Source of the DNA: Anthoceros angustus
Lineage: Eukaryota; Plantae; Anthocerotophyta
NCBI GenBank assembly: GCA_010909165.1
Contig: MU008200.1
Coordinates: 433,724-497,723, forward strand
Direction: 5' to 3'
DNA: 64,000 nt
Below, piece after piece: positions 1 through 64,000 of the stretch (its first letter is position 1; every line of letters begins with the position of its first letter). Made by a program: the position numbers and the translations under genes. The notes under the pieces were generated by a model, which made no database searches, was not told the DNA's origin, and saw only the letters and a list, made by a program, of their open reading frames with translations.

Positions 1-470
1 GTATGCCAGGATTTCAGGAAGCTCAATGAACGAAGAAGGATCATCACCCTTTGCCTTTCATGGACAGTGTGCTGGACACGGTAGCCGGACATGAGATGTA
101 TAGTTTCTTGGACGGATATTCTGGGTACAATCAGATTTCGCTGCGGAAGGAAGATCAGGACAAGACAACATTCACAACGGATTGGGGAACCTACGCTTAT
201 TCAAAACTCCCTTTCGGGTTGTGTAATGCCCCTGCCACTTTCCAGCGTGTGGTGAACGCGATATTCCGAGACTTCTTACGGAAGTTTATGGAGGTATTCC
301 TAGATGATTTCTGCGTGTTCGGAAGGAGGAAACTGCATTTAGATCATTTGAGACAATGTTTCCAGAAATGCAGAGAGTCGAACATGAAACTTCATCCGGG
401 GAAGTGTTATTTTGGTATGACGGAGGGCATTTTGTTAGCACATCGGGTCTCATGCGATTGCGAGAGATAA
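1..470 (+). pseudogene. pol: Gypsy reverse transcriptase (partial, frameshifted)
   Basis: ORF 51-470 reads YSFLDGYSGYNQI...KTTFTTDWGTYAY..LPFGLCNAPATFQR...MEVFLDDF (catalytic xxDD). Confidence 0.95.
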
Positions 471-599
471 GTAGCAATTATAGGCGAGATGGACGCACCA
501 CAAAGCGGTGAGACAGTGCGTGCTTTTGTAGGCTGGTAGGATATTACAGGAGGTTCATCAAGGATTTCGCTAAGAAGGCAGCCTTGTTGACACAATTGA

Positions 600-1095
600 C
601 CAAGAAGGATATACCTTCGAATGGACCAATGCAAGGCAGAGGCTTTTGGCGGTGACGACAGTGGCGCGTTACAACCGGATTGGGAGAAACCGTTTCACGT
701 ATACGTGGATGTGTCCGCCTATGCCATCGGGACCGTCTTAAGCCAGAAGGACGAGAAGAAACGGGATCATCCGATTTTCTATGCCGGTAGACAGCTCACG
801 GATGCTGAGAAGAACTACTCAACCACGGAGCGGGAGGGTCTTGGTATCATTTACTCCTGTAAGAAGTTTAGACACTATCTGCTTGCTTGCAAAGTGACGT
901 TCCATGTTGACCATTTTGCGTTGAAGTACCTTGTCAACAAGCCAGATTTGTCAGGAAGGATTGCCAGATGGGTGCTACTGCTGCAAGAATTTGATTACGA
1001 CGTAGAAACTAGGCCAGGGAAGCAGCATCAAAATGCTGATTTTATTTCGTCACGCGAGGAGCGACTTGAGGCCACGACGATTTCACGAGGAGTTG
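600..1095 (+). pseudogene. pol: Gypsy RNase H (RT-Ty3 type)
   Basis: ORF 621-1130 reads KPFHVYVDVSAYAIGTVLSQ...HPIFYAGRQLTDAEKNYSTTEREGLGII...FHVDHFALKYL...RIARWVLLLQEFD. Confidence 0.93.
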
Positions 1096-1659
1096 GTCGC
1101 ACAGTCGAAGAGGACGTGAGCATGTTGTAGGGCCTAATTGATCAGCAAGTCTTGTTGCCAGCGGAGAGGCCAAATGAGCAAGAAGGAGCGTTGTGCGGAA
1201 AAGCTGCCAGACAATCACAAATCCGAGGGGATAGGATGGCGCCGGATGGGCGAGGAGGAGGCTGGAATGCTCCTCAAGGGTGAGCAGTCGGAGGGCTGCA
1301 AGTGGAGGCCACGAGTTGGCAAAGGAAGGAGGTGCACCCCATGACAAGTTTGAAGAAAAATCGGGAGAGAAGGATGGCATTCATGGGAAATCACTCTAAG
1401 GAGGACATGGAGGTGCAGGAAGGAAGAGGTCGCCATGGGGGAGCTGGCTGACCTAGTCACGAGGCTAGGGTGAATGGAAAAGAGATCGCCCGTTGTCGGA
1501 GGAGGAGCATGCAAACGGGCTGGGAGGACGTGCGGCGGGCGGCGGGGCGATGGATTTGTAGATAGATCCACGCCACAGGGCTACTAGACGAGCTAGCGGG
1601 GAGGCGTGGTATGGGAAGGAGGAGATTAGAACGAGGGGCGTTCATGCCCAAGATATCTG

Positions 1660-2790
1660 AGCGGTGAAATCGCAAGTTCTGGAGCATGGAATCATGCCCG
1701 ATGGTTTGTCGGGGAGGCGGGCTGTTTTCTCCATAAAGCCTCGCCCCTATTGCCTAAAGGAGGCGTCTATACAAGCTTGGGCCGGACGAGAAGATTGAGA
1801 TGCCTCGAGGTTGAAGAGGCACACTCACGGAGGCACTACATGCGAAGAGGCGGTGGACACTATTCGGCATGACCGTTAAGAAGATCTTGAATGCGAGTTC
1901 GGTGGCTACGATGCAAGGATGTGTGGGAGTTCACTCGGAGGTGTGATGCGTGTCGAGGGTTGGGCGGCCTACATTGTATGGCCTCTCACCCATACTACCG
2001 TTAGCACCATTCGAGAAGTGGGGAATCGATTTCGTGGGGCCGATCAAACCACCAACCCAATGGACGGTACATTTTGGTGGCTACGGATTATTGCGAAGAT
2101 GGTGGAGCGGAAGCGGCGAGGAAGGGACGCTGCAATGGCAAAGTTTTTTCGAGAACATCATAACGAAACGGTGTCCTTTAGAGTTGGTCGGCCAGGGACA
2201 CATTTCCTCAACTCGCGTTGAGTCCCTAACCACCTACTTCAACATTCGGCATCGAAGACGCCCCTACAACCCCAAGGCGGATTGTGGAGAAGGCAGGTTG
2301 TGCACAATCCTCACCAAGGTAATTGTACACATGTATGATTGGGATGCTAAGTTGCATTCGACCGTGGGCTTACAGACCGAGAAGGTAACCACCAAGAAGA
2401 CCCCTTACTATCTGAGGTATGGAATGTCACTGTGATGCCGTGGAATTTGAAGTACCTACCTACGGATCATGGAGGATGAGCATGATGTAGAGATAGTAGC
2501 TAGGTTAGAATCTTCATAGAGCGGGAGGAACGCGGGAAGATGCTTTAGAGGAGACTCAAGATTCAAGAACTCGGAAAGACCGCATGATGGGAAAAGTAAG
2601 CAGAGGCTATCGCGGGATTTAGTTCTTCTCTACGATAGTCGATACCTGGACTTCCGGGGAAGCTTAGGCTGAGATGGATGGGACCTTACGAGGTAGTAGC
2701 GATATGAGAATGGATCTGCAACTCGGGTACTAGGCGGTGTGCCGACAGTGAATGGGTGGAAGGTTAAACCTTCACCCGAGTACATTGTTT
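1660..2790 (+). pseudogene. pol: Gypsy integrase: HHCC zinc domain, catalytic core and C-terminal GPY motif; several frameshifts
   Basis: Manual translation gives LH..GGHY..CDAC around 1835-1950; PFEKWGIDFVGPIKP in ORF 1950-2435; GKLRLRWMGPYEVV at about 2657-2700; VNGWKVKP at about 2748-2771. Confidence 0.9.
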
Positions 2791-3130
2791 GCGAGGACGC
2801 AAAGCAGTGAGGAGGGGAGTATGTGGAACGCATAAAGTTTGGGCAACCAGTCCAAAGAGCCGAGACAAACAAGTTTGATTTTTTTTGGCTAAAACGATTG
2901 AAGAGGAGCATGCCAGAAATTTTCTAGAACCTTGAAGTTGTAGGATATTGTTAGGAAGTCGAAGAGGATATCCGGGAAAAGAACGGGTCAAAACGACCCC
3001 GGGCGGGAATGGCGGTCGAAGGGCGGTGGTGGCACTACCGGTAGGCTGCCACCCTCCCGATGAAAAGAGCAAAGCGGACTACGGTAGGCTAAAATCTCGG
3101 TAAAAGAAATTAGAATAAGGGGATATCCAC

Positions 3131-3137
3131 TATATAT
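3131..3137 (+). promoter_or_regulatory. Candidate TATA box of an internal promoter for the Gypsy 3' extra ORF
   Basis: CACTATATATGC..CAATAGGGAAT is conserved at 3128-3152 (+) and 17476-17501 (-) in an AT-rich spacer just upstream of the extra ORF. Promoter function is inferred. Confidence 0.4.
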
Positions 3138-3349
3138 GCTCAATAGGGAATAAATATATATAGATTAATTAGGGTAGCGGTAGAATAGAAAATAGGTTTA
3201 GATAGGATTAGGATTTTGAATGATGAACCAAATCTAGGGTTGTGCAGCCTCTGTGATCATCCAAAGAGGCAAAGTGCGGTTGGGCGCGCAACTTCCTCTT
3301 GGAGGCGTCCTCAGTGAGAGGCTGGAGGTGGGCGTAAGAGGGAGAGAAG

Positions 3350-5853
3350 GAAGGCACCGCCATTGCCGTCTGCGAGCAGAGAGGCGGCGGCGCAAGAGGA
3401 AACCCTAGGCGAGGAGAAGGGCGGAAGAGCGAGGACACCAAGGGTGTTTGGAAGTGGAAGCGTGAAGGAGGCGTCGGAATCGAGGCGGAGCCACAGAGTT
3501 GGGGTGCCTGGCGCGTGAGATTGAAGAGATTGAAGGCGCGGTGGAGCAAATTGAGCGGAGAAGAGGATCGCGCTCACCCGGCGGCGCCCCCTGGAAGGAG
3601 AATCGCGAGGAAAATGGTGGCGGTGGGTCCAAACTAGCTGGGTGTGTGGTTTGTTTGCTCAGAGAAGGGTGTTGGAAACAAGCCTGAGGGAATTGGAAGT
3701 AATTCCCTTGAAGCACTTGGAGAAAAGGCACCATGCCTCGGAGGAAAGGCAAGGGAAGGAACGCAAGGGTTCCTCTCGAGGAGGAAAGGGCGCCAAGGCT
3801 GCCCAGGGAGGCGGCTTATAATGCCCCAATTCACTTGTTTTGCAGCTAACCCCGGATTTGGTTGATTTTCAATGGGCGGGAGGATAACATCCAATTGGGA
3901 TGGGTGTATGGCCAATGGGCCTACACCAATTTGGAGTTGATTGAGAGTGCTTCATCAATCTCCATCGATCGAGGCAGCCCTGCCGCATGGAAAGGAATGC
4001 TCGACGGATCCTCATTCTTTGGGCCGTAAGGAGCATTCGACAGGTGTATGGGAGACCGGAGACTCCCTTTCTTCCTCAGCCTGCAACGTCTTTAGCCTCT
4101 CTAGGAGTATTTCAGCTTGCCGGAGTGGCCTTAGCAGGCTTGCTTCATCACCTGTGTCTTCGGCCAGCTCCTCCTCCCTCACATGCTTTGTCCAGCACAG
4201 AGTCACATTGAAGAGCACCTTCTAGCCGCCCATTCTGAGACTGGTGCCCACCATATGTGTCTCATCCCACTCTTCCTCAAGCTGGGCCGAGCAAGGTGTC
4301 TCTCAGCCACTTCCCCCACCTCTGCGTCTGGGTGGGAATCTTTCCCCCAGAGCAAGAGGGAGAGGAGCGAGGCGGCCGAGAAGGCGGTGGTAGTCTATGA
4401 GAGGAGGACTACCACGGGAGGGTGTGACCCCCAAGGGTGGGGAGTCCCACCATCTCATTTGTGCCTAGAGGGAGGCACCCATGACCCCGGTGAGAGGCGC
4501 TACCAAGGGGTGGGCGGACTCGTGGTAGATCGACCTACCATGGTAGGTAGGCGGACTACCGGAGGGGCCCCCACATGGTGAGCACCCCTAGGCGGGCCTC
4601 ACGGAGGTGGGAAGGGAAAGGAGAAGAAGCGGCCGTGGGGCGAGGCCACCTCTCCCGCAGGGAGGAGGCGGATGGAGCGGCGGTGAGGGACCGCGCCGAT
4701 GGTCCAGCGGAGGAAATTTCCAGCAAAGAAGGAGGGGAATTAGGACCCCTAGGAGATTCTTTGGGTGCTTGTGAAGCACTCGGCCGTGTGGATTTTGAAG
4801 GGGCTAGGGAGCAGCCTCCTTGTGGGGCATGCCAAGAGGAAGTGAAAGCCTCAAGACATGGCCGGAGGAGGCGGGGACCAAATGGCAATTGGAGGCCATG
4901 GAGTCCGATGAGCAGCCAAGCAATTGGAAAGGCAGAGAAGCTCAACACGACCTCATGGATGAGCGGCGGAGAAAGTCCGAGGGAAGGTTGTCGAAGAAAG
5001 AGCCATTCGGGCAACGGCATTCTTGGAGGCAGGCGGAGGAGCATTTTGCCCAATTAGAGCAAGAAAGGGCAAAAGCGGAGGCTCTCGGAAGGAGAAGGTA
5101 GCGGTCCAACAATTGGACGCGAGAGCAGTGATGGCTACCCAAGCCATCAAGATCCGGGACATGGAAGAGGTGCGAAGGATCGGTTCAATTTGGAAGAGAA
5201 GCTGGAGCTAAAGCTCAAGATCGTGGCAGAATTGGGCGAGAGTGGTGGCAAGTGGAGAAGGAGAGACTTGCCAAGCGGCTGGCCGAGTGGAACAAAGGAG
5301 GTTCCAAGAGGAGGAGCGCACAAGAAGGTGGTGCATGAATGGTGGTGAGAAAGCGAGATTTTGGGCGGACTATGCCCTTGAGGCAAAGATGGCCCAAGGG
5401 AAGTGAGGGAGGAAAATGTACCCTCCATGTCAAGGTGGGGGAATTGACCACCTCAAGGACGCCTACAAGGTAGGTGTGAAGATGGAGAGTGGCCCACGGA
5501 GTTGATGATCTCCAAATGCAATATCATAGCTTGGGGGCTCACCTCACAATAGATTTGAAGGCCAACAATGAGATCTTGCGTTTGGCCAGAGGAGGACATT
5601 GGGTCCTCATGATGATGGCAAAGGTCTTTGCAGCAGTGCAGCCGAGGCCTCAATTTTGATGAGGCCATCGGTGAGAAATGGACTCAGGAATCAGGAGTCG
5701 AGGAGATGAGGAGGCGGCCGTGGCCAAGGGTGGAAGATGGCGCGGAGGAGAGCAGGAGGGACAGCCCACCCTCACAGGGGTCAACCTACCACGGTGGTGA
5801 CCACCTATCCGATGATCTGCCCACTGGCGGTGCGACCACACTCGCCCGGTGGT
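3350..5853 (+). pseudogene. Degenerate 3' extra ORF of G1a (basic N-terminus, coiled-coil C-terminus; conserved core replaced)
   Basis: MPQFTCFA..IQLGWVYG segment (3820-3920) matches 16085-16453 (-). 4330-5800 is an inverted homologue of 7500-8880. Confidence 0.65.
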
Positions 5854-6824
5854 TGTGGTAGGGAAGACCCGGGCACTCAGGTCCTCCCACTATAGCGGCC
5901 ACACTTATCCCAGTGCGTCGTTGGGTTTCGTCCCATGAGACTTGTGTGTGTGAAAGTTGTGTGCAGTCGCTACTGCGAGACACAACTTCGACCTTCTAAA
6001 CAAGCAAGGCGCCCCTCTCTCCCTCTCTGGTGCACCGCTTGCCTTTGCTCGAAAAATCGCCAATCCTCGACCTACAAACGCGATTGCAGGTCCACCTTCG
6101 GCGAGGAGCCTATCACGGCGCCGAGGACCCCCAGTCCACACGATTTCGTCCCTACTTCTAAGACCACTCTTCTCCACTCGGGGCGCTCTTTTACTTGCAT
6201 TTGGGATTCGTCCCTTAGGCTGCATGGCCTTCCACTAACACCTACACTCTAATCCTCTACTCATCTCCTCATCCTCTTCCTCCTATTCTAACCTCGATTC
6301 GGGCTTCTTGGCCCGACTTTACGGCTGCTGCACAGGTCGGCCTCCACCGACAAGTTCTTCCTTGGGCGGTTGCTATGAGTTTGACACCGCGAGAACCTCC
6401 GAGTCTTTCCTAGTCTACCCTCAAGCCGAGTTCCACATTGCCACACACCCAAAGCAAAGCAATTTCACAACCATTCACAAGGGGAGCAACTCGTTTAGGC
6501 ACTTGCTGAGCAAGTCCTCCACCAAGCACTCAGCCACGCGACTTCCTCTCTACAGACTGCGTTGGCTCACGGCACGAAATTCCTTTACAAGGGCAAAGGA
6601 CTCGAGTATGGGCGCAAGGCGTGATACTTTACTTTGTGAAATCCTCCTCCTCTTATAGGAGGCCTTCCACATACAACCTCCCTTAGGTGACCCTCTGCGG
6701 TCACCTTTTCCAATCTATTATTTCCTACATGACATTTAATGCAGCACCTAAATCTATTATCGATCCTTGGTAAATTCTATTCTAGTAACTTCACCTAAGA
6801 TCATCCTTAAAGGATGTCACCACA
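5854..6824 (-). repeat. 3' LTR of Gypsy G1b (971 bp)
   Basis: Termini TGTGGT...ACCACA form a 6-bp inverted repeat. Homology with 61839-62820 stops exactly at this TG. CTATAAGAGG TATA box at about 6650-6658 (-). A polypurine tract abuts the right end. Confidence 0.8.
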
Positions 6825-6845
6825 CCACCTATCCTTCTATTCCCC
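6825..6845 (-). promoter_or_regulatory. Polypurine tract of G1b
   Basis: GGGGAATAGAAGGATAGGTGG on the minus strand immediately precedes the LTR TG. Confidence 0.7.
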
Positions 6846-6850
6846 AAAGC

Positions 6851-9470
6851 TCATTTATGGTCATTGACCATTCTAGTCCTTATCTCGGGTGGACGTGTCC
6901 CTGTGGATTGGCTCGCCTCCTTTTGCTCCCCGCCCCTTCCCATCCCGCCGCTCAATGTGGGGCAATCCCCGCCTTCCTCCATCTCGGGGCGGCCAATTCC
7001 TCCTCCAGACCGCCCTTCCGCACAGCGCCTTTTCCGCCTCCGCCGCCGGTCGCGCCTGCTCATCAAGACCCTACCGCTGTAGTCCGCAGATCATCGGTAG
7101 GCCGACTACCTACCATGGTAGTCTCCTTCATTTTCTTCTTCTCCCATCTCCGCTTGGGTTGGAATCTCCGCTCCTTTCCTGCTTGATTTGTCCATACCTA
7201 TCATGGAGCATTCTCAAAGATTCTTCCCCAATTGTCACTTTCCGGCCCTTTTCATCGCCCTCCGGCCCGGCCCTTCCCTGCTCGGGTGAGGGAACTTCTC
7301 ACCCTCCTTCCTGACGGGTCGGATCCTGCCTCCTCTCTCCCGTTTCCACCTCCTCTATTCCGAGGGGTATGCCACCGACCCCGGCCCCTTCATTCGCAGC
7401 CAGCCTGCCCGACTCCCCAACAGCCCCGCCCGCTGGCACTGCACCCTAGTCCGCACTACCAGAGGTGGGAGGCTCACCACGGTAGTCCGCAGACTACTCA
7501 GGGTGGTCACCACCGTGGTAGACTGAGGCGGGCTGTCCTCCTTACGCCATCTTCCACCTTGGCGCCGGCGCCTCCTCCTCTCCTCCCCTGACTTCCTGAG
7601 TCCATGTCACTGATGGCCTCATCAAAGTCGAGGCCTCGCTGCACTTGCCGCAGCTCCTTCCGCCATCATCATGAGGACCTATTGTCCTCCTCTTGGCCAA
7701 CGCAAGACTCATTGTTGGCCTTCAAAATCCTTGGAGGTGAGCAAGCTATGATACGCATTTGGAGATCATCAACTCCGTGGCCACTCCATCCTCACACCTA
7801 CCCTTGTATCCCTCGAGGTGGTCAATTCTCCCACCTTGACATGGAGGTCACATTCTCCTCCTTGCTTCGGTGGTTGGCCAATTTTGCTGAAGGGCATAAT
7901 GCCCAAAATCTCTTCCTCACCACCGGCATCACATGTACCACCTTCTTGTGGTACTCCTCCTTGGAACCTCCTTTGTTCCAGCTCGGCCATTGCTTGGCAA
8001 GTCTCTCCTCTCCTCCTTGCACCCTTTAGCTCCAACTCTTGCGATCTCTTGAGCCTTTAGCTCCAGCTTCTCTCCTCAATTGCGGGTCTTCTCAATTCTT
8101 CCTTCCATGTCCGGATCTTGATGGCTTGGGTAGCCATCACTTCTGTCGTCCATTTGTTGGACCACCTTCCTAGAGCCTCTGTTTTGCCCTTTCTCTTGCT
8201 CTAATTGGGCAAAATGCTCTTCCGCCTTTCCACGAATCCCGTTGGGTTGTTGCGAATGGCTCTCTCCTCGATGCGACAACCTCCCTCTAGGACCTTCTCC
8301 GCTCTCCATGGTCCACGAGATCTGGAGCTTTTCCTTTCTCCGGCTGTCGGACTCCATGGCCTCCATTGCCATTTGGTCCACCTTCCTCTCCGTCATGTCT
8401 TGGGCTTGACTTCCTCTTGGTGCCCACAAGGGCTGCTAGCTCCTAGCCCCTTCAAATCCACGTGAGTGCTTCACAAGCACTCGGCAATTCTCCTAGGGGT
8501 CCTAATTCCACCCTCTTCTTGCTGGAAATTTCCAGCTCTCCCTTCTCGGCCATCAGCGGTGGGGTCCTCTCACATCGCCCCCATCCTAGCGGGTGGTGGC
8601 CTGGGCGCCCGCCGGCGCTCTCTTCTCTCCTTCCCTTCCCTACATGGGCGCGCCTACAGCGGTGGTGCTCCCCTACCGTGGTGTGTGAGTGCCCCACCCT
8701 GGGTGGGTGCCTCCCCTAGGGGTGGGGTGCCTCTCCTAGGCACAAATGAGATGGTGGGGACTCCCCCACCCTTGGGCATCACCCCTGTGGTAGTCCTCCT
8801 CATAGACTACCATTCGGCCTTCCTCGGCGGTTCACATTCTCTCCTCCCTTGCTCTTGTGGGGAAAAGATTCCCACTCACGGCAACCTTGTTGCCTCTACA
8901 TCCTCCGCCCTTGCACATGCTTGTGGAGTCGACCTCCCTGTCTTCCTCAATGCAAAGGCAAGGCCTTTCCAAGCTTGGCTGGAGATGAATTATCTCGAAG
9001 GATGCCAAGCATCTTCCAACTCCTTGCTTGTGAGAAGTCCCTCGTTTCCACAAATGCACCAAATAGGTGCTAAGGTAGCTTGGCCTTCCTCATCCGAATT
9101 GCTTGAGGAGCTTCTCCTGGTGGATGTAGGCCTCATACATGATGGTGCCCCAATCGGCTTGGCTCCCATTGAAATCTTCCACAAAATTGCGGAGGAAGTT
9201 GGTGCTGAAATAAGGCGTCCTTTGGTAATTCACCCCAACACAATCTTAAAAGCCTCCACTTGACTCCTTGATGCTCATTTTCCAGCCATTCTTGGCATGG
9301 GCCTTCACTCCCCCGTCCATCATGTCGAGGATCTCCTGCGGAATTTCGGAGAGGGCCGTCCTCTTTCCTCCATTCGTCCTCTTGAGGAGAGCAATTCTTG
9401 AGCTCTCCTCCTCACCAGCGCATAGGTGATTAGATGGGCGTCGAGCTTCATCCACCTTGGCTGAGTGCTT
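6851..9470 (-). pseudogene. G1b 3' extra ORF (resembles the Athila env-like / putative plant transposon protein domain), frameshifted
   Basis: Core GGVKAHAKNGWK...KIVLGVNYQRTPYFSTNFL..WKISMGAKP at 8990-9320, followed by E/R/K-rich coiled-coil sequence. Family resemblance is recalled, not searched. Confidence 0.6.
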
Positions 9471-9623
9471 CAGGTCTGTGGGACAGCTGCCAAACTAACC
9501 CTCCCTGTTTCCATGCACAGGTGCCTGAAGACAAAGCTGGCACTGGCAAGCCCGCAAACTAAAAAAAACAGAGGACTCGGGCCTCACCCGTAAGTCCTTC
9601 TTCCTTCTGTCTGCTGTCTGCTG

Positions 9624-11225
9624 TCATAGTTTAGGTCTGAAATATGGTTGAAAGTTCATCAGCCCTAGGCCTTGCATGTGCTTCTGGTGTTTATCTTTTG
9701 ACAAGGCCTTCGTTAGAATGTCTGCTGTGTTATTCTCAGTAGGTACGTAGAGAATCTTGACTAACCCCCTCTCAGCAGCATCTCTAACATAGTGATGATG
9801 GACTTCGATGTGCTTGGTCTGAGCGTGGAATCTGGGATTGGCAACAAGGGCGATGGCGGACTGATTGTCACAATACAGGTGAGTTGGGCCATCCTGTGTC
9901 TGCCCTAGGTCTTTTAAGAATGACCTCTCCCACTCCACCTCTTTGGTAGCATCAGTCAAGGACTTATATTCTGCCTCGGTGCTAGACAGGGCGATGCTAG
10001 ACTGCTTTTTGCAGCTCCAATTAATGGTAGCTTGGGCGAGGAGGAAGGCATAAGTCGATAGGCTTTTCCTAGAATCACTGTCCGAAGCCCAGTCGGCGTT
10101 AGTGTAACCCTCAAGTATAAGGTGAGACTCCCCTCCACGCTTGTAGCACAGACCAACATAGTGTGAGCCTTTTAGATAACTAAACACTCGTTTCACGGCT
10201 GTCCAGTGAGCACGACCAGGGTTATCTAAAAATTGTGATACTGTGCTGACTGAGTCCTGTATATTAGGTCTCGTCCAATTGCTGACGAAGATCAAACTAC
10301 CAACAGCCTGGCGGTATGGAACTTCCAGCATCTCCTGCTTGTCATCATCTGTTATAGGACACTCGTATCTGGTGAGTTTTGTCCCTACAGCACCTGGAGT
10401 AGAAGCAGGATGGGCTTGTCCCATGTTAAATTTGTGTAAAATTTCCGCTATGTATTTGTGTTGGTGTATGATTAGCAGCCCTTCTGACCGAACCCTTAGA
10501 ACCTGGATCCCAAGGCAGAAGAGAAGGTCACCGCTGTCTGTCATCTCAAAGGTCTACCGTAACATGGTTTTTACATGTGACAGAATAGCAGGGTTGCTGG
10601 CTGCAAGGATAACATCATCAACATAAAGAGCAAGAATAACATAAGTGGAGCCGTCCCGGAACATGTAGACATTTGAGTCAGCTTTACATTGTTCGAAGCC
10701 CAAGGACTTTAGGGCAGTGTCGCACCTGTTATACCATCGTTCGGCACTCTGTTTTAAACCATATAAGCACTTGATTAGTAAGCAAACATGGGTTGGATGT
10801 GCAGGATCAACATAGCCTTCCGGCTGTTCCATGTACAGCTCCTCCTCAAGAATTCCATGTAGAAAAGCCGTGCAGACATCCATCTGCTGCAGCTCCAGGT
10901 CATATTCTGCAGCAAGGGCCAGGATCATACGGATGGACTGAGCACAGACAACGGGGGAAAAAGTCTCCTGATAGTCCAATCCGGCGATTTGGGTAAACCC
11001 TCTAGCGCACAGTCTTGCTTTATAACGGGCTATGTGCCCTTCTGCATTCAGTTTATGCTTAAATACCCATTTACAGGTAATGGCCTTCTTGTTTGCAGGT
11101 TTGGGAACAAGACACCAGGTGCCATTTTTAATCAAGCTGTTATACTCGTCATCAACGGCAAACTGCCATTTTTCTTTATCTGGTCCAGTGAGTGCCTCTG
11201 TGAGAGTAGCTGGCTCTAGAGGCAC
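9624..11225 (-). CDS. pol: C1 reverse transcriptase and RNase H (one in-frame stop at 10554-10556)
   Basis: CKWVFKHK...RYKARLCARGFTQ...QMDVCTAFLHG...LYGLKQS...LYVDDVI; then GYTNADWASD..RKSLS..SSTEAEY..YCDNQSAI..TKHIEVHHHYVR..ADILTKAL. Confidence 0.95.
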
Positions 11226-11269
11226 ATCTGGAGGGGAAAAAACTGCAGAAGCTAGGTGGCGCCTGTAAT

Positions 11270-12700
11270 CTATGCTCGAATATGGAGGTTCCTGCCACTC
11301 TGAAGGTGGAGGTCTCTGCCTGAGTGGGCGGCGTGGGCGGCATACGCATCCGGAGGAGGATGCAGAACAGCGTGCTCAGCAGGTGAGCGGGGCATAAGCA
11401 AATCATCAACTGGATCTGGTAAGGTCTCTGCTGCTGCTGCATTTTGAACATGGTCTTCATCCTCAAACATGGCATTGAGCCGTAATGGATCGGGATCTAA
11501 GAAAGGTTCCTCTGTTGCAGCTGGTTGCACAGGCCCCTGTGCAGGGTCATTAGCAAATGGAGGATCCATCCCTACAAGCTCAAAGTCATCAGCTCCTGTA
11601 TCCCCAGCTGGTACAACAGGAACTACACCATCAGCATCTAGGGGATACAAGGACAAGAGACCTGTGACTCCTTCAACACTAGTGGAATCATCTGGAGGGG
11701 ATGAATTGCTCTCATCAATTGGAGTAGGCTGCAGAGATTCCAGGAAAGTAACGCTACGTGCAAGGACTGGTTGATGAGAAACAGGATCAACGAGTTTGTA
11801 GGCTTTTACAGTCTCACTGTAGCCAACAAACACTAGTCGTTTTGATCTGTCATCTAATTTTCGGCGTTTCTCAGCAGGAACATAAGCATAGGCTTTAGAG
11901 CCAAAGATCCTGAGGTGGAGAAGACTAGGCTTGCGCTTCCAGAAAAGTTCAAACGGTGTCTTGGCAGCAAGAGAGCTTGTGGGCAGCCTGTTGAGGATAT
12001 ATGTAGAAGTCACAACGGCTTCTGCCCAGTAAGGAGATGGGAGGCCTGACCACAACAACATGGCTCGAGTCATGCCCATCAAGGTCTGGTTCTTGCGTTC
12101 AGCAACACCATTCTGTTGCTGCGTATAGGGCACAATTAGTTGGTGAATTATGCCCTGTTCAGTGAATAGGTTAGAGAAAGACTGATTAACAAACTCTGTC
12201 CCATTGTCAGATCGAAAGATTTTGAGCAAGCAGCCTGTTTGACGCTGTGCTGTGAGGAGCCAGTCTTGAAACAAGGGAAAAGTTTCCTTCTTTCTCTTCA
12301 TGGGAAATGTCCATGTGAACCTGTTGTAATCGTCTGTGATAGTGAAATAATAGTCTGCCCCTCCAAGGGAAGAAACCTGAAGGCGGCCAGAGATGTCGGC
12401 ATGGACCAATTCGAGCAGCTGTGAGGATCTTTGTGTGGGGCCAGTAGGAAAGGGCAACTCCTTCTGTTTAGCGAGAGCACAAGTTTCACAAAGTGGCAAC
12501 TCCTTCAAACAGGTAGGTAAGGGCTCACGATAGCAATTGGTCTTGCTAAGGGATGCCAGAGTCTATTTATTAACATGTCGACTGGCATGCCAGATTCTTT
12601 GTTTAGGCGTCGAGTTATCTACACTATAGAATAAGCTGATGCACTGTTGCACAGGCGGTGAAATCCAGACGATACAAGTCGTGCTCCGGCAGTGCATGAA
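11270..12700 (-). CDS. pol: C1 GAG-pre-integrase, integrase core and INT-RT linker
   Basis: CETCALAKQ..LELVHADISG..ITDDYNRFTW..FRSDNGTEF..QQNGVAERKNQTL..YWAEAV..LRIFGSKAY. Confidence 0.95.
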
Positions 12701-12759
12701 ATGCACAAACAGATGGGGAGTTTAGCCTAGAAAAGCAGCAGGATCCCTCATGAACGTGA

Positions 12760-13997
12760 AACTATTGATTTGAGCAACTGCTTTCGGGCGAGTTCTTGGC
12801 CATTCTAGGGACATACAGAACATCAGTCAAGGTTAGAATGGAGCCATCACTTAGTCTAAAATTGCAAGAACCCTGTCCTAGAATCTGTAGACTTGTAGTA
12901 TTTTGTTCATCACCAAGATATACCCGATCTATATTAGAGTTAGGGATGAGGGATGCAAACAAGTTCATCCGGATGTGAAATTATGTGGCCGAATCCAGTA
13001 CCAAGTTGCCTTGTCACCTGTTAAGGTAGAGGCAAAGCATGATCTAGCTGTTGGTTTGTGGGTATCTCAGTTGTCCTTCACGGGCCTTGGCGGAAAAGAG
13101 CAGGAAGGTTTTGTGGCTCTGGCTTTCTTCTTTCGACAATCCCTAGCCCAGTGACCAGGAATACCGCACCAATTGCAGTTTCCTGTTCGTTTGGATGAGG
13201 AGGTTCCTGCATCAGGAAGGGCCGTCATGGCGGGCGTCAGTAAGGTAGTATGTCCATGTTTACCTCGTGGAGCCCCTCGTCCACGGAAGGCGATCGGCCT
13301 CTATCGGCTTTGGTTAGATAGGACCGATATCGGCCTGCTGCTCTTCACGGAAGAGCACCAATCACCTCGTCTAAGGTGAGTGTCGTATTCGCCCGGCTCC
13401 GTGACCATAGCTGTCGATGGGGCGTTGTGTCTTGAGGGCAAAAGATTGGTAACTGGGTGGCAAGCTAGTGAGCAATTAAGCAATCACATCCACCTCATCC
13501 ATAACAATACCAAGGGAGGTAAGCTGGGCTCGAAGGTGTCGGAGCTTGCTGGTGTGAGCAAGCACTTTGTCTCCTTCTCTCATTTTGAGTCCATAAAATT
13601 CCATACGAAGAGTACAGAGTGTGAGAACGTTATTTATTTTATACTGACTTTCTAGTTGTGCCCAGATTTCACTGGCCTTGGTGAGGAATTCAATCTATGG
13701 TATGAGCTCCTCAGTCAAGCCAGAAACAAGGAGGGCAATGCCTATGTTGTTAGCATGATCCCATTTGTCTCTGTCGCCCTGGAGTGCTGTGGTGGCAGGT
13801 TCTGGAATGGAACCATCAATGACGCCCCAGACTCCTCTAGCCAACAAAGTCGATTTCATCCTCACTCTCCACACCTCATAACGCTGACCATTAAACCTGT
13901 CCTTTTCTTTGAGCTCTAAAGTGAAGACAGGGTGGTAGGATCCAGTTGGTACAGGTGGTGTAGGTGGCGGAGGAGGAAGAGGAGGGGACTGAGCCAT
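12760..13997 (-). pseudogene. gag: C1 gag (with CCHC zinc knuckle) and aspartic protease, frameshifted
   Basis: MAQSPP...KEKDRFNGQRYEVWRVRMKSTLLARGVWGVIDG; CNWCGIPGHWARDC at about 13135-13176; TWYLDSA followed by VYLGD and LTDVLYVP. Confidence 0.9.
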
Positions 13998-14134
13998 GGT
14001 ACATAGGCTGGTAGGCTAATCTGTGGATCCGCCTGTCTAGGGGTGTGGTAATGAGAGAGCCACAGTGAAGCTTTGAAGGAGGTCACGAAACGACATGTCG
14101 ACTTCGAAACGCTACTTTAAACAGGTATTAATGT

Positions 14135-14218
14135 GAAACCCTAACTCCAATGTGCCCTTTCACGTGAACCGAAACCCTAACTCCAATGTGCCCTTTCACG
14201 TGAACCGAAACCCTAACT
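14135..14218. repeat. Perfect 36-bp tandem repeat (2.3 copies) containing a telo-box and a G-box
   Basis: GAAACCCTAACTCCAATGTGCCCTTTCACGTGAACC starts at 14135 and 14171, with a partial copy at 14207. Confidence 0.95.
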
Positions 14219-14653
14219 GTCCTGAACCGATTTTTTAGGAACAGGAAGCAAGGTTGGGAGGAACATCCCCACATCAGGCCGTACAAGAGAAATTGTCGTA
14301 TCTGGTTGGCTCACAAGATCGGTTTGCCTCAATTCCTTGAAGAGAAGCTCCACGCGCCCATTTGTTTCTGCAGAAAGTGAATCAAGTCTTGTGATTACTC
14401 TTGAATTCTGCACCATGGAATGGTGACCCTGTCTGGCCAGAACCTGGAGCAGAATATTCTGAAGATCATTGATGCGCCAAATTAGATATCTAAGAGCAAC
14501 AGCAATTTCTGGTAACTGTGAAGGGTCAATATCCAATTCGTGTGTTTCTGGTCCAGCACTATCTTCGTGCTGAGGTTCAATCAAATTGGCTTGACAACTG
14601 CACATTACGGCGGATGGGCCTTGATTCTGACGACCTCGCCTTCGTGAAGGCAT
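14213..14653 (-). CDS. Extra ORF between PBS and gag in C1 (146 aa, Arg-rich start, amphipathic helices); function unknown
   Basis: ATG-started open frame MPSRRRGRQNQG...SQLPEIAVALRYLIWRINDLQNILLQVL; analogous ORFs lie at the same position in C3, C4 and C6. Confidence 0.5.
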   Translation of the reverse strand: MPSRRRGRQNQGPSAVMCSCQANLIEPQHEDSAGPETHELDIDPSQLPEIAVALRYLIWRINDLQNILLQVLARQGHHSMVQNSRVITRLDSLSAETNGRVELLFKELRQTDLVSQPDTTISLVRPDVGMFLPTLLPVPKKSVQDS

Positions 14654-15135
14654 TTCCAGAAATTAGTGATTTAGAAAATAGGTTCATAATTTTCCAAAAC
14701 TCGGTAATTTTATGTGTTGAAAAACATTGTGTGCAGGAGGGGTAGCTGGAGCTTGAGCAGACTTCCACAATTATTCTGAAATAATTGTGTGACTTTGCTG
14801 AAGTCCCTGTTACTCTTCCTGGACATCAATTTCATATTGTAATAAAATTATATTTTGCAATTCCTGAAATTCCTAATGCGATCACGCATAGAATCCCTCA
14901 TGCGATTGCACAGCGGAATTTGTATTTGATAGGATCGAAAGGTTGAAAACGAGACTTGTCCAAACTCTGAGATTCAACCTCTCTGACGACACAATGGATT
15001 GCTTTATCATAGCTACCATTGAACGCAAGATGATACCAATCCATCAATAAAAAAAATAATAGCCTCAATCCAAGGATAAAGGTATCTAGCTAATGAGGAT
15101 CTAGTAGTCATCCTTGCGTGGTCGTCAAGAGCAGA

Positions 15136-15147
15136 GCTCTAATACCA
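15136..15147 (-). promoter_or_regulatory. PBS (tRNA-iMet) of C1
   Basis: TGGTATTAGAGC (1 mismatch to TGGTATCAGAGC) directly after the LTR CA. Confidence 0.85.
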
Positions 15148-15361
15148 TGTTCGGAATGAACCATGGTCAGAGTGCACGAGGGACAAGAGAATATGATTTT
15201 ATTCAGAATGCAATGACAACAACAATAAATGCAGAGTCTTAGTGTGTTTATAAAACCGTCCACCTAGGTGACCCTTCGCTAGATGACTCTTGGAAAAATA
15301 ACCTAAGTATATCTAACCTAAGGGTAAATCCCTAAGCGGGTAAGATTAAACCCTCTTAACA
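15148..15361 (-). repeat. 5' LTR of C1 (214 bp)
   Basis: TGTTAAGAGG...CCGAACA on the minus strand, with TATAAA and AATAAA, abutting the PBS. Confidence 0.8.
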
Positions 15362-17512
15362 TATATGGCCTGCATTTCCTGGTCTCCTCTGCGCTCCTCA
15401 TGTGAGGGAAAATCCCCCACCTCCAGCAATCCCACCGGTGCTGCCTCCACTCCTTCAATCCTTGGCCCTGGTGCGCTTGAGGAGGTTTGCCCTCCCATTG
15501 TTTTCCTCAAGGCAAAGGGCAAAGGCCTCTCCAAGTTTGGCCTAAGGTGGATGATTTCAAAAGGATGTCAAGCATCCTCAAGCTCCTTGCTGGTCAAGAG
15601 CCCCTCCGTCTCCCACAAGTGCACTAAGTCGGTGTTGAGGTAGCATGGCCTTGCTCCTCCTTCATCCATTGTGTTGGGCTTAAGAAGCTTCTCCCTATGA
15701 TGGATGTAAGCCTCATACATAATGGTCCCCCAATCCGGCTTGGCTCCCTGAGCGATCTTCCATAAGAATTGCAGAAAATTGGTACTGAAGTAAGAGGTGC
15801 GCTGATAATTTACCAATCCCAAGACAATCTTGGCAAAGAGCCTCCACTTCAGCTCCTTGATGCTATCCGTCTTCCATCCGTTCTTGGTGTGGGCCTTCAT
15901 CCCTCCGTCCATCAAATCCAAGACTTCCTATGGGATTTCCGAAGTGGAAATTCTCTTCCCCACGTTCCTCCTCTCGAGGAGAGCAATTCCTAAGCTCTCC
16001 TCCTCCGGACTGCCATAAACTTGACGAATACTCTGGACTATCCGGATGAGATCGGTCAAGACATTCCCTTCGCGGCCAGTGGGGCTACCTCCAGGTGATG
16101 GAGGTTGATGAAACACTCCTCAATCGGCTCCAAATTGGTGTAGGCCATTGGCGGCCATACACCCATCCCAATTGGATGTTCTCCTCTTCCGCCCACTGCC
16201 TAAAATCCACCAAATCGCGGGGGTTGAGCTGCCCTGCGAAGCAAGTGAATTGTGGCATCTTAAAATCGCCTCCTCTCGGCGGCGCAGCTCCTACTACTGG
16301 CTTCTTGCCTCTGCCTGCACCTGAGGATGAGCCCTTGGCGGGCGCCTCCTTCCCCTTGCCCTTAGCAGCTCGAGGCATGGCTGCCACTTTCCACTTTGGC
16401 TCGGCAAAAAAGTCCCCAATTGCAAGCTCTCGCCTTCTAGTGCCTCGGCCCAAGAATTCTCCTGGAAAGCAACTGCATCACAACCTCAAGGTTAGCCAGC
16501 TTCCACTCCTTCTTCTCTTCTTCTTCTCCAACATGCAAAGGCGCCTCTACCAAATTGCTTGCGCCTTCTGACTCTTCCTTCAATTTCGTTCTTTGCTTCA
16601 CACTTTGGTGCGTCGCCTTCGCCGCTCCCTCGGCACCTCGGCAATTCTGCGGCCTCTCGCTTCTGCGGTGGCGACTTCCATTTCACTCCTTTCCCTTTCT
16701 AGCCCTCTGGAAATGCAGGCTGGGTTTCTCCCTTTCTTGACTCGCGTCGACCTTCCTCTTGTTATGGCGGCGATGGCGATGGCGCCTCTTACTTTCCAGC
16801 AGCTCAGGCAAACAAAGTCACTCCCCAATTGCAAGCTCTCTCGCCCTTCTAGTGCCTCAGCCCAAGAATTCTCCTGGCGGAAAGCAACTCTGTCACACAA
16901 CCTCAAGGTTAGCCCTGGCTTGCTTCCCACTCCCTTCTTCTCTTCTTCTTCTCCAACATGCAGGCGCCTCTACCAAATTGCTTGCGCCTTCCTGGTGACT
17001 CTTCCCTTCAATTTCGTTCTTTGCTTCCACACGCGTCGCCTTGCCGCTCCCTCGGCACCTCGGCAATTGCGGCGCTGCGGCCTCTCGCTTCTGCGGTGGC
17101 GACTTCCTGCATTCACTCCTTTTCCCTTTCCTGCCTCACTGCAGGCTAGGGTTTCTCCCTTTCTTCACTCGCGTCTGACCTTCCTCTTGTTATAGCGGGC
17201 AGCGATGGCGATGGCAGCCTCCCTTTCCTTCTCCTTCTTCTTCCTCTTACGCTCCAGCTCCAGTCCTTCGCGAAGTGAAGATGCCTCAGTTCGGAGGGAG
17301 AGTTGGCGCTGCCTAAACTGGACTTTGCCCTTCTTAGATGGTTGCCACCTGGAGGCCCCTCCACCCTAGATTGGATCTACCATTCTAAATTACCTATCCC
17401 CTTATCCTATTTTGGCTTTTAACTAATTGTTTCTTAATCTAATCGCAAAACCCCCTATTTAGCCTATTTATCTAATTCCCTATTGGCAGGCATATATAGT
17501 GAGTATGCCTTT
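15362..17512 (-). mobile_element. Gypsy G1c, left fragment (internal promoter and 5' two-thirds of the extra ORF); same host continues at 32443-32604 and 39072-39240
   Basis: Homologous to 3120-4050 (+). Core WRLFAKIVLGLVNYQRTSYFSTNFLQFLWKIAQGAKPDWGTIMYE at 15568-15921. Host sequence rejoins across the G2a and C4 insertions and aligns to G1a 2820-3140. Confidence 0.8.
16386..17220. repeat. Tandem duplication, period about 409 bp, two copies differing mainly by small indels
   Basis: TCCCCAATTGCAAGCTCT occurs at 16413 and 16822; the downstream sequences are colinear. Confidence 0.9.
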
Positions 17513-17989
17513 TGAGGACCACGGACTCTCCCTCTAGGTAGGAAATGGGTCAGGTTTTTGTTTTTTTTCGTAGGCGTGGAGCAGGAAATAAGGCGGAAAG
17601 GAAGAAATAAGTCCGGAATACTCAGATTGCCTTCTTGGTAAGTTTGAAGGACTCCGGAGCACACTCCCGGGAGGAGCTCACGGGCTCGCTACAAGGGGGA
17701 GGCGGGGGGTGGGTCGGACCGCCTCGAGTGTAGGGTCGGTCAGGACCACCTCGGAGCAGGCCAGGATAAGTCGCCAAGTAAAGTAACAGGAGTCCGATGT
17801 TTGCGGTAAATGGGGCCGTGGATTCTTGAGAGGTGAGCAGGCATCACCGAGAACCGGGGATGCGTGCAGGCACTTGTGGCGTTATAAGCAGTATTCAGCT
17901 TTGATGCAGTAGCGCGGTAGCAAAGGCCTTCGTCTGTGGCCATCAAGCCCGAGTAAGGCGGGCGTAAAGCGGGAGTAAGCCATACGAGG

Positions 17990-20780
17990 CCTCGGCACAG
18001 CAGTTCACAGGCGTGAGCCGCCCTTTTGCTTGGCCCGGTTACTCTCGGCGTTGCGACGGGCGGTCATTCCTCCCAACGACCTCGCGACGGTTCTCGCAGT
18101 CTCTCGCGCTCAGGCACCCACTCTGGCGTTGTCTTTTCGAGCGCCCAAGCACCCTCACACGTAGCTCGTCATTGGGGTTGGAGCGACCGGCGCGGTGGCA
18201 GAGGAACATAAGGCGGATGAGCTTCAAGCCCCAACAGCGGAACAGGAGGAGCGTGGCAATGGGGCCCAAGAAGGTGGCGGAAGCGTGGGAGCCCTGGCGT
18301 CTGGTAGAACGCAACAACGTCACCAAGCGCTACCCAGACTTTGGCCCGTGGCTGGAGGAGGCGGAGGAGCTCGTGGAGGCCCAGCACTGGATATTTTCAG
18401 TTATAGGACTACGTTGCCTAGTCAGGGAGTATGCGGGAAGATGTTAGCGGCCAACAGGAGTCGCTCAAGAACTGCAGGAGGATCGGGGAGGTGGACGTGG
18501 AAGTCTAAGGCGGTCTATAGCGAGTCCGGCCGGAGGAGTAGGGGAGTAAGGGGCTGAAGGTGAGGGAAGGTGGGCGGCGAGGCGGCCCTTTTGCGACCAG
18601 GGACACAGCGATCCTCCAATGGTGGCTGATGTCGGACCTCTGAAGAGGAGGTTCTGACGATGGCGAAAATCATTGTCCACTGGAATATGCTCACCAAGGT
18701 GGACCACCTTGGTGATAATCTGCTGGTGTTCCTTCATGCCTTCTGAGGAGGAAAAGCATGAGGAAGGATCATCTTGGAATCAATCAGAGCCAAGAAGTTG
18801 AGGCGAAGCCACCTCCCGTCCAGGCGTTGTGCGTTCATCATCCATGTGTGGGGGCACATGAACCTCCTGAAGGAGGAGGAAGAGGAGCGGGCGCTACGAA
18901 AGGGGCTAGCCGCCCTACCAGAGGCGGAGCGTGAAGGAAAAACGCAGGAGGCTGAGGCCCGTCCGGTCCGGACCAAGCGGGTCCGAGAGGAGGACGACTG
19001 GGAGGGGATTCCGGACTCTATACGTCTGGAACGGACCCCCTCGCCACCCAGGGAGGTGTGGGAAGACATTCCCGCTTCTCTCCTCTTGGTTCCCCCACCG
19101 GAGCACCCTGCGCAGGAGGAGGCGACCATTACAGGCGGAGTCATGACGCCAGCAGCCAACAACGACTCAGCCCATCGAACCCCACCCCGACTCGGGAAGC
19201 GAGAGGCGGAAGGCGCCTACCAACGCAGCCTGTGCCGGGCCTTTATCTCCCTACCAACTGAGGGCGGGAAGTGGAGGAGGCGTGGCGGCGCGGAAAGACG
19301 CTGCCTGTGGAGTTGGAGGCACCGCGCACTGCCCGAGCCTGCCCCTGTCCCAACCGGGAGGGCAAGAGGGCTGTTCCGGACCTTCACCACCTCCGAGCCC
19401 TAGCCAAGAAGGCGGAGAAGGAGCTAGCTGACCAAGAGGGCCAAGAAGAAGGGAGGTCCGAAACACTCGGGACCTGAGGGTCCCGACAGTCGGAGCCTGG
19501 CCTGACTCCTTCTGACTGCAGATGGCGATCCTTAACGGACGGAGATGCCCGCACTGGGACTTTCTCGGGTGTCTCTCTATGGAGGAAACACGACGGGTTT
19601 TGGCTACCGTCATGGATTTTGGGAGGCTTAGTCTGCGAACATGGAGAAGACCAAAGAAGTGGAGGCCACCACGACTTGATGGTGGAGAGCCTGTAAGGTG
19701 TAGAGCACCAAGCGCGAAGAAGGCGGAGTCCCTCGCAAGGATCGAGGAGGAGAAGCGCCGGCGGAGAGAGAGGCCAGGTCCGATCAACAGATCAAGTAGA
19801 TCCTTCAGCGGCAAAGTGTGCGAGAGGCCCAAGCACGGGCTGAAGACCTTTGCAGACGGAGGGAAGTAGCGAGAGGAGCCTGGAGGAGGCCCGAGGACAA
19901 GCGAGCGGGGACCGCCGAAAGGCTCGGCAGAACAACACCAAGCCGGGAGGCTGTGAAGGCGGCGCGGAGGCGGACGGCTAAAACCGACGGACCATTACCG
20001 CCAGACAGGGAGGAGGAAACGGGCATGCCACGCTAACCGAAGGCCGAGCAAACCGCCGCAGAAAGGGGTACATGGCCGAGTGGGGAGAAGGAGGCCAAGA
20101 ATCGGGAGATGGAGGATCTCCGGACCCGCCATACGGAAACGAGGAGGCACGGCAGAAATGGAGGACCGCAAGGAAACCTTGAGCTATGCCTCAAGACAGT
20201 TAGCGGCATGGAGCCCTCCAGGGAGTGATCGCGGACCATGAGCGGGAGATAGGGCGGCTCCAGCTCTGTTTGAGGGTGGAGGAGAGTTGGCGGCGATCCA
20301 AGAAGTTGGACATCGCCGAGTTGAAGAAGAAGCTGGGGAAAGCCAGGAGCCAGGCGGAGATGCCGGACCGCCTGGAGAGGGAGATGGCGGACCTCCGGGC
20401 AAGGATGAACGGAGGGGAGAAGGCTCTGAGAGAGGAGCAAAAGCTGCTTGTCCTAGGTGCGGAGGCGTAGGGAGGAACGCAGCTCCATGGCGGCAAAATT
20501 TGGTCGAGCTACAAAACGGAGGAGGTGGAGGTGGCGAGGAGGCTGCGAGGGAAGTGATGGAGGCCTCCTTGGTGGCCTCACAGACTCTTCCCGTCTTGGT
20601 GGCCAGATGCAGCAGGGGCGGGCCAACAAAACCGCCCGGTGCCGGAGCACCCTGGCGAAGGGAGTGTAGGGTGCTCGGGCGCACGTGGAGGAGGCAATCC
20701 AACAAGTCGACTCCGACTTTGCCTTCTACCACGCGGAACTCCTCAAAGCTCTGGAGGTCCTGCGTCAACCACTGACTATG
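17990..20780 (+). pseudogene. G2a extra ORF, distant homologue of the G1 extra ORF, with C-terminal coiled coil; frameshifted
   Basis: One frame from 18660 reads MAKIIVHWNMLTKVDHLGDNLLVFLHAF*GGKA*GRIILE...CAFIIHVWGHMNLLKEEEEE. IAELKKKLGKARSQAEMPDRLEREMADL at about 20300-20400. Confidence 0.6.
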
Positions 20781-21249
20781 ACCGGACCTCCCGGGAGGGA
20801 TCCAGGAGGAGGGATGAAGGCCCCAGTGATAGCAGAGACCATTCGGCGGCGCGAGTAGCGGGGAAGGGGCCAGTGGAGGCAGGACATGGCGGACACCACC
20901 TGGGCCCAGGTAAGTCTTCCCCACTTGCCACGGAAGGAAGGGAGGGGGGCCTCGAGAGGGCCATAGAAGGAGAAGTCCTGGAGGACTTGGAACGACGTGG
21001 GGGTCCGGTGGGAGAGGATGGACACCCGAGGAGTCCGCAGGGAGAAGAAGTCCAAGGACACAGTCCCGGACCACGAGATCCGGACTCAGAATAGGCCGGA
21101 CCGAGGTCCATTGCAGATGAGACCGGACCCCAAGGTCCGGCTCAAGTCCCGACCTCGAGGCGGACGCGACGGAATCCAGTGGGGCAGGCGGGAAAGTCCT
21201 CACCCACCGCTAGGAGGCAACCTCCTGGGGCCCGGGCAGGGGCCCACGG

Positions 21250-21514
21250 TGAAGGAATAATTATTGTTTATGAGTTGACTCATGCTAGGGTTAGGTTATC
21301 TTAGTTTAGTTAACTTATCTGATGTGTAAACTAGGTCTAGTCACCTAGTACCCTTTCGGTAAGGTTGTGACTCTTACGAGTAGACGTAACACTTGGTATC
21401 TTAATTAGGTTGTTTTAAGCATAAGCAAGTTACTCTTTATTTGATCTTTCAATTCAATCAACAATGTAATTGTGTTTTATATAATTTAGTTATCCAATTC
21501 ACATAAAATCTTCA
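21250..21514 (+). repeat. 5' LTR of C2 (265 bp)
   Basis: TGAAGGAATAA...AAATCTTCA; followed by PBS TGGTATCGAGC (21515-21525, one base missing). Confidence 0.95.
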
Positions 21515-21699
21515 TGGTATCGAGCAGGATAGATGGAGATGCATCTAGTATGCACACACAAATTTTCTGCATTAGAAGATGTGCGAAAGATGTGTTTTAT
21601 TATTGTTTTGAATAATAACATGTTCTTGAAAAGGAACTTTTAAAGAAACATCAAGAAATGAATTTTGTGTTTCTCTTTAAAAATCTATACAAATTCTTG

Positions 21700-22441
21700 C
21701 TGCATTAGGTAGCCATTCTAGCGTGCATTCATTGAATTGCTCCCTTGAGCAATTGCAATGAACATACACTAGAAACGCCAATGGGCAAAATTATATATAG
21801 AAAAATACAAAGAAATATAAGATGCGAATTTCACTTATAAAACACAAATCCCTACGGCACATGGCCAATTTAGATGCGCACTGCAGCACACCACCGCTAC
21901 TCGAGAATCATCCTAGGCAAAATAGGTCAAGAATTGATGGGCACACAATTGCTTCGATTACATTCGGCATCCTACAATGGAGCCAACAAAACCAAAATAG
22001 ACCTATGCAAATTGATCCGAGAGGCATTTAATACTATTGTGGAATTTCTCTATCCTCAAGAGCGAGAATCGGTGTTTACTCTTCCTCCAAGAAATCCACT
22101 AAATTTGCGGCGTGTACAAAGAGCTTTTGATGGAAAGCAGCCCGTGGTTTCATCACAACTCAAACACAAACAGTGTCGGCACAATAATTAATCATCAAGC
22201 AAATAACAGGATAGTGGACGACGCACACAAATTAATGGACACTTGTCTACAAGCGTTGACTTACGATCCGAAGGAGCAAGTTGCACACTTGGACTACAAA
22301 ATGGTTATCTTCAAGCCCGAGATGCTCAAAAATCCAGTGTTCAAAACACGCTGTAAACAAGTAAGACAAATCGTGAGCGCTTTAGCTCACTTAACTCGTG
22401 TCCATCTTGCTCCACGTATGCCTACAATAGGTTCGAGATGA
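21700..22441 (+). pseudogene. Decayed ORF in the C2 leader (between PBS and gag), product unknown
   Basis: One frame reads TLETPMGKIIYRKIQRNIRCEFHL*NTNPYGTWPI*MRTAAHHRYSRIILGKIGQ...; a frameshift leads into DAHKLMDTCLQALTYDPKEQVAHLDYKMVIFKPEMLK. Confidence 0.4.
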
Positions 22442-22586
22442 GGAGCTCCAAAATTGCACGAGGAGGATCCGGGATCAAAACACGCACGCAATCAAGCGTT
22501 ATGAGCGGTGTGTCCGATCGGGGCGGTTTTGGGGATATATTCAATACATGAATTTGAACACGAGGTCGAACAACAAGCCATAAATA

Positions 22587-24712
22587 TGGCGACCTCAACT
22601 CCAAACTATGGAGGTAATGAATCCTTCAAGGAGAAGGATCGGTTCAATGGCAATGACTTTGACATATGGCGATCCGGATGGAGGGTCCTCGAAATGAGGG
22701 GCTGTGAAACATGCAACCGGAAAGGTAGTGAAACCGAGGATCTTCGGGAGAAGAAGAATGGTTAGCTAAGGATAGCGGAGCCAAGTACCTCATTCGCGGT
22801 GGCACGACAACCGAAATGTTGAGGCAGCATGGGTGGAAACTTCAGCCGAAATCATGAATCGTCTAAAGGAACTCTGCAGCGAACATGGTCGGTGCAATGA
22901 CAGCTTTAAGAAATTTCCAGAACTTGAGAATGAAGGATGGGGACTCAGTGGAGAAGCACGTGAGTACCTTTAGGACCCTAGCCTCCCGGCCGTGGTGCCT
23001 CTAAAGTTGCCATCAAGGATGATGAGATGGTGATGAGGCTCTTCTTCTTCGAGTCTTGGTCACACCGTGACCTCCCACACACTCGGACACAAGCTACTGT
23101 TAGCTAAGCAAGGCATAGAGATGCAGATGTCATTCTCACAACTTGTGAGTTCCATCAAGAAGAGGCAAGCGAACTAATCACAAGAAAGGAAACAACAGTG
23201 ACACCTCAAATCAAGGCGAGGAGGCAAGAAATCCTTCTCCAAAGGAGGTGGTGGAAATCCTTCCAAGGGAGGTAGCTCAGTGATCCTCATGGGAAGAAGA
23301 CTAAAAAGCGTGCACACGCGGTGCAAGCCTGGACATTGGGAAAAGAGTGTCAAAAAGCAAGCTGGAATTCCTCGCAAGGAGGGCACCAGGCGCCAATGTT
23401 GTGGTAAAGAAGGCTAATACCCCATCAGCTCTTACAGTTGGGACTAGGGAGTTTGCTAGTCCATTGCTGCTTCCCACTTGCCTTTTTGCCAAAGCTAATA
23501 TGAAACCAATAGATGAATGGTATTTAGATACGGGTGCTACTGCACACATCTACTTTGATAGAAATGCTTTCAAAACATATAGGTCTTTTCCGTCGGATGT
23601 TTACCTTGGGGACAGTCTCTAGTCTCACATGGTCGTGGCTTGAGTTGCTAGTTCCTAGGATCACACTCATGTTGTTAGAAGTCTACTATGTGCCAAATGA
23701 CTAGAAACCTTATTTCGATCGATTGAATGCGAGATAACAACGATCACGTTGTTTTCACTAGGACATGTAGAATCATAGATGCTATTGACCCTAGAAAGGT
23801 CCTTGCACATGGGTCTTGGACCACGATCATTGTCTCCATTTGCATGGAGTAAGTCCCACGACGACGTCTCCTTGCATCGCACAAACACAAAGTCTAAGTT
23901 GTGGCATGCACGCTTGGGTCACCCTCACATGGCAAAGCTGCAAAAATTGGTTATGGTGACAGTATCAAGATGGACCTATTGGCCCTTTGAGCCATACCTT
24001 TATGTGAGGCTTGTGTGTTGTCGAAGAAACACCAAGCTGCCTTCAAGAACAAAGCACCTCATCGTGCTGATGATCTCCTTGAGCTTGTACATACTAACCT
24101 ATGTGGACCCTTATCTCAAGCGTCCATAGGAGGTGGACGTTATTTTCTAACGTTCTGAGATGTGACAAAGCGGTTGTCACCACCTATATCCGAAGAACAA
24201 AAGCGAATGTTTCTCCTACTTCAAGGAATACATCAAATTCGCTGAGCGTTGGACAGGAAAACAACTCAAGACCCTGAGATCTGATAATGGCGGGGAATTT
24301 ACATCTAATGAATTCCAGCAGTTCTGCAAAGATGAAGGCATTGGACGCCAACTCACCATTGTATACACTCCACAACAGAATGGAGTGGCAGAGCGCTTGA
24401 ACCTCACATTGCAGGAGATGGTCTCCTCATTGTTACATGATGCTCATTTGCCACTACCATACTGGGCTGAGGCTTGGATGACTTCAACTTTTCTACTGAA
24501 CAGGTTGAAGGCAAAACTCCTTATGAGGCTTTTACAGGCAGGAAGCCCTCTATTCAATACTTGAGGATCTTCGGCTGTCTCGCATATGCCTTCATCCCTA
24601 AACAAAAACGCGATAAAAGTCAGATAAGGCATAGCCGCTTATCTGGGTATGAGGGATTAAAGCTTACAAGCTATATGATGTCCCCACAAATAGAGTCATC
24701 TATGCTCGGATG
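22587..24712 (+). pseudogene. gag-pol: C2 gag, protease and integrase, heavily frameshifted
   Basis: KEKDRFNGNDFDIWR; EWYLDTGATAHI (about 23515-23550); KLWHARLGHP; LRSDNGGEFTSNEF...TPQQNGVAERLN; LRIFGCLAYAFIP. Confidence 0.9.
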
Positions 24713-25105
24713 AAGATGCGGAGAAGCTGAAAGATAACGATGAAAATGCGAAGGAAAATGAAGACGAGGACAAGCAAGAAGATGAGGATGAAAATGAAAA
24801 TGTAAATGAAGATGAGGAGGAGAAGGAAAATGAGAACGACCATGAAAATGAAAATGAATATGAGGATGACAATGAAAATAAAGATGAAGGAAATGAAAAT
24901 GAAAATGAGGATGAAGATGGGTATGCGGATGAGGATGAAGATGAGTATGCGCATGAGGATGGAATGAGAGAAGATGAATGGGACGATATAGAATGGATAT
25001 GATGGAGGTTCATGACTCATCTAAGTCAGTGGATATGATGGAGGTGGAATTATTGGTGGACATGATGGAGGTGGAATTATCGGGGACATGATGGGGTGGA
25101 ATATC
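24710..25105 (+). repeat. Low-complexity GAA/GAT/AAT tract (reads as about 97 D/E/N-rich codons) followed by 26-27-bp Gly-rich repeats
   Basis: DEDAEKLKDNDENAKENEDEDKQEDEDENEN...; GGA(C/T)ATGATGG(A/G)GGTGGAAT-type unit at 25031, 25058 and 25084. Confidence 0.85.
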
Positions 25106-25606
25106 CAATACATCGAATGCAAGAATAAACATTGTTGGGATTACTATCAAAGAAACTAAACCAATTAAAAGTAAGGAACAAAAAGTATGTGAGTTATTCC
25201 GATTGGGTACTTTTACGATTAGGGCTGTGCTTTGATCATATCAAAGTTTACTATGAATATATATTTCTTTGTTGTTTTACAAAGAAGAAGGTTGATTCAT
25301 TTTCTTAGAAAATAATAATTTTTCTACTCATGATTATCTATAGATAGGGTAAATTAATTGGCTGGCTGCAATCAGTCTTCAAGTTGGCATATTTTCTATG
25401 AAGACTAACGAAGTGGGTTTCAAAGTTAATAGAAAACACAAGTCTTCAAAAGACAAGTCCATTTCAAGCTCTATCATTCATGTGACTACCCTCTAGATCA
25501 CTCATCTTTAGAAGATCGAGAACTTTGCAAAGAGATGGTGCACTTAACATCACCATATATTTGTGATTGGGAGATGCTCAAGTGATCAAAACAAATATTT
25601 GAAAGC

Positions 25607-25632
25607 ATATATATATATATATATATATATAT
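25607..25632. repeat. (AT)13 microsatellite
   Basis: Read directly from the sequence. Confidence 0.98.
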
Positions 25633-25649
25633 TGATCTCTTTCATACCG

Positions 25650-27954
25650 CTTAATAGATAGTCGGTCTCTTGATTTCAATGCCAAAGAGCGGAATTCAAA
25701 GTTTCTATTAGGACAGATCGTGAAGGTTCCCAATCCTCTTGTTCTTCACAGAAAGTTTCCAATCCTCTTGTTCTTCACAAAGAACGCCAATTCCACCAAC
25801 GTTGCCTCATCATATGTCTTCAAAAGATATCACGAGAGTTAACTAGCTGAAATAAGTTCCAATAACACCGCATTCACTAAAGCTTTAGATATCAATCACT
25901 TTGGCCTGAACTATAAGCTTGTATAATACTCGGGATCAAGGTAATCCGCCAAGGTGCCCGATTACAAGGGATGCATGACTAGCCCATTGGGCTGACTTTG
26001 AAATGCTAAAATGAGCCACCTTAGCATTTAGGTAGTGGTCTAGAAGAATGTTTAAATTTGAAGACTTAACATCTCTATGAAACATAGATCTACGTTTGCT
26101 AAATGTAGATACTCTAAAGCCTCAAAGGTTTGAAGAGCAATCAAGGGCCGTTGTCTCCAAGTGAGCCCGGACATCCCTCCCTTTTCCCTTATGTAAGGTG
26201 CCCTTGGGAACATAACTCAAGACAAGGAGAGCAACTTTCTTCTCCAAGCAACAACTTGACTAGACTGCTACGATTGACTTGCGATAAAATTCTCACGTCA
26301 TTAAGCGGCAGCTTATCTAGGTGAGCCCTCACGCTCCTTTTGATTGCCACTGCCATCGTTGCCTTTCTCTGGTGCCAAAGCCGCCCACTCAATCTCGAGG
26401 TGTGTGTAAAGTTAGCTGGGTGGGAAGTTTGCGAAGAGATGTGGGTGACAAGTGCTCTCCATTTCGAACTCGCTTGATTTTGCTTGTGTTTGAGTGCTCT
26501 CCATTTCCGAACTCGCTTGATTTTGCTTGTGTTTGGAGTGCTCTCTCCCATATCGTAGAATGGATAGTAACAACTCCGGTAGTAAATACCGGATGATCGG
26601 GATGATCATCTCATCCACACGAAGCAGTTGGATTCCGCCCCATTCGCCATAATTACGGGACGGAAGAAGAGCCGCAAAGTTCGTAATTGTTAGCAAATAG
26701 GCTTGGATCGTTGAAATAGCGGACACGGGATGTGCCGACTTGATCGTTGTTGGACACATTCATGTACCTCAACTCGTGCAAACCAAGTGAAGGCCTCGAG
26801 TCTCCTCCAAATTGCAGATTAAGATCCAAGACAATTTGAGACTATAAGCAAGCAAGCCTTCCATGGAGTCATGGAGTACATTGTTGGATGCGTTCAATCG
26901 TTGCGTGTTTAAATAAACCCCCAACCAAATCCATAAACTCCCTCCCCCTCCCCCTCGCCCCCACATTGTTGTTGCTAATATCGAGTACTTGAAGAGAGTC
27001 AGGTAGCGTTGGAATGGGATCCGAGGAGTTGTTATGTGACACTAAAGATGGTCAAGTTTGGGAAGCTGATGCCTAGAGTTTCCGGTATCCTGCCCGTCAA
27101 ATTGCACGATGGAAGGTCCAAGACTCTCGGGCAATGATAGTGGTTTGCAGCCCATTGCGACTCCTCTCGAGCAATGTGTTCCCCCAAAGATTGGTACCCG
27201 CCAGCGGAAGTTCCTCCAAGGGCCCGTCGTAGTCCATTAGAGCCTGTACTAAATTAAGATGTTCCCACATGGATGACAAAGTGAACTAAGGTCCAGGGTC
27301 CGAAAAGCTTTGAAGTTTCGAATATGAAGAAAAAAGTCAGCCGGATCTCCTGTGAAGCAATTCCCTAGGTGAGCAAACCTAAAGGAATGTTGCTGTAATG
27401 TTATCGAGCGAGAGATCCAGCAAACTACTAGAAACGAGGCATTTCTGAAGATCGGGCGGGATTGCACCAGACAGCAAATTGTTGGACAGGTCCAAGTGAG
27501 TGACGCTAGTGAAGCGACGGAATCGGCCCAAGTTGTTGGGCGTCCATGTGGGTCGATTAGTGAAGTGCGAGGTATGTGACGGAGAAATTGTTGTTGGACA
27601 GTGTATGTGAGGACCGAGACTATGCTATCCGCAATGGTCCTTAGTGAGTTCCAGAAATGTTGACCACCTTGGTGGAACTACGGAAGAAAAGCCGTGAGCC
27701 CAGACGGCGGTTGTGAAGAGAAGACGTGAAGAGAAATAGGCATATCTTTTCGGACTGGTGCAACTTACAACTGGCGTGGCGGGTGAATCTGCGCCATTGG
27801 CTATGAGGCGGTTTTTTTCCACATCCTCGCAATAAGTTATGGAGGCACGGTGGTGTAGTGGTAGTTGTATATCTTGCCACAAGATCGACTCGGGTTGGGC
27901 TCCGGTCAGTGCTGCAATGAAAAGTATCACTATCGCATTTTGCTCTCGGAGCAT
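25650..27954 (-). pseudogene. Leucine-rich-repeat receptor-like kinase (signal peptide, about 10 or more LRRs, C-cap, TM, RD kinase), frameshifted, no introns evident
   Basis: Manual minus-strand translation: MLREQNAIVILFIAALTGAQ (27954); THLDLSNNLLSGAIP (27501-27457); RVLDLPSCNLTGRIPETL; SLQVLDISNNN; LHELRYMNVSNN; FNDPSLFANNYELCG (C-cap); GGFGT; VAIKR; ILSQVN..LVKLL; LTWRQR..IALQT.EALEYLH; HRDVKSSN (26079-26056); YLDPEYY (25943-25923); VLLELIS. Confidence 0.88.
26451..26546. repeat. 42-44-bp tandem repeat (about 2.2 copies) in the RLK juxtamembrane region
   Basis: AGTGCTCT starts at 26451, 26493 and 26537. Confidence 0.85.
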
Positions 27955-28291
27955 TTGATTGAGATCTCTGTGAAAACGTGAAAACGTTGTGAATTCCCCT
28001 AAAAATCGTGGTGCCGTTTATGAGACATCCAATTCCTCCCTCAGACTTCCGGGGGAGCTCAGGATGCTCATTAGACTTCTTCTTTTTCTTCTTCGAGTCG
28101 GGTTCAGTTTGCTAAGACCAGCCTGAGAAATCCAGCCTAAACCCAGCTGCAAACTCAGGGGGATTCACAAGCCTTCAACTGAGGCGATCTCCTCTCTTGT
28201 TTTGCTGTTTGCCAATAGTAGACAGAGAGGCCATGTACATGTCCAATAATGTCTAACTGGATGACAAATTATTGGATGTTAACGAGAGAAA

Positions 28292-30215
28292 ATATTTGAT
28301 GAAACAAGTACTTGGGCGTCAGTGGGAGCACACACTCATGTTCCCACCCCTGAAGACAGTGAGGAAACCTTTGAACTCTCTCACTATGACCTAACAGATC
28401 ATGGCACTCATACTCACCCTATTGAGGAACATGCTCCTGCAGGAGGGGGCAATCAAGCAGTATTAGGAGAAGAACAACCTGAACTTGACATTCAACCTGG
28501 AATGCCACTGCCAGATCTACAGGATCACATTCCTCAACCAAGGATAGCAGTCGATGATGTACCATTTGATGCTGATCAGGATGCTGATCAGGATGCTACT
28601 GACGAGGAATTAGAGGAAGTTGATGATGTACTTCTGCGAACTGAGCGAGCACTGCGACGTTACCCTACACGTGAACGTCAACCTCCTGACTACTATCATG
28701 CACCAGACTTCAGGATTACCTCTTCTCATGTGAAGGCTTATGCCGCCACAACATTAGATCCCATAGAGCCACAGTCTTATGAGGAAGCTCTCAGCAGGCC
28801 CGATCACAAGGAATGGAGAAAGGCAATCCGATGAATATGATTCTCTTATCGAGAATGGAACTTGGGAACTAGCAAAGTTGCCCAAGGGCGTGTCATGTAA
28901 ATGGGTCTTTAAATTGAAGGTCAAGGCGGATGGATCTTTTGATACAAGGCGATTAGTTGCTAGAGGTTTCACACAAATTCCAGTTTAGATTACCTCGAAA
29001 CCTTTGCTCCCGTCAAGCTTGCTACTTTTCGGACCATGTGTGCGATTGTGCGACAAGGACTACGAGTCGGATGTTTGATGTGAAGACGGCTTTCTTGCAT
29101 GGAATCCTTGATACAGAGATCTACATGCAACAGCCACCTGGTTATGAGGTTAACGGCAAGGAGGATTATGCTTGCAAACTAATTAAGTGCCTCTATGGAC
29201 TTAAGCAGTCAGCAATGAAATGGAATGCTGCACTGGACAAGGAGTTGCGAGCTCTAGGTTTTACAAAAGTAAGGCGTGACTTATCGTATACATCAAGAAT
29301 GATGTAATCTGCTTAATTTGTTATGTCGATGACCTCATCCTTGCAAGCAACACGACTGGATTTTATCTCTTCGATCACGAATCATTGGCACAAAAATTCA
29401 AGATGTCGGACCTTGGACCTTTGCAAAGTTGCTTAGGAATACACATTCATATAGAGAAAAAGGATCCTTACCATGACTCGGCCGATCTCTGGAAAGTGCA
29501 GGCGATTAGGACTCAAAGATGCCAAACCAACACCTCTTCCAAGTGGTCTCAAGTTGAGCAAAGATATGTCGCCAGTTACACAGTCCGAGAAGGACGATAT
29601 GAGAAATGTGCCATACAGGCAAGGTGTGGGCAAACTCATATATGCCAACACAACACGACGGAGGTGGCGTACTCGACAAGTGCTCATCCCGATCTCGAAA
29701 ACCAGGCGAGACACATTGGACTTGTGTTAAGAGAGTTTTCCGGATCTGAAAGGCACACCAAAGTATTGTGTATACTCACAAAGATGGTGTGGCACCTCGT
29801 GTACACCGATTATGCGGTGACATAGATACGAGGAGGTCGGTTTAGTTATGTGGTGAGCTATCTTTGGAGGACCTATTGTTGGTCAAGCAAAAAGCAACCA
29901 GTTGCACTCTCAAGCACAGGCGAATACAGTACTTAGCTGCTGAAGGAGGTTATTTGGCTAAAGCTGCTGTTTTGAGCTTGGCATTGAGTTGCTCGCTTGC
30001 ACAAAATCGAAAACCCAACCAATTCACTAGCTGAAAATCCCGTTTTCCACTCGGGACAAAGCATGTGGCGTGGAATACCCGATTAGAGAGCTACTAGCAC
30101 AAGCACAATATCTGGAATACATAGCAACTCAAGAAAACCCGGTGACATTTTCACAAAGGCTCTAGGCAGGGATCTACATGAGAAGCATGTAAAGTTTTTA
30201 GGCCTAGGTGACTCC
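28292..30215 (+). pseudogene. pol: C2 INT-RT linker, reverse transcriptase and RNase H, frameshifted
   Basis: RRYPTRERQPPDYY..EPQSYEEALSRPDHKEW; CKWVFKLK; FDVKTAFLHG; LYGLKQSA; YVDDLI; TKAL near 30155. Confidence 0.9.
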
Positions 30216-31264
30216 TCGGAGTCCCTAGGTAGTAGTGCATAAAGTCAAGCCATTCTCGGCGGCATTCTAGCTAGAAAGAAGAGCATTGTCGGTGTAGTCG
30301 TTGAAGTTTGTCTCATCACGAGACTTCAAAGAATAGGAATCCCCATCGGACTCGATTCTCCGAGGTGTGACTCTCCTCCTCATCTTGAAGGATCGGGGCT
30401 GCTATAGGGCGGTGGTTTTCCTCCACACTCTCTTGCACGGCCGAAATCCTGTCTTGATTGGAGGTTCGATTCTTCTTCCGGTATGTTGGATCCACCGCGA
30501 TGGGAGCTTAGTGTAGCATCTCACATGCACGTAAAAGATTGCAACGAGTATTGAAGCTGGGATCTTACTATAAGTCGACACATGAAATGGGTAAGCCCAT
30601 TTCGACCTTGACACGTCTCATCACGGCTTTGACGCCCACATAAACCACTGCCACGGGGCTGCGGATGCTTGATGGAGCCATAAGAGGCGATCAGTCTCCT
30701 TGAGCAGTCTGCAGCTTAGGAAAGCTAGGCTCTTCACGAGGTTAGTCTCATTCTCGGAAAAGCCGAAATCGGGATTAACATGGGCCTTTACTCTTGTCGC
30801 TTTGGAGTGGATGAGGCGGGCGTGCTGCGGGCCATGGGCTCACTTGCTGGCGTGGCTCGCCTTGCTAGGACCTCCTTGGTGCCTCGCCTTCCACGAGGCG
30901 ATTACCAGTACCCACTGAGTGCTCACATCGTGAGGAACTGAGCTTCTAGTTGTGGTAAACCCCCTGGTCCCTAGGCGATTTCTACGCTTGGGCTGGAGTC
31001 TCGGATGCGAGGCGAAGACATGATGCTCGCTTCGCACTCCTTAGCCACGGGATAATGAGAACTACACTCACGTATGCTATTGTTGAGTAAGCGCACCTTA
31101 GTGCGAACCACTTCACAGGTGTCTCCATGCTTTTATTCGCCAAGGAGTGGGCGCGGCTCTATGGTACTCGCGTGCAGAACTAGGGCGTGAATGCAGACAA
31201 AGCACAGGACACACAAGGAACCCACGAAAGAGAAGGCGTACAAGTCATGATCAACAAGTGGGAG

Positions 31265-31514
31265 TGAAGGAATAATTATTGTTTATGTGTTGACTCATGC
31301 TAGGGTTATGTTACCTTAGTTTAGTTAACCTATCGATGTGTAAACTAGGTCTAGTCACCTAGTACCCTTTCGGTAGGGTTGTGACTCTTACGAGTCGTAA
31401 CACTTGGTATCTTAATTAGGTTGTTTTAAGCATAAGCAAGTTACTCTTTATTTGATCTTTCAATTCAATGAACAATGTAATTGTGTTTTATTAATTCAAT
31501 TCATAAAATCTTCA
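31265..31514 (+). repeat. 3' LTR of C2 (250 bp)
   Basis: By manual alignment, 6 substitutions and 15 deleted bases relative to 21250-21514; preceded by AAGTGGGAG. Confidence 0.95.
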
Positions 31515-31644
31515 CGAGGAAGGTGAGGAGGATTTGGTTGTGATCAGTGGTCGGGGCCGTGCCTAGGTGGCTCAATAGCGGACCACGATCTTGGGAAGGG
31601 GAAGGGGCCCACCGCTGGATCATCCGGTCTGGGGCCATAACCGC

Positions 31645-32442
31645 TGTGGTGAGGATTAGCCACAGTGAGGTGGGCAGGGCACTCAACCTACCGACTCAAG
31701 CGAGATAGGTTAGGAAGAAATAGTAGGCGGCGATAGTATTACCTTGAATGGCTCACTCGAATAAGAGTGTAATAAAGACGCTGACCTTGGGCGTAGTATA
31801 AGAGGGCAGGGGCCGCTCTAGTAAAGCATCTTTCTCTTGGGGTGGACACCGCATTTCGTTGTAGACCCCTTTGCATCTCGGCTAACGTGAGCCCTGAGTC
31901 ACTTTCCAGGCGGGCACGGCAGCTCCGGAGGCAGTCAAGGTCTGATGATGACGGACCCTAACGTGTGGTGGTGGTGTGAGGAAAGGCGATCGAGATCCTG
32001 CTCGGTCGGAAGATGGCGTGGCCGACAGTCGGAGCGGGCCGGACGCATGGTGGGGAACCCGGGCGTCAGAGCTGGACGGAGAGGCCCGGTGGAACGACGG
32101 AGGAGGTCCGGGCCATGCGGCCCACCCTCCTTTTTCCCAAGACAATGAATGTAGTGAGAGTGGTAAAGAGATCGGACTAGACGAATGAGTGTTCTGACGG
32201 GTGTGACTTGAGTCCTTAAGCAGGTCGCCATGGTTACGCGGGCATTTATTCGATATTACAGAATGTTACAGTGGTTAAGCTGTAAATCGGTGAATCACGT
32301 GTGTTTGAGTGGCTGATCGCGGCACTTTGGGCGAAAGCAGTTAAAAGCGTGACAACGGGAATGTCATTCCCTTGGAGCGGACTCCTTACTACAACAACAG
32401 GATTATGCGCGCCGGTGACCGTCGGCAAAATTAAGCGCCACA
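31645..32442 (+). repeat. Probable 3' LTR of G2a (left boundary uncertain)
   Basis: Homology with 51302-52065 (-) ends at GCGCCACA in both copies; AATAAA at about 31771 and TATAAGAGG at about 31797. Confidence 0.65.
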
Positions 32443-32604
32443 CCTTTATCCTAAATTCGCCTGTTCATTCGAGGCGTCCTCGACCTGCGGTAGTACATGC
32501 TCCTCGCTCTCACCGTGGGTTGGCGACCTACGGCGCCCAGCCTACCGCCCCTTGGGCTACCTACTCCTAAAAGATCATTTCTCAACCCGGTTTCTTCTTC
32601 CCAA

Positions 32605-32766
32605 TGTCGGTAATTAACCTACACTAGTCAACCTAGGGTTATGGTCCTCATACGATTAAATGATACTTAAAAGACAATTTTGTTCATTACTCAATTAATC
32701 AATACATTTGGTAGTTGTGTGCTTAAGGCTCTCCGGCTCTCGCCTTCTACTACTCCCAAATTCACA
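32605..32766 (+). repeat. 5' LTR of C4
   Basis: TG...CA; 104 bp (32657-32760) identical to 38962-39065. Confidence 0.96.
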
Positions 32767-32813
32767 TGGTATCAGAGCTCCCCGTTTACGATGTTACATT
32801 CTCGTTATTAATT

Positions 32814-33495
32814 ATGCCTCGGCGGTGGATCTACATTGGTCGGTAGCGGCTCGCGTTTCTGAATCGACAACCTACATCGCTCTGGGCGGCTCGGCCGAAC
32901 TCAGCATGGTATACTCTCTTGTGGGAAGGTCGGGATTAGCGGTGGTCGAGGCAGGGGCGTCTTGAACTTCTTCGGCAACTCCATCAACGGGATTTTCAAA
33001 TCCGTGATTACCAGGCTCGGGACCGGTTTTACAGAGACCAGAGAAAGGACAGGAGACAGAGGCACGCTCGCATTGCGGACCTCCGCCGTCCCAAACAATT
33101 CCTGCAGGCCACTAAGACCTCCTCGGCCTGAGGACTCTGTATCTTCTTCCGCTGGAGATACCCCTCGAGTTTTTCACACTGAGGACACCTCCAGCCAACT
33201 CAAGGAGATTCTCGCCGCGACAGAGTCCCTCCACACAAGAATTCTTGTCAATAACATGCAAACACAGGCAAGCTTTGATGTTTTCAACGAGAAATTGACA
33301 TCCAAGATCAAGGAAATCACTGATCACCTGCAAAGATTGAAGATTGCTGCCCCCAGCATCCGCCAGGCCCCAGTGTTTCCCGATCACTCACCTTCCATTG
33401 CACGAGGCGAGGTGCGGCGTCGCGTGTGCTCTGCGACCCTCAATCCATGCGACACACAGCGGGCGCGCCTCTCCACTGCCGGCTACATCTCTTGA
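32814..33495 (+). pseudogene. Extra ORF between PBS and gag in C4 (about 225 aa if early frameshifts are corrected)
   Basis: ATG CCT CGG CGG (MPRR) 35 nt after the PBS; the open frame 32962-33495 contains SQLKEILAATESLH...LTSKIKEITDHLQRLKI. Confidence 0.5.
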
Positions 33496-33780
33496 GCTTG
33501 AGGTCAGAGAAGCCGTGTCTCTCCAGGTAAAGCGCCACTGTCGGTTAGTGTTGTCCCAAGCCAACCGACACACCACTTCACTAACGGACTAGATCGAGGC
33601 TGGGATGGATGCCGAGCCACACGAAGAACGATCAACCTTTGAGTTTGCGGCCCTCACTGCAGACGGGAGACCCTTCCCTGCGACCAATCTGATTAGTGCA
33701 CAAACACAGTACGTAAAGCAGTGATTTTCATACCTTCTGCCCTTCTCTAGGTCATAACCTTAAAGAGGGGGCTCTTGCGC

Positions 33781-36700
33781 ATGTCAGATCGCTCTACGCC
33801 CTCAGATGGTAGTGGTGACTCAACGCACACTAGTGATTCTGGCTCAGATTACCCTGAACCTCCAGATCCTATTGTAAATCAACTAGCAAACCAGTTGCAG
33901 GCGCTCACCTTAGTACCCAAGATGGGCACTAACCCACCACCACCACCGCCTCCTCCACCCCCACCTGCACCCCCGGTTTGGCACCGGTCTACACCTGTCC
34001 CCACTTTCACCTCGGACATGAAGGAGAAGGATCGCTTCAATGGCACTAAGTACCCGGTATGGAAGGTGCGCATGCGATCAGCCCTGAAAGCCCGTGGAGT
34101 ATGGGGAGTTGTGGACAAATCAGTTCCAGAACCGGATCCCAACAGCACGCCTTCTGCCCACACAGTGGAGCGTTGGCTCCTCAATTCCATCGCCTTGCTT
34201 TTATTATCAATGGCCTGGATGAAGACCTTGTACCTACAGTGGAATTCCACACAAGAGCACATCAAGTTTGGGACCAGCTTGCTAGCACATACCAAGTTAA
34301 CAATCGTGTCCTCTGCTGTGTCGGACGAAATTCTACTGCGTTGAAGATGAGGGAGGGGGAGAAAATGCCGCTCACGTCAGCAAATTTCGTCAACTCAGAT
34401 CTCAACTGTTGAGCATGGGCACGAAAATGGACGAACTGGATGCGGCAGCTCACCTCCTTACAACGTTACCACCTTCGTATCAAGGCTTCATCACCACACA
34501 GAACACTCCATATCTCCACGACCTCGGTACTTAACTTCAACCTATCTGATTGACATCCTTGTGGGTGCCCTGTTTCAGGAAGAACAAGCTAGACACAATT
34601 CATCTGGAGGCTCTCGTTCCAAGGGAGATAAGATTATGTCTGCACGGCATACATCAAACAGAAGCAAGGGTAAATCTCAGAACAATCAGAAGTCTGACCC
34701 CAGCCCTTCTAACCCAACCAAAAGAATTGGCAATTGTAATTGGTGTGGGATTGCCGGGCATTGGGCCCGCGAATGTAAAAAGAAGAAGGCTGGTGAGCCA
34801 CAGAGGACTTCCAAGAATTCTGCTAGTGTTGTTAAGGAGAAACCCAGTGACAATAAAAGTGTAGTAAAAATACTTACAGTCTGCTTGATTAGCTCTTGTC
34901 AGGACAACGAGGGTTGGTACTTAGACTTAGGTGCCACAGCTCACATTTGTCGAAACAAGCATCAGTTCACCTCTTTGAGCTTGTGTTGTGAGAACGACAA
35001 AGTTCTCCTCGGAGATGAATAGACTGACAGCAGCCTGCAAGTCAAGGGACAAGGCAAAGTCGTTTTTCAATTGAAGGACGGTTCAGATCTTATTCTGGAA
35101 CGCGTTTTGTACGTACCAGCCATGGCGAAGAATCTGGTGTCCATGAGTCAGCTTCTCAAGCTGAGGACTCTCGAGATGAAAGCCACTGGTGATACGTGCA
35201 GCTTCTACAGAAAAACGACTCCTGACAGTTGCATTTTCAAGGGTTTGCTTGATAATGATTTGTACCGCCTTGACCTCCCATCTGTGAAGGCTGCCACAGT
35301 TCACAGCATTGGATTAGTCAATTTGGACACCAAACAATTGGCCTTGCTATGGCACGCGAGACTTGGGCACCCCAACAGGCAGAAGTTGGTGGATATGTCC
35401 GCGAAACAATGTCATAGGGAACCACTTCCCCGTTGTTTCAAGGACCTACCATCCTGCGAAGCGTGCATACTTGCCAAGCAGAGGGAGCATCCTTTTCCTT
35501 CTACCCCAGCGTACAGAGCAACCTCTGTATTGGACCTCGTCCACGCTGATATATCTGGGAGGATACAGGTGCCCTCCATAGGTGGCTCAATTACTATCTT
35601 ACCTTAACAGACGACTACAGTCGCTACAGTTGGACATTTCCTATGCAGCGGAAAAGTGACACCTTCAAACTCTTCAAAGAGTGGCTTCCTGCAGTGCAAC
35701 GTCAAACAGGCTCATTGCTCAAGTATCTGCGTACAGACAATGGAACCGAGTTTGTCAATGTTGCATTTGATGATTACCTCATTGCGGAAGGCATCCAGAG
35801 ACAGCTGACTGTCCCATACACACCCCAGCAGAATGGGGTGGCTGAGAGGAAGAACCAAACTCTCCTGGCTATGACCCGGAGCATGTTGCTCTGGTCTGGA
35901 CTTTCTCAAGCATACTGGGCTGAGGCTATTGTTGCCGCAACATACATCTTGAACAGAATTATGACCAACTCTGTTCCTGATCAAACACCCTATGAGGTTC
36001 TCTATAAGAGGCCGAGCCTATTACACTTGCGTGTTTTCGGCTCCCGGGCATATGCGCTTGTTCCCTCAGAGAAGCGTCGTAAGCTAGACCCAAGAGCCCA
36101 AGCCCTAATTTTCGTAGGGTACAGCGAGCAGTCTAAGGCTTATCGACTGTATGATCCAACTGGTAGGAAGATGTCCCTCTCACGTAGCGTGACCTTCATT
36201 GAACCAAAGTTCCCTCTGCATTCTCGTGCTACAGGTTTAGAGGGAGCTATATCACAACATGATGAGACAGAGGGAGCTCCTGTCCCTCTTGCATCTGATG
36301 GGCAGGTCACCTTTCATATGTTTCCACAAGAGCCTGATCCTATAGACGAACCACCAGATGCTGCTGTACCGGATGATGTGCTACCTGCATATCCCCCACC
36401 TGATGATCCAGACCATCTCGAGGAACCCGCATCTCCTGCTCATTCACAGGCTAGTGACGGTCCTCAGGATGTTTTCAACCTTTTTGCACAAGATTCAGAC
36501 TCTGCAGATGATGAACACCCGGTGGAGGACCTGGTCCTACCAGCTCCTGCCATTCTTGATCCTGATCCTGAAGAGGTGGCCCCTTGACGTTCTGGCCGTC
36601 ATCGTCCACCACCTGACCAATGGGCAGAACCGAGATATCAATCCATTGATTTTAGGAGCAGGCATGCATGGCCTCTCGCTCCTTGACATACGATGAGCCT

Positions 36701-38193
36701 CGCGCTTTGTGAGGCATATCTCTACGGCCGGTGGTGGCATGTCGCGGTGGAGGACGAGTACGATCGCGATCAAAACAAGACACGGACTCTCGTCGATCAC
36801 AGGCGGTAAGCCCATATCCTGCAAATGGGTCTTCAAACACAAATTAAATGCTGAGGGCAAGATTGCTCGATATAAGGCCCGTTTAGTGGCCCGAGGCTTC
36901 ACCCAGGTGGAGGGCCTGGATTATCAGGAGACATTCTCTCCTGTTGTCCGAGCTCAATCTATCCGTATGCTTCTGGCACTGGCTGCTGAATTCGACCTGG
37001 ACTTATGGCAGATGGACGTCTGCACAGCATATCTCTATGGCTCCTTGGACGAGGAACTCTACATGCAAGCGACGGAGGTTACGTTATGGCGGCACCCACA
37101 TCGGGTTTTGAAATTCTGCATATCTGGGCTTAAGCGATCTGGTAGGGTGCAGTATTTTACAATCCATGTTTACTGTCTGTCCTTTGTCCAGTGCCGATAC
37201 TAACGCTCTGAGTTGGCGAGGCTCTTCATTTATTGTCCTTGCATTGTATGTAGATGGCGTAATACGGTCACAAGCGGTCAACTTTTGTTGGCGAGGTCAA
37301 ACAAATGCTTAGCAACAAATTCGACATGAGGGACATAGGAGATCTAAAGTTCTGTCTGGGGATTCAAATCCTTCGAGTTCGCAAGGAGGGTTTTCTAATT
37401 ATCCATCAGCATAAATATATCCGTGAGATCCTGCACAAGTTCAAGATGAATCAGGCTCGTCCAGCAGTTACCCCATCAGCTGTAGGCATTAAGCTGAGAG
37501 TTGCGCAATGTCCTACCTCCACTGAAGCTAAAAAGGACATGGCAGAGGTGCCATATCGGCACGCTGTCGGTAGCCTCATTTTTGTGGCAAATTGGACCCA
37601 CCACATCGGTGTCGGTGAGCAGCATCGCTCGGTTTATGGAAACTCACAGTAGCGCCTCATTGGGTAGCAGAAAGCGTATCTTCCGGTACCTGCAGGGAAC
37701 CCACATGTATGGGTTATTCTACAAAGCGTTAGCAGGAACATTCCATCTCTGCTTCTGAATCTTGGGGGTTGAAGACGATGGTAGAAGCTTATCTACTTCT
37801 TTTTATGTGGCGCCTGCAGCATGTTGCGGAGTTGTAAGCAAACCTCTATTGCCCTTTCTTGTTGAGGCGAGTATAAATCGCTTCTGAGGCTTCAAAGGCG
37901 AGAATGGGTGTGATTTCGTGAGACCTTGGTCACCAGCCGGACCTACCCTCATCCTGTGTGACAACACCGGAGCACTTGAGCTTGTTGCTAAACCACGGTA
38001 TCACGCCAGAACGAAGCACATAGAGATCCAACACCACTATATCCGTGACGTGGCTGCAAGAGGAGTGGTCAAAGTTGATTATGTTGATACAGACCTCAAC
38101 ACCTCGGACATCTTTACCAAGCCTCTACCCAAGTTCAAGCACTACACTCATATGGCTGGCCTCGGATTGCAAGACTATCTTTGCTCATTTTGA
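33781..38193 (+). pseudogene. gag-pol: C4 gag-pol, frameshifted
   Basis: KEKDRFNGTKYPVWKVRMR; CNWCGIAGHWAREC (34735-34776); WYLDLGATAHI; LWHARLGHP; YLRTDNGTEF; QQNGVAERKNQ; YKARLVARGF; QMDVCTAYLYG; ILCDNTGA..TKHIEIQHHYIR. Confidence 0.95.
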
Positions 38194-38908
38194 CCACGGT
38201 TGAGAACTTATACGGATGGGGGGGAACCCAGTTCCCGATAAATTAGCTGCACTCTCCTTCCTCCAGACAATGGTTCTCTACACAAACAGTCCACAGTCAG
38301 TCATGTTCTTCCATACAGTCTTGCTGCTCTGCAGGTGGATGAAGCTTATCAGACCTGATTTAATCACGCTGCAGCAGCATCCACAGTACTTCCTTCAACT
38401 CCCTCAGGCACGAACTCCATGGGCAAGGGCACCTTGGCGGCCATCTTCAGTAGCTCGAAGGCATGTTCAACACTGGTATCTTCAGGTTTTTTGAGGACAT
38501 CCTCGGCGCGCCTGACCCTGGCTATGGCGACCTCTGCTGACCACTTGCCTTCCCATCCAAGCCAAACTGATCACCGCTCCACCACAGATGGCGTCATTTG
38601 GTGCTACCTATTCGCTTTTCTTCTCGCGGATTGGGTGCCTTCCTCATGTCTTTTCCCTTTGTTCTTTGGCCGTGTTGGTATCAATCCATACTTAGGCACG
38701 GCATCGCCATGTTCCAAAGGTGAATTACGGTGATTAGGCATTGCCAAGAAGCGCCCGCAAAACAAGGGTTTCCATTGATTTGGTCATCTCCGGAGCCTGG
38801 AGCTTGTCAGTGCTGGGCGGGATGACGCTTTCCAGCTTCCTCACGAATGGAGCAGTAGTCTTTGAAGGTTCTGCGGCTGTAAAGTTGGCCGATTAGGTTA
38901 AGAGGGAG

Positions 38909-39071
38909 TGTCGAAGGGGTAACCCTACACTAGTCAACCTAGGGTTATGTGGTCCATACAGTAAATGATACTTAAAAGACAATTTTGTTCATTACTCAAT
39001 TAATCAATACATTTGGTAGTTGTGTGCTTAAGGCTCTCCGGCTCTCGCCTTCTACTACTCCCAAAATCACA
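38909..39071 (+). repeat. 3' LTR of C4
   Basis: Directly follows the PPT; matches the 5' LTR. Confidence 0.96.
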
Positions 39072-39239
39072 CCTAAGTACCCTTTCTACCAGTCCAACAT
39101 TCTCTAGTAATTCCAGCTCCAAAAGAATCGAAAAAGTTACGGCATGTTTCCTCCCAATCGTTTCTAACAAAAAAAAATCAGACCTGTTCCACAACCGACT
39201 CATTTAGGCTAGTTGCCCAAACTTTTATGCTCCACATGA

Positions 39240-39322
39240 GGTCTGTGTGGCCTGAGGGGGGGTCTGCGTGGCCCAAGGTGAGGTCTGTGTGGCCTGAGGG
39301 GGAGGGTCTGTGTGGCCTGAGA
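39240..39322. repeat. 21-bp tandem repeat, 4 copies
   Basis: GGTCTGTGTGGCCTGAGG-type unit at 39240, 39261, 39282 and 39305. Confidence 0.85.
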
Positions 39323-39899
39323 GAGGGCGTTTAGTGAGAACATTTTGCGCGTGGTGGTGTCCAAGGGTCCTGGAAGAAAGTGGGTGAGGGAGTCGATGTG
39401 TGAAGAGGAGTCTAGAACGGTTTTGAGATAATAGGAAGTGGTGAGCACAAGGGCCTGGAAAATGTGGAACGACTGAGGAAGATTGGGAATAAATTGTGTG
39501 GTGGGGTCAGAGAAACACAGCGACGGAGTGAGGTGCCACGGTGTGCGTGGCCATGGTATGCATCTACCGGTGAGCTCTGGGTGTGAATCCACATGGGTGT
39601 GACCTAGTGTACATGTGAATCTGTGTGCGTAGGGCCATCACCCTTAGTGGGCATGGCAGAAGAGCCAAGGCGCCAAGCGTCTGTCGCCCGGCTCGGTGGG
39701 TCCCACCACCGTGGCTGAATCAGCCATGGCGTGTGAACCCACCTGGTGGGAAACCGGTGGTGGACTCGGACACGAGTTGATTACTGGTGGTAGGCCCGGT
39801 TGTAGGGCTAGAATCCATAGTTTTGGAACATCTTGACACAAAACCATTCCCTTGGGAACGAATCCTAGGACTATAACAACATAGAGGATAAATGTGGCC

Positions 39900-42491
39900 T
39901 CCTTGTGTCTCTAGACGCAAAATCTCACTCCACAGCAAGCCTGTCTTGTTTAAACCAAGAGTCGAGGGCAGCCAAGAGTCCAGTAGGCTTGCAAACAGAT
40001 CCATCAACTATGCCGAGCAGATCTCTTATATTGAGCAAAGAATGCATACGTTTGGACCATATCTCGAACTTAGTGCCGTCAAAATTGTCCTTCTCCTTGC
40101 ACTCTGACGTCACATTCATGTAATTGATGATTGAAGTGGGTGGCACGGTCGAAGTACCGTAAGTAGATATAATCAAGCCGATAGTAAAGTTGCCGACATT
40201 GAGTTATGACCCGGAGTTGAGAGAAACGTTTAGTAATAAAAACTTGATTTAGAATAATGAATGAATACAAACATTCAAGGTTCAGAAGACCAGTGAACCA
40301 AGCCTCTATCAGAAGGAGCATAAACAGAAGCAAGATGTTTAACTATATGAGTCGCAGAAGTCACGAATTCTGAAAGCTGATCCAGATGACCCCAAAAGGT
40401 GCCGACACTCAAGTTGGAAAAACTCCTCTGCTGTAGCGCCTAGTGAGTCATACAAGTAGCGCTGATAGGCTGCAGTGTCGAGCTGAGGGCGTGGGAATAT
40501 AGGTTCCTGCTTTATTGCTGAAAATTGTGGGGCCAAGATAGATGTCGGCGGTGACTTAAAAAGGTGTGCCGAGATCGGAAAAGAAGTGTCCAAACACTAG
40601 CTGGGCACTTGGGATCCCAAAGGGCAAGAACGGCGGGGCCATTTGAAACTCCAACTGAGTTTCAATCGGAGGAGAGGGGAGGGGTTGTGGGGGCGAAAAG
40701 AAACTCTTTAATTTGGTGGGGCAGCGCAATTCGAGTTTGACCGGTACATGACATGACGGCCGCACGTGCTCAGCGTCTTTAGCAAATCGCCAGATGCCCC
40801 TCCAAATCTAGCGCCTCCGATCTAACTGGATTCGACATAGAAATGAGGCGCGCTTGCTGCAGGAGGGGCGCCTAGCCCCAGCGATCCCGCTGGCAGAAGA
40901 TCGGAGCCGATGCCGGCTTGAAGTGAAACTATATTGCTCGAGAAAGTTGGAGTCCGATCTGTGGAAATCTCAAGCAAAATTGAGAATTTGGAAGGCGTGC
41001 CTACTAGTATCTTGGCGTATTGGCAGTGCACCTTTGATGATAGGCAATTGCTAGAGATTGGAGTGGTTGCCAGCCTAGGATTCGAAGCAGAATAGCCAAT
41101 CTGATGTGCAGGTTGTTCTGACAAACTTTCAGATGTGAAGAGCCGGAAATTCTCCAGATCTGGAAAGCAAGAAATTTTTGGTGTGGCCCGAGATCTTGAT
41201 GCCGCTTCTCTTGGAATCTCCTTTGTTGATAATTGATCATTTTTCCTGAATCGCGAGAGGAAGTTTGCAGCCACAGAAATTTCTGCTTGAAGTTGTGCAT
41301 AGGAAGTTGTTGGTTGTGATGGCTTGATCATAGTTGCAATAGATGCAAGAGGGGAACTCCCTACAACAAGCTTTTCCTGTTATAGCAGGTGTGCAGATTG
41401 AAGAAGATTGCCTTGCTGAGAGTTTTGCTGAGGAATTGCTGATGAAGGTGATGCTGTCCGTCCATCAGCATAATAGTGTTTCTTAGCAGAAGCCCAAGGA
41501 TGATGCTGACCTGATTGATCAAAATGTTGTGATGATGACTTGTGTAGAGAGGAACTCTGAACTAATGTAGTTGGAGAATAGTGAGGTGAGTTTATCCCCG
41601 TGTTGTCTGTATGATAGGAAGAGGACATTTGATTCTCGACACTCAATATATCTCCACAATAACGAAGTAGATCAAAGTCACCATTAGAGGACCATGGTCT
41701 TGTTGATCTGTGTTGGCTAGAAGTTCCTCTTATCGATGATGACATCAAGTCGTTTTCTAGAAAGAAACAAGATAGCACATAGGCTATCTTACTCCCTAGA
41801 GTTTTGACAAGAGAAGAATTCAGTCTATAACGATTGTAAGATCGTCGAGAATGCGCACTTCTTCTATCTCCTTTCTAGTTCTCCGCTTCTCTTAGCATGA
41901 ATACTCTTGTGGTTGTTTCTTCTTGCCATGTTGTAACTTTGAGTGAAATAGTAAAGAAACAAAGTTTTGAGCAAGAGAGAATAATAAGAGTGCTAGAAGT
42001 GATGGAAGGACAAGATGGAGAATGAGAGTGGCAATGATCCATGAAACTTTAAGGAATATAAAAATTAATCATAGAAAAGCCAAACTATTTTATGAGGAAA
42101 ACATGTTTGGTTGAATATAAATGAAACTAAGCATAAGTATAAAGTAGTTTCATAAAACAAATACCAAACGTGTTAGTAAGATGTTAAATTATTTTATGAG
42201 GAAAACATGTTTGGTTGAATATAAATGAAACTAAGAATAAGTATAAAGTAGTTTCATAAAACAAATACCAAACGTGTTAGTAAGATGTTACATAATATAA
42301 GAAGAACATCTAGATTCACATCATAATGCATGGTGGACTTAGGAATAGAGGGAAAGCTCTGATACAAGTTTGAGGTGCTTTGCGGAAGCGAGGTTTTGAT
42401 CAAAGTTTAGTGCTTTACTAGTTGATAACAATTGATTACAAGAGGTGCGCTTTTATAGCCAGTGTCTTAAGAGTTGTACCTCTTCGATACA
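39900..42491 (-). mobile_element. Truncated Copia C3: LTR, PBS, 2.1-kb leader with a decayed ORF, start of gag
   Basis: PBS-like TTGTATCAGAGC (42356-42367); putative LTR about 42370-42491 with CTATAAAA; KEKDNFDGTKFEIWSKRMHSLLNIRDLLGIVDG in ORF 39925-40176. Confidence 0.7.
42086..42290. repeat. 104-bp tandem duplication, nearly identical copies
   Basis: TATTTTATGAGGAAAACATG starts at 42086 and 42190; 1 substitution within the 101-bp core. Confidence 0.95.
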
Positions 42492-42687
42492 AGATACCAG
42501 TGGGTATGACCATGCTGGGTTAAGTTACAATATTAGAACACAAAATAGAATCTAATAATCCTTTGCTTGATGTGGAGGGATGGTTTTCCATTGTGCACAT
42601 TGATAAGGTGTCTTTCGAGAAGGGATATTATGAGATGTGCACACTCAGACACACTACCCTGACATTACAAGCAATGAATTGACAATA

Positions 42688-42848
42688 GCTTTGATACCAT
42701 GTGAATATTACTGAAGACATGTAAGGGAACAATGAATCAATTAAACAAAATTGTTGTCTTAAATACAAGAGTAATTGGTGTAAATCTAAATTAGACATAT
42801 AACAAAGTAGGTTAAACATATGTTATATAAATAACCTCTAATAAGACA
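42688..42848 (-). mobile_element. Copia-type remnant C7: PBS plus short LTR
   Basis: TGGTATCAAAGC (42688-42699) abutting a TG...CA segment 42700-42848. Confidence 0.5.
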
Positions 42849-44038
42849 TTGATCCAATTTGGATCGATGAGTCGCAGTCGACTCTCCTTCGTGTGGTCTT
42901 GGTTTTTACTTGTTGGGGCGTTTTACAGGGGGCGTTGGCCTAGACTTGGATTAATCCATTGGTGAATGTCTAATGCCTTAATTTTGTGACTACCAACCAT
43001 ATGCTCTTTGGTGAAGCTTTTGAGTTAGGTTTGTGGAAGGACGTTCCACCAAATACTTTGATTGCTTTAGTTTCTTCTCCTGTCCAGCATCCCGTTTACG
43101 TTGGATGAAGACTTCAAGCCCGTTTTTTTCTGACCCTTACAAATTCTCGGAGTTTCTTAAGGTTATGTCTCCCTAGTTTCCGTTCCGTACTATTTGTAGG
43201 GCACTTTCGACTTTCACTAAAAGAGTAGTTGTCATTTTGCTCTAGGGCACTATCTGCTGGCCAGTTGAGGCAGACGTTCCCGGTTTTTTTTCTCTTAATA
43301 TATGTCTCGCTCTTTACTCTAAGAAAACAAATACACAAATGTGAATAGAAAATTATCCAAAAATGAGGCTGGCCTTGGCAGAACGTGAGCCACGACGAGC
43401 AGACGGAGGCTGTCCGGTCCTGGGCCCGTTTGAGTCGGCTTCAGCGTAAGCCTCAGCCGAGTCGCATGCAGGTATGCCGAGAGCATTCGCATTGCGGCCT
43501 CCGTCCATGCTTCACGTCCCGTCTGGCCGCCGCCGTCCTGCCGTGCTGTTGAACCCATTCCTTCCCTGCCGTCCTGGGGGCGGCCTGCTTTGCCGAACCA
43601 GCTGCAGTTCTTTGCATCAAAGTAATGCTCAAATTTCTGCACCTGCAATTGGTGGTCGTACCCGGGTATGTATGTTCGAAAGTCCGTTGGCTCTTGTGAA
43701 ATCGTGAAATGTATGCTCATTCTCACCCGGGCATGCTCATTATTTCTGGCAAGTTGTGAAGCTGGGATGGAGGTTGTTGTTTTCAGCTCCTGCTGTGCGT
43801 TGCCTCAGCCTTTCTTCACTAAGAGGGTAGGTAGTGTCCATCAGGCTAGCACTTGGACGTGCGCTGCCGGGGGAACATTAGGGTCTATGGTGATGGTACG
43901 ACTGGCCAGGTATTTGGACGCGCCCTGAGGTTGTCCCGGTCATGTGCGTTGGGTCGGCGGTTGCGAGGTCCAGTCTTGTGCCACCAAGTTGTGGGTGTGA
44001 TCTCAAACGAAGTTGCACTGGATGAATTCAAGAGAGAA

Positions 44039-47000
44039 ATGTGGCTACTTCTTGTAGCTGCAGGCTCAGGCTATCTCGCAAGATGTTGGCAGAATGCTCT
44101 GAAGACCAGGCCGGCCCTCACGGACTGCGCGCAGATCAGCTCCCGTCCTGGAAGTCCCACCAATTCTGCCGCCACATCCGGATTTGGTAGTCCTCCTAAC
44201 ACCTGGGAAAAAGGGTCCGGAACCAGCAAGGAAGATCCTCAGACTGGGAGGAAGGCCCATGAACTTCGACGACAACTCTCTTCCGGAGGGAAGCCCTTCC
44301 ATGTAAAGGGTCTTGGAAGGAAACTGCTCTACGATTCATGCGGCCAGGGCTCGTCAAGATTCTCAAGATCTGACGACGGCTTGGATGGGACTGACGAAAG
44401 AAAAAGGTTGATTGACAAGGCTGGCTCTTTTTCTGACGACGATGACACAGGGAAGAGGAAAAGTGGGGCCTGTTGCGGCTTGGGTGGTAGTAAGAGATCC
44501 GACGTTTCAGAGTCATTAGTGGCGGGTCTGACCACAGTCGGAGGTCGCAGTTGTCACGAGTTGACTCTGCACAACCCTGATGTGGATGAAAATGAAAAGG
44601 GTCCTTCGTTTTTCTCCACACCATGCCCTGACGCCCCTTGCGGTCAAGAGGAGAATACCTTTGAAATAAGCTTGTTGAAGGATGAAATACCCAGCGTTCC
44701 AAGCATGGTTTGTGTGAATGGGCCATCTTTATCAGTTTCAACTGACGACCTCCGGAAAGGCTTCTCTGTCTCTGAGAAGGCTATCCATAGAAGATCTACC
44801 ACTACTGATTCGCTCTTTGGGTTTGCTCCTCCTCCTAATGATGCACCCAGCACCTGTGCAGATGCTATAGGCACCGAGCATTGCTGGGAGCTAGAGGAGC
44901 TTGATAGTCCCTCAGCAGCTAGTGGTAGATCTGATGTCTGCATCAACAGCAGATGGACGCCTGTACCTCGTGAGAGTGGCAAGCTTGCCGAGGGGGAACC
45001 TGGAGGGGAACTGCAAGTTCTTGACACTCACTCCAAGGTATTGTCTCATGCAGCAGGCTCTGGAGTTGGCAGGCCGAGCAGTCCAGGACCTCGGGGGATG
45101 AATGCTTCATGTTTTGATCGAGCCATCTCCTGCGAAAATGTGCAATGTGCCCAGGCAGAGCTTGATGTTTGTTACCAATATCAGGAACAAGGTTACGTGG
45201 CCACCACAACAGGAGTTGTTGACTGTCTCGCCACACCTGAGACGGCCTGTCTGCAGCCACGTGACACAGATCCTGGCCCCAATTTCGAGCCTCCAGGGAA
45301 GGTGTTGCTCTCATTCTTTAGTGGAAAAAGGGTCAACGACTTCGCTAGTGGTGCCTTTAAGGATGGGAATGAAGATCCTGGTTTGTCATCAGGAAAGAGG
45401 AAAAAAGACTCATTTGGCACAAGGCAAGAGGACGGGGCTGTCCACGAGCCACTTGCAAGCAACTTAAGTTCTGGATTGCTGGATCCATCTTTGGGCTGTT
45501 TGGGGTTCGATGCTACCTGGTTCGAGATGCAACCAGATGGGGACGAAAAGTCCAGAAACGGATGGACGCCTCGAAAAATTAAGACACCCAGCAGGTGTAG
45601 TCGAGGAAAGGCTTGCATTCGGAAGGCACGTTGGCTGAAGGGATCACCTAAAGTAATATCCTCTCTGGAGAGTTGCCTGAGAGCTCAGCTTGTCCATGAT
45701 ATTTCAAAAGACAGTGATCATCATGCTTCTCGCGCCCTTTACTTTCAAGCAGCATCTGAAGGAGGAACACTACCTGGAATGAGCAACAATAGCTCTGACA
45801 TGGTACAGGTGTCTGAGCAAGCACGAGAGGAACCCACAGTTCCACGAAAAATGTATGGAAGAAGTCACAACTCAGGAGCAAGTGTAGCTGTTGGACTTCC
45901 TTCTCTTGAGAACCATGTACAGATGGGAACTGGCAAGCGGAGTTCACCCAGAGGCAAAAGTAGCAGTGCACAGGTTGCATGCACAATGTTAGATGTTTCA
46001 TCAAGGAGGTACCCCCTGTCGATTATGGTGAAGAAGCGAAAGACATCAGAAAAAGGCCATACCCTCTCAACCTCTCCTCAGTTTGAGAGAGAAGGTAGCC
46101 CTTTTACTAAAGGTATAATCAAAGTATGATCTCTTTGGCTCAAGTACAGGTGCGAGGGGTCATGGAATTTAGTGAAGGAGTACTGACGCGAAAGTATCTT
46201 GTTATTGAATGTTGCGATAAGTGTTTACCGGACAACGATAGGCTAGTTTCAGCGTAATTGCTTTGAAGTCCGGTCACTGTTCTAGTTCACCAGGTCTCTT
46301 TTGATACCTTACTTGAGTGTGATCTTCTGTTTAACAGATATGGTTCTTCAACCCATTGATGGGCTGCTCTTCAGCTTTGGAGTAGGCGTTGGAGTGATGT
46401 CGATGGTGAATACAAGCAGAGAAGAAGTAGAGAAAATCTCAATGTTGTTGAGACAATCCCAAGAACATGTCGAGCTCCTGAAGCAAGAGTTAAGGAAAGT
46501 TCCTCACATCCAAACCGGTCTGTCGGTGAAGGCTATATCCAGTGGCAATCTCTCTCCCAAGGTGAAGGGTGATCTTCTGCAGCTGAGAAGAGCTGAACAT
46601 GGGGAGACAAATAAGTTATTGACCACCTCCAATGATTTAGCTCTGGAGGAAGCTAACAGGTCTGGGGGAATGTTTGAAGTACAGCAGAATGGAGATCACA
46701 TGGCAGAATTGGAAGCCGAACTTGAAGCAGAGCTGCAGCTTATGGAGTTGAACTTGACTGGGGATAGTTCTTCATGTCATAGAAGGCAGTTTTCGGGTCT
46801 GAGCGACGTAAGTGTCGATTTCAGTTATATTTCACGACATCTCTTGTCTAGGATACTCAGTTGGTGACACTTGTCTGAACTAACATGTTGTGCACTTGAT
46901 TATGCAACAGTTAGATCTAGATGGTATTGCCGATGTCGTAGAAGGCGAGCTGAAAGTAAAAGGACTGCCCAGGCCAGCAGACCCAGACGATGATCAGATC

Positions 47001-49090
47001 GCGACAACACATGATGAGGAGGTGCATCCAAACAACTGGGCTGTGTCCCCAAGGGACTTGGATAGGCGTCTCCGGAAGCTTCTTATCACAAGGCAAGAAG
47101 AAAATATTGCAGAGTTGGAGGCAGAGCTAGAGGTAGCTGAGAGTAAGCTCAGCAGCAAAGAGAAAGAGCTCCAATGGTGGAAGGATCGATTCCAGAAGGT
47201 GACACAGCTCACGGGTCTATCCAGCAAGCCAGGCATGCTACCTTCGTCCTCCCCAGACATTTGTGACTGCTTGTAACTTGAGATGCATAAACATCACCAC
47301 TCCTGGCCTAATATTGGCCCATTCTCTGTGCTGTTTTCTTTTCTGACCTGGTTTGCATGATGTTTCTGGTCCTTTATCTGTCACTTCACTTATGCTGCTT
47401 GCCCTGTGATTCAACAGGAGAAGGTTCTATAAATGCGATACCGTATGGTGACGAAACTGGTGAAGAGAAAGCTGGACAACAGTTTACTCCTGTTGGTGAC
47501 CGCGATTTGCAAGTCGTAGGCAAAACTACAGGAGGATCACCTGAAGGTCCGGAAAGTGCCTGTTTCGCAGTTGATGTTCTCTGGGAAACATTTCATCTCG
47601 TTGATTTTTACAGTTCTTTTGTTCAATGTACCACAGGTATGCCCGTCCAGCACCCTTTGACAGATACAAAGAGAAAAAGCTCTGTGGCAAGCAGGGCTAT
47701 TGAAAAAGTCACTTTTGATGAGCATGCAGGATTCGATGCGATTCTTTTCTCTGAAGCCCTCGCATCTGAAACAGCCAATGATGATGTCTGTGATGAGTTC
47801 CTGAAGGCAGTCATAGAGAGGGAAACAGGTGCTGCCACTGGGGATGTCAAATACGAGTTGGCAAATATACTATCGCCAATTCCTAACAGATCTCAGGAGG
47901 AAAGCCCGTTTGGGAAGACCAAGCATGGTCAGGCTGGGATGGACACTGGCTGTGGCACTTTTTCCAGTGGCAACAACAATTCCCTAACCCGTATCCAGTA
48001 CCCTAAAGAGCACAGCGTTTTGGAGAATGTGCAGTTGGTGCAAGCTAGTTCTTCACCCACTCTTCTTATCAGCTCTCCTACAAGTAAGAAGCAATGGACG
48101 ACGAGGGTAGATGAGGTGTGGGGACCTATGAGGTTGTATGCTACGAGATTTGGGAGCAACAAAGACGAGCTCCAGGCAACTGCGCCGAGTCAGGACAATG
48201 AAAAGGAACCTGGAAGGCTACGTCCCATTATTGTGAACACTGACGTGTATGGTGGGTCAATGCGTCATGTCCATCCGGATCTGTCATCACCCTCGCTAGA
48301 GCCAGTCGGGAATACTGCTGTTTTTGGCCCTACTTCAAAGATAGTGGATATCGACCATGTGGAGAGCATCACGGCATGCATTACAGAAGCCAGTGAACGG
48401 ACTCGAGTAAGTCGTGCCGGTGCAAATACTCCAGTAGATAATCTCATCTTGCAGCAGGTAGCGAGCACGTCAAAAGAGGCCTTTTCAGTGCCCACAGACG
48501 GGCAGGAGTCACGTGGTGCCTCATCAGTTGTAGATAAGGTGCATTGGGAAGGCATGGTAAGGCGTGATTCTCCTGTGGCACTTGGAAGGCTGTCAGACGG
48601 GGATGCTCAGTCGTGGACCTCAGAATCTGAGCAGGTGTACCCGCTTGTCGGAGAGGATTTGTTTTTGGGAGCAGAAGCAACACTAGGTGAGATTCTTATC
48701 AAACGAATTGTTGAGAAAACTAGAAGGGGTTCTCACATTGTGAAAGTGGCTGAAACGGCACTCACCACAGGAGATGATAATGGTGAAGGTCTCCCAAGCC
48801 AAAATGCTCTCACATCGCAAGTTGCGCAGGTTTTGGTCCGTGACGACTACCTTCCTATAATTTCATCAGCTGCTTACTACGCTCCTCCTGGTGCCAAGGT
48901 CGAAGAGGATCGAAATACAGATATCAGTTCCAGTGATGATTTTGCAAGGTTCTTCAATGCTTCTGTACAAACACGGGTTAGACAAGATCTGGAGAGAACT
49001 GGCCATGAGGATGCGGGTGAGTCATGTACAATATCGAAAGAACCTGCAGAAAGTGGGGGAAGATATCACCAGGGAAGACTCGTTCCTTAA
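44039..49090 (+). CDS. POLAR-like: POLAR-like family coiled-coil protein, 5 coding exons: 44039-46112, 46338-46807, 46911-47232, 47418-47546, 47637-49090 (4449 nt, about 1482 aa)
   Basis: Family motifs recognised: N-terminal MWLLLVAAGSGYLARCWQN; LLFSFGVGVGVMS..EKISMLL..VELLKQEL; MAELEAELEAELQLMELNL; VSPRDLDRRLRKLLITRQEENIAELEAEL..KEKELQWWKD; LIKRIVEKTRRGSHIV. Splice phases match (1,0,1,1) and there are no frameshifts. The last two introns are less certain. Confidence 0.8.
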
Positions 49091-49749
49091 TCGGGACTTT
49101 AGTGATCATGTTGAGGCAGTGAAGTAGCAAAAGTCAGTGAAGACGGGGAAGGCAACCGCGAGCTTAAGAAGGATGACACAGCCATTACCGAAGGTGAGAT
49201 TTGTTATACTCTCTCTAAGGAGTTCAGTTCGATTTTCCTCCGACGAGAACATGTCGCAGATATTTATTTTTGTGCTGGTCCTGACAGGTGCTTCTGCATC
49301 AGCAGAACAAAGTTCTCCTTGATTCCCGTGGGCACCGGTGTTGCGCATCTGAAGGATTTAGGTGCTACGGGGTATATTTTTCAGACCAACTTGGACTGGC
49401 TACCTCATAGGCCTTGTCCATACCCCAAAATGTGTTTACCACGTTGTATTTGTACGTAATAGAACGCTAGCGTATGGTAGTCGAAGAAGGTGGAAAACGC
49501 CCCGGTGTTCTCAATCTTAAGTCATTCTGATCTTGGAAAGGACATTCCGGCTTTACGTGGCTGGAATGGAGTTTCTGAATGGCAATTACGTGAACCTTTC
49601 GCTTGGACTGGCGTCCTGCTAGCTCGGTCCCCGCAAGGAAAACGAGACCCTTTGTTGGGAAGGAAAAGGAGATCCGTTGTAGGGAACAATAATATCCTTG
49701 GTACGAAACAATGAATAACGAGATCTTGGCAAGGATCAACGCGTTTTAT

Positions 49750-51301
49750 TAGGGTGACCTACCGGCTCCGAAAAACGAAGACTTAGTGACTCCAAAAAAA
49801 AAAGGAGCCGTTACGGGGTGGCCCCTCCGTTTACGGGATCCGTTGGGAGACCGGCACTGGCGAGCCTCACCGGTCACCCGGTGTGACCTTGCCCTCCACG
49901 TTCTCTCTCCTGCCTCCCCGTTACCCTTCCTTGTTACGTATCCCCGTTACCCTTCCCTGTTACGTATCCCCGTTACCCCATGCATTCCCCTTTCCGTTCT
50001 CACTCCGTCTCTTCCTTCCCTTCCATGTCCAAATGGCTTAGGCTAAATGGACACACATTTATAAGAATGTCGTTATTAAGTATCCTGCGTTTGGATCGGT
50101 ACTTAGATAGGATGCCTAAAGGAAATGGATGCCCTTGGTGCAAGTAGCTTATGCATACCATGGTACAAGTTGTTAAGTACCAAGTCCCATGACGGAAATC
50201 CATCCTTAGTGGACTTAAATAAAATTCTTCTTTTTCTTCTTCGCCCTCTCCTTCTCTCCTCCTCTCCTTCCTTCTCGTCTTTTCTCTTCTTTCCACTCTT
50301 TACTTTTACCCTTCCCATCACCACGTCTATTCCAAAAGGCGCCTACGACCTCCCTCCGTCGTTTAGGTTTATTGATCTAGGTTTTTCTCTTCTTTCCACT
50401 CTTTACTTTTACCCTTCCCATGACCACGTTTATTCCCGCATGCGCCTACGACCTCTCTCCGTCATTTAGGTTTATTGATCTAGGTTTTTCTCTTCTTTCC
50501 AATCTTTACTTTTACCCTTCCCATGACCACGTCTATTCCCGCAGGCGCCTACGACCTCCCTCCATCATTTAGGTTTATTGATCTAGGTTTATTCTTGAGG
50601 CGTTGATATCAATTAGGTTTTTTGTTGATGCATTGTCCACTCTTTACTTTTGCCTTTCCCATGACCACGTCTATTCCCGCAGGCGCCTACGACCTCCCTC
50701 CGTCGTTTAGGTTTATTGACCTAGGTTTATTCTTGAGGCGTTGATATCAATTAGGTTTTTTGTTGATGCATTGATAATTGATATCATTGGTATCGATTAG
50801 AGGATTGAAGGCCTAATATAGGGGTTAGGGTGGGTCCGGCGGTGAGTCGACTTCTAGGTTTAGGGTTTTACAGGTTTAGGGTTTTGCGGCGGTTGGTCTT
50901 CCAGGTTTAGCTAAGGTTTCATAGGTTTAGGGTTCCGTAGCAATGGCTTTAGGATTTTGAGGCAGGGGGTGGAGTTTTGCAATGGCGGGGCCTGACTTTT
51001 TTATTCTAGCGGGCTTTGGCGGGGCCGTCATGTTCTGGCCGACCGCGGGCTTTTGTTCAGGATTTCGGGAGCGGGGGTCTGCACGGTGGGTTGTCAGCCG
51101 TTTTGGCGGGTTGTAGCCACTCTGGGCGGGGGCCTTCGGCCAGCCCAATGGGGCTCGCTATACGAAGCATACTCTCCATATGTTTGGTAAATGCTGGAGA
51201 CGCTTTGTCCTTGGGACCCGGTGCCCCCTCGACCCTAACACCCTCGGCCAGTCATCCACAGGTTGTTTCCTGAAATTGTGTTGTTCTCGTTAGTTCATGC
51301 C
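49750..51301. mobile_element. Possible left end of a hAT-like DNA transposon
   Basis: Starts TAGGGTGACC and has seven CCGTT motifs in 49800-50000, like Ac subterminal AAACGG repeats. No partner TIR or transposase was found. Confidence 0.3.
50281..50773. repeat. 103-bp tandem repeat array (3 full copies and 1 partial copy with a duplicated 47-bp spacer)
   Basis: TTTCTCTTCTTTCCA(C/A)TCTTTACTTTTACCCTTCCCAT starts at about 50281, 50384 and 50487; partial copy at 50637. Confidence 0.93.
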
Positions 51302-52251
51302 TGTGGCGCGACTTTCGCTGACGGCCAGCCGGGCGCACACAATCCCGTGTCTTTGTAGCAAGGGGTCCGTTCCCAAGAGAATGACAGGCTCCGTTTGACA
51401 CGTTTTCAACCGATTCTCACCCCAACGTCGCGACCGTCCGGACTCGGCGTGCAGTTCTCGTCTAACTACTCTGCGATCAAAAGGCCGGTGCGTTAAGCGT
51501 TTAAGGACTCGTTCGCGTCCATACCCTATCAGTCCGTTCCTCGTCCTTCTAGTCCGCTCTTCTCACCACTCTCAATACACTCAGCGTTCTTGGGAAAAGA
51601 GTGGGTGGGCTGCGTGGTCCGGACCTCCTCTGCGTTCCGCTGGGCCTCTCGTCGGGCTCTTCACGCCTCCCGGAGTTCCCAGCTCACGCCGGTCCGGTCC
51701 GACGTCGGGCAGCTGCTACGGGCGAGCAAGGGTCCCCAATCGTCCACTCCACACCACCACCGTTAGGGTCCGTCACGGGACCTTGATCGATCTCCTCCAC
51801 GCCGTGCACCTTTCGGTGACTGGGACTCACGTTAGCAAAAGACGCACAAGGGTCTACAAGGAAACGCGGTATCCACCCCAAGAGAAAGATGCTTTACTAG
51901 AGCAGCCCGCCTCTTATACTCGCCCAGGCGGCATCTTTATTACACTCTATTCTGGTCAGCTCGTGTGCCTAGCTCGCCGCCTACTATTTCCTTCCTAACC
52001 CTATCTCGTACGTCGTGGGTGAAATGTGCCTGTTCGCCTCAACTTTGGTGGCCCAATCTGACCAGGTTGCCGGTGCCCCAGACGGATGATCTGCGAGGCG
52101 GGGCCCCTTCCGAGACTACAGTTGGGCCCACCTGGCCTTCCTGCTTGGCGGTCACCACCAAATCCTCCTCACCTTCCTCTCTTGCCTCGCTGGTGGGCCC
52201 CTGCTTTGCGGGTCCCCCAGCAGGTTGCTCCTCCTGAGCAGGTCGGTGATG
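51302..52251 (-). mobile_element. Gypsy G2b fragment (3' region plus LTR), interrupted by the C5 LTR
   Basis: Reverse complement aligns with 21200-21249 plus 31515-32442. Confidence 0.8.
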
Positions 52252-55200
52252 TGTTAAATATATAACCACATTTGCTGGTTACTTAAGTTAGGTTTAGGTT
52301 AGCTTTATATGAACAGTTATTTATTCATTGTATTTAAGCTACACTTTTACATTTATTTCATAAGTTTTCTGTGCAAGTGTTTGCTCTCGCTCACTACTCT
52401 AGCTAGCCACGCTTGCCATTATTTACATGGTATCAGAGCTCTTGTGTTCAGATCCTTCTAGTTTTATACTACTACGCACATGTGATTGCTAGAAGACGGT
52501 CAAATCAGAATTTTGTACATTATCCATATTTCAAAAATAGAATATGGATTGTGTGCAATACTCTGACTTAACCGTCAAATTGCTATCTCTTGAAATCAGA
52601 GCATGTGAAATCATGCTGCTGAACCTAGCACTATTTATGCTAGTCTACTCCTAGTAACTTAGATGAGAAGGCGCGAGAAGTATAATTGGGCACGCTACGT
52701 GAAGCCAAAAATTCTATAGCTTCTCGATTTGTGTACAACACCTTCTTTGCATCTCACATAGGAGTTAAAGTAAATTCCTACACTAATTCCGCGCACAAGG
52801 CTACTTGGGTGTCGGATCCTTGAAGATGCCGGGCGGTGGTTGGCATTCTCGTTCGTGTTCAGGAGCGTTGAGTTTTCACGGGCTCAAACACACGGTGGTG
52901 GGCGTGTCCTGCAATAAACAACACAACACGTGTGAAAGCGACTGACCCGCCCTCATCATCAACAGATTTAATCCAAGACTACCCAAGGTATTGTGGCGTC
53001 ACATAGACATCTCCACCCATAGATCTCTTTGTCACAAACCTAAAGACCCTCGAGAGCTCGCCTTTCCATTCGAGAATCCATGAAATAGGTGAAACTACTT
53101 ACTTGGGCTCAAGGTGGAAATCGCTGCGGCTCATGGTGGAAGAGCTTGCGTTTGATATGCAAACTCTATGCAAGCAATTCGAGACACTTTTGGCTGGATT
53201 CATCGAAGGCGGTGGCTCTTCAATTTTTAGATCCCAATCCACTTCAAGCTTCCATGCGATTTTGCACGACCTTTGGGGCTGAGCATTGCGAGCACCATGA
53301 TAGCGACACCAATACGCAAGCAGGGGTGTTTTCGATTAGTCGGGAGATCCTCGGCATGGCATGTCGAGCATTGGCGATGGGGCGTGAGCAGAAAATTGAA
53401 GGGCGAGCTTACCTTGGCGTAACGTCTTCACACTGTTCAATCCGCGACGGTTGCACAACTTTGCATGCCTCTTCCATAGCCGCATGAAACGCCTTTCCGG
53501 CCTCCCTTCTCCCCACTTTGCACACACACAATTTTGAGCCGCATCGAATGGCGGCTGGCCCTACCTACCATCGAAGTGCGGGTTCTTCCCTCCACAACAC
53601 ACCGACGGGACATAGAGCGAGCGAGCCTGACCGGATGGCCGGGCTAAACAGCGGGGCCTCCTCTTGGTGACGGCCTCGCCACAACTTTCACCACGTCTCC
53701 ATCCCTCTTCGGCGCCGCACGGCTAGCAAGTTCTGCATCACCGCAAGCTCAAGGAACGGTGGCTAGCTCTTCCTCCAGACCCTCGGCAGGGTCTGGATTT
53801 CTTAACCCTCTACCGCCTCTAGGGGCTGGATTTGGAGCTCCACAGCCAGCAGGAGTTGGAGCTGCCATTCCTCTGCCTGGCGCCAGAGTTGGGCGCGGAA
53901 ATCCACCGCCTGGAGTCGGAGCAGGTTCTAGCGCACAAAACCCTTACCTTGCCATTTTGAGACCACCCCTGCTGGAGGCCGGGCAACCTCCACCAAGCCA
54001 GCTGCCCAACCTTTGCCTGGAAGCCTCGGGAACCTTCAGCCTGGCCTTGGAGGACTTGGCCAACACATGTTCGCGCTTCATGTGCACCAACCTACATACA
54101 CATCATAATTTAAAAAACGAGACCGGTTCAATGGGCAGAAGTATCCTATGTGGAGTGTCCGCATGAGGACTGCTCTTGAAGCCCGACATGTGTGGGACGT
54201 GGTGTGTGGGAGCACTCCTCGCCCCGTAGCAAATGCCAATCAATATGATCAGGACAAATGGTCACACTCTAATAATGTTGCTCGAGCTCTTCTCATAAGC
54301 GGTTTGGACGACGTACTTGTCCCAGACATTGCTTACCTCACTAGTGCTGAGGAAATGTGGAAGCAGCTCAGTGATACCGATGATGTCAAAAACATGGTTA
54401 CCATGTGTTCTGTACGAAGTGAGTTGTTCTCTCTTCGCATGCGTGAAGGTGATAAGGCAGCTGCCTTTGTAGGCAAGTTCAGACAGCTCAGGTCACGATT
54501 CATTTCCCTTGGTTGTACCATGACTGAGCTTGACGCTGTAGCACAGCTTTTAACCAGCCTTCCACCTAGCTATCAGCCCTTTGTGTCTAGTTATCAAGCC
54601 ACTCTTAGGGATGCTGGTAGAGCCTTAGCTCCAGGACAACCAGCACTCGTCAGTCTCACAGAGGTAATCGGAGCTCTTTACCAAGAAGAACAAACCCGAC
54701 AAGGAACACCTACCTTTTGGTGAGACCAAAGCCCGACAAGGTGCTATTTTCCAAATCTAAGCAATCGGCAAGGACCTCGTTCTCCACGGTGGCGGTGCCA
54801 AGGATAACAAATCTAGCTCTACAAAGCGTCTTTGGATCTTGTAATTGGTGTGGTGCCCAGGAGGCCAGGGGAGTGCGTAGAAGAAATCTGGAGAACCTAA
54901 AAGGCGAAGACTTCTAAACATTTGAGGCCCATAATGTCTCAAGGATAAGCCTTCTCGGGGCTAGCTCTTCACATCGACAACCTGTGGTGATGACAACATG
55001 CCTTTCGGCAGCTTCCAAACCTTGTGACTCTTGGTATCTCGACTCAGGGGCCACCACACACACCTGCCACAATCGTTCTTTGTTGAGCAATTTTGTTCCC
55101 CTTTACACAACAGAGCGTGTGCTGCTCGGGGAGGAGCTTACCAGAACAGGTCTCAAGATACTTGGCCGTGGCTCCTGCTGCTTCCAGCAGACAAATGGAG

Positions 55201-56005
55201 AGCTTCTCCAACTCGACAACGTGCTTTATGTCCCTGACATGGCCAAGCACCTTCTGTCGGTTAGTCAGCTCATGAAATTACGTCGTTTTCAGCTTACCTT
55301 CACCTCTGCTTTGGTACGCTTGCTTTCTCACGGGTTCCAAGTTTAGCCGTGGCGGTGTCCTTGAGGATGATCATGCGGGTTAGACATGCGGCGTATTTCG
55401 ACTAAGAGCGTTGGATAGCGGAAAAGTCACAAGCTCACTAGCTCAACTGGCATGGCATGCTAAGTCAGGTCACTTGCAAGACAAGCTCATTAAAATGTCC
55501 ACTCTTGAGTGCTACAGAGAACCCTTACCTAGGTGTTTTAAGGAGCTTCCCCTTTGTGAGTCTTGTGTCCTGGCTAAACAAAAGGAGCTTCCTTTCCCCA
55601 ACACTCCAGCTTTCAGAACCAGCCATGTCCTTGATCTTGTGCATGCCGACATATCTGGCAAGATTCATGTTCCATCCTTGGGTGGATCTCTTTATTACTT
55701 GACCATCACTGACGACTACAGCCATTACTCCTGGACGTATCCACTGAAGAAGAAGTCAGATACTTTTCCTTTCTTCGGGAATGGTGACCATGATTCAGCG
55801 ACAAGCGAGTTACCTTAAGTGCCTTCGCTCGAGCAATGTGCACAATTTTGTGAACTCTCAGTTTGATGAGTACCTCTCTGCACGAGGCATCACAAGGCAG
55901 CTTAGTATACCCTACACTCAACAGCAGAATGGTGTTGCAGAGCGCCGTAACCAGACTTTATTAAATATGACTCGGAGTATGCTAGCTTGGTCTGGCCTTC
56001 ACAAG
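52252..56005 (+). mobile_element. Truncated Copia C5: 176-bp LTR, PBS, 1.3-kb leader, gag, PR and integrase (cut mid-core)
   Basis: LTR 52252-52427; PBS TGGTATCAGAGC 52428-52439; RDRFNGQKYPMWSVRMRTALEARHVWDVV; SWYLDSGATTH; LDLVHADISG; QQNGVAERRNQTL. Confidence 0.9.
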
Positions 56006-56274
56006 TGCATCATCCATTCGCGGAGTGAGGCCGTGAAACACCGTCCGTCCATAGAATGTTGCAAAAACACTATGGTGGCGAGGATGGTGAGCAGCACGGG
56101 CATAGCGCGCATGCTAGATCGGCCCTACTGCTGGCGGCTTGCGTGTGGATCACAGTCCGGTGAGCCGCCACACAACATGGCTACCGTGCACACGATCAGG
56201 GCAAAGAAAAAAATGGGATCAGGCTGACGCCGTCGCCTGCAGCTTGGAGAAGAAACATGGCCCCATATGACTCG

Positions 56275-57685
56275 TGTGAGTTTGCCCATGATAAGCATAG
56301 AGCTGCACCTCTAGGTTATGTGGATTAGGGTTACATACACAAACAGTTCGTGTAGTAAGTATAAAAAACGCTTTTTGTATTGCATTCATAATAATCTAAC
56401 TATCAAGAGTTCATGCAACCTCGCTCCTGCTCGATAGTTTTCATGGTATCAGAGCCATGCTCTGTTTTCTTGCTAAGATCTCCTAAGAATGCCGAGGCAG
56501 GGTGGATTTAGAGGAAGCCGGCGTGGTGGACCTCCAAGAAATTACAATCAAGAAGGTCACCCACAAAAGCAAACAGCAACATTGCCTACCGACACGTTGC
56601 TGGACCTCTACGAGTACGAATACCCTGCACTCTGGCTAAGACGCTTTGTGGCTCAGCGGAGCACCCTTCTTGACCAGCTCACATTCTCCACAAAAATCGA
56701 GAAGTGGATCGCCTGTACAGGGAGCGTTGTCGTAGGAGAGGACAAAATCCAGATCTGTTCTTCAGACCCAGAACAGAAGCATCTTCCTCCTGCTCAAGGT
56801 AGTCTATGCCACAACAAAGAGACAGTACCATCAGAGACCCCACACAATTCAGGAACCAAACCAGTGGCAGAGCATTGGTTACCTTAGATTGGGCGGAGAA
56901 GGTGCTAACTTTAGCGCTTGCAAACAAGGAGTCTACCAAGAACAGAGTCGACAGCCTAATTTTCAACACAGAACAAGCCATCTCAGACTGCAAACTGGAA
57001 ATCAAGCAGGATATTGACTACGTGACTGAAATCCTGCAAAAGATGAACCTAAAATTGCAGGGTCTGGAGATTGGCTGCCCCATTCTGCTGTGATAAAAAA
57101 AGGGCCCATGTTCCCTGAGCACTTCCACTGCGATCGATTGGAGCAATCATGGCGCAGGAGCAATCCCAGCCAGGATTTGAAGGCGGTAGATAGAACCTTC
57201 TTCACCACTGCATCTCTTTATGCACTTTTGATTAGTCAGGACGTCACATTCACAAGATAAGGACATGACAGTTAGTCTAAACCTAATTTCTAGTTTAGTT
57301 GTTGAAACGACATGTTTTTTTTAGGGTTATGCCTATAAACGCAACTATTCACTAGTGTCTGAAAGGAAGTTGAGGAGTTCAGCACGAGAAGGGCATAGCT
57401 CCATGGTATCCCTCCTCCGGCTGGACCTTCCCAACTACCCCTCCTGCATCTAATGGTCAGTCCCTACGATTAAAGCATGAAATTGAGCAAATTCGGCATG
57501 GATACTTATCTGTCCTATAGGAACCATAGATCCGTATAGCCTCTTCATCATCCATGTCTAGATAGTCGCTTCTATGTCCTTCTATGATTCTGACAGTGAC
57601 ATAGACTTGACTTCCACCTCACCTGAAAGTCCAAATATGGCTGCTTCAAATTCACATCCAAATCCTGCCCCAGCACTATCCTAGG
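56275..57685 (+). mobile_element. 5' fragment of Copia C6: about 169-bp LTR, PBS, extra ORF, probable gag start
   Basis: CA then TGGTATCAGAGC (56444-56455); the Ser/Asp/Pro-rich frame from ATG 57574 resembles the C4 gag start. The LTR start is approximate. Confidence 0.6.
56489..57093 (+). pseudogene. Extra ORF after the PBS in C6 (about 200 aa with one frameshift)
   Basis: MPRQGGFRGSRRGG... (56489-56887) overlaps a frame ending EIKQDIDYVTEILQKMNLKLQGLEI (56806-57093). Confidence 0.5.
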
Positions 57686-57689
57686 GAGC

Positions 57690-58020
57690 GAGAAGAAGGC
57701 CGGTGGAGGTAAATGTGGTTGAACTTGTTGATTTGGGAGCACCAGAAGTTGAAATTGAAATTGCAGGTTGCTTGGTGCCTAATGTGCCGTTGGATTCGGG
57801 TTCTGGAGTCAACTTGATGACGGAGGAAATAGCACATCGACTTGGTTTCACCAAGTTTGACCCGATCCGAGTATTCCTGAGGATGGTAGACCAAACAAGG
57901 AGGAAGCCTCTGGGAGTGTTAAGAAATGTGCCAACTGTGATTGGTGGTCTCATCTTCCATCTTACCTACATTGTCATGAGGCCAGTGTCGGAACTAGGTT
58001 ATAAGGTCTTGATAGGCAGC
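57690..58020 (+). pseudogene. pol: Isolated Gypsy (G1 family) aspartic protease fragment
   Basis: VPLDSGSGVNLMTEEIAHRLG (DSG motif); inverted homologue of 59100-59405. Confidence 0.85.
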
Positions 58021-61000
58021 CTGGATGAAGCTTCATGTTGGACTCCACGCCGAAAACATTGTCTTAGGTGTCCTAGGTGCGACTTCCTCACCAACACGCA
58101 AAAATCATCCGAAATACCTCCATGAACTTCAGAAAATCTCGGAAGATAGCATTCACCACCTGAAAAGTGGCGAGGCGTTGCACAAGCGAAGGTAGCTTGG
58201 AATAAGCGTAAGTGCCCCAATCGGTTGTGAGCGTAGTCTTGTCTGGTCCTCCCTCCTCAGCGAAATCGGTTGTAACCCAGTACCCATCTAAGCGTACATT
58301 TCATGGCAGCCACCGTGTCGCTGTCCATGAAAGGCAAGAGTGGTGGTCCTTCTTCGTTGCTTCATTAAACTTCACGAAATCCACGACACACCCGTACCTT
58401 TTTGCTTCTTAGGTACAATTACAATGGGGCGACCCACTCCTTTGGTAAGCCGGATAAATCACCCGGCTTCCAAGTATTGGTCCGGTGATCCTTGGCGACC
58501 ATAGAATACTTGGGATTCAACTGTATTGCTTGATCCTTACAGTCTGCCCTCCTTCAAATCGATTCGGTGTATCCCCAATTCTTGAATTCTGTCATGTCGA
58601 TAATCTTGAAGGCAAACACATCGACATATTCTCTAAGGACCCTCTGAAATTCTTCTTTTCTACCACTCCTAGATGCACGGAGATCTTGACCACCTTCGGG
58701 TTCTAGCTCCAAGTCCTCTCTGCGTCACGGATCTACATAAGTCCCTTGGTTTGCCACTATTCACGATCCTTCGTCGGAAATCGCGATCATAGGCTCTACC
58801 CTTCGAGGCTACTCCTTCTCTATGTGCCTCGTCCTCGGCTCCTCCTCGACACCATCTACTTGTGGCGGTGTACACCAACTCAGTTTTATTCGCCACCTCA
58901 GCGGGGTCCTCGTAGCTCGGTCACCGAAGAGCTCACCCCGTACTACCGAGGTGTACCCATGATGAGCGGACTCCCCTTCATAGGGTGCCTTGCTCCATGA
59001 CACAAGCGACCTCAGCGGCCTACCCTACATGACTTAAATGTAATGCAGCTGCGGCCGAAATCAAAGACACTGGCGGTACCATACAACCAAGGCACGCCTA
59101 TCAAAACCTTGTAGCCTAGATCGACGGCCTCATGACAATGTAGGTAAGATGGAATGTGAGACCACCAATCACGGTTGGCACATTTCGGCACCCCAAAGGT
59201 TTCCTCCTTGTTTGATCGCCATCCTCAAGAACACTCGGATTGGGTTAAACTTGGTGAAACCAAGGCGATATGTCTCCTCTCATCAAGTTGACTCGAACCC
59301 GAATCTAATGGCACATTAGGCACCAAGCGACTGCAATCTCAATTTCAATCTGGCGCTCCCAAATCAACAAGTTCAACCACATTTACCTCCACCGGCCTCC
59401 TTCGTCCCCATGGGTTCGAGGATCCCCTAATCGCTTCCTTCACAATTTTGCGGGATCTTGGACTCACATAACAATTGTCTCAAGTGACCACAAATTCTCG
59501 GTCAAGCAATGCATCGAGGGAGATCTTGTCGCAATGTTTCCTCCCGTTTGCAGCCACGATCTTTGATCGGCTCCGACCTTATTGGTAAACTCCTCACACT
59601 CTTGGTCCCTTGGTGGGACTCCATGATCGTGGTTGTCAATTTCGAGCTCATTGCCTCTTCTTCCATCTTCGCATGTTGGGTGAGCCTCCTTAGCTCATCC
59701 TCCAACATTTTGCCACTTCCTTCGATGTGGAAACACCCTTCCTCCCCTCTTCCGCTTGTGGGTGGGTCACTCCCTCCTCCTACCATGGTAGGTTCGCCTC
59801 CTACCACCGTGGCGTTCCTCCTACCATGGTAGGAGCATCTCCACGGTAGGCGTCTTATGGACCTCTTCATTTCCTCCTCCTCTACCAAATTCCGACCCCC
59901 CGAGTCTGAGGCCAAGGTGAGTCGTCCCTCACCTTCCTTTTCTTCCGTTCCTCTCGTTCACGGCCTTTCCGGATTTTCGGTCTTTCTCTCGGCGCTCGGA
60001 TCGGTGGTAACTTTGGCCACCAACAGCCCGTCACTCATCTCTCCTTCACCCTTCTTCTACAATCCACAGATACCTGGATTCATCAAGAAAATCAATTCCT
60101 TCCACCTTCAAAACCCGGCGTTGTGGTCACCGTGATTGCGGTTTGATTGGGCGCGTTCCTTCGCTGCACTGTGAACCTCACCCACAGGCGTCTGAGGCTA
60201 CCCTTGCTACTCTGAACACCTTGGGTCACCAACCTTGTGCCCCAACTCCTTGCATACTTGACAAAAGGTACATAACCCATTTGTTTCGAGGTTACGGCAT
60301 TCATTGAATAATGACCAGTGTCCCTAATTATATGTGCACCATGGGTGCCATTGGCCTTTGTGGCCTCGGTCTCCATGGTCCCGGTGAGGTGGGCGTGACC
60401 CATACCTCCACGGTCTTGCGGGTTGGTAAGTCGCCCTCATCGATTGGCGGGCGACTTCCGATGTTACTGCACTTGGTAAGCCTCATCCACGTACCAATAA
60501 TCACCGGGCATGGATTCCACGTGATTCCACGGCATGCCGCGGTGCTCGGATACATTCCGGTTGGTGTGTCGGTTTGATGACAAATTGAGCAATACACCAA
60601 GCTTCTTGCGGTGAGGGTGACCTCCGTGGAGCTTGATTTTTTCGCCTTGACCTCCAATTACATCAATCTTTTGTCAAAGCCTCCACTGCAATCCCTCCTC
60701 CTGCGGTGGGCGTCTCTCCCTTCTCCATCCATCGAACCGTCTTCCCTTCCTCTCCTTCTCCAGCGTTCAGCTTCCTCCTGCCTCTTCTTAACCTTCTCCA
60801 AGTCCTTCCTCATCGTCGTTCATAGGCTTTCTCGGATTCTTCATCAGGCGTGGAGCTCTCGGGTACCACTCTCCTCACTTGCGGAAGAAGAAGATGGGGA
60901 CGAGCTGGAAGAGGAAGAAGAAGAAGAAGAGCTAGACCTCCTGGACCCCTTCCTCTTCTTATGACTCCTTCTCTTTTCCTCCTTCTTCCTAGCTCGATTC

Positions 61001-61838
61001 CACTCCTCTAATCGGATTGCTCCAATGTCTTAGTCCTACGCAATGTACCTCCATCTTTCGAGATAGTCCACTCACAAACCAGTCCAACGCTTGCTCTTGT
61101 GAGTATCACGATGTGGGTGGATTTCCGGGCATCACGCGCCGCACACTCGATCGAGGTAGCCAGAACCTCTCAACATAATCAAACAAGGACTCCCTCTTCT
61201 TCCCTACGGAGTTCTCAATTTTGCGGTGTGGTGGCGTGGCGAGACCCCGAAATCGATTGAAGGCGGCCTTCAAAGTCCCAATCCACAGGCGCACTTGCCC
61301 GGGTTGTACCACTGGGCATGCCCCTCAGCAACCCGGAAGATCGCGTCGATCGGCGTATCCTCCAGTTAGCATGAAACATGCTCAAAGTGCCTAAGCGCCT
61401 CTGCGTCGTCGCCCTTCCTCTTTTCCCAAACTTGACATCTGCTGGCTGGGGTTGTGGCAAGCCCCTCCTACACCGATTCCACTCATGATCCCTAGTCCGG
61501 ATGAGCTCGGCGTGTTGCGCCCCCCTCTTCTTTGTAAGTTATCCAACCAAAGTTCTCTGCGGAAGGGTGTTGCACAAAAATTTGAGCCTGTGTGGGATGG
61601 CGTCTCCCTAGGCGTTCGTCCCAAGATGGTGAGCTGGGCGTGATCCTATCAAGGCGCTCCATAAGATCCTCGAACCAGGCACAATTTCTCCACTTGCTCA
61701 CCTTCCTTCTTCACTACATTTCGCTAGGGTTGAGCTAGACCCATCATACGAGAAGGTCCAGCGTTGAGGAGGCCCAGTCTTGTATTTGAACTTAGATAAT
61801 CGAAGCTTGGGTGCTTCCTCCTGCTTCCTCTTCACACC
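58021..61838 (-). mobile_element. Gypsy G1d fragment: gag, protease, RT N-terminal half; heavily frameshifted
   Basis: Gag-like RESLFDYVERF (61106-61312); protease at 59100-59405; REYVDVFA and RT sequence at 58021-58400 colinear with 1-400 (+). Confidence 0.88.
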
Positions 61839-63620
61839 TGTGGTAGGAAAACCAGGCTTGAGAGATCCTCCCACTGCGGCCCACTTATCCCTTTATTGGC
61901 AAATCGTTGGGTTTCGTCCCATGAGACTTGTGTGAAAGTTCGAGGCCTTGCGATGGCCGATCGCTACTGCGGAGACACAACTTCAGCCTTCTAAAGCAAG
62001 CAAGGCGCCCTCTACTCACCCTCTTCGGCGGTGCACCGCTGCTTTGAAAAATCACCAATCCTCGACCTACAGCGACACAACACAATTGCGTCTGCCTTGA
62101 GCCTATCACGGGCGCCAGGGACCCCCAGTCCACACCGCAATTTCGTCCCTACTTCTAAGACCACTCTTCTCCACTCGGGAGGCGCTCTTTTACTTGATTT
62201 GGGATTCGTCCCTTAGGCTCTGTGGCCTTCCACTTCACGCCTACACTCTATTCCTCTACTCATCTCCTCATCCTCTTCCTCCTATTCTAACCTCGATTCA
62301 GGCTTCTGGCTTGACTCGCCCTTGCAGCTGGCACAGGGTCGGCCTCCACCCGGCAAGTTCTTCCTTGGGCGGTTGCTGAGTTTGACACGGGGAGAACCTT
62401 GAGTCTTTCCACCGTAGTCTACCCTCAAGCCGAGTTCCACAGGCATTGCCACACCCAAAGCAAAGCAATTTCAGCAACCATTCACAAGGGAGCAACTCGT
62501 TTAGGCACTTACTGAGCAAGTCCTCACCAAGCACTCAGGCCATAGCGACTTCCTCTCTACCCGCGTTGGCTCACTGACACGAAATTCCTCTGTAATGGCA
62601 AAGGACTCGGTGAGTGTGGAAGCGCGATGATACTTTACTTTGTGAAATCCTCCTCCTCTTATAGGAGGCCTTCCCATACAACCTCCCAGGTGACCCTCTG
62701 CAGGTCACCTTTTCCAGTCTATTATTTCCTACAGCATGTTTAAGGCTAAACCCATTGTCTAGTTGGTAAATTCTATTCTAGCAATTTCACCTAAGGATCA
62801 TCCTTAAGGATGTAAACATCTTACCTATCCTTTCTATTCTACTCGACATTTATGGTCTTTGACCATTCCTAGTCTATCCTGGGGTGGCGGCGTGTTCCTT
62901 GTGGATTGGCTCCCTTGCCCTCCTTTTGCTCTTCCCGAGATCACATGTCGTCTTCCGATGTGTGGGGCAAGTACAATCTGCCCCTTCCTTCAATTTCACG
63001 GTGGCGCCCAATTCACATCACTCCTCCGGCAATCGCTCCTCTGCGCACCTAGGCGCCCTCCAACCTCCGCGCTGGTGGCGCCCGTTCATCAGCACTCTGC
63101 GGTGGTCTGGCGGACTACGGGGTGGTGACCTACCATGTAGTCGGCCCTTCTCTCCTTCTTCTTCTCGGTGATGGTCACAGGTTGAGATCCTTTTGCTCCT
63201 TTCCTGTTTGATTTGTCCATACCCTTGGAGCATATCTTCAAAGTTCCTCCCATTTGGGAGATGTTTGTCCTCGCTAATTCCTCCGGGCCTTCTTTGCGTT
63301 GGTCTCCTCTCCCGGTTGAGCCTTCCCTTGCTTTCGTGGGGTGATTCTCTTCTTCCTTGGCCGGATCGTCGTGTTCTCCTCAGGAGTTTCTCCCACCTCT
63401 TCTTGATCCTGGCTGTGTCCAGGCCCCAGCTACTTCTCTCACATCGGGTCTCAGCGTGCTCTCGGCCAGCTCCACGCTCGCGGTTGCCCTACCCTTCTGG
63501 CGGACACGGTGTAGAAAATTGCTTCTCGATAGCGGCGGACTACTGGTGGTGGGGATCACCGTGGTGGTGACCCCCACGCCGGGTATCCCCCTCCTTTCTG
63601 CGCCATCTTTCTTCTCTGGC
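61839..63620 (-). mobile_element. Gypsy G1e: end of extra ORF, PPT and 3' LTR (61839 to about 62820), joined to the gag of G1d
   Basis: Colinear with 5854-7565; TATA box and GGTGACC hairpin are conserved. Confidence 0.82.
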
Positions 63621-63664
63621 CAGCGGTTTTCTCTTAGCCCTCCGTGTGGTGAGGAGAATCAAGG

Positions 63665-64000
63665 GCCTCGACGCCGCCGCAGCGCCCGCGGCTGCCGCCA
63701 CCGCGGCGCGCTGCGCCGCGCGCCACCCTCCGCTAGCGCCAGCGCGCCTGGCGCGCTGCCCGGCGCCGCCCGCCCTGCGGGCCTTGCGCTGCGCCCAGCG
63801 GGCTGAGCGCCAGCGGCGCGCCCTGCGGGCCGCGGGCCCCAGGCGCCCGGCGGCGCGCTCGCCCCGCCCGCGGCCCAGCGGGCCGGCGCTGCCAGCGCTC
63901 CGAGCCGCCCAGCGCGGCCCTGGGCGCTCAGCGCCCGGGTTGCGGCCCGCGGCGCGCCCTCCAGCCCGCCCGCAGCGCCAGCCGCCCCGGCGAGCTGCGG
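63665..64000. repeat. Extremely GC-rich low-complexity tract (GCGCC/CCGCG-like)
   Basis: Almost no A/T; no periodicity or protein motif recognised. Confidence 0.7.

What the first reader, a model, noticed from the sequence alone, without database searches (positions are those of the whole stretch)
24713..28291. A whole LRR receptor-like kinase gene carried antisense inside a Copia retrotransposon
Seen in sequence: the integrase C-terminal motif of C2 (RVIYARD...IFDET) is split by about 3.6 kb. On the opposite strand this insert holds a full receptor architecture: signal peptide, plant-type LRRs, the FxxxSxFxxNxxLCG C-cap, a TM segment and kinase subdomains I-XI. No introns are evident. The ORF track misses it because of frameshifts. 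The insert also has about 335 bp upstream and about 940 bp downstream, no poly(A) and no clear TSD. Inference: antisense orientation and lack of poly(A) suggest DNA-level capture rather than mRNA template switching. If the cassette travelled with C2, the element would be a vehicle for copying receptor genes. Because indels here may be consensus errors, the gene could be intact.
Basis: partly seen in the sequence, partly recalled or inferred. Interest (0 to 1): 0.82.

Follow-up and report, generated by a model that had tools for sequence, protein, structure and literature searches.

The report
Dead receptor-kinase copy inside dead Copia
A frame-broken, intron-free copy of a plant LRR receptor-kinase gene lies backwards inside the integrase gene of an equally broken Copia retrotransposon; it is a real but fairly ordinary genomic fossil, and nothing shows that the element ever spread the gene.

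Summary
A Ty1/Copia element (LTRs 21250-21514 and 31265-31514) has its integrase SH3-like domain cut between ...RVIYAR and REKIFDET... by 3,573 bp (24710-28282). No Copia sequence is lost.

On the minus strand the insert carries a collinear receptor-kinase gene: signal peptide, about 13 plant-type LRRs, C-cap, TM segment and a WAK/SYMRK-like kinase. The gene has about 330 bp upstream and 930 bp downstream. There is no gap of intron size.

The gene is dead. It has 8-21 frameshifts (depending on the penalty used), 3-4 in-frame stops, a mutated DFG motif, and internal 43-bp and 29-bp duplications. The frameshifts are not tied to homopolymers, and a neighbouring Copia keeps long ORFs. Consensus error is therefore unlikely.

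The Copia ORFs carry about the same lesion load, so insert and element have drifted for a similar time.

The junctions have no TSD, TIRs, Helitron ends or poly(A). This fits a DNA-level insertion at a break. No second copy of this Copia family or of the donor gene could be found, so "cargo that travels" is untested and, on priors, unlikely. Host genes inside LTR retrotransposons are already well documented. Interest is low to moderate.

The parts
21250..21514 (+). 5' LTR of Copia C2 (TG...CA, 265 bp), followed by the PBS TGGTATCGAGC at 21515
   Evidence: blastn self-match and alignment to the 3' LTR with 8 substitutions and 4 indels
22508..24709 (+). Copia gag, protease, integrase and the first ~62 positions of the SH3-like domain. 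Degenerate: 3 frameshifts and 1 stop in the integrase alone.
   Evidence: Pfam Pol_BBD, gag_pre-integrs, rve, SH3_retrovirus; tblastn and frameshift-aware alignment to C1/C3; ends ...RVIYAR
24710..28282 (-). 3,573-bp insert of non-Copia DNA. It has no TSD, TIR, Helitron termini or poly(A). Only CG(R) is shared at the two junctions.
   Evidence: sequence at the junctions; end-to-end alignment tests at chance level; no Copia protein similarity inside
27955..28282 (-). about 328 bp upstream of the receptor-kinase start codon (donor 5' flank or 5' UTR)
   Evidence: position relative to Met 27954
27740..27954 (-). start codon, signal-peptide-like segment (MLREQNAIVILFIAALTGAQPES) and an LRRNT-like N-cap region
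   Evidence: translations; P0020 N-cap alignment at 27612
26656..27739 (-). about 13 plant-type LRRs plus the C-cap YFNDPSLFANNYELCG. Reading it needs 4-12 frame changes and passes 2-4 stops.
   Evidence: Pfam LRR_1/LRR_8; LRR trace score 267 against shuffles 68 +/- 22
26400..26600 (-). TM-like segment (about 26590-26530), a basic stop-transfer stretch, and a juxtamembrane region containing a 43-bp x 2.2 tandem duplication (26451-26545)
   Evidence: translation frame 0; Tandem Repeats Finder
25640..26385 (-). RLK/Pelle kinase domain, WAK/SYMRK-like. GGFGT, VAIK, HRDVKSSN and LDPEYY are present; DFG reads HFS. There are 4-9 frameshifts and 0-2 stops (depending on the frameshift penalty), a 6-nt insertion in the catalytic loop and a 29-bp tandem duplication at 25722-25779. 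Subdomains X-XI are weak.
   Evidence: PDB SYMRK E 3e-6; alignments at 46-50% identity; score 219 against shuffles 29 +/- 2; C-lobe weak
24710..25639 (-). about 930-bp AT-rich 3' flank. It contains (AT)13 at 25607-25632, a 27-bp repeat at 25029-25102 and a 270-bp purine-rich (ATGAAR)n minisatellite (24710-24980) that abuts the left junction.
   Evidence: Tandem Repeats Finder and repeat families; GC 0.34-0.40
28283..30206 (+). Copia continues: end of the SH3-like domain (REKIFDET), acidic linker, RT (RVT_2) and RNase H. Degenerate: 14 frameshifts and 4 stops.
31265..31514 (+). 3' LTR of Copia C2 (250 bp)

Best explanation
A one-off fossil. A 3.57-kb stretch of genomic DNA was inserted, as DNA, into a chromosomal break inside the integrase gene of a resident Copia copy. 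The stretch held one complete, natively intron-free LRR + WAK-type receptor-kinase gene with about 0.3 kb of 5' flank and 0.9 kb of 3' flank. The likely route is end-joining or synthesis-dependent repair that captured or copied ectopic DNA, for example one unit of an RLK tandem array. The orientation is accidental. Neither the gene nor the element has been under selection since, and both have decayed by small indels, stops and tandem duplications. Nothing here works today.

Shown: the anatomy, the clean junctions, and the equal decay of insert and element.

Inferred: the break-repair route, and that the event happened in this copy only.
For: - Clean junctions. Copia reads ...RVIYAR | insert | REKIFDET... 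with no loss or duplication beyond CG(R). C1 and C3 are colinear across that point.
- No mobile-element signature. There is no TSD, no TIR and no direct terminal repeat (scores 15-16 against a null of 14.5 +/- 2.4). There are no Helitron 5'-TC/CTRR-3' ends and no poly(A) or poly(T) at either end. No tRNA-derived element is present and there is no TE protein similarity inside the insert.
- The insert carries non-coding flanks on both sides of the gene.
- Matching decay. At frameshift penalties of 12-16, disabling lesions run at 8-10 per kb in the RLK against 7.6-8 per kb in the Copia ORFs. That is about the per-lineage indel rate of the LTR pair (4 indels over 265 nt).
- The frameshifts look real. 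They are not at homopolymers, and C1 and a 758-aa ORF in the same window are unbroken.
- No second copy of C2 was found in the window, the protein collection or metagenome contigs.
- Capture of foreign DNA at double-strand breaks is established knowledge in plants and yeast (papers listed, e.g. PMC1976456, PMC8871565).
Against: - The donor locus was not found, so microhomology and filler structure cannot be checked.
- Break repair often deletes a few bases, and none are missing here.
- The RLK is at least as decayed as the Copia ORFs (ratio 1.1-1.7). The insertion must therefore have come early in the life of this copy, or the donor was already partly broken, or the gene rode in with the element.
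- The rest of the genome was not available, so 'one-off' rests on absence of evidence.
Confidence: 0.55

Rival explanations
1. Cargo of a non-autonomous Copia lineage. The RLK segment entered an ancestor of C2 (by the same DNA-level route) before the last round of retrotransposition. It was then copied, antisense, along with the element by proteins supplied in trans.
For: - The RLK lesion load is equal to or somewhat above that of the Copia ORFs, as expected if it was already on board at integration.
- Antisense orientation spares a passenger from the element's own processing signals. Earlier, unchecked notes report that Copia families in this genome often carry antisense genes.
- LTRs, PBS and PPT are present.
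- Genes, including immune receptors and protein kinases, inside LTR retrotransposons are published (PMC5664825, PMC3726574, PMC13317346).
Against: - No second copy was seen anywhere I could search.
- The insert destroys the integrase SH3-like domain.
- The frameshift load of the Copia ORFs matches the LTR indel rate. This suggests the ORFs were still intact at integration, which fits an autonomous copy that was hit afterwards.
- The antisense genes noted in this genome lie between pol and the 3' LTR, not inside integrase.
- A similar 'cargo' claim in this genome was resolved as a nested insertion (note s1-411983).
Confidence: 0.17
2. Nested mobile or RNA-derived insertion. The 3.6 kb is either a decayed transposon that had captured the RLK (Pack-type, Helitron-like or unknown), or a cDNA of an RLK transcript captured at a break.
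For: - The insertion is clean, with no loss of target sequence.
- The gene shows no gap of intron size, and its flanks are of UTR-like size.
- The 3' end carries a simple-repeat tract.
- A nested DNA transposon explained another Copia 'cargo' in this genome.
Against: - There are no TIRs, no TSD and no Helitron ends.
- There is no poly(A), and the terminal repeat is pyrimidine-rich on the gene's sense strand.
- There is no transposase or other TE protein similarity.
- The family is reported to be natively intronless (untested notes), so lack of introns is not evidence for an RNA origin.
Confidence: 0.12
3. Assembly artefact. Either the insert is a misjoin, or the frameshifts are consensus errors and the gene is really intact.
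For: - The left junction abuts a 270-bp minisatellite.
Against: - Two misjoins that restore the Copia reading frame to the codon are very improbable.
- Frameshift sites are not enriched for homopolymers (0-24% against a background of 21%).
- The lesions include stops, a DFG-to-HFS change, and 6-, 29- and 43-nt duplications.
- The LTR pair shows 1-, 3-, 1- and 10-nt indels.
- C1 and two ORFs of 577-758 aa are unbroken in the same window.
Confidence: 0.05

Closest known systems
[quoted passage not shown]
   Same: A host-derived coding sequence lies between the two LTRs of an LTR retrotransposon. Here it is a receptor of a family that expands by duplication (PMC13317346, PMC3726574, PMC5664825).
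   Different: - The published cases are inferred to have been copied through RNA (intron loss, multiple copies) and are often expressed.
- Most pepper cases sit in non-autonomous elements without gag-pol.
- Here there is a single dead copy, antisense, with flanking non-coding DNA, inside an otherwise complete gag-pol.
- There is no evidence of a second copy or of passage through RNA.
Capture of ectopic ('filler') DNA at double-strand breaks by end joining or synthesis-dependent repair (NUMT/NUPT, T-DNA junctions, fragment capture in yeast)
   Same: A kilobase-scale foreign DNA segment is inserted at one point, with no TSD, no element termini, random orientation, and at most 2-3 nt shared at the junctions (PMC1976456, PMC2567098, PMC8871565).
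   Different: The donor here is a nuclear gene with its flanks rather than organelle DNA or T-DNA. The donor itself was not identified, so templated copying and fragment ligation cannot be told apart.
LRR + WAK/WAKL-type kinase receptor family of bryophytes (notes s1-313417 and s1-694456 on this genome)
   Same: An LRR ectodomain joined to a kinase whose best matches are WAK-like, SYMRK and FERONIA-type RLK/Pelle kinases. There is no gap of intron size.
   Different: I could not retrieve an intact member to align, because the protein searches are limited by query length. Family membership therefore rests on the domain pairing only. This copy is frame-broken.
Antisense accessory genes of Copia elements noted in this genome
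   Same: A gene-like unit on the strand opposite gag-pol inside a Copia.
   Different: Those units lie between pol and the 3' LTR, are shared by several copies and do not disrupt pol. This one splits the integrase and derives from a recognisable host gene family.

Membership tests
Ty1/Copia LTR retrotransposon | Pair of direct LTRs (TG...CA) with a PBS next to the 5' LTR | tested here: met
   LTRs at 21250-21514 and 31265-31514, about 97% identical over aligned bases; TGGTATCGAGC follows the 5' LTR
Ty1/Copia LTR retrotransposon | Domain order gag - protease - integrase - RT - RNase H (integrase before RT) | tested here: met
   Pfam Pol_BBD, gag_pre-integrs, rve, SH3_retrovirus, RVT_2 in that order; colinear with C1/C3
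Ty1/Copia LTR retrotransposon | 5-bp target site duplication | tested here: inconclusive
   Flanks read CACGG and CGAGG, 3 of 5 identical
LRR receptor-like kinase (RLK/Pelle) | Signal peptide, tandem plant-type LRRs with caps, one TM segment, cytoplasmic Ser/Thr kinase, all colinear | tested here: met
   significance shown by shuffles
LRR receptor-like kinase (RLK/Pelle) | Open reading frame and intact catalytic motifs (functional gene) | tested here: not met
   8-21 frameshifts and 3-4 stops; DFG reads HFS and the catalytic loop has a 2-residue insertion
Processed (mRNA-derived) retrocopy | 3' poly(A) tract and flanking target site duplication | tested here: not met
   The sense-strand 3' end is a (CATYTT)n tract. 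There are no direct repeats at the ends.
Processed (mRNA-derived) retrocopy | Introns of the parental gene are missing | not testable with these tools
   The parent was not found. Notes say the family is natively intronless (untested).
Retrotransposon-transduced cargo (Bs1-type or retroduplication) | Same passenger at the same position in two or more copies of the element with different insertion sites | not testable with these tools
   Only this window is available. There is no other C2 copy in it and none in the searchable collections.
Gene-capturing DNA transposon (Pack-TIR or Helitron) | Terminal inverted repeats with a TSD, or 5'-TC...CTRR-3' inserted at AT | tested here: not met
   TIR alignment score 15 against a null of 14.5 +/- 2.4; junction bases do not fit Helitron ends in either orientation

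The most novel reading that the evidence does not exclude
C2 represents a non-autonomous Copia lineage of a seed-free land plant that picked up a complete LRR receptor-kinase gene with its promoter region in antisense and retrotransposed with it. That would make it a retrotransposon vehicle for duplicating cell-surface immune-type receptors outside the angiosperms. This copy would be a decayed descendant.
Probability: 0.15. Interest if true: 0.55.

Novelty: new member of a known kind. Interest (0 to 1): 0.25.

Why it matters
As it stands, this is a well-resolved example of how a whole gene with its flanks can land inside a retrotransposon without any transposon signature. It is a caution against reading every 'gene between two LTRs' as captured cargo.

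If other copies of the family carried the same insert, retrotransposon-driven duplication of receptor genes would extend from flowering plants (NLRs in pepper) to bryophyte-grade plants and to receptor kinases.

An antisense RLK inside a transcribed or silenced Copia could also feed small RNAs against its paralogues. That is speculation and was not tested here.

Tried and rejected
- Pfam on ten stop-free pieces gave only weak LRR and kinase hits, because the frames change every 30-60 codons. I replaced this with my own frameshift-aware alignment.
- The whole-library phmmer search with the 61-aa catalytic piece returned mostly multi-kinase proteins and no close relative. Only P0020 also aligned to the LRR part.
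- The word search with the same piece found no candidates.
- The word search with the C2-specific linker ORF found no relatives.
- Exact look-up of eight window ORFs showed none in the collection.
- Two metagenome scans found nothing for the Copia linker and one bacterial kinase contig for the kinase piece, which is irrelevant.
- The search of earlier findings by sequence was blank.
- I tested and rejected Helitron, TIR-transposon, LINE-type retrocopy and terminal-redundancy (circle-junction) models at the insert ends.
- I rejected homopolymer-type consensus error as the source of the frameshifts.
The broken gene was searched piece by piece, by reference only.
Full report
**The host element**

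Positions 21250-31514 form a Ty1/Copia retrotransposon on the + strand.
- A self-blastn of 21.0-31.5 kb against the window finds only one long direct repeat, 21249-21514 against 31264-31514.
- Aligned, the two LTRs start with TG and end with CA. They differ by 8 substitutions and 4 indels of 1, 3, 1 and 10 nt.
- The 5' LTR is followed by TGGTATCGAGC, a one-base variant of the initiator-Met tRNA primer-binding site typical of Copia (my knowledge).
- Pfam places Pol_BBD, gag_pre-integrs, rve, SH3_retrovirus and RVT_2 in that order.
- Proteins of two other Copia elements in the window (C1 at 9.6-12.5 kb, C3 at 33.8-36.6 kb) align colinearly.
- The 5-bp flanks (CACGG and CGAGG) match at only 3 of 5 positions.
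- LTR divergence of about 0.032 puts the integration at roughly 1-2 Myr under commonly used plant rates. That rate is an assumption, not measured for this lineage.

**The split**

The integrase C-terminal SH3-like domain is interrupted.
- The left half reads IKAYKLYDVPTNRVIYAR up to 24709, then runs into MKMRRS-stop.
- The right half reads stop-REKIFDETSTWASVGAHTHVP from 28280, with R at 28283.
- The left pieces match profile positions 1-30 and 46-62 of the 73-position SH3_retrovirus model.
- C1 and C3 read LAR-SVTFLE and LSR-SVTFIE at the same place. The motif is therefore cut between two adjacent codons and nothing of the Copia is missing.
- Only CG(G/A) occurs on both sides.

**What the insert holds**

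Read on the minus strand, allowing frame changes, it is a colinear receptor-kinase gene (translations).

| Feature | Position / sequence |
|---|---|
| Start and signal-peptide-like stretch | Met at 27954; MLREQNAIVILFIAALTGAQPES |
| N-cap-like region | follows the signal peptide |
| LRRs | about 13 repeats of the plant 24-residue type, e.g. THLDLSNNLLSGAIPPDL, VLDLPSCNLTGRIPETLG, LQVLDISNN |
| C-cap | YFNDPSLFANNYELCG, near 26700 |
| TM-like segment | IIPIIRYLLPELLLSIL followed by basic residues, about 26590-26530 |
| Kinase motifs | GGFGT, VAIKRS, LVKLLG/CCLEKKVALLV, LTWRQRPLIALQTFEALEYLH, HRDVKSSN(LN)ILLDHYLNAKVAHFSISK, GTLADYLDPEYY, SF..VLLELIS |

Supporting evidence:
- The 61-aa catalytic piece finds the SYMRK kinase (E 3e-6) and FERONIA in PDB.
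- It reaches E < 1e-3 against 58 cluster representatives of 1.84 billion proteins. None of them is close.
- A frameshift-aware local alignment that I wrote (protein against DNA, BLOSUM62) aligns 26385-25848 to WAK-like kinase domains at 46-50% identity.
- Its score of 219 compares with 29 +/- 2 for 25 dinucleotide shuffles and 27 for the opposite strand.
- A plant-LRR consensus trace over 27661-26658 scores 267, against 68 +/- 22 (maximum 121) for shuffles and 41 for the other strand.
- No gap of intron size occurs between these parts.
- Subdomains X-XI are only weakly recognisable, with a possible ...SGMKEI for RPxMKEV near 25650.
- About 328 bp precede the start codon and about 930 bp follow the kinase.

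**The gene is dead, and the lesions look real**

- The path needs 21 frame changes and passes 4 stops at a lenient frameshift penalty. At strict penalties it needs 8-10 frame changes with 3-4 stops, over about 1.4-1.5 kb of aligned sequence.
- DFG reads HFS and the catalytic loop has a 6-nt insertion.
- There is a 43-bp x 2.2 duplication in the juxtamembrane region, a 29-bp x 2 duplication in the C-lobe, and an (AT)13 tract at the end of the kinase.
Windows around the frameshift sites hold a homopolymer of 4 or more in 0% (kinase), 17% (LRR) and 24% (Copia) of cases, against 21% in the background.
- The LTR pair shows multi-base indels.
- Another Copia (C1: ORFs of 412, 223 and 306 aa) and ORFs of 758 and 577 aa in the same window are unbroken.
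An intact gene is nonetheless very unlikely.

**Relative age**

I scored the Copia ORFs with the same aligner against C1 proteins and compared them with the RLK.

| Frameshift penalty | Copia ORFs, frameshifts + stops (per kb) | RLK, frameshifts + stops (per kb) |
|---|---|---|
| 8 | 17 + 5 over 2.1 kb (10.4) | 16.6 per kb |
| 12 | 8.0 per kb | 10.2 per kb |
| 16 | 7.6 per kb | 8.1 per kb |

- The per-lineage indel rate of the LTR pair is about 7.5 per kb (4 indels over 265 nt, halved).
- All three sequence classes therefore seem to have drifted without constraint for about the same time.
- This excludes a recent insertion of a functional gene into an old element. It also excludes insertion of a very old pseudogene.
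- It cannot separate 'inserted soon after this copy integrated' from 'was on board when it integrated'.
- The Copia ORF load matches the LTR rate. This suggests the ORFs were intact at integration, which leans slightly toward an autonomous copy that was hit afterwards. The counts are small.

**How it got there**

- The ends carry no target-site duplication and no inverted or direct terminal repeats above chance (scores 15-16 against 14.5 +/- 2.4).
- They have no Helitron termini in either orientation and no poly(A) or poly(T).
- The insert contains no TE-protein similarity and no tRNA-like sequence.
- Exact preservation of the Copia sequence argues against two independent template switches during reverse transcription. 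It fits an insertion at a single break.
- The presence of both flanks of the gene fits genomic DNA as the source.
- I therefore favour capture or copying of ectopic genomic DNA during double-strand-break repair, a known process (papers).
- The 270-bp (ATGAAR)n minisatellite that abuts the left junction is unexplained. It may be donor 3' flank or a product of repair.
- Lack of introns is not informative. Earlier notes on this genome describe intronless LRR + WAK-type kinase genes in tandem clusters, and another frame-broken copy (s1-313417, s1-694456). I could not test these notes.

**Does the Copia carry it around?**

I could not find any other copy of this Copia family.
- None in the window at DNA level.
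- None for its family-specific linker ORF in the word-indexed protein collection, within the allowed length range.
- None in metagenome contigs.
- The window's ORFs are not in the exact-match collection, so neighbouring loci could not be fetched.
- Searches for the RLK parent also failed. The single metagenome hit is a bacterial contig.

The 'vehicle' idea is therefore untested. I give it about 0.15-0.2, given the equal decay and the reports of antisense genes in Copia elements of this genome. Against it stand the disrupted integrase, the single copy, and a comparable claim in this genome that resolved to a nested insertion.

**Comparison with what is known**

Host genes inside plant LTR retrotransposons are well documented.
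- Maize Bs1.
- 86-123 NLRs per pepper genome inside LTR-Rs, along with protein kinases (PMC13317346, PMC3726574, PMC5664825).

This case belongs to that kind in layout, but it lacks the defining evidence of passage through RNA or of multiple copies. It is best filed as a new, dead member of a known kind, not a new mechanism.

**Limits**

- The rest of the genome and the reads were not available.
- Frameshift counts depend on the penalty and on distant references.
- The organism (a seed-free land plant) is taken from earlier notes only.

Noticed in passing
window 9624-12508 (minus strand): Copia element C1 has three long consecutive ORFs (412, 223 and 306 aa: integrase, RT, RNase H). It is much better preserved than C2 and shares no DNA-level similarity with it.
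   Followed up: partly
window 18000-21249 and 31515-33500: C2 is nested in a GC-rich (0.55-0.65) stretch with long overlapping ORFs on both strands and proline- and arginine-rich translations. It is probably another, older repeat; a neighbouring note mentions an Athila-like element upstream of the window.
   Followed up: no
window 43853-49090 (+ strand): Two long ORFs (758 and 577 aa), serine-rich. The first has no Pfam family at E <= 0.01. They are possibly exons of a real gene of unknown function.
   Followed up: partly
window 30207-31264: About 1 kb lies between RNase H and the 3' LTR of C2, with short minus-strand ORFs (70 and 65 aa). Other notes report antisense accessory genes at this position in Copia elements of this genome. 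I did not examine it here.
   Followed up: no
window 24710-25113: A purine-rich (ATGAAR)n minisatellite (periods 6, 24 and 48) and a 27-bp repeat sit exactly at the left junction of the insert. All three minus-strand frames are open across the minisatellite; on the plus strand at least one acidic frame is open (about 96 codons) and the other two hit stops within a few codons. The openness is a composition effect, not a gene.
   Followed up: partly
window 33775-36587 and 54148-54723 (+ strand): Further Copia-type gag and integrase ORFs (C3, C4) show that the window is a nest of unrelated Copia families.
   Followed up: partly
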